A stretch of 64,000 nt of DNA from Ranitomeya imitator (Eukaryota). Positions 1 through 64,000 of the stretch are shown one piece after another; positions within the stretch are counted from its first letter, which is position 1; each line of letters opens with the position of its first letter. The DNA is taken from the NCBI RefSeq assembly GCF_032444005.1, contig NC_091287.1, positions 31,434,001 through 31,498,000 on the forward strand, read 5' to 3'. The notes beneath the pieces are model-generated. The model ran no database searches. It saw only the letters and a list, made by a program, of their open reading frames with translations, and had not been told where the DNA came from. The translations under genes and the position numbers were made by a program.

Positions 1-22
1 TCCTTCATTAGATCCTTCAGAA
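1..22 (-). CDS. PEX1: PEX1 exon 13, first 22 nt only (VLKDLMK...), runs off the window edge
   Basis: Acceptor ttttcctgcatttcag at 23+; in frame with exon 12. Confidence 0.75.
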
Positions 23-984
23 CTGAAATGCAGGAAAAAAAATAACCCAGGCAGTCAGAAAGGTCTGCAGAGTAAGATGATTCCCCAGCCTCCGAACAGG
101 GGTCTCACCCGGCCGGTGGCCGCAGCCGCGATTCATTTTCTGACGGTGTTTCCTGAGTAGCAAAGTGCATGGCCGCCTGTCCGGTCAGATCGTAAGCCAC
201 TTTAATAAACCGCCTTAAAGGAACAGGTCAACAATTTGGACTGTGCAAAACGTCTACCAGGGACAGATAGGAGAACGGCAAAAACAGACTGATAAGCAGC
301 GATTTGCTGGCAGAATACAGTTTTACTCCAGGGACCCCCCCGCTCCTGTAAATGCACTGGAGCAAGACCCTCACTATGACGTGCACGGCGGTTTGTGTAG
401 TGAGCGATCCCTGTATTGACGCTGCCATTCATTGCTTGCTATAGTGGGTCCCTGGTTGGACTTAACGGCCATAAACCAGTCATATACAGTAAAACTGTAT
501 ATGAAAAGTCATAGAAGTCAGTCATTCTGCCACCAGACTTGGAGGCAAAAGACAAAACTGCTGACAGGCTCCATTTAAAGAGAATAAAACTGTATTTTTT
601 CTAAGAATGCGGCAATACACAAACAGGCAATCCCTCCATGTGTTGCGGCTGTCGAACAGGGCAGGACATGCAGCTGTGGGGGCTCCAACATATCATTCTA
701 GCATGCCAAAGTGCTCTATTAGCACACGAGCATGCTGAGATAACACCTTATCCGAGCACACTCGCTCATCACTATGGCTGTATAGAACTTTATAAAGCCC
801 TCCTTTAGGCTACATATACTTTTTTGGTCGGATGAGGGAATGTAAAAGGAAAAAACGGCAATGTTGTTGTATTTTTTTTGCCATTTATGATTAAATAAAA
901 ATATCAGGATTACTTTATTATGGAGAAAGGGTTTCTATGTTTTTTTTTAAAGTTTACTAAACTTTTGCATCAGAGTGACATATA

Positions 985-989
<5 letters not shown>

Positions 990-1059
<70 letters not shown>
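990..1059. repeat. (TA)n microsatellite
   Basis: Direct reading. Confidence 0.97.
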
Positions 1060-1062
<3 letters not shown>

Positions 1063-1183
1063 TAGGATTAAAATGCGAGCACGCTGGCCTCCTTGGTGTT
1101 GTTTTACCTTTGCGTTATGCGCTTATACTTAATATTAAACCTTACAATTGTACCTTGATTGTTCTCGGAATACACTGTGCACT

Positions 1184-2165
1184 GCATGCCCAACTCTGCT
1201 ACATCACCATTGCTGAACCTTGTACTGCCTGACTATTCTCCTGTAGTGCATGCCCAACTCTGCTACATCACCATTGCTGAACCTTGTACTGCCTGACTAT
1301 TCTCCTGTAGTGCATGCTCAACTCTGCTACATCACCATTGCTGAACTTTGTACTGCCTGACTATTCTCCTGTAGTGCATGCCCAACTCTGCTACATCACC
1401 ATTGCTGAACCTTGTACTGCCTGACTATTCTCCTGTAGTGCATGCCCAACTCTGCTACATCACCATTGCTGAACCTTGTACTGCCTGACTATTCTCCTGA
1501 AGTGCATGCCCAACTCTGCTACATCACCATTGCTGAACCTTGTATTGCCTGACTATTCTCCTGAAGTGCATGCCCAACTCTGCTACATCACCATTGATGA
1601 ACCTTACATTGCCTGGCTATTCTCCTGTAGTGCATGCCCATCTCTGCTACATCACCATTGCTGAACCTTGCATTGCCTGACTATTCTCCTGTAGTGCATG
1701 CCCAACTCTGCTACATCACCATTGCTGAACCTTGCATTGCCTGACTATTCTCATGTAGTGCATGCCCAGCTCTGCTACATCACCATTGCTGAACCTTGTA
1801 TTGCCTGGCTATTCTCCTGTAGTGCATGCCCAACTCTGCTACATCACCATTGCTGAACCTTGCATTGCCTGACTATTCACTTTATGTGCATGCCCAACTC
1901 TGCTACATCACCATTGCTGAACCTTGCATTGCCTGACTATTCTCCTGTAGTGCATGCCCAACTCTGCTACATCACCATTGCTGAACCTTGCATTGCCTGA
2001 CTATTCTCATGTAGTGCATGCCCAGCTCTGCTACATCACCATTGCTGAACCTTGTATTGCCTGGCTATTCTCCTGTAGTGCATGCCCAACTCTGCTACAT
2101 CACCATTGCTGAACCTTGCATTGCCTGACTATTCACTTTATGTGCATGCCTATCTCTGCTACATC
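1184..2165. repeat. 64-bp minisatellite, about 15 copies (PEX1 intron 12)
   Basis: Unit gcatgcccaactctgctacatcaccattgctgaaccttgtactgcctgactattctcctgtagt. Confidence 0.95.
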
Positions 2166-2434
2166 TCTGTGGCAGAGCTTTGGGTCGTTGGACTACCCTC
2201 CTGACTATGGGAGCTTTCAGTGATCCCTTATTGGACGTCTATGGCTGTTATCCTACGTAACCATATCTCCCACTTCCCAAGAGGCACCGAAGAAGCAAAT
2301 TCAGTCATGTACCTCTACCAGAACCGAACAGAAGTCATAGTACAGGGGGTGCAAAATGTTTGGACTCCAGTGTAAACCAGGGATAATTTTGTAATTAAAT
2401 GATTTATGTTTTTAGCGTAGAAATATAGATTTAC

Positions 2435-2605
2435 CATAAGACACTTGCTTGCTGCGCACGGCCTCCGGGCCATGCTCCTGTTCGTGTGTTGCTGGCACAC
2501 CAGCAATGTGATCCAGGTCATCCAGTAAAAGAACAGCTGGTTGCCTCCACGCCGCCTCCGCAAATCCTTCCTCCAGAGTCTGGCATAAGCTTTCTAGAGT
2601 CTTTC
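2435..2605 (-). CDS. PEX1: PEX1 exon 12 (Walker B LLLDDLD)
   Basis: 171 nt; EAAWRQPAVLLLDDLDHIAG resembles human [20 protein letters not shown]. Confidence 0.96.
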
Positions 2606-3002
2606 CTGAAGGGTCACCATACAAGAAAGGTTACATGGAACTAGCAACTTCATTTTCTTATTATTTCTTAAACAGATTAATGGCAGCTATTACAGCACCA
2701 ATATCTGTCTTCTGGCTACAGAATCAGTGTAATGAACCAGGATGCACAGGATGAACAACAAAATAAGACGAGTGCTGCGTTGTATGCAATGCAAAAGAGT
2801 GACATCTATGGACACAATGGGCCAGCGATACCCTATTCCCAGCACCCTGATGATTAGCTGACCGAAGGGGGTCACACAAAGGGTCTTACTTCTGGTATTA
2901 CTGCTCAGTCTCATTCAAGTGAATGGAACGGCTAAAAGAGGATTTCCTCAGATGTTCTTCCTGGCAGTGAACTATGGCTGTATACCACTCATCATAAAGT
3001 AC

Positions 3003-3099
3003 CTTTTAATAATTTACAGTCGATTTCCTCCACATAGGCTTCCAGGTTGTTGAACGCCTCTCTGCATAATGCCCTCGCCATAGTGGATTTTCCACAGCC
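3003..3099 (-). CDS. PEX1: PEX1 exon 11 (GCGKSTMARALCREAF...), completes Walker A GPKGCGKST
   Basis: 97 nt, ttccccag / gtactt. Confidence 0.95.
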
Positions 3100-3210
3100 C
3101 TGGGGAAAACAAACAGTAGATGAATGTAGGGTACAGGGACCGAATATTGATCATACCGCATGATATGAGATGAATTCTTCTTCTCCATTCACATCCAAAG
3201 CTTCGATTTA

Positions 3211-3924
3211 AGGTACCGTCACATTAAGCGACGCTGCAGCGATCTAGACAACGATCCCGATCGCTGCAGCGTCGCTGTGTGGTCGCTGGAGAGCTGTCAC
3301 ACAGACAGCTCTCCAGCGACCAACTATGCCGAAGTCCCCTGGTAACCAGAGTAAACATTGGGTTACTAAGCGCAGGGCCGCGCTTAGTAACCCGATGTTT
3401 ACCCTGGTTACCAGCGTAAACGTAAAAAAAAACAAACACTACATACTTACATTCCGGCGTCTGTTCTCTCCGGCGCTCTGCTTCTCTGCACTAAGCGCCG
3501 GCCGGAAAGCAGAGCACAGCGGTGACGTCACCGCTGTGCTTTCCGGCTGGCGCTTACACAGTGCAGAGAAGCAGAGCGCCGGAGAGAACAGACACTGGAA
3601 TGTAAGTATGAAGTGTTTTTTTTTTTTTTACGTTTACGCTGGTAACCAGGGTAAACATCGGGTTACTAAGCGCGGCCCTGCGCTTAGTAACCCGTTGTTT
3701 ACCCTGGTTACCAGTGAAGACATCGCTGAATCGGCGTCACACACGCCGATTCAACGATGTCTGCGGGAGTCCGGCGTCGAAATAAAGTTCTGGACTTTCT
3801 GCTCCGACCAACAATGGCACAGCAGGATCCAGATCGCTGCTGCCTGTCAAACTGAACGATATCGCTAGCCAGGACGCTGCAACGTCACGGATCGCTAGCG
3901 ATATCGTTCAGCGTGAAGGTACCT
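3211..3924. mobile_element. Fold-back MITE (Harbinger-like)
   Basis: TIR AGGTACC(G/T)TCAC, TTA on both sides, mirrored internal arms. Confidence 0.8.
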
Positions 3925-4865
3925 TTAGGCATCAGATGAACATAGATCCCGGGATGTAAAACCCGAACCTTCCTCCGATGCATGCCATACAATAGCGAAG
4001 CCCGACTTAAAAGAAAAAAACATATAGCACAGTCGACTGCACTGCTATAGGTACATAAAAAATCCATATATACGTTAAATGCATATATATATTTTTTTAC
4101 AACAGGATCCTTCAGTTAAGGATGCCATGATTCGGAAGCATTCAGATAACGTATACGTCCTAGAGTATATGTCAGAGTAATTATTCAAAAACTCAATTTT
4201 AGTAGTAAAAATATCTCTATAATGTCATTTAAAGTGTTTTGTGCTGCGCTTCCCCTCCAGGCTGCTGAGTATTTGTCCGACCCACTGGCTGATACAGGCA
4301 GAAAAATGCTCCAGTGCAAGTACACTATATGGGTCATTTGCAGCCCAAGAGCTTCTAAAAGTGCAACATTTCACCTGCTTTGGAGGTAAAAATGGGCCCC
4401 CTTACCTCTTGGGCCCTTATGTGGCCGGACATGTTGCACCAATGATATGTCCGCCACTGGTTGGACCCCTATAACGCTAACTCCATCCGACCATGCACTC
4501 ACTTTTTATCTTTTTCCGCCCCTTCTTTCACCATCCCGCTGCACCTGCACTATGTGTAGCAGCGTCCTCCTAATTCTAGCGGTCAAATAAGGCGACATCA
4601 GCCGTGACGACCAATCAACAAGCCAGAAGAGGAGGGGACATGACATTAATTTGGCAAATCCCAGTCAAGTTACCACAATGAGTGTGAGCGGTTCAGCACC
4701 AATTCAGAAGAGAAAGATACTACAAATCTCCTTTGCATGGGTAATATCACCCTATAAGTCCAAGAAAAATCAACATCTAAAATGTGTTGTGAACATAGTA
4801 GGTCTTACCTGGAGGGACAGCCTCTCACACACTGACTAAAAATGAATACTCAGGGTGATGCAGCC

Positions 4866-5590
4866 CCACGGTCAGACCCCCAGAAATTAAACACTGGCCA
4901 TGAGGCGGACTCACAGTCATTCCCCAGTGATCAAACACTGACCATGCTGCGACCAAACACTGACTGTGCTGAGGCCTCATGGTCAGACCCCAGAGAGCAA
5001 ACACTGACTGTGCTGAGGCCTCACAGTCACTCCCCAGTGATCAAACACTGACCGTGCTGCGGCCTCACAGTCAGACCCCCAGAGACTAAACAGTGACCGC
5101 GATGAGGCCTCATAGTCACTCCCCAGAAATCAAACACTGACCATGTTGCGGCCCCATGGTCAGACCCCAGAGACCAAACACTGACTGTGCTGAGGCCTCA
5201 CAGTCACTCCCCAGTGATCAAACACTGACCGTGCTGCAGCTTCACAGTCAGACCCCCAGAGACCAAACACTGACCGTGCTGCGGCCTCACAGTCCCTCCC
5301 CAGAGATCAAACACTGACCGTGCTGTGGCACAACGATCAGACCCCCAGAGATCAAATACTAACCGTGCTGTGGCCCCACGGTCAGACACCCAGGGATTAA
5401 ACACTGACCGTGCTGCGGCCTCACGTTCAGACACCCAGAGATCAAACACTGACCGTGCTGCGGCCCCACGGTCAGACACCCAGAGATCAAACACTGACCG
5501 TGCTGCGGCCCCAGGGTCAGACACCCAGACATCAAACAGTGACAGTGTTGCAGCCCCACGGTCAGACACCCAGAGATAAGACACTGACCA
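4866..5590. repeat. 45-bp minisatellite (PEX1 intron 10)
   Basis: Unit ...gtcagacacccagagatcaaacactgaccgtgctgcggccccacg. Confidence 0.9.
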
Positions 5591-6011
5591 AGCATTTTAT
5601 ATCTATTTATACCATTTGTGGTATAAACCCCCTTTAAAGCGTTTGAAAATTTTTTATCAAGTGGTGTTTGCCTTTAAAGGAATATTGCCATTTTATAAAG
5701 CGATTACGTATCGCTGGCATATGCTGTAACTATGATTAGTAGGGTTCTGACCACTGGGACAGTTACTGATCCAGAGAATGAAGAGTGCAGGGTCGCCCAA
5801 GTCCCTGGCTGGGGAATAGCTGTGCAGGGGAAACACAGTAAAGGGACCCAGTTATAAACCAGTACTGCAATCTCACCTTCAGGATCAGAGGCTACCTCAG
5901 AATTCGGACCTCCACTAATTAGAATATCCTACATATATGCCATCACTTTATAACATGGAAATGCGCCTTTAAATGTTCTGACCATTGCATAAAGCACTCG
6001 CATGCTGATAC

Positions 6012-6144
6012 CTTTGGTCCAGATAGGAGCACAGCTCCGCTGCGTAGTCCAGATGCCGTGGAGACAAACTGCCTGGATAATGGACGTCCCATTAGACAGT
6101 GAACAATATGGTCGTAGCAGGTTGTCAGTAAGCCATCAACACCA
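6012..6144 (-). CDS. PEX1: PEX1 exon 10 (GVDGLL...MGRPLSRQ...LLSGPK), start of D1 Walker A
   Basis: 133 nt; GRPLSRQ motif; canonical sites. Confidence 0.95.
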
Positions 6145-6780
6145 CTGTAATATAAAAGCACCTGTATATAAATCCTTCTGTATTAAAGCTGCTACAAGCC
6201 TAGAGGCGGAAGGAGCGATCAGGTGCAGGACGACCACCGACCGGGAGAAGGAAGCAGCCACACAGAAGTAGCTAAATAATAACATGTTCTGCGTTAGCAG
6301 ACACCACTAGGGGGAGCTCACTGCATACCTATCTGTAACACCTGAACCCCTTCTCAAAGTGGAGAGGATCCATTTTTCTGCTTTTATTTTTCTCTCCCTT
6401 GACTACAGAAAGAGCCATAACATTTTTTTTTTTTTTAGGGCTTGTTTTTATTTTTTTTGGCACAAGTTGTAGTTTTAATTCGACCAATGACAAAAAAACA
6501 GCAATTGTTTTTTAATTATTTTAAAACGTTTTATTGTTAATGTTCTTGATTGTTTTTAAACTTACTTATTTTTTTAAAGGAGACTTGAACATGAGATTGA
6601 TTGATCTTAGTTACAATGCAAGCAATACTCCTGCATTGCCTTGTATTTTCCTGCCATCAGTTTAAGAGGTTGTTCACCTTTGGGAATATTTTTAAATACA
6701 TGTATTTGGGCTCTGCTCCTCATTCTAACCCCTTAGATGCCGTGATAACTGATAACTGCTGCATCTAAGCGAGTTACAAA

Positions 6781-7956
6781 ATTGTCATCAGAGTCTTTTC
6801 TGATCACAGGGATGTTACACGATTGTCATCAGAATCATCTCTGATCACAGGGATGTTACATGATTGTCATCAGAGTCATCTCTGATCACAGGGATGTTAC
6901 ATAATTGTCATCAGAGTCTTCTCTGATCACAGGGATGTTACATGATTGTCATCAGAATCATCTCTGATCACAGGGATGTTACATGATTGTCATCAGAGTC
7001 ATCTCTGATCACAGGGATGTTACATAATGGTCATCAGAGTCTTCTCTGATCACAGGGATGTTACATGATTGTCATCAGAGTCATCTCTGACCACAGGGAT
7101 GTTACATGATAGTTATCAGAGTCATCTCTTATAACAGGGATGTTACAGGATTGTCATCAGAGTCATCTCTGATCACAGGGATGTTACACAATTGTGATCA
7201 GAGTCATCTCTGATCACAGGGATGTTACATGATTGTCATCAGAGTCATCTCTGACCACAGGGATGTTACATGATAGTTATCAGAGTCATCTCTTATAACA
7301 GGGATGTTACAGGATTGTCATCAGAGTCATCTCTGATCACAGGGATGTTACATGATAGTTATCAGAGTCATCTCTGACCACAGGGATGTTACATGATAGT
7401 TATCAGAGTCTTCTCTGATCACAGGGATGTTACAGGATTGTCATCAGAGTCATCTCTGATCACAGGGATGTTACATGATAGTTATCAGAGTCATCTCTGA
7501 TCACAGGGATGTTACATGATAGTTATCAGAGTCATCTCTGATCACAGGGATGTTACATGATAGTTATCAGAGTCATCTCTGATCACAGGGATGTTACATG
7601 ATAGTTATCAGAGTCATCTCTGATCACAGGGATGTTACATGATAGTTATCAGAGTCATCTCTGATCACAGGGATGTTACATGATAGTTATCAGAGTCATC
7701 TCTGATCACAGGGATGTTACACGATTGTCATCAGAGTCTTCTCTTATTACAGGGATGTTACACGATTGTCATCAGAGTCATCTCTGATCACAGGGATATT
7801 ACACGATTGTCATCAGAGTCTTCTCTGATCACAAGGATATTACACGATTGTCATCAGAGTCTTCTCTGATCACAGGGATATTACACGATTGTCATCAGAG
7901 TCTTCTCTGATAACAGGGATGTTACATGATTGTCATCAGAGTCATCTCTGATCACA
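6781..7956. repeat. 41-bp minisatellite, about 28 copies (PEX1 intron 9)
   Basis: Unit attgtcatcagagtcatctctgatcacagggatgttacatg. Confidence 0.95.
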
Positions 7957-8260
7957 GTAGTCTCAGATAGGTGGTCTTCTGTATAACAGCAGGTACCATC
8001 TGCATACAGAGCAGGCTTAGTTTTTCAGTCCAATCCACACAAGTCCTTTCAAATTATACATACTCTGAGGATGTGAGAAAGGGAATAATTATACTAGCCA
8101 TACAATTATGTATGTAAAGATCTCCTTTATCATTTCTTCTGCTTCTCCTCAGTGTAGGTATTACTGCACCCGTACAGATACCCCGGCTGTAGTTACATCT
8201 GTGGTCTGTACGTTAAGAATTTAGAACATATTTAAAGAAAAATGGGAATTTTCTTCATAC

Positions 8261-8349
8261 CCCAATCTGTTCATCTGCAGGTAGGCGAGGCTTTGATCAG
8301 GTTGCTGGAGAATGGGAGGACTAACCGTCGGAGTGAAATCTACATCCAC
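8261..8349 (-). CDS. PEX1: PEX1 exon 9 (VDVDFTP...LAYLQMNRLG)
   Basis: 89 nt, tatgtag / gtatga; phase 0-2 fits exons 8 and 10; divergent but ends like human LPFLKLSSLG. Confidence 0.8.
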
Positions 8350-8639
8350 CTACATAAGATAAAAGAGACTTTAGTATTACTGGTAATAGAAGACGGGGAC
8401 CTATAAATGCATCATACATTGGTCTATCCGATTATTGCTGCACAGTAATCATTAGTCCTGAGCAATCATCACTGCGAAAAAACAGTGTCATCATGGCCGT
8501 CCTCTGCTAAAAACTGAACTTAGAATAAGCTATAAGTGTGAATAAACACCTGTCCGGGTGAACGGCGATATACTCCAGTAACAGCAACAGTACAAACGAT
8601 GTCCGTCACTCACATCTTCTTACAAGAATTGCTTTTTCA

Positions 8640-8878
8640 ATCCAGTAGTATAAAAAGCACAAAAAATGGTTGAACACAATGGAACAAAAATTAAAAAGGC
8701 AGAAAATAAAATGTTTGCTGCGCTCCCAGGCAACATGTTTCCGACCTGCATGGTGCTGGACCATGTACTGTAGGTCTGAAACATGCTGTCTGGGAGCGCA
8801 GCGGATATTTATTTTCTGCCTTTTAAATTTTTGTTATGTTGTGTTCAACCATTTTTTGTGCTTTTTATACTACTGGAT
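8640..8878. repeat. About 240-bp imperfect fold-back palindrome (MITE remnant)
   Basis: atccagtagtataaaaagcacaaaaaatggttgaacaca mirrored by tgtgttcaaccattttttgtgctttttatactactggat. Confidence 0.75.
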
Positions 8879-9015
8879 CAATAAAGTAATTTAAGTGGTT
8901 ATTTAGGACACCGATCCGACATGTCCTAGTCATGTCCCCCTCACATTGCATTGAGCCCCCTCGTTACCAGCACTGGGCACAACTTCTCTAATAAATGATC
9001 TTACTTGATATTTAC

Positions 9016-9119
9016 ATAAATTTTAGTCTTCTGTAGGAAATCTTGACATAACATGTATATTTCGTCCGGTCTCGCAGATTCCGAAGAATCGTGTGGAATA
9101 AATGAGAATTCTGCAATTT
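9016..9119 (-). CDS. PEX1: PEX1 exon 8 (EIAEFSFIPH...DFLQKTKIY)
   Basis: 104 nt, gctacag / gtaaat, frame continuous with flanking exons. Confidence 0.88.
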
Positions 9120-9814
9120 CTGTAGCAAAAAAAAAAAAAGAACACTTAAAGGGGATTATCATTTTTATCATTTATCATTTTTTCCCACCTCCCTATTGTA
9201 TAATAAACCCTCAGATCTGTCTTCCATCTTTTTCTGCCTCCAGCTCCTACATACTTGTCTCTGGGCGGTCCTTCGGTGCTGTCCGTGTGACCCCTGTAAA
9301 CTACATTTCCCACAGTCCCTTGCTTCTTTCTCCAGGCTCCTGCTGTCCCCCATGCACAGATGACATTAGCTGCTCCTCCAGCTGCTCTGTGATCTGGTAA
9401 TGGCCCCCGGGGCACAGCGGAGCGTAGTGTCTAATATTAGATCCACACATGTGATTATAGTCTGTCTCTACCATGTCCACCCAGTGTAGTGAGGACGGTG
9501 CAATCACCAATTCACTAGGATATTCAGCCAATGAGCTGTGATTGATATTCGGGGAATATCCCTTTAATGACAGGTCTCCCCACAGATCACAGCTGGCGAT
9601 GATTACGTGGGTCTCAGAAGGAGGACACGTTGCTAACAGATTATTAAATACCGAAGAGTTAAGAAAAATGGGGCAGAAAGAAGCCACTGTCCTGGGATCC
9701 ACCGCCGGCCTCCACCATGAGCACCGGACCAAAACATGCTTCATAAAAGGGACTGTCTCGCTATGCCAACTCTCCTATTAAAGTACATGGACACAGGTGT
9801 GTGATTATGATATG

Positions 9815-11100
9815 GAGGTATTATTTGGGCACTATATGGAATTATTATTTGGGCGTTATATGGTGATATTATTTGGGCACTATATGGAGACATTATTTGC
9901 ACAATATATGGTGGTATTATTAGGGTGCTATATTATGGTATTTCTTGGGTGCCGTATGGTGGTATTATTTGGGCAGTGCATGGAGGTATTATTTGAGCAC
10001 TGTATGGACATATTTGAGCACTGTATGGAAGTATTATTTGAGCACTGTATGGGGGTATTTGGACACTGTATGGAGGTATTATTTGAGTACTGTATAGAGG
10101 TATTATTTGAGTACTGTATAGAGGTATCTGAGCACTGTATGGAGGTATTTGAGCACTGTATGGAGGTATTATTTGAGTACTGTATAGAGGTATCTGAGCA
10201 CTGTATGGAGGTATTTGAGCACTGTATGGAGGTATTATTTGAGTACTGTATAGAGGTATCTGAGCACTGTATGGAGGTATTTGAGTACTGTGTGGACGTA
10301 TTTGAACACTGTATGGAGGTATTATTTGAGTACTGTATAGAGGTATCTGAGCACTGTATGGAGGTATTAATTGAGTACTGTATAGAGATATCTGAGCACT
10401 GTATGGAGGTATTATTTGAGCACTGTGTGGACATATTTGAACACTGTATGGAGGTATTATTTGAGCACTGTGTGGACATATTTGAACACTGTATGGAGGT
10501 ATTATTTGAGCACTGTGTGGACATATTTGAACACTGTATGGAGGTATTATTTGAGTACTGTATAGAGGTATCTGAGCACTGTATGGAGGTATTTGAGCAC
10601 TGTGTGGACGTATTTGAACACTGTATGGAGGTTTTATCTGAGTACTGTACAGAGGTATCTGAGCACTGTATGGAGGTATTATTTAAGTACTGTTTTGAGG
10701 TATCTGAGCACTGTATGAAGGTGTTATTTAAGTACTGTATAGAGGTATCTGAGCACTGTATGGAGGTATTATTTAAGTACTGTTTTGAGGTATCTGAGCA
10801 CTGTATGAAGGTGTTATTTAAGTACTGTATAGAGGTATCTGAGCTCTGTATGCAGGTATTATTTGAGCACTGTATGGACATATTTGAACACTGTATGGAG
10901 GTATTATTTGAGTACTGTATAGAGATATCTGAGCACTATATGGAGGTATTATTTAGGCACACTATGAAGGTATTATTTGGGCACACTATGGAGGTGTGCT
11001 ACATTGTGGCATTATTTGGTCACTGTATGGACATATTATTTTACCACTGTATTGAGTTATTATCTGAACACTGTATGGAGGTATTATTTGGGCACTGTGT
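9815..11100. repeat. 21/24-bp composite minisatellite (PEX1 intron 7)
   Basis: Unit gagcactgtatggaggt(att)attt; source of spurious 480- and 317-aa ORFs. Confidence 0.92.
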
Positions 11101-11532
11101 AAGAGCACTCAATAATTCAGTTTTCTCCGCATGTTCTGGAAGAAGTGCTTTGCATACAATGACTTGTCAAAGAGCCTTTACAGACCTTATTGTGGTCCGG
11201 ACTCAAATCCTCTATATATGTATGGTATGTGAAATATAAAAGTTTAATCTCCATATAAACCAGATCCAAAACGTTTAATAATAAATAACCTTTTTTTCTG
11301 ATAAAAAGTCATCACCTATCGGCGATATATTTTGTACCAGAGATAAAGGTGCCCCATTGGAGAGAAAAAAATTTCAATCAGCCGATCTGTGCGAGTCCCT
11401 GAGACTGGGCCCCCACTGATCAGCAAGCTGCCACCTATCCTGCAGTAGAGGTTAAAGGGGTTGTCCAGTGAGAACAAGTTATGTCACAGATATTCAGGCC
11501 AATAAATTATAACACATTCTCTTATTACTTGC

Positions 11533-11656
11533 CTTCACCAAGAGAAAGCTGTGCGGTGTCTGTTTTCCCTGAAATCCACGGCGAGGATGAGGTACTGTGC
11601 GAGTGCAGCCACGAGTTGAACGCAGCTTTTATTTCTTCGGCTGTAATGTCTTTACC
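11533..11656 (-). CDS. PEX1: PEX1 exon 7 (GKDITAEEIKAAFNSWL...), followed by a GC splice donor
   Basis: 124 nt keeps frame with exon 8; boundary GAAG|gcaagt. Confidence 0.88.
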
Positions 11657-12001
11657 CTTTAAAAGACAATTATTACGATATTAAAAGTGATTTTAGGTTT
11701 TATCATTTCTGGGATTGCTGAAATCTGAAAAACGTGGTCCAGGAAAAGAACGTTAAAGAAAAATAAGCCTGCAGGAGGGTAATTAAGCCACTGACCTAAA
11801 CACATAAATACACTTTGCACTGCTGGATCACAGAACCCACAGTCTTAGAAGGAATGTCTTTCCTCCATGCTTTACACTGCATCCTTTTAGAATATTCGTG
11901 TATCTTGGGTAAATTTGAAATCAGATTTTTTTTTTTTTTTAAATTAATTTCTCTCACTTGCTATTACCCGAAAACTTAGTATCTGTGATCCAGTCACTCA
12001 C

Positions 12002-12121
12002 CAAGCACTGCTTGGGTTGCAGCGTGATCGATGAAGGGATTTTGGGCCGGGGTTCCACTGACTGTATCCTGACGGCGGAGGATATATTAACATTCAAGTT
12101 CTTTCTTAATCTCTCAGGAAT
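12002..12121 (-). CDS. PEX1: PEX1 exon 6 (IPERLRKNLNV...TLQPKQCL)
   Basis: 120 nt, canonical sites, resembles human IPDDLRKRLNI...KLQPRENL. Confidence 0.93.
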
Positions 12122-13786
12122 CTGCATGGAGACAACATATAGGAAAAACAATCAGACAATCAAGAAACACAATACTGTCATATCATGTCACAATGTGTAC
12201 GATGCCGCACTTAGTTACTCTGTCCTTCCCCCTTACTTTACACTGCAGCTCTGCTTGCTCTGCTACTATGTTAGGAAATGTCCTGCTCTATATTATACAG
12301 ACAACTCACTGATATGAATGGGCACCATGTATCGCTTCATTTTCCCTGTGGTGGCGCTGCAAAAAAAGTGAACCAGGTTTGCAGAAGTATTACAAGTGAC
12401 CGCTGGGGGAGCCGAACAAAAGGCATAGTCCAGCGGCCATGTCAGTAGTCTGTGACCGGACTAGACTGCATGGGAGCCATGTGACCACCGCCTCGGCCGC
12501 TACCTGTTCTGATCAGTAGGTCTGGAGCAACGTCACGCAGCAATAATGGCGTTGCGCTGGGAATACCAATTATGAAAGACGCCGGGTGTTCCTGCAGGTA
12601 GGAGGACGTTTGCAAAGCTCCTGTCGAGAGGCCGGTGAAAACTGATGTCACTGATTGACCAAGGTCCTGGAAGTCGAATTGATCATCTCTGCAAAACGTA
12701 AACTTATATATATAGTTAAAAAAAAAATTAAAAAAAGAATAAAAATTGGTGTGTTACAAGTTTCTGAGGCCCATACGTTTTTTTTACTCTTCTATCGATG
12801 GTGCAGCATCAGTGTGTGTTTTTTGCAGAGTGAGCTGTAGTTCTTATTGCTACCATCTTAAATTACTTTTCACTTTATTTATTTTTTTATAGTCCACTTT
12901 CAGGACTTGAACCTTGTATACTCACTGCAATGCTTTAGTATTGTGGTAAATGTTCTGGTTATATTTTCAGCCTCTGGTCATTAGCAAAGATTTTTTTTTC
13001 CCACTGACAGCAAGCAGAAACATTGTATACGGTGAAGAATTAAAACACAACAAAAAATTGCCTTATTACCCACAGCATCCAATCAGAACTGAGCTTTCAT
13101 TCACTAAACTGCTCTGTAAAAATAAAAGCTGCATTGTGATTGGTTGCAGCCAGGCCAGTTTTTCTTTGAGATAGTATTGATAGATGAGGTCCAAAGGCCT
13201 ACATTTTCTAAAATTGATATAAGAAAAAAGAAGAATAGTTGCTCACTGCTCCTGTAATTTTTTTTTACTACATAATGCAACACGGAAGAATATATTTCTA
13301 TACAGATTTTTAAAGTTTTTTTTTTTACGTTTTTTTTTTCCCTTTTGGGGACTTGAACCTAAGATTATTTGATTGCTTATGATACATTCTGCAGTACTGA
13401 AGAATCAGAGTATATATAACAATCGAGTATATATCACTAGCAGGTGTAAATCCCCTATAGGGACTAAAAAATAAAAAAAAATGTATATGGATGTCTTCCT
13501 GGAGCAGAACAATATTGTATCATACAATTATTAGGTTCTGTAGAAGGACGTAGATCTGGGGATTTATTATGATGGAATATAGGCTGAACTGGATGGACAA
13601 ATGTCTTTTTTCGGCCTTACTAACTATGTTACTATATAAATATATACTTCAGTGTTGCAGTATATAGTAAGAATCACATGTGGCTGGGCTTTACAGGGAC
13701 CTCTTTAGCAGACCCCAGGTTGTCATTGAAATCCATGGGCACTCCACGACCACAGGAGGTTAAAATGCACAGATCAGAGCTATCTA

Positions 13787-14206
13787 GGCTTCTTTCACGC
13801 TCCCGTCGGTACGGGGCCGTCACAATGCGTCGGCGCGACGTACCGACGGGCGTTGTGAAAATTCGGCACAACGTGGGCAGTGGATGCAGTTTTTCAACGC
13901 ATCTGCTGCCCATTGTAAAGTCCCAGGGAGGAGGGGGCGGAGTTCCGGCTGCGCATGCACGGTAGGAATTGCAGGATCCGATGTACGAAAAAACGTTCCC
14001 TTGAATGTTTTTTCGATACGACGGTCCGCCAAAACACGATGCATCCAGTGCACGACGGACTCAACGTGTGGCCATATGTCGCGATCCTTTGGCAATACAA
14101 GTCTATGGGCAAAAAACGCATCCTGCGGGCAACTTTGCAGGATGCGTTTCTTGCACAGAACGACGCATTGCGACAGACAGCAAAAGACGGAAGTGTGAAA
14201 GAGGCC
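13787..14206. mobile_element. Harbinger-like MITE
   Basis: GGCTTCTTTCAC / GTGAAAGAGGCC termini, CTA/TTA flanks. Confidence 0.7.
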
Positions 14207-14397
14207 TTAGAGGCAGGTGCAGGCTGTAAAGCACAGTCAGCACCAACCCTGTGTAGTGCGGGCTCAGCTCCTGAATCCGCTCCATGACAACAGAATACGT
14301 CTTGGATGAGGAAGGGGATAAGGAACCCTGTAAAACCGTTATACAATACAGCGACTTATTTATCAACGATTATTGGACGGCCGATGTAGTCACTGAC

Positions 14398-15089
14398 CCA
14401 AACTTTCGCAATATGTGTATTTCCATTTCTGGTGTCATAGTCAATGACGTCTTTGATATCGTCAAACCCGTGCCACACAATCTTCACCACGGCTTCAGGT
14501 ATCTGCGTGGTCTCCTCGTTCCTCCCGTCAGATCGCTCCACACTCGACTTGCTGCTCTTTTTCTTTCGTCTCTTAGGAGAAGGGATTTCGACAATTGTCC
14601 CATACGATACGACCACGTCTGGAAGTAAACCTGGAGGTTCTGGATACCATAGAAAAACCTGAACCGTGTTCTCATCTGTGTGGTCTAGGAACGCTCGGCT
14701 ATTTCTTATGATGGGAGGAACATGGCGGGAGACTCGGAAAACCGCTCCTAGGCTGACGCTTTTCAGCACAGTCCTCCCAAAGACGTCCTTATTGAGGCCA
14801 CGATGAGTCCGAGCGGGATTTTTTCCCAAAGCCCAAGAAAACAGATTTCCTAAAGAGTCCCATACGCTGGAGACCTCCGGAGGGGGCATTTCAGAGGTTT
14901 CACTCCTGTCTTTGAGTGATGACGTATCGCTGCTACTTGTGGTTCCATGGGTTGTTCTGTGGGATCCAAGATCATATTCTGCAGGGGGCAAATGCGACAA
15001 AACATTCTCAGAAGTTCTTTTTTTCGGAGTCACGATTAACTCTGTCAGAGGTTCCAGTCGGCCATAACTTGCAGCTGGAGTCAAAGCTC
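14398..15089 (-). CDS. PEX1: PEX1 exon 5 (large exon, ALTPAASYGRLE...IAKVW)
   Basis: Open frame of 692 nt, acceptor ctctccag, donor TGG|gtcagt; AASYGRLE and KVW motifs. Confidence 0.9.
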
Positions 15090-15224
15090 CTGGAGAGAAA
15101 AAGAATTTTCTTAAGTGTAAAATGTTTTTACTCCCACCTTGTTTATATAGCGCCAACATATTCTGCAGCGCTGTACAGAGATTACCATCACCCCCTCAAT
15201 CATTAAATACCTTCCTACAAACAC

Positions 15225-15530
15225 ACAGCGGTGACATCATATGTGTGTTATCTCCTGTAAATAGAGGTCATTGTACAGGAGGAGGTGAGCTGTGACATCA
15301 CCTATTGTGAATGGCAGATCCTGTGTTATCTACTGTATATAGAGATGTTATCAGTCATTGTACAGGAGGAGGAGGTGAGCTGTGACATCACCTATTGTGA
15401 ATGGAGGATCCAGTGTTATCTACTGTATATAGAGGTGTTATCAGTCATTGTACAGGAGGAGGAGGTGAGCTGTGACATCACCTATTGTGAATGGTGGATC
15501 ATGTGTTATCTACTGTATATGGAGGTATTA
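15225..15530. repeat. About 90-bp tandem repeat, about 3 copies (PEX1 intron 4)
   Basis: gtcattgtacaggaggaggaggtgagctgtgacatcacctattgtgaatgg... recurs with 90-bp spacing. Confidence 0.85.
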
Positions 15531-16160
15531 GCAATCATTTTAATAATTAAACCGCTGAAAACACATCTGTACATAGCAAGAAATATGTGTCTATTATTAG
15601 CGGTACTGACCAGCGTGAACATTTTTAAAAAATTCTGATCTTTGTTTGACTTGAATTAAAAAAAAAAAAAAGATAAAAACCAGATTTAATCAATGGGTAA
15701 TTTTCAGATAACACTTTTCTTATAATAAAACCATATTTAAACTGTTTAGTTTTGTGACGGAACCATAATTAATACATGTAATGAAATCGACCCCAGACAC
15801 ATCGGCCGAACCTGCTCATAGAACATAATAAACGAGTCCTACGCCAAAACCATATACAATACGTCTGACTAGTGCACGCTGGTATTCTTTATTTTCCCTT
15901 AAGGAAAATCATTGTAGAAGTATAAGAGGGGATGCATGCAGGATGGGAAACCATAGGTGACGTAAGCCAATATATGGCATGTCGCTAAATACATCACGTA
16001 TACATATAGGTCAGAAGAACGGACCCATAGTGACGTGACTTGTGTAAGCGAGAGATCAAAGATATGAAGTAGGAGAAGGTTGTATTCCAGGGCTTTCAGA
16101 TATTCATTGCTAGGTATAGAAGTGACTATGGTGGTATATAGTCTATACACTACTACTCAC

Positions 16161-16275
16161 CTATCTGAATGTATATACACGTGTGCAGGTCCACCCACAC
16201 TGGAAACACGGCTTTGGGGTAAACTATCCGGATCTGGTCCAGAAGGTGCATTTCAAGGGCAGACGCATGCAGCTC
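16161..16275 (-). CDS. PEX1: PEX1 exon 4 ([29 protein letters not shown]...)
   Basis: 115 nt, canonical ag/gtgagt, strong similarity to PEX1. Confidence 0.95.
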
Positions 16276-17287
16276 CTGAGAATACATAGAGGTTAATACC
16301 GCTGTATGATACGTCATAAATCAGACTCTGAACATCGACTTTGTAATTGTGGTCACGAGGGTCACGGGAAGATATGGATCTCCGATGTTACCGAGACAAA
16401 TTTAGCCATGGCAGGAACTCCGTGACCGCACTCCCGGGCTATGGAGTCGAAGAGATCATTTTCCTGTATGTTATATTAACCCCTACCAATTTTCGTTTTT
16501 GCACTTTCACTTTTTCCTCCCCTTCTTCCAAGACCCAGATGTGTTTTTTTTTTTTTCCATCATAGATGTATACGGGTTTCTTGTTTGTTTTTTTTGCAGG
16601 GCGAGTTGTAGTTTTAAATAATATATAATTTACCTACTGAAAAACTGGGGGCAAAAAATCCAAATGCGGTAAAATGATGAAAAAAATGCAATTACGCCAT
16701 TGAATTTTTTTTGTTCCGTTTATTTTACAGCATTCACGAGGCAGTAAAAAAAAATGTGACACCATGACTCTTCTGCCAACGGGGATACCAAGCTGACATA
16801 ATATTGTAATTACGGTACTTATTCGTGAGAAAAAAATCATAAATTTCTAATATAAATAAAAAGTTTGATTTGTGCTGCCAAGACTTTTATTTTTATGTAA
16901 ATGGCGCTGGGGAAGAGATTGTTTTTTGTGGTGCAAGTGGATATCTTTATTCATAGCATTTGGTGTACACTGGATGTTTTGATAACTTTTTAAAGGAGGG
17001 AGAAACCGAAAAAAGGAAATTCTGGCATCTTGATCTTATTTTGGCCTCAGCGCACTAACTGTAAAAGTTAAATAATTTTATATTTTTATAAATTCTACTT
17101 TTTTTTATATTAACAAGAGAGAAAGTTTATTTTGAATTTTTTAAATTATATATATTTTCCTTATGGGACTTGAAGCTGCCAGGCGCTGGCTGTATAAGTC
17201 AGACGCAACCATGGAACCTTTATAAATATGTATTTCAGTGAGCTCCCCCTAGTGGTGGGTGATGTAAAAATGAAAGAAGCACTTTAC

Positions 17288-17371
17288 CAGTATCTCCCAG
17301 TCATCAGCAGACAGTGGCTCCACTATGACTTCCTTACAAGATGGGACATTCCTACACGGCTTTAGGAACAC
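17288..17371 (-). CDS. PEX1: PEX1 exon 3 ([28 protein letters not shown])
   Basis: Manual reverse translation; [11 protein letters not shown] matches the human motif as I recall it; 84 nt, ttttcag / gtaaag. Confidence 0.95.
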
Positions 17372-18213
17372 CTGAAAAGAAATAGTAACATAGTGAAGAT
17401 ATCACAAGCATCACAGATTGGAGGAGGATCGAGAAAGAAGTGGAGGAATTTGTCAGTCCTATAATTTATGGTCGGTCTCTATTGCAATTAATAGGAATTA
17501 CGAACCCGACGGGGTCCAGGAACGTTGTACCAACAAGGCATCATGTCTGCACCTCGGCCATAACTTGTGAACCCGGTCTAAGTCACTGGTCTTCCAAACC
17601 ATGAGTCCGCAGCTGATGCAAAACTACAACTACTAGCATGTCCCGACAGTTGTAGGTGCCATTTTGCAAAACTCGCGAGGGATGAAGGCAATTCCCTTTA
17701 ACCAAAGTGAGAACACATCCCTATTCATTCTTTGAAAAAAAGAAAAAAAAAAAAAAAGGACATTACATTTTTATGGTTGATCTGGTCTCATCCCTTCTCC
17801 CTGCTGCAGGATTGTGGGGGTCCTTGAGCCATAGGCTATAACTTTTTTTTTTTTTTTATAGGTTGATAGAGTGGTATCAGAGCTTTTTTTTTCTTCATTT
17901 CTTGCAGTACAAGCTGTAGTTTTTAATTCGTGCAAATTTTGAAGTCCAGATGATTTTCTGATTTCTTCTATTACATTTTTTTTTTTGAGGCAAAGTGACT
18001 GAAACACAGCGATTCTGCCATTTTAATTTTCTATTCTGCGTTCATCATATGGTATAAATATTATTATTGTATTTAATTGCTTTCGATAGTTCCGCACATT
18101 GAGATTCATTTGTTGCGATTATTTATTCGATTTTATTTACATTACAAAAAGAGAAGGGATATGAACTTTTAGATTTTTTTATTTTATAAATATATTTTAC
18201 ACGAATATTTTTA

Positions 18214-18257
<44 letters not shown>

Positions 18258-18687
18258 GCAAGTAGATGTACGCCAGCTTTAGCCAATGGAAATCTGATCT
18301 GACAGTATGTGTGCATTTCACAGACTGTACACGTACCACAAAGCTCAGACTGCCCACAGGCCATATATGACTATCAGGAGAGCCACGGCCGGACCGGACC
18401 TCACGGCGATGTGGACGCAGACCATGAAAGTCAGATGTGTGAAAGCAGCCTAAATCCCAATCAGGCCCTGTTCACACATAAGCTTTTGAGGTGTTAAAAA
18501 CTATGTTTTTTCCAAGTAGAAAACGCCTCAGGAAAAACTAAATTTTGGGGGAAGTTTTATTTATTTTTTGGCAGCCTTTTGACTGGGCTGAACACCAAGT
18601 TTTTCCAAAGCCTCTAAATGGGAAAGATTCTTAAAAAAAAACAAAAAACCCTCACATCTCATTGGATTTTTAATAGGATTAGATAAG

Positions 18688-19422
18688 TGTTATGATCAGG
18701 TGACCTTGGAGCAGCATGAAAACTTTCACTGGAGTAGGTGGTAACTATACTGACCGCAAATCCTGATCTTAACACCGCAGCTAGAAGTAGCCGTGGGGTG
18801 TACCTAACAAGGCCTAGACACCTCGTCACAGCCGGAGGACTAGATACCCCTATAGATGGAAATAGGAATTTCTACCTTGCCTCAGAGCAGAACCCCAAAG
18901 GATAGGCAGCCCCCCACAAATATTGACTGTGAGTAGTAGAGGAAAAGACACACACAGTCAGAAAACAGGATTTAGCACAAGAGGCCACTCTAGCTAAAAT
19001 AGGAAAGGATAGGACAGAGTTCTGTGCGGTCAGTATTAAAACCCTTCCAAAAATATCCACAGCAGATTATACAAAAATTCCTCCATCTAACTAAAGACGT
19101 GGAACGTATATCTGCAACTCCAGAGAATCCTACACTCAGAGCAGGAATACAATCAAAAAAACAAGCACACAGCTTGTGTGCCATAGAAAAAGAAACAGAC
19201 ACTTATCTTTGCCGAATTGCCAGCTAAGCAGGAGAAGCCAGACAGAGATCCAACACTTCCCAAGAAACATTGACAACTGGCAAGGACTAACGAGTCCTGC
19301 AAACCTAAATACCCCAGTCAGAATTGCAATCATCAGATACACCTGTCCAGGACTGCAGCCCAGGGACAACTGCATTACCACCTACAACCACCGGAGGGAG
19401 CCCAAAAGCAGAATTCACAACA
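18688..19422. mobile_element. Solo LTR, copy 1
   Basis: TGTTATGA...TCACAACA ends; GATAAG duplicated on both sides; homologous to 47768-48541. Confidence 0.88.
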
Positions 19423-19689
19423 GATAAGAATGCATTTATGATGTTCTTTCTTTTGTAACAATTTTAGAGCAAAACCACTTAAAAAAAAAACAAAAACAAG
19501 CCTTCCATGTGAACGGTGCTGGACATTGACAGACATTGTACAACTGCCACTATCTTTTTTTTATTTTTCATACTGCTGGCGCATTTTGTGTCACAATATT
19601 ATGGAACACGGCAATTGCGTCACATTATATGATGACACCGTATAATCTCAGTATTGCTTTATTAAGATGAGAGGTGATGTAGGAGAACG

Positions 19690-21190
19690 TGTATATAGTG
19701 AGGGGAGGCCGTATATAAGGAGGAGAGGCCGTGTATAGTGAGGGGAGACCGTGTATAAGGAGAAGAGGCCGTGTATGAGTAGGGGAGGCCGTGTATAAGG
19801 GGGGGAGGCCGTGTATAAGGGGGAGAGGCCGTGTATAAGGAGGGGAGGCCGTGTATACGGAGGGGAGGCGGTGTATACGGAGGGGAGACCGTGTTTAAGG
19901 AGGGGAGGCCGTGTTTAAGGAGGGGAGGTCGTGTTTGAGGGGAGGCCGTGTATAAGGAGGGGAGGCCGTGTTTAAGGAAGGGAGGCCGTGTTTAAGGAGG
20001 GGAGGCCGTGTACAAGGAGGGGACGCCATGTATAGTGAGGGGAGACCGTGTATAAGTAGGGGAGGCCGTGTATAAGGAGGGGAGGCCGTGTACGAGGGGA
20101 GGCCGTGTATACGGAGGGGAGGCCGTGTTTAAAAAGGGGAGGCCGTGTTTAAGGAGGGGAGGTCGTGTTTGAGGGGAGGCCGTGTATAAGGAGGGGAGGC
20201 CGTGTTTAAGGAAGGGAGGCTGTGTTTAAGGAGGGGAGGCCGTGTACAAGGAGGGGACGCCATGTATAGTGAGGGGAGACCGTGTATAAGTAGGGGAGGC
20301 CGTGTATAAGGAGGGGAGGCCGTGTACAGTGAGGGGAGGCCGTGTACAGTGAGGGGAGGCCGTGTACAGTGAGGAAAGGCCGTGTACAGTGAGGGGAGGC
20401 CATGTACAAGGAGAGGAGGCCATGTATAGTGAGGGGAGGCCGTGTATAAGGAGGGGAGGCCGTGTATAAGGAGGGGAGACCGTGTATAATGAGGGGAGGC
20501 CGTGTATAGTGAGGGGAGGCCATGTACAAGGAGAGGAGGCCATGTATAGTGAGGGGAGGCCGTGTATAAGGAGGGGAGGCCGTGTATAAGGAGGGGAGGC
20601 CGTGTATAAGGAAGGGAGGCCGTGTACAGTGAGGGGAGGCCGTGTATAAGGAAGGGAGGCTGTGTACAGTGAGGGGAGGCCGTGTACAGTGAGGGGAGGC
20701 CGTGTACAGTGAGGACAGGACGAGTATAGTGAGGGGAGGCCGTGTATAAGGAGGGGAGGCCGTGTATAAGGAGGGGAGGCCGTGTATAAGGAGGGGAGGC
20801 CGTGTATAAGGAGAGGCCGTGTATAAGGAGGGGAGGCCGTGTATAAGGAGGGGAGGCCGTGTATAAGGAGAGGAGGCCGTGTATAGTGAGGTGAGTCATG
20901 TATAAGGAGGGGAGGCTGTGTACAGTGAGGGGAGGCCCTGTATAAACACGGCCTCCCCTCCTTATACAAGGCCTCACCTCACTATACACGGCCTCCTCTC
21001 CTTATACAAGGCCTCACCTCACTATACACGGCCTCCCCTCACTATACACGGCCTCCCCTTATTAAGGAGGTGAGGTCGTGTATAAGGAGGTGAGGTCGTG
21101 TGTAAGGAGGGTAGGCCGTGTATAAGGAGGGTAGGCCGTGTATAAGGAGGGTAGGCCGTGTTCAGTGAGGGGAGGATGAGTATAGTGAGA
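19690..21190. repeat. G-rich 20-bp minisatellite with an internal inversion (about 20944-21061)
   Basis: Unit aggaggggaggccgtgtata; the reverse-complement unit appears locally. Confidence 0.95.
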
Positions 21191-21219
21191 GGAGGCCATT
21201 ATCACTACTGTATGTGGTA

Positions 21220-21430
21220 ACGTTTCCATGACAGCAGGAACAGCGGGCGGGAAAGTAGCGTCGGAAATAGGGGGCGGAGCTACTTCTAGTGAACTCCTCC
21301 CTACTGATGCGCGCGTAACCAATCAGCAGCAGGCTTGTCAGGCTCCCGCCAGATTATAAACCGCGCCACCGGAGGAGAGCGGGAGGCCGGAAGTCTCTTC
21401 AGATCAGAATCAGCAGCCGCCGCCGCCATC
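21220..21430 (+). promoter_or_regulatory. Putative promoter/5'UTR of the intronless UHRF1
   Basis: X-box-like GTTTCCATGACAGC 21222-35, E2F-type GGCGGGAAA 21246-54, GC box GGGGCGGAG 21271-79, CCAAT 21319-23, TATAAA 21355-60, ETS-type CCGGAAGT 21387-94, Kozak ATG at 21431. Confidence 0.65.
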
Positions 21431-23695
21431 ATGTGGATCCAGGTGCGCACCATGGACGGCCGGGAGACTCACCGCATTGACTCCCTGTCTAAGCTGACCA
21501 AGGTGGAGGAGCTGCGGGAGCGGATCCAGGAGGTGTTCGGAGCGGAGCAGGACCGGCAGCGGCTCTTCTACCGGGGGAAGCAGATGGAGGACGGACACAC
21601 GCTCTTTGATTACAGCGTCGGCCTGAATGACATCGTGCAGCTGCTGCTCCGCCAGCTCCCGCCGCCTCCTCCTCCTCCCTCGGTGCCGGTAACGGCGGAA
21701 GAGCCCGATGACGACTCCCCGATGTTGGAGACTGAGCCGGGGGAGGAGGAGCCCAGCGCCCGTGGCCTGTACCGGATAAAGGAGCCGGTGGACGCCCGGG
21801 ACCTGCACATGGGCGCCTGGTTCGAGGCGGAGGTGGTGAACGTGACCCGGGGAAGCCCCGGAGACCCCGCCGATGACGTCATCTACCATATACAGTATGA
21901 GGACTATCCTGAGGACGGGGTGGTGCAGCTGAGGGGTCCTGACGTGCGCCCCCGGGCCCGGAGCAGGCTGTCCTGGGAGGAGCTGCGGGCCGGACTGGTG
22001 GTCATGCTCAACTACAACCCGGACGACCCCAAGGAGCGGGGCTACTGGTACGACGCCGAGATCCTGCGCAAGAAAGAGGGCAAGGCCAGCAGGGAACTGT
22101 ACGCCAAGCTGCTAATGGGGGACGCCGGAGACCCCATAAACGACTGCAAAATCGTATTTGTGGATGAGGTGTTTCAGATTGAGAAGCCCGGGACCCCAAT
22201 CCCAGCAGAGACCCTGCCCCCACCTCCTGAGGAGGTGCCTGCCAAGCCGCAGACTGGACCCCAATGCAAGCTGTGCAAGGATGACCCCAAAACCAAATGC
22301 CGCATGTGCGCCTGCCACGTCTGCGGGGGCAAACAGGACCCCGAAAAGCAGCTGCTGTGCGACGAGTGCGACATGGCCTTCCATATCTACTGCCTGGACC
22401 CTCCACTGTCCGCCCTGCCAGATGTGGATGACTGGTACTGCCCGGACTGCAGGAACGATACCAGTGAGGTGGTGCTGGCGGGGGAAAAGCTAAAGGAGAG
22501 CAAGAAGAAGGCCAAGATGGCGTCTGCCAGCTCCTCGTCCCATAGAGACTGGGGGAAAGGCATGGCGTGCGTCGGGCGCTCCAGAGAGTGCACCATTGTC
22601 CCGTCCAATCACTACGGCAAGATACCCGGTGTACCCGTTGGCACCATGTGGAAGTTCAGGGTGCAGGTTAGCGAGGCGGGTGTGCACCGGCCTCACGTGG
22701 CGGGCATCCATGGGAGAAGCAATGATGGCTCCTATTCTCTGGTCCTGGCTGGTGGTTATGAGGATGATGCTGATGATGGCACAGAGTTTACCTACACCGG
22801 GAGCGGAGGTCGTGACCTCTCCGGTAACAAGCGGACAGCTGAGCAGTCATGTGACCAGAAACTGACCAACATGAATCGAGCCCTGGCCCTCAACTGCAGC
22901 GCCCCCATCAATGACAAAGAAGGGGCCGAAGCCAAAGACTGGAAAGCTGGTAAACCCGTGCGTGTCGTGCGTAATGCCAAGGGGAGTAAACACAGCAAAT
23001 TCGCCCCAGAAGAGGGCAACCGATACGACGGCATCTACAAAGTGGTGAAATACTGGCCTGAGAAGGGCAAGTCCGGCTTCCTCATATGGCGCTACCTACT
23101 GAGGAGAGATGACGACGAGCCGGCGCCATGGACCAAGGAGGGCAAAGAACGTGGTAAAAAACTAGGCCTCACTATGCAGTACCCCGAGGGTTACCTAGAG
23201 TCTGTGGCCAACAAGGAGCGGGAGAAGGAAAACATAGATTCAGATGAACTAGAAACGCCGGTCAAAGGGAAGAGAAAAAGGAAATCTGTCATTGAGGATG
23301 ATGATGAAGACGACGAGGAGGGAACGCAGAAGAAAACTAAAACTGAGCTTGTGTACGACTTGACCCCGGAGCAAAAAGAGCTGATCGAAAAGGACGAGCT
23401 GAACGTCAAGTTATGGAGCGAAGTGATGACGCATCTAAAGGAGGGCCCCAAATTCATCAGCAAGGTGGAGGAGACCTTCCTGTGCATCTGCTGCCAGGAG
23501 GTGGTGTACGAGCCCATCACCACCGAGTGTCTGCACAATATCTGCAAGAGCTGCCTGGACCGCTCCTTCAAGGCCTCCGTGTACAGCTGTCCTGCCTGCC
23601 GACACGACCTGGGCAAGAACTACGACATGAGGGTGAACAAACCCCTGCAGAGCGTCCTCGGCCAGCTCTTCCCAGGTTACGAGAGGGGGCGATAA
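21431..23695 (+). CDS. UHRF1: Intronless UHRF1 (E3 ligase / DNA-methylation maintenance factor), 754 aa, probable retrogene nested antisense in PEX1 intron 2
   Basis: Single ORF from the Kozak-context ATG (gccgccatcATG; the ORF-track start at 21335 is an upstream TTG). Shows UBL ([10 protein letters not shown]...[12 protein letters not shown]), tandem Tudor ([20 protein letters not shown]), PHD ([21 protein letters not shown]), SRA ([28 protein letters not shown]) and RING. N- and C-termini fit UHRF1 rather than UHRF2. Confidence 0.96.
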
Positions 23696-24552
23696 CTGGT
23701 GGGAAGACATTACGTTATTATTACAGCTCTTTTCGAGACTCTGCCATAATTGCCGATTCTTCCTTCCCCCTAAACTCTCCTGTCCCTTACATCTGACTCT
23801 GAGATCAAAGGCTGCAGCGGACTTTACATCCCATGGTAACTGGACATGACTTGCTGGCATACATGGAGAAGAAGCAATGTTGACCACATGCAGCTCTAAC
23901 CATCTGGATATCTGCGATTTAATCTGGATTAGGAAGATTGGACGTGTGTGAAGCCAAGTCCCTATAATAATAATAATGTTTTGCAGGGGTATAAGCCACC
24001 GCTGATCAGGGTCTATCAGCTTGTTGATTATCTCCTGTGTTAGTAAGGGGTATTCCAATCTTTAGAAATTATCACCCTTCTGGTGGTCTGACTGCTGGGA
24101 CCCACACTAATCCGAAAAACTGGGCTCCAGAGTGCTTTCCGAATATAGTGGTGACCAGATGTGTGCACCACTGTGCCATTCTCTATGGGACTGTCGCAGA
24201 AGGCTGAGCACTGTACTCTGCAATCTCTGGCGGCTCCACAGAGAATGAACATAGCAGTGGGGCACATGTACAGCCACCGCTATACTCAAATAGTCTCGGT
24301 ATTTGGATGCCACGCTGATCAGCAAGTTTGGTGCGAATTCTAAAAATTGGAACAACCCATTAAACACTGACAGCAGTGAGAAGTAATTTATTGTAACTTA
24401 GATTTTTTTTTTTTATCTCTAATCAGTTTGATTTAGGAGTCCAGTGGGTGGTCCTACTTGTAAATGGACAGATCATTGATTCCAATCTTTGTCCAGAATG
24501 AAGAGATTAATTGCTTATAACTACTCTTCACAGGTCTAGATCAGTAGTTTAA

Positions 24553-24830
24553 AGGGATATTCCCATCTACAAGATCCTAGCCCAATTAGAAACGCAATAT
24601 AGTTTTTCTGATTCACTGTCTTTGCTCATGCAAAAGGCATTATAGGACCTTGGGTATCCATGGTTACGATAACTGATAGTGGTTGTAACCATGGATACGC
24701 AAGATCCTGTAATTCCTGCACATGATGAGAGACCTAGCGAATCAGAAAAACTATACTACGTTTCTAATTGAAGATATTTTATTCCACCTACTACATGTTG
24801 GGCTAGGGTCTTGTAGATGGGAATACCCCT
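24553..24830. mobile_element. Kolobok/T2-type fold-back MITE
   Basis: TTAA|AGGGATATTCCCATCTACAAGA ... TCTTGTAGATGGGAATACCCCT|ATAA; whole element is palindromic. Confidence 0.72.
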
Positions 24831-26450
24831 ATAACTTTACGCCATATCTGTATTATTGTGAGGCCTCCTGCTGACTATTAGATGTATGAGGTTGTTTTGG
24901 GTCCATTGAACCTTCTGCAGCAGAGCCGACTTCCCGGCCTGGATACAATGGCCCCGCATGTACCAAATAGTGATTTAAATGTTCCTTCAGGGAGTAATCC
25001 GTTATCACCGTATGTTCATGTGTTCTCTGTACTGCTGGTAATGGCATCCAATGTCCAAGTCTATGCTTCACTGTGCCTGGCCTTCTGTCTCTTGCACTAT
25101 TTTACTTTTAAAGGGTAGAACTCTGAGGACCCCCCAACAATCCAGATGAGGCCCGAGCATGTGTACCTCTCCATGGGACTGCCGAGATGAGTCCATTGCT
25201 CAGCTGGTCCCACCATGTGACTATGCTCTAATATCCAAAAGTATTATAGGGGTGATTTCTCCATTATCCGCCTTGCTCCTTGTTCTCTACCTTCCACAGA
25301 GAACACAATTGGATCCTTGTGTCATCAGTCACTGATTCCCTTCTCCCCAGGCAATTGGGATGGGGGAGGGCTCCGTTTTTTTTTTGGCGTTACCTCTGTT
25401 CTGCTACATCAATGTCTGTGCGCTTTCTATGTCGGTTGGTTTCTTTTTAACATTGAAATCTGATATAAATATTAAGTCAGAATAGTTCAAGTAGGGTAAA
25501 TGGTTAGAAGGTAACTTTTAATGAGTAAGAGCTCAGCGCAAGAAGACACTACAATAGTACAGTGGTTCCAGGAAAGAAGGTATCGATCTCGCCCCATTCC
25601 TGTAGTGGACCCGAGTACCATGCAAGAGTGTATGGCCAGAAGGGTGAATTAGTAACCTAATATCCCCAGTATAACTGGTGCTCTGCCAAGGACATGACTC
25701 AAGTATGACCTATGAACACCGAGGATATGCCCCGAAAGAATAGTCCACCCAAGGCGTCCCGGCCTCAGCAGGAGAGTGTACTTACAAGAGGCCGTGCAGC
25801 ACTTTGTTTGCTTCTTTTAGGGCTTACTGTCACTGCAGCACCCTGACTTATACCCCTTAGATATGAATCTAATGGATCCTCTTCTGCAAGTACACTCCCC
25901 TGAGGAGGCTTTGCTTTTGAGGTGGAAACGCGTCAGTGGGTTATGCTTCATAGGTTATACTTGGGTACTACCCTTGTCTGGGCGGGAGTTATACTTGGCA
26001 CATTAGGTTACCGGTTCACCCCCTGGCCATACACTCTTGCATTGGCATGTAATAATAATCTTTATTGCATGTGACTTGGGTCCACTACAAGAATTGGGTG
26101 AGAGCTATTCCCCTTTTCCTGGCACTGCCACCACTGAGCATTGTATTATTGTACATATTCTATATCTGAGTGTCCTACGTGCACTCTTCTGCTGATTTAA
26201 TTCTGAAGAGCTAATGTCATTGGTATTGATGGACCTCTTGCTTTGCTATGAAATACTTTACCATGTTTTGGGGATTTTTCTTCTATATTGTTCACATATA
26301 AATAAATGTATTTCATTTCTACAAGATACAAGTGGACTTCATTCTTATATGTGCAGAATGATCATGGTCTGGTGGGTGGGGTGTTTCAGATGTCATAGGT
26401 GAAAAAAAAATAGCTTTTCACCAGTGTTGACTCAGTGTTAGTTTTCTTAA

Positions 26451-26784
26451 GGCTATGTGCCCACGTTGCGGAATAGTGTGTGGATTTTTCAGCACCGGTT
26501 TTGCAAAATCCGCAGTAAAACGCACTGCGTTTTACCTGTGGATTTACCGTGGGTTTTGTGCGGATTCCTATTATGGAGCAGGTGTAAACCGCCGCGAAAT
26601 TGGCACAAAGAATTGACATGCTGCGGAAAATACAACACAGCGTTTCTGTGCAGCATTTTCTGTAGCATGGGCACAGCGGATTTGGTTTTCCATAGGTTTA
26701 CATGGTACTGTACACCACATGGAAAACAGCTGCAAATCCGTAGCGGCTAATCCGCAGCATAATCCGCGACGTGTGCACATAGCC
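26451..26784. mobile_element. Harbinger-like MITE
   Basis: GGCTATGTGC(C/A)CACGT TIRs, TAA TSD. Confidence 0.85.
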
Positions 26785-27272
26785 TAAAAGGGTTGTCCAG
26801 CCTTGAGGTACAAGTCTAGTTACAGACTGCAGGCGTGCGAATCCTCAAAGTACATGCACGTGGATTCTCCAATGATGGGAGTGGGCGATCATAAGCATGC
26901 GATATAGATACGCCTGGCACAATCAGGCTAGACTGTTTCCAGCCTTGCTCAATACACTTGCATTGAGTGAGGCTGCGTACGTCTAGTCGGAATGTGGCTG
27001 AAAGTATGTATGATGGCCAACATGGGTGAATCCTTGTAGTTTAGGACCTGACTAATGTAGAAAGAAGCTTTAGCTAGCATCCTGACTGATACAGAGAGAC
27101 CCCCGGCATAGGAGAGGGCCGGAGGAGCTACAGAAAAAGGACCAAACAATGGGACCACAGGTCAGAGTATAAGCAGGCCATATGTGAAGTTTTGAATATT
27201 AGATGTTTCCAGCAAAGAATACCAGCCCCTCTGTACATTACATGTCTGCCCGGAGGTGAAAAAAGTAATTTA

Positions 27273-27579
27273 CAGCATTTTCCGGCGTATAAGATGACTT
27301 TTTAACCCCTGAAAATCTTCTCAGAAGTCGGGGGTCGTCTTATATGGCGGATGCGGTGCCCTGCGGTCGCCGCATATGGTGCGGGGAGCGGTCCAGATGA
27401 CGACTAGAGAGGCAGAGAAGGGCGGGCTTGATTCACTTACACCTTCCCGATGAGGCACCTAGTCATCGGGACCGCTCCCCGCACCATATGCGGCGGCCGC
27501 AGAGCTCAGCACACGCCGTATAAGATGACCCCCGACTATTTTGAAAGTTGGGGGTCGTATTATACGCTGGAAAATACGG
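27273..27579. mobile_element. pogo/Tigger-like MITE
   Basis: TA-flanked TIRs resembling CCGTATTTTCCGGCGTATAA. Confidence 0.72.
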
Positions 27580-27693
27580 TACTTATTTTCTGGAATGAAA
27601 TATCAAGAATGTTTTAAGGAAAAAAAAAAATAGTTGTGGACAAACCTGTTACAGGTGTGAGACGTGAATCTTGTTGGGAAGATAATGAAACTA

Positions 27694-29569
27694 CAATGCC
27701 TACAAGTAGTATTCAACCCCCTGCAGATTTGGCAGGTTTAATAAGATGCAAATAAGTTAGAGCCTTCAAACAAGAGCAGGATTTATTAACAGATGCATAA
27801 ATCTTACAAACCAAAAAGTTTTGTTGCTCAGTTAAATTTTTTATAAATTTTAAACATAAAAGTGTGGGTCAATTATTATTCAACCCCTAGGTTTAATATT
27901 TTGTGCAATAACCTTTGTTTGCAATTACAGCTAATAATCGTCTTTTATAAGACCTGATCAGGCCGGCACAGGTCTCTGGAGTTATCTTGACCCACTCCTC
28001 CATGCAGATCTTCTCCAAGTTATCTAGGTTCTTTGGGTGTCTCATGTGGACTTTAATCTTGAGCTCCTTCCACAAGTTTTCAATTGGGTTAAGGTCAGGA
28101 GACTGACTAGGCCACTGCAACACCTTAATTTTTTGCCTCTTGAACCAGGCCTTTGTTTTCTTGGCTGTGTGCTTTGGGTCGTTGTCTTGTTGGAAGATGA
28201 AATGACGACCCATCTTAAGATTGTTGATGGAGGAGCGGAGGTTGTTGGCCAAAATCTCCAGGTAGGCCGTGCTATCCATCTTCCCATGGATGCGGACCAG
28301 ATGGCCAGGCCCCTTGGCTGAGAAACAGCCCTACAGCATGATGCTGCCACCACCATGCTTGACTGTAGGGATGGTATTCTTGGGGTCGTATGCAGTGCCA
28401 TCCAGTCTCCAAACGTCACAAGTGTGGTTGGCACCAAAGATCTCGATCTTGGTCTCATCAGACCAGAGAACCTTGAACCAGTCAGTCTCAGAGTCCTCCA
28501 AGTGATCATGAGAAAACTGTAGACGAGCCTTGACATGACGCTTTGAAAGTAAAGGTACCTTACGGGCTCGTCTGGAACGGAGACCATTGCAGTGGAGTAC
28601 GTTACTTATGGTATTGACTGAAACCAATGTCCCCACTGCCATGAGATCTTCCCGGAGCTCCTTCCTTGTTGTCCTTGGGTTAGCCTTGACTCTTCGGACA
28701 AGCCTGGCCTCGGCACGGGAGGAAACTTTTAAAGGCTGTCCAGGCCGTGGAAGGCTAACAGTAGTTCCATAAGGCTACGTTCACACTAGCGTTGTGCGCC
28801 GCTGCGTCGGCGACGCAACGCACGCAAAAACGCTGCGTTTTGCAACGCATGCGTCGTTTTTTGCCGAAATTTGGACGCAAGAAAAATGCAACTTGTTGCG
28901 TTTTCTTGGTCCGACGCTAGCGGCAAAAAAGACGCATGCGTCGCACAACGCAACAAAAAAAAAAACGCATGCGTCCCCCATGTTAAATATAGGGGCGCAT
29001 GACGCATGCGTCGCCGGTCGCAAACACGATGCAAAACGGGAAACGCTAGTGTGAACGTTACCTAAGCCTTCCACTTCCGGATGATGCTCCCAACAGTGGA
29101 GACAGGTAGGCCCAACTCCTTGGAAAGGGTTTTGTACCCCTTGCCAGCCTTGTGACCCTCCACGATCTTGTCTCTGATGGCCTTGGAATGCTCCTTTGTC
29201 TTTCCCATGTTGACCATGTATGAGTGCTGTTCACAAGTTTGGGGAGGGTCTTAAATAGTCAGAAAAGGCTGGAAAAAGAGATAATTAATCCAAACAAGTG
29301 AAGCTCATTGTTCTTTGTGCCTGAACTATTTCTTAATACTTTAGGGGAACCAAACAGAATTCTGGTGGGTTGAGGGGTTGAATAATAAATGACCCTCTGA
29401 AAAGACTTTTCACAATTTAAAAAAAAATAAACAAATAACATTCTTTTTTGCTGCAGTGCATTTCACACTTCCAGGCTGATCTACCGTCCAAATGTCACAA
29501 TGCCAAGTTAATTCCAAATGTGTAAACCTGCTAAATCTGCAGGGGGTTGAATACTACTTGTAGGCACGG
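27694..29569 (-). mobile_element. Decayed Tc1 element with frameshifted transposase (about 27893-29217)
   Basis: TA-flanked TIRs C(A/C)(A/G)TGCCTACAAGTAGTATTCAACCCCCTGCAG; [15 protein letters not shown] and [10 protein letters not shown] lie in broken frames; interrupted by a MITE. Confidence 0.92.
28773..29062. mobile_element. PIF/Harbinger-type MITE inserted into the Tc1 transposase
   Basis: TIR GGCTACGTTCACACTAGCG / CGCTAGTGTGAACGTTACC, TAA duplicated on both sides, Tc1 frame resumes across it. Confidence 0.88.
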
Positions 29570-31182
29570 TAGCAGTTTGTCCGTATAGGCGACACGTGTC
29601 TTGCAGTAATCCATTGTGTCAGTGCCGAGAAATCAAGAGTTCAAGCCACATGCAAATCACTCTGCAAATGCACTGGGGGCGTGTCACTACTCGGTGCACT
29701 GATACGCCCCAAATGCATTTCCAGACCAATTTGCATATGGTTTCAATCCTGGATTTCTCAGTTTCAGTAATAAATTATTCATTATTTTATACAAATTATA
29801 TGGAACAATGCTGAACCAAAACACATTTTTCAGGGTCCGGCAGCTTGTTCACCATTCCCTCTTAGGAATAAGCCAATTCAGGCACCAAATATAGAAGAAT
29901 GGCTCCAGCTACATGATCCCAAAAGACTGAGAACAAAATATCCTCGATATGTAAACCCAGCGAAACGCAGAATAGGAACACTTGTCCCTAGGAACGAAGG
30001 AAGCTGCTGTTTTCTTGGGAATGTTCACACTGAGTTGTATGGGTTTTTTTTGTTTGTTTTTTGAGGCGAAAGCAAACCTGGCTTTCAAGAGAAATTCACG
30101 TCCATAATCCCAAGTATTTTTTAGATGAGATTTTCAGATCTGATTCTGTTTCTAAAGTCTTTTTTTTTCTTTCAGCTTTTTGTCCTGACTACATTGAGCG
30201 GATTCACAAGGAATCTGCATCAGACAAGTCCCCTGTCCCTAGAGGTGACGTTTTCAAAACCTTCCAGGAAAAAAAAAAAAAACTTGCTGTCTGAGCATCA
30301 ACGTAAATTTCCCATTGAGAGTGGAGCCAAGGAGTAGATCATTTAGGTTTTGATGAGAATTTTGAAGCTGAATCGGATTCAAAATCCTTTCTAAATCTTA
30401 GCCAGACTTAGGAATATTTATGCTGTGGTTTTTTTTTTTTTTGTTTAATTTTTCTGGATGGAAATGGAAAATCCACATTGCTATTCACATGCAATTTTCT
30501 GAAATCTGCAACAAACTTCAGGCAAAAGGCTGCAAAAAAAAGATCTGGTTGGATCTTGAAACCTTGGCAAAAACAAGATAGAAATCTATGTCCAGAATCT
30601 CTTTAAAAAAAAATAACGATGGATTTTTCTGCCTCAAAAAAAGAAATTAAGCTGGAAAAAGTCCAATTGAGTTTTTGGAGAATTGCTTGTTGCGGTCGTG
30701 TGGGTGTCACAACGTGGCGCCATTCACCTCTACAGCGCTGTGATGTAGCAGCGGCACCGGCTGACGCCGTATTGCCTCACCGTAAAATCAACTATGATCT
30801 CCATTTTGATAGGTGAGGACTTGAGGATCGGTAGAAGTCTGACCACTGGGACCCTCATCAATAATGATTAGGAGGATCCTTAGTCCTCTGGTTTAATGAA
30901 CAGTTGGTCAATCACGTGCATTGTCGCTCCATCTGACGGACATTGCTGGGCCACCATCACAAGCAGGACATTGGGGGGACCCTTGGTATTTTGATCTGTC
31001 TATAACCTCTAAGGTCAGACCCCAGTGATCACACTTTGTATGACCCCCTTAAAATGCGCCAATCTATGCTTAAAACTCTGTATGTTAATACACACGTGTG
31101 AATGTCCGGGCATGCTGAGAGTTGTAGTTTCTCAACAGCCGAGAAGTCACAAGTCCCCGGAGCTGGAGAACACGCCCAGTAC

Positions 31183-31323
31183 CTGCTGTCCATCCACAAG
31201 TCCCAGCTTCTCGCCCAGCTGTCTGTTGAGCTCCACCATGGTGCTGTCTGTAACTCTGCTGCGATTCTCCATCCAACCCAGATAGACCGGCTGCTCCTCC
31301 CATGTCACCTCTACAGCGCCGCC
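31183..31323 (-). CDS. PEX1: PEX1 exon 2 (GGAVEVTWEEQPVYLGW...LGLVDGQQ)
   Basis: Acceptor tcctccag, donor gtactg, 141 nt phase 0-0; similar to human PEX1 exon 2. Confidence 0.93.
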
Positions 31324-31534
31324 CTGGAGGAAAGATGACAGCGAGCAGTCAGAGTTCTGTGCTACACCATGTACTGACATTTTTTTTTTGTTAAAACTGA
31401 ACACAGGGAGGTATAAAAACAAAAAGCGCACCAATATAGACGGCTTACAAGGGACGATCCTACCAACAGATTCCTCTTAAAATTTATCAGGATTTGGACC
31501 CTCGTGCCCCCCCTGGCATGTGCACAATTGGTTA

Positions 31535-32595
31535 GGGTATGTTCACACAACGCTGCACACATTGAATTCTTGGTGCAGAAATTTGTGCATTTCTTGGCAG
31601 AAAAAAAAAAAAAAACCACATCTTTAATTTGTTTTCTTACTTCCGTTTTTCTTACATATTTTCCCCCACTTAGTAGTTTGGGTGAAATCTGCAGCAGAGC
31701 CCCTGTAAGGCTTTGTTCACATGTTGCATTTTTCTTTGCAGGCAAAACCTGCAGTCTTGGCAGTAAAGAAGCTGCTTCCACCAAACAGGTTTTTCGGGTA
31801 CATTTCTCTTGCGCAGGCTGATACACTTTACTGACTGTTGTTGCTGAGTTTTCTGCACCACAAAAGCAGCAGGAACCGATATCGGAGTTTTTTTGCTCCG
31901 TTTTCGCACTTAATCATTTCTATGGATGAAAAAAAAGCTAAAAGATTTAAAGCGCTGCAATTTTCAAAAATGCAACATTTACCAAATTCTGTCAGGGGGT
32001 AAAAAAACAAGGCTATGTGCACACGTTGCAGATTTCACTGTAGCATTTTCTGTGCAGATTCTGCATTTCTTGGCAGAAAACGCAGGTCAGAATCTGCGCC
32101 TTTTTTTGGTATGTGCGCACGTTGCAGATTTTTGTGCGGATTTCTAACTTTTTTTTTTTTCACCCCTCCAGATTTCTATCATGGGATAGGTGCAGAAACA
32201 CAGCAGATCTGGAAAAATAATTGACATGGTCTTTTTTTTAATCAGCATTTTTTATTTTTGCCATTGATTTACATTGTACTGCGTTTCTGCGCGGAATAAA
32301 ACTCTGCAGATCTGCAACGTGTGCACACGGCCTTAGTGTGTGCAGGAGGTTCCTGATGTCTCGTAGCTTTTGCCGGTTCTGTGAAACGCAACTTTTAGAT
32401 TGCATTAAAATAAAACAGCAAAAAAAAAAAAAAAAAACACAAAATGTGAAGATAGCCCAAGAATTGACGTGCTGCAGATTCAACCTGCAAGTCACAAATG
32501 CGCAGGAGGCCTCAGGATTCTCATTCACTTTGCCAATGACAGGTTTTGTGACAAATCTGCACAGGAAAAAAAAACCACAAGGTGTGCACGCGGCC
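31535..32595. mobile_element. Cluster of nested Harbinger-like MITEs (inner copy 32011-32332)
   Basis: Several GG(C/G)TATGT(G/T)CACAC / GTGTGCAC...GGCC termini with TTA/TAA flanks. Confidence 0.7.
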
Positions 32596-33319
32596 TAAAG
32601 ACCCCGGAGGTCGGCTTCGACCGTATCCTAGGAGTAGGACATCACTTGCACAAATGAAAATATCCCTTTACCGGGATCGTTCAGTACAGAACCTTCCCTT
32701 TAATTGAAAGAACGAGTGCACTAATATGACCACAGACAAAACTCGCCCCCGTCCTGCGCCGTTCACTGCCCGATCGTAGACGCTCCGCACGAGGCGCTGC
32801 AGCAGCCTCCCCTCCCCCAGCGCCACAATTACTCATTAACGTCGCTCTTTTCTCGGCTTCTCCTGGATCAAAGGTTTTATTCTAGGGGACGGTGACGCCG
32901 CAGATCGCACGTACTCGCGGGGCCACGACTAAAAGCGATAATATTCTGCAGAAAAAGAAAAGGACATTTTTGTCTGGCACAGAATAAAATATTTAAAGGG
33001 GAACACACCAAAAAAAAAAAGATGATGGAGGTCAAAGGGCGTGCGCAGAGCAATCTGAGCCGTACCAAAGGGCTCCAGGCTCCCTGACTTCTAGAAATCA
33101 ATGGTGGTGTCAGATCTCACTCAAGCTGCTGTAGAACCACAACTCCCAGCATGCCCTGGCAGCAGCATGATGGGAGATGTAGTTCTACAACAGGGACGAT
33201 CAGAAGCACCTGCATGCGCAGTGAGGACACACTGTGGCCCCCTATATATGAGCTGGAGAGAAGGGGCCCCCAGTCACTGAGTGCACCGCCCGCAGGAGGT
33301 CGGCAGGGGACGCTCTCAC

Positions 33320-33433
33320 CTGTTCCAGGCGCAGCTGTGCGCTGAGCTCGGGTGTCAGGCGCAGGAACGCGTCCTTAGCGCCGGTGAGCGTCACGGTGAC
33401 AGCCGCAGCCCCCGATATCCCCCCTCCCAGCAT
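33320..33433 (-). CDS. PEX1: PEX1 coding exon 1 (MLGGG...LRLEQ, 38 codons)
   Basis: Resembles the PEX1 N-terminus (AAVTVTLTGAKDAFLRL vs human AAVTVAFTNARDCFLHL); donor CAG|gtgaga; lies in CpG-rich sequence. Confidence 0.92.
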
Positions 33434-33993
33434 TCCCCACGGCGGCTCAGATCACAACATCATTCTCCACAGCGCCGGGGACACACCGCTGCTGGACCTC
33501 AGCATTCCACCACTGACAGGGGGGCGACTAATCACAAGCGTCATTCAAAAGTTCCTATATGAAGAATTAAACTTCGTCAGTAATAACGACTAGATTATTA
33601 TACTTTAACAAAAATGCACAAAGGATATCGTATAGGTGTGCATAATATTAATGTTTAAATTTAGAAAAAAATTGTAGATCCCCCCCCTTCAGTATTCTGC
33701 ATGATGGTTTCTTCCGACCAATCAGATTTGTAGTTGGCGTTTCCGGGTACCGTGCAGACACGTGATTTGTAGAGCGTGCCAAGTGTCGTAAAGAATAGTG
33801 TCGCCACTTGTACAACAAGGCGATATAAGGGCGGCCATCATTCCGAAGACCAAGAGCTTTATAAATCAAGCCGTAGGCTTCAAGAAAATGGTTCCTGCAC
33901 AGGCAGACGGAGCAGTGATCGAAGGAGGTCAGTGATAGGAGTGAAAGCGGCCTGGACTCTGGAGGGTTTGATTTAGGAGAAAGAAAGAAGAAC
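33434..33993. promoter_or_regulatory. Bidirectional PEX1/RBM48 promoter, CpG-rich
   Basis: 560 bp between divergent start codons; CCAAT about 33717, E-box CACGTG 33759-64, TTCCGG motif; CpG-rich sequence from about 32700 to 34100. Confidence 0.8.
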
Positions 33994-34101
33994 ATGACGG
34001 ATCCCCGTTTGCAGATAGAAGTTCATCCGCACCACGAACAGCGAAAGATCTGCGCCTCCCGAGCGAAGTACCGAGATGGACGGAATCCGAGAGCAGTCAA
34101 A
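33994..34101 (+). CDS. RBM48: RBM48 coding exon 1 (MTDPRLQ...RAKYRDGRNPRAVK)
   Basis: RAKYR.GR.PRAVK motif of RBM48; donor AAA|gtgggt. Confidence 0.92.
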
Positions 34102-34239
34102 GTGGGTGGGGTCATTATATAACGCTAAATGTGTACAGATTATTGTGGGATTAGAAACACCTGCATACAGAATAGCGAGGACCTGGTACTTGTAGTCCTA
34201 CAACACATGGAAGATGGTGATACAGAGGCAGTAATAATA

Positions 34240-37200
34240 GTGAGTGCAGCTCTGGGGTATAATACAAGATGTAACTCCGGATCAGTAATGTAATGTATGT
34301 ACACAGTGACTGCACCAGCAGAATAGTGAGCGCAGCTCTGGGGTATAATACAGGATGTAACTCAGGATCAGTAATGTAATGTATGTACACAGTGACTGCA
34401 CCAGCAGAATAGTGAGTGCAGCTCTGGGGTATAATACAGGATGTAACTCAGGATCAGTAATGTAATGTATGTACACAGTGACTGCACCAGCAGAATAGTG
34501 AGTGCAGCTCTGGGGTATAATACAGGATGTAACTCAGGATCAGTAATGTAATGTATGTACACAGTGACTGCACCAGCAGAATAGTGAGTGCAGCTCTGGG
34601 GTATAATACAGGATGTAACTCAGGATCAGTAATGTAATGTATGTACACAGTGAAAGCACCAGCAGAATAGTGAGTGCAGCTCTGGGGTATAATACAGGAT
34701 GTAACTCAGGATCAGTAATGTAATGTATGTACACAGTGACTGCACCAGCAGAATAGTGAGTGCAGCTCTGGGGTATAATACAGGATGTAACTCAGGATCA
34801 GTAATGTAATGTATGTACACAGTGAAAGCACCAGCAGAATAGTGAGTGCAGCTCTGGGGTATAATACAGGATGTAACTCAGGATCAGTAATGTATGTACA
34901 CAGTGACTGCACCAGCAGAATAGTGAGTGCAGCTCTGGGGTATAATACAGGATGTAGCTCAGGATCAGTAATGTAATGTATGTACACAGTGACTGCACCA
35001 GCAGAATAGTGAGTGCAGCTCTGGGGTATAATACAGGATGTAACTCAGGATCAGTAATGTAATGTATGTACACAGTGACTGCACCAGCAGAATAGTGAGT
35101 GCAGCTCTGGGGTATAATACAGGATGTAACTCAGGATCAGTAATGTAATGTATGTACACAGTGACTGCACCAGCAGAATAGTGAGTGCAGCTCTGGGGTA
35201 TAATACAGGATGTAACTCAGGATCAGTAATGTATGTACACAGTGACTGCACCAGCAGAATAGTGAGTGCAGCTCTGGGGTATAATACAGGATGTAACTCA
35301 GGATCAGTAATGTATGTACACAGTGACTGCACCAGCAGAATAGTGAGTGCAGCTCTGGGGTATAATACAGGATGTAGCTCAGGATCAGTAATGTAATGTA
35401 TGTACACAGTGACTGCACCAGCAGAATAGTGAGTGCAGCTCTGGGGTATAATACAGGATGTAACTCCGGATCAGTAATGTAATGTATGTACACAGTGACT
35501 GCACCAGCAGAATAGTGAGTGCAGCTCTGGAGTATAGTACAGGATGTAACTCAGGATCAGTAATGTAATGTAAGTACACAGTGAAAGCACCAGCAGAATA
35601 GTGAGTGCAGCTCTGGGGTATAATACAGGATGTAACTCAGGATCAGTAATGTATGTACACAGTGACTGCACCAGCAGAATAGTGAGTGCAGCTCTGGGGT
35701 ATAATACAGGATGTAGCTCAGGATCAGTAATGTAATGTATGTACACAGTGACTGCACCAGCAGAATAGTGAGTGCAGCTCTGGGGTATAATACAGGATGT
35801 AACTCCGGATCAGTAATGTAATGTATGTACACAGTGACTGCACCAGCAGAATAGTGAGTGCAGCTCTGGAGTATAGTACAGGATGTAACTCAGGATCAGT
35901 AATGTAATGTAAGTACACAGTGACTGCACCAGCAGAATAGTGAGTGCAGCTCTGGAGTATAATACAGGATGTAACTCAGGATCAGTAATGTAATGTATGT
36001 ACACAGTGACTGCACCAGCAGAATAGTGAGTGCAGCTCTGGGGTATAATACAGGATGTAACTCGGGATCAGTAATGTATGTACACAGTGACTGCACCAGC
36101 AGAATAGTGAGTGCAACTCTGGAGTATAATACAGGATGTAACTCAGGATCAGTAATGTAATGTATGTACACAGTGACTGCACCAGCAGAATAGTGAGTGC
36201 AGCTCTGGGGTATAATACAGGATGTAACTCAGGATCAGTAATGTATGTACACAGTGACTGCACCAGCAGAATAGTGAGTGCAGCTCTGGGGTATAATACA
36301 GGATGTAACTCAGGATCAGTAATGTAATGTATGTACACAGTGACTGCACCAGCAGAATAGTGAGTGCAGCTCTGGGGTATAATACAGGATGTAACTCAGG
36401 ATCAGTAATGTATGTACACAGTGACTGCACCAGCAGAATAGTGAGTGCAGCTCTGGGGTATAATACAGGATGTAACTCAGGATCAGTAATGTAATGTATG
36501 TACACAGTGACTGCACCAGCAGAATAGTGAGTGCAGCTCTGGGGTATAATACAGGATGTAACTCAGGATCAGTAATGTATGTACACAGTGACTGCACCAG
36601 CAGAATAGTGAGTACTACTCTGGGGTATAATACAGGAGGTAACTCAGGATCAGTAATGTAATGTATGTACACAGTGACTGCACCAGCAGAATAGTGAGTG
36701 CAGCTCTGGGGTATAATACAGGATGTAACTCCGGATCAGTAATGTAATGTATGTACACAGTGACTGCACCAGCAGAATAGTGAGTGCAGCTCTGGGGTAT
36801 AATACAGGGTGTAACTCAGGATCAGTAATGTATGTACACAGTGACTGCACCAGCAGAATAGTGAGTGCAGCTCTGGAGTACAATACAGGATGTAACTCAG
36901 GATTAGTAATGTAATGTATGTACACAGTGACTGCACCAGCAGAATAGTGAGTGCAGCTCTGGAGTATAATACAGGATGTAACTCAGGATTAGTAATGTAA
37001 TGTATGTACACCGTGACTGCACCAGCAGAATAGTGAGTGCAGCTCTGGAGTATAATACAGGATGTAACTCAGGATCAGTAATGTATGTACACAGTGACAG
37101 CACCAGCAGAATAGTGAGCGCAGCTCTGGAGTATAATACAGGATGTAACTCTGGATCAGTAATGTAATGTATGTACACAGTGACTGCACCAGCAGAATAG

Positions 37201-38155
37201 TGAGTGCAGCTCTGGAGTATAATACAGGATGTAACTCAGGATCAGTAATGTAATGTATGTACACAGTGACTGCACCAGCAGAATAGTGAGTGCAGCTCTG
37301 GAGTATAATACAGGATGTAACTCAGGATCAGTAATGTAATGTATGTACACAGTGACTACACCAGCAGAATAGTGAGCACAGCTCTGGAGTATAATACAGG
37401 ATGTAACTCTGGATCAGTAATGTAATGTATGTACACAGTGACTGCACCAGCAGAATAGTGAGTGCAGCTCTGGGGTATAATACAGGATGTAACTCAGGAT
37501 CAGTAATGTATGTACACAGTGACCGCACCAGCAGAATAGTGAGTGCAGCTCTGGAGTATAATACAGGATGTAACTCAGGATCAGTAATGTAATGTGTGTA
37601 CACAGTGACTGCACCAGCAGAATAGTGAGTGCAGCTCTGGGGTATAATACAGGATGTAACTCAGGATCAGTAATGTAATGTATGTACACAGTGACTGCAC
37701 CAGCAGAATAGTGAGTGCAGCTCTGGAGTATAATACAGGATGTAACTCAGGATCAGTAATGTAATGTATGTACACAGTGACTGCACCAGCAGAATAGTGA
37801 GTGCAGCTCTGGGGTATAATACAGGATGTAACTCAGGATCAGTAATGTAATGTATGTACACAGTGACTGCACCAGCAGAATAGTGAGTGCAGCTCTGGGG
37901 TATAATACAGGATGTAACTCAGGATCAGTAATGTAATGTATATACACAGTGACTGCACCAGCAGAATAGCGAGTGCAGCTCTGGGGTATAATACAGGATG
38001 TAACTCAGGATCAGTAATGTAATGTATGTACACAGTGACTGCACCAGCAGAATAGTGAGTGCAGCTCTTTGGTATAATACAGGATGTAACTCAGGATCAG
38101 TAATGTAATGTATGTACACAGTGACTGCACCAGCAGAATAGTGAGTGCAGCTCTA
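34240..38155. repeat. 86/81-bp satellite, about 45 copies (RBM48 intron 1)
   Basis: Unit gtgactgcaccagcagaatagtgagtgcagctctggggtataatacaggatgtaactcaggatcagtaatgtaatgtatgtacaca. Confidence 0.97.
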
Positions 38156-38247
38156 TCATACATATCATTACATAGATGGGGCCTCTTGGGTGGGTTTCTC
38201 TAGTGCTCGGCTGTATTCCTCACCTTTCTCTGTCCTCTCACCTGTAG

Positions 38248-61933: not shown

Positions 61934-62252
61934 CTGCAAGAATCACAACAATCCCGATGAGGCTCCAGAGGGATTTACATACGATACTGATGAGCTGAGA
62001 ACGGTATGGACACGTGTTGTGGTTCTAGATTACATCACTCATTACTACTATATAATGTACTGCACAAGGCGATAAACATCCACATTTGGTGAAATTGTGA
62101 CACAATGTAATTCCACTATTAGTTTTTTTTATTTTGCTTTTATGACATTCAGTGTGCAATAAAAATGACCTGGAGACTCGATTCTTGGGGTCACTTTAAT
62201 CACAGCGATACCAATCTTGTAAACTTTTTTGTTTTATATTTTTGTCGTTTAA

Positions 62253-64000
62253 CCCCTTAGTGACAGAGCCAATTTGGTACTTAATGACCAGGCCAATTTT
62301 TGCAATTCTGACCACTGTCACTTTATGAGGTTATAACTCTGGAACGCTTCAACGGATCCCGCTGATTCTGAGATTGTTTTTTCGTGACATATTGTACTTC
62401 ATGTTAGTGGTAACATTTCTTTGATATTACTTGCGATTATTTATGAAAAAAACGGAAATATGGCGAAAATTTTTAAAATTTTGCAATTTTCAAACTTTGT
62501 ATTTTTATGCCCTTAAATCAGAGATATATGTCATGAAAAATAGTTAATAAATAACATTTCCCACATGTCTACTTTAAATCTGCACAATTCTGGAAACAAA
62601 ATTTTTTTTTGTTAGGGAGTTATAAGGGTTAAAAGTAGACCAGCAATTTCTCATTTTTACAACACCATTTTTTTTTAGGGACCACATCACATTTGAAGTC
62701 ATTTTGAGGGGTCTATATGATAGAAAATAATGAAGTGTGACACCATTCTAAAAACTACACCCCTCAAGGTTCTCAAAACCACATTCAAGAAGTTTATTAA
62801 CCCTTTACGTGCTTCACAGGAACTGAAACAATGTGGAAGGAAAAAATGAACATTTAACTTTTTTTTGCAAACATCTTAATTCAGAACCATTTTTTTTATT
62901 TTCACAAGTGTAAAAACAGAAATGTAACCATAAATTTTGTTATGCAATTTCTCCTGAATACGACAATACCCCATATGTGGGGGTAAACCACTGTTAGGGC
63001 GCACCGCAGAACTTAGAAGTGAAGGAGCGCCGTTTGACTTTTTCAATGTAGAATTGGCTGGAATTGAGATCGGACACCATGTCACATTTAGAGAGCCCCT
63101 GATGTACCTAAACAGTGGAAACTCCCCACAAGTGACACCATTTTGGAAACTAGACCCCTTAAGGAACTTATCTAGATGTGTGGTGAGCACTTTGAACCCC
63201 CAAGTGCTTCACAGAAGTTTATAACGTAGAGCCGTGAAAATAAAAAATCGCTTTTGTTTACACAAAAATGATCTTTTCGCCCACAAATTCTTATTTTCAC
63301 AAGGGTAACAGGAGAAATTAGACCACAAAAGTTGTTGTGCAATTTCTCCTGAGTACGCTGATACCCAATATGTGGGGGTAAACAACTGTTAGGGCGCACC
63401 GCAGAGCTTGGAAGAGAAGGAGTGCCGTTTTACTTTTTCAATGTAGAATTGGCTGGAATTGAGATTGGACGCCATGTCGCGTTTGGAGAGCCCCTGATGT
63501 GCCTAAACAGTGGAAACCCCCCACAAGTGACACCATTTTGGAAACTAGACCCCTTAAGGAACTTATCTAGATGTGTGGCGAGCACTTTGAACCCCCATGT
63601 GCTTCACAGAAGTTTATAACGTAGAGCCGTGAAAAAAAAAATTGCATTTTTTCTACAAAAATGATCTTTTTGCCCACAAATTTTTATTTTCACAAGAGTA
63701 ACAGGAGAAATTAGACCACTAAAGTTGTTGTGCAATTTCTCCTGAGTACGTCGATACCCAATATGTGGGGGTAAACCACTGTTTGGGCGCACCGCAGAGC
63801 TTAGAAGAGAAAGAGTGCCGTTTTACTTTTTCAATGTAGAATTGGCTGGAATTGAGATCGGACGCCATGTCGCGTTTGGAGAGCCCCTGATGTGCCGAAA
63901 CAGTAGAAATCCCCCACAAGTGACCCCATTTTGGAAACTAGACCCCCCATGGAACTTATCTAGATGTGTGGTGAGAACCTTGAATGCCCAAGTGCTTCAC
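62253..64000. mobile_element. Probable non-autonomous piggyBac-type element with about 395-bp internal tandem units, runs off the window
   Basis: Starts TTAA|CCCCTTAGTGAC; block gcaatttctcctga...tatgtgggggtaaac recurs at about 62944, 63340 and 63732. Confidence 0.55.

Follow-up and report, generated by a model that had tools for sequence, protein, structure and literature searches.

Background

UHRF1 is essential, normally single-copy and central to the inheritance of DNA methylation. Orphan retrogenes are functional retrocopies whose parent was lost. Intron 22 of the human F8 gene holds the intronless gene F8A (int22h), inverted copies of which lie outside; such pairs exchange sequence, and a crossover between inverted copies of this kind would invert the host exons between them. 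In mouse UHRF1, a proline-patch insertion in the linker between the tandem Tudor domain (TTD) and the PHD finger alters TTD-PHD coupling and H3K9me3 reading (PMC7430637). The R295-R296-K297 linker element is important in UHRF1 (PMC4615792), and the segment containing S108 has been tied to CK1-delta-linked degradation of the protein (PMC9621053).

We analyzed a 64-kb window (the whole stretch of DNA under study) from the mimic poison frog Ranitomeya imitator, which holds one UHRF1 copy, and compared it with the corresponding loci and proteins of other frogs. The first-pass annotation, made by reading the sequence, had known of no UHRF1 hosted by PEX1. A search for literature on intronless or retroposed UHRF1 in frogs found nothing on the locus. 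NCBI, however, already carries the gene under the label 'UHRF1-like' in many anurans, one of the findings that the first-pass annotation had listed as counting against novelty. As set out below, these annotations conceal two orthology groups, A and B.

An intact UHRF1-like gene within PEX1 intron 2

The open reading frame is the A paralogue of UHRF1 in R. imitator (Table 1). It had been described at first pass as an uninterrupted 754-codon frame with five UHRF1 domains, and the ORF itself, Pfam and full-length alignment to the human and mouse UHRF1 structures (E = 0) all bear this out, the domain order being UBL - tandem Tudor - PHD - SRA - RING. An in-frame TTG upstream, at 21335, would give 786 aa if the ORF were read from there. 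That the gene is UHRF1 and not UHRF2 follows from the protein search, in which all best matches are UHRF1, and from comparison with PDB, where SRA matches have E values of 1e-134 to 1e-119 for UHRF1 versus 3e-116 for UHRF2 and full-length matches are to UHRF1 only. Copy A is 96% identical to the annotated UHRF1-like proteins of Dendrobates and Phyllobates.

Functional residues were numbered by alignment to full-length human UHRF1 (PDB 9lpk_A, native numbering). The aromatic cage by which the Tudor domain binds H3K9me3 (F152, Y188 and Y191, in GAWFEA and YEDY) is kept. The 5mC pocket and NKR finger of the SRA domain (LAGGYEDD and a second, 28-residue motif) equal those of human UHRF1 and are invariant across the frog/vertebrate alignment (A3), and the PHD and the RING, low-scoring as the latter is, keep every Cys/His residue. 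The first-pass view of these sites as intact therefore holds. More broadly, of the 364 positions whose invariance among 92 other vertebrate UHRF1 proteins reaches at least 97%, copy A keeps 347 (95%). Since all domains and key residues are intact and purifying selection is strong (see below), copy A should, by homology, still act as UHRF1, with its SRA domain binding hemi-methylated CpG, its TTD-PHD module reading H3K9me3 and unmodified R2 on the H3 tail, and its RING domain, together with the UBL, ubiquitylating H3 and recruiting DNMT1. The richness in CpG and GC3 seen at first pass is also real: GC is 0.59, GC3 0.755 and CpG o/e 0.70, and the GC of the flanks is 0.39-0.44.

The reported position of the gene, antisense between PEX1 exons 2 and 3, was confirmed by Pfam matches of the exons to PEX-2N and PEX-1N and by their splice sites. 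PEX1 exon 1 is conserved with Engystomops, Pyxicephalus and Mixophyes, exon 2 has 83% amino acid identity to the Engystomops exon, and one of the downstream pieces (2995-3150) matches AAA in Pfam. RBM48 stands head-to-head with PEX1, has its second exon at about 38750-38897, and is annotated beside PEX1 in D. tinctorius, Pyxicephalus and Mixophyes. The unit orientation of the minisatellite next to copy A flips at 20946-21059. An Rfam scan of the window gave no match.

Table 1. Coordinates of features in the 64-kb window and the evidence for each
Feature	Position	Strand	Evidence or remarks
PEX1 exons and host intron
PEX1 exon 1, coding part	33320..33433	-	38 codons, ATG at 33433; Pfam PEX-2N positions 1-27
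PEX1 exon 2	31183..31323	-	Pfam PEX-2N positions 30-77, E 2e-16; AG and GT splice sites
PEX1 intron 2 (host intron), 13.8 kb	17372..31182	-	exon 2 and exon 3 splice sites read directly
PEX1 exon 3	17288..17371	-	Pfam PEX-1N positions 1-16; splice sites; conserved with two other loci (L004, L009)
PEX1 exon 4	16161..16275	-	Pfam PEX-1N positions 17-54
Further PEX1 exons	within 14359-15195, 11957-12151, 11528-11680, 5946-6182, 2995-3150, 2415-2630	-	ORF pieces; tblastx to PEX1 flanks of Pyxicephalus and Mixophyes
Neighbors
RBM48, first coding exon	33994..34119	+	tblastx to annotated Pyxicephalus RBM48 start, 78% over 36 aa
20-bp G-rich minisatellite, abuts copy A promoter	19688..21197	.	Tandem Repeats Finder
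Upstream and downstream of copy A
Putative promoter and 5' UTR	21247..21430	+	motif reading
GCGGGAAA motif (E2F-like)	21247-21254	+	copy A upstream sequence
CCAAT	21319-21323	+	copy A upstream sequence
CTCCCGCC motif	21343-21350	+	copy A upstream sequence
TATAAACCGCGC motif	21355-21366	+	copy A upstream sequence
GCGGGAG motif	21379-21385	+	copy A upstream sequence
CCGGAAGT motif	21387-21394	+	copy A upstream sequence
Kozak GCCATCATG at start codon	within 21247..21430	+	copy A sequence
First poly(A) signal variant, ATTAAA (candidate 3' end)	24359..24364	+	pattern scan; 3' flank not conserved with Engystomops
Copy A coding region
Intronless UHRF1-like gene, copy A, CDS	21431..23695	+	ATG to stop, 754 aa plus stop, 0 interruptions
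UBL domain	21437-21655	+	Pfam ubiquitin-like, aa 3-75
UBL-TTD linker, Pro-rich, lacking DSG/S108 phosphodegron segment	21656..21766	+	aa 76-112; alignment
TTD domain	21764-22192	+	Pfam, aa 112-254, E 3e-58
A-specific TTD-PHD linker	22196..22255	+	aa 256-275; Pro-rich insertion, PPPP aa 263-266; AKPQT
PHD domain	22313-22450	+	Pfam, aa 295-340
SRA domain	22610-23116	+	Pfam SAD_SRA, aa 394-562, E 1e-50
Polybasic region KGKRKRK, then A-specific acidic tract EDDDEDDEE	23264..23320	+	aa 612-618 / aa 622-630
RING domain	23483-23599	+	Pfam, aa 685-723, 24.1 bits (under Pfam cut-off of 27)

Two intronless copies in Neobatrachia

According to the protein annotations, each sampled neobatrachian has exactly one A and one B copy, both intronless; at either position the annotated gene range of every copy equals its CDS length. 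The gene stands at position A, antisense in PEX1 intron 2, in R. imitator, D. tinctorius, Engystomops, Pyxicephalus, Pseudophryne and Mixophyes. Position B, downstream of PEX1 and before an aminotransferase gene, is occupied in Nanorana, Pyxicephalus, Dendropsophus and Mixophyes; here the gene lies 2.5-5 kb beyond the PEX1 3' end, on the PEX1 strand, and thus has the opposite orientation to A. In R. imitator, copy B is XP_069585507.1 (P0137), encoded on the same contig/chromosome as A, and the two proteins are 88% identical overall (the pair was compared at the protein level only).

In the protein tree the neobatrachian UHRF1s come together as a single clade, which a long stem (100/100, length 0.18) sets off from the multi-exon types. 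B is the more slowly evolving copy: a single cluster at 90% identity takes in the B copies from six hyloid genera, and the stem of B measures 0.019 versus 0.14 for A. No multi-exon-type UHRF1 protein was present for any neobatrachian among the best 120 matches and their cluster members, so that, on the basis of protein annotations, the multi-exon parent appears to have been lost in this group, though it may persist unannotated or in decayed form. The first-pass annotation had left open whether the gene is a second methylation-maintenance factor or a relocated replacement of its parent. Each proposal was partly right, as the group carries a pair of retro-derived paralogues, and its annotations contain no protein of the parent type.

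The copies share more than their coding sequence. A block CCAAT...TTCCCGCC...TATAAACCGCGC...GCGGGAG is kept upstream of A and B copies in both hyloids and ranoids; the assignment of transcription factors to the copy A motifs is putative, being made by motif reading. For copy A, nucleotide similarity between species is limited to 21319-23695, and with Engystomops it starts at 21319 and ends exactly at the stop codon.

How similar A and B are depends on the region compared. In Mixophyes identity of the two is 100% for codons 1-180, their homology continues upstream for about another 600 bp, and the other parts are 70-82% identical; in Pyxicephalus codons 1-140 are 93-99% identical and the remainder 58-83%; in R. 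imitator the proteins are 97-100% identical over aa 1-120. Such mosaics were seen in DNA, third codon positions included, in Mixophyes and Pyxicephalus, and in protein in seven species, and in a tree of aa 1-130 the sequences cluster by species. Gene conversion is homogenizing the 5' parts of A and B (promoter, UBL and first linker). By contrast, a tree of aa 196-292 plus 596-646, which correspond to window positions 22016-22306 and 23216-23368 and were picked after within-species divergence had been seen, places A (SH-aLRT 100), B (94) and the parents (92) in a clade each. These linker-region trees show an A/B split that would predate the neobatrachian radiation. Whole-protein trees join A with B within each major lineage, and AU tests on whole proteins neither rejected nor proved monophyly of A (p = 0.27 and 0.38); because of gene conversion between A and B, whole-gene UHRF1 trees mislead. 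Independent A/B duplication in each lineage was considered and dropped, a single ancient duplication followed by gene conversion being preferred in view of the positions common to all three lineages, the conversion mosaics, and the clean A and B clades in unconverted regions. In every copy GC3 peaks in the 5' region subject to conversion. GC-biased gene conversion may underlie the high GC3, but a promoter-proximal CpG-island gradient predicts the same pattern.

Divergence of A and B in the linkers

Seventeen near-invariant positions are lost from copy A, and ten of these belong to the UBL-TTD linker and are lost in all A and B copies. The S108 degron segment, present in Spea, Xenopus and mammals such as Dasypus, is absent from neobatrachian A and B alike in the alignment, so both copies lack this known degradation signal.

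Two segments distinguish A from B: the end of the TTD with the TTD-PHD linker, and the linker beside the polybasic region. In the first, copy A has AKPQT where the parents and B have a basic RR/KR element (human R295-R296-K297), and its PPPP insertion aligns to the mouse UHRF1 Pro-patch linker (HMMER); the Pro patch is present in hyloid A and absent from ranoid A. In the second, the KGKRKRK polybasic region is conserved in copy A by alignment, and the acidic tract that follows it occurs in hyloid A (P0001, P0123) and ranoid A (P0018) but not in B or the parents. The linkers of copy B are parent-like, with PRRQNGPEC and no acidic tract. In mammalian UHRF1 both of these linkers fit into the groove of the TTD and determine the state in which histones are read (PMC4615792, PMC7430637). 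Because the segments distinct between the copies are TTD-groove docking elements in the mammalian protein, we infer, by extrapolation from that work, that A may be an allosteric variant and B the parent-like form.

Are both copies needed? A might be a redundant back-up for B with no role of its own, its likeness to B kept up by conversion. The conversion tracts are indeed extensive and recurrent, and throughout the alignment A and B do not differ at any catalytic or reader residue. However, conversion has spared two segments in all lineages from before the neobatrachian radiation onward, and these carry derived characters specific to A that are common to hyloids and ranoids; within A the segments are under purifying selection, with a dN/dS (omega) of 0.08-0.12; and A and B have both been kept in every sampled species. 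We consider simple redundancy unlikely, and favor a distinct role for A.

Probable origin of the intronless copies

Vertebrate UHRF1 was described at first pass as a multi-exon gene, and in Spea, the nearest outgroup, its coding sequence is split into 16 exons that span 18.6 kb. Copy A has none of the 15 CDS introns found in Spea, and its protein aligns colinearly over every exon junction; this supports the earlier reading of the gene as a processed retrogene. As had also been noted, the usual marks of insertion are gone: a pattern scan found no A-run of at least 8 within 2.7 kb after the copy A stop codon, and no target-site duplication around the gene could be defined. Because similarity between species stops exactly at the stop codon, the insertion boundaries are taken to be eroded, which is expected for an insertion that predates the neobatrachian radiation. 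Great age had been proposed too, and agrees with the occurrence of the gene in hyloids, ranoids and myobatrachoids alike, always within this one intron of PEX1. With any poly(A) remnant or target-site duplication lost, we infer retroposition as the probable mechanism from the complete loss of introns combined with apparent relocation.

A rival to retroposition is intron loss in place, with UHRF1 ancestrally at the B position, its introns removed by recombination with cDNA, and A a DNA duplicate. The promoter common to A and B does imply that at least one of them is a DNA duplicate. Further, Spea has AAACCGCGC followed by an GAGGAGCGCG-like element, with a CCAAT box before them, about 270 bp upstream of the UHRF1 ATG, which could mean that parental promoter DNA was kept. 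But the Spea and retrocopy promoters have only short motifs in common, in different order, and their likeness could reflect either parental origin of the retrocopy promoter or the same transcription-factor sites. Moreover, the 10-kb flanks of Spea UHRF1 contain no PEX1 (3' exons included), RBM48 or aminotransferase sequence in a search whose positive control worked, nor does the annotation call any gene within that distance. Human UHRF1 and PEX1 are on different chromosomes, which likewise counts against intron loss in place. Retroposition is preferred, and we give the in-situ alternative only a slight chance.

That copy A is a recent or unconstrained processed pseudogene, open by chance, is next to impossible: it is intronless and intron-nested like most dead retrocopies, but it has intact positional orthologues in hyloids, ranoids and myobatrachoids, retains vertebrate-invariant residues and a conserved promoter block as described above, and shows a dN/dS of 0.11 at dS 0.65 versus its Engystomops orthologue (0.04-0.17 over all pairs), values that uphold the purifying selection first proposed for it and from which copy A is presumed to be expressed. 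An assembly artefact, in which cDNA contamination or a mis-join placed a processed UHRF1 in PEX1, has a negligible probability, as the order PEX1 exon 3, A, exon 2, exon 1, RBM48 repeats in independent assemblies of D. tinctorius, Engystomops (two contigs), Pyxicephalus, Pseudophryne and Mixophyes, and conserved upstream sequence that is not transcribed accompanies the gene.

We therefore favor the following history. A spliced UHRF1 mRNA would have been reverse-transcribed and inserted near PEX1 on the neobatrachian stem; the resulting gene, free of introns and carrying at least about 110 bp of promoter, would then have been duplicated in inverted orientation to give A and B; finally, the multi-exon UHRF1 parent would have been lost. 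We are quite confident in this account as a whole, comprising retroposition, inverted duplication, parent loss, a functional A copy, and A/B linker divergence. A bolder version is possible but tentative, and to our minds somewhat less likely to be right than wrong. It holds that Neobatrachia maintain methylation without canonical uhrf1, via two inverted intronless paralogues around PEX1 whose promoters and 5' halves are kept identical by conversion while two allosteric control elements, the TTD-PHD linker and the flank of the polybasic region, are selected apart; that loss of the S108/beta-TrCP degron has rewired control of stability; and that PEX1 exons 3-24 are prone to inversion.

Neobatrachia comprise the great majority of frog species. 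A major vertebrate clade appears to have exchanged an essential gene, UHRF1, for retrocopies, that is, to have relocated and replaced it by retroposition. One practical consequence is that conclusions on frog methylation extrapolated from Xenopus, where UHRF1 is multi-exon, may not hold for Rana, Bufo or dendrobatids. Another is that A and B may offer a natural experiment in allostery, as they differ exactly in the linkers that mammalian biochemistry names as conformational switches.

Comparison with known systems

Copy A has the same five-domain order as vertebrate UHRF1, is 70-76% identical to it, and has in common with it the Tudor cage, the PHD finger, the SRA pocket and NKR finger, KGKRKRK, and the RING ligands. 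It differs in being intronless and in having apparently moved into PEX1 intron 2, in lacking the S108 segment, in the replacement of R-R-K by AKPQT plus a Pro-rich insertion, in the acidic tract after the polybasic region, and in GC3, which is only 0.44 in Spea UHRF1. Copy B shares with A its retro-derived origin, promoter block and chromosome, whereas orientation and linkers differ.

The arrangement of A and B around PEX1 has the same nested and inverted-copy geometry as human F8/int22h, though no inversion was observed here. Given this geometry and the 100%-identical tracts, the inverted repeats around PEX1 would be a potential structural hazard of the kind known from F8, with exons 3-24 at risk of inversion. 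The frog gene resembles orphan retrogenes in that it lacks introns, has apparently been relocated, evolves under purifying selection and is shared by a large clade in which no parent-type gene is annotated. It departs from them in that the retrogene is duplicated and the pair evolves in concert; here the loss of the parent is indicated at the level of annotation.

Lastly, the mouse UHRF1 variants V1 and V2 likewise are two forms that differ in the TTD-PHD linker, one of them with a proline patch (PMC7430637). The mouse forms arise by alternative splicing of one gene, whereas frog A and B are two intronless genes, and the frog A linker is missing the Arg through which the mouse linker is anchored to the R-pocket. 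The likeness is a resemblance only. If the functional reading of A and B is true, the two frog genes would be a paralogue-based equivalent of the mouse splice-isoform switch.

An intact UHRF1 gene inside PEX1

The intronless UHRF1-like ORF (copy A) lies exactly where the first-pass annotation had placed it. It sits in antisense orientation within PEX1 intron 2 (13.8 kb), since PEX1 exons 2 and 3, on the minus strand, flank the plus-strand ORF; exon matches and splice sites agree with the placement originally proposed. Additional PEX1 exons lie to the left of exon 4, and copy A is the only UHRF1 copy within the window. All five UHRF1 domains that had been read from the sequence are matched by Pfam, and full-length human and mouse UHRF1 structures align end to end with the copy A protein (E = 0). 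The functional residues claimed to be intact are indeed kept in an alignment to human UHRF1: the Tudor cage (F152, Y188 and Y191, native human numbering), the SRA pocket and NKR-finger stretch, and all PHD and RING Cys/His residues. The window protein retains 347 of 364 near-invariant columns (those at least 97% invariant among 92 other vertebrate UHRF1 proteins). By its structure copy A is a UHRF1, minus two regulatory elements. The reported CpG and GC3 richness is also real (GC3 0.755, CpG observed/expected 0.70, flanks 39-44% GC).

Features of the window (nucleotide positions unless marked aa)
Feature	Position	Strand	Remarks
Copy A ORF	21431-23695	+	754 sense codons, ATG to stop
Copy A domains (Pfam)	aa 3-75; 112-254; 295-340; 394-562; 685-723		ubiquitin-like; tandem Tudor; PHD; SRA; C3HC4 RING
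UBL-TTD linker	21656-21766 (aa 76-112)		without DSG/S108 phosphodegron segment
PEX1 exon 1	33320-33433	-	Pfam PEX-2N match; canonical splice sites
PEX1 exon 2	31183-31323	-	Pfam PEX-2N match; canonical splice sites
PEX1 exon 3	17288-17371	-	Pfam PEX-1N match; canonical splice sites
PEX1 exon 4	16161-16275	-	Pfam PEX-1N match; canonical splice sites
RBM48 start	33994		head-to-head with PEX1
20-bp G-rich minisatellite	19688-21197		~63 copies; adjoins UHRF1-like promoter
86-bp satellite	34236-38154; 55173-55490		~46 copies; starts directly after RBM48 exon 1
Long tandem arrays	55724-61752; 46166-47765; 48542-49087; 50453-51357; 41473-42404; 6773-7957; 1183-2165; 9810-11085		periods 24-64 bp
Tc1/mariner-type transposase ORF	52264-53331	+	intact, 355 aa; Pfam DDE_3 + HTH_Tnp_Tc3_2
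N runs	50147-50329; 51789-52014		assembly gaps or masked

The purifying selection that had been proposed is borne out by dN/dS, which is 0.11 between the window and Engystomops copy A (dN 0.072, dS 0.65), 0.04-0.17 over all pairs, and 0.08-0.12 for the A-specific regions inside the A lineage. These low values exclude a pseudogene. The first-pass annotation had listed existing annotation across anurans as something that would count against it, and this applies: the locus is in public annotation as 'UHRF1-like' for many anurans. At the protein level copy A shares 96% identity with the annotated 'UHRF1-like' entries from Dendrobates tinctorius and Phyllobates terribilis; for toad, tree-frog and leptodactylid entries the figure is 85-87%. 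Our literature searches found no paper discussing a UHRF1-like locus in PEX1.

Tandem-array density in the window is unusually high; the biggest array has ~241 copies of a 25-mer over 6 kb, and the long arrays account for the GC-rich blocks of the composition profile. Unit orientation of the 20-bp minisatellite reverses at 20946-21059, giving a local palindrome. The Engystomops locus (L001, 17332-19695) carries a related repeat in the equivalent place (blastn, 73% over 2.4 kb); the satellite beside RBM48 may be either positionally conserved or a widespread anuran repeat. N runs (assembly-gap or masked) and tandem arrays surround the transposase ORF.

Two conserved positions

Contig look-ups gave a gene range equal to CDS length for every neobatrachian UHRF1 gene examined, so each is intronless. 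Position A, antisense inside PEX1 and adjoining RBM48, is occupied in D. tinctorius, Engystomops, the ranoid Pyxicephalus and the myobatrachids Pseudophryne and Mixophyes; exon mapping, following the suggestion to look at PEX1 intron 2 in other anurans, found the same intron in Pyxicephalus and Mixophyes. A second copy (B) lies 2.5-5 kb past the PEX1 3' end, on PEX1's strand and ahead of an aminotransferase gene, in Nanorana, Pyxicephalus, Dendropsophus and Mixophyes. Since A is antisense in PEX1 and B is on its strand, the two are mutually inverted, with PEX1 exons 3-24 between them; their spacing is ~35 kb in Pyxicephalus and ~46 kb in Mixophyes. Cluster members place both copies in Bufo bufo, Rana temporaria, Aquarana, Anomaloglossus, Pseudophryne, Mixophyes and Ranitomeya imitator, the species of the window, where the window's contig also codes for the B protein, 'UHRF1-like' XP_069585507.1. 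NCBI uses 'UHRF1' for Rana temporaria B (P0133), Mantella B (P0024) and Leptodactylus A (P0005) and 'UHRF1-like' for other copies, so its names do not follow the A/B orthology groups.

Gene conversion and the age of the duplication

Whole-protein trees join A to B within each of three lineages (myobatrachoids, ranoids, nobleobatrachian hyloids), a pairing at odds with the common positions because of mosaic gene conversion. In Mixophyes, A and B do not differ at any position of codons 1-180, third positions included (100% identity), and homology continues ~600 bp further upstream; at codons 200-280 and 600-640 identity is 70-82%. For the Pyxicephalus pair, identity is 93-99% at codons 1-140 and 58-83% elsewhere. 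Between the two R. imitator proteins it is 97-100% at aa 1-120, a stretch that takes in the rapidly evolving Pro-rich linker, and 48-68% near aa 200-280 and 600-640, a mosaic repeated at the protein level in six other species. In a tree of aa 1-130 the copies cluster by species, and mapping the A/B labels takes 17-18 changes, no better than with shuffled labels. By comparison, a tree of aa 196-292 plus 596-646, regions selected after within-species divergence had been viewed, has an A clade (SH-aLRT 100), a B clade (94) and a parental clade (92), with minimum label changes. With whole proteins, AU tests gave p = 0.27 and 0.38 for A monophyly, which is thus not rejected. From the region trees and common positions we conclude that the A/B duplication predates the ranoid/hyloid/myobatrachoid split.

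GC3 falls steeply 5' to 3' in all retrocopies (the window ORF and the CDS of relatives' loci L001, L003, L004, L005, L007, L008 and L009), from 0.81-0.93 at aa 1-75 to 0.37-0.76 at aa 563-646. Parental exon 2 of Spea has a GC3 of 0.36, against 0.69-0.91 in the same part of the retrocopies. Both GC-biased gene conversion and a CpG island close to the promoter would fit the gradient.

Probable origin by retroposition

UHRF1 of Spea bombifrons (Pelobatoidea, the closest outgroup sampled) has 16 coding exons across 18.6 kb. No PEX1, RBM48 or aminotransferase was found in its 10-kb flanks, and a positive control found PEX1 exons between two neobatrachians. In protein trees of 43 and 54 sequences, all neobatrachian UHRF1 sequences group together (support 100/100) behind a long stem of length 0.18, apart from the archaeobatrachian multi-exon genes, and no parental-type protein of neobatrachians was found among the best 120 matches or in clusters. 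With all 15 introns absent and the gene relocated, the likely history is retroposition in the neobatrachian stem lineage and afterwards, at the level of annotation, apparent loss of the parent. On the main criterion for a processed gene, copy A counts as one, and the proposal of an old processed retrogene holds up, with 15 introns absent and position A shared by hyloids, ranoids and myobatrachids. As had been noticed, copy A has neither a surviving poly(A) tract nor a target-site duplication that can be defined.

A and B have in common a promoter block (CCAAT, ~18 nt, TTCCCGCC, then TATAAACCGCGC, ~10 nt, GCGGGAG), so duplication at the DNA level, rather than another retroposition event, produced the second copy. 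Small parts of the block also occur upstream of Spea UHRF1, a resemblance too weak to decide on carry-over of parental promoter DNA.

Regulatory differences

Every neobatrachian A and B copy has lost, by deletion or replacement, the linker segment that is near-invariant in other vertebrates and holds human S108. After UV damage, CK1-delta phosphorylates S108 and thereby drives UHRF1 degradation (PMC9621053), and loss of the segment suggests that control of UHRF1 stability may have changed in neobatrachian frogs.

By alignment, hyloid and ranoid A have three derived features in common that are not in B or parents. An acidic tract (window aa 622-630) directly follows the conserved polybasic KGKRKRK; a segment of the second Tudor is altered; and the TTD-PHD linker is altered too. 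In the window's protein this linker carries an insertion with PPPP, and AKPQT takes the place of the RR/KR of B and parents. The Pro patch is confined to hyloids. In human UHRF1 the linker R-R-K and the polybasic K-R-K compete for the TTD groove, setting the H3K9me3-reading state (PMC4615792); in mouse a spliced-in 9-aa Pro-patch insertion, in the same linker as the window's, changes how TTD and PHD are coupled, as well as localisation and ubiquitylation activity (PMC7430637). Because the A-specific changes lie in this linker and beside the polybasic region, elements with known human and mouse roles, we infer that A may be a variant with altered allostery, B having kept the parent-like form. 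B has evolved more slowly than A (stem 0.019 versus 0.14), and B copies of six hyloid genera form one 90%-identity cluster.

Relation to known systems

The first-pass finding is real and its interpretation essentially right. Copy A appears to fit a known category, the functional retrogene replacing its parent (parent loss at annotation level), with inverted duplicate, partial concerted evolution and host-intron nesting as extra features. Its evolutionary interest is above that of a lone retrogene, though the system is of a known kind and its gene models are already public. The inverted repeats around PEX1 exons 3-24 have 100%-identical tracts in common in Mixophyes (L009/L008) and Pyxicephalus (L004/L005). 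No inversion between A and B was seen at these loci; from the geometry, an A x B crossover would invert PEX1 exons 3-24, the greater part of the gene. F8A/int22h in human F8 has a geometry like that of A and B around PEX1.
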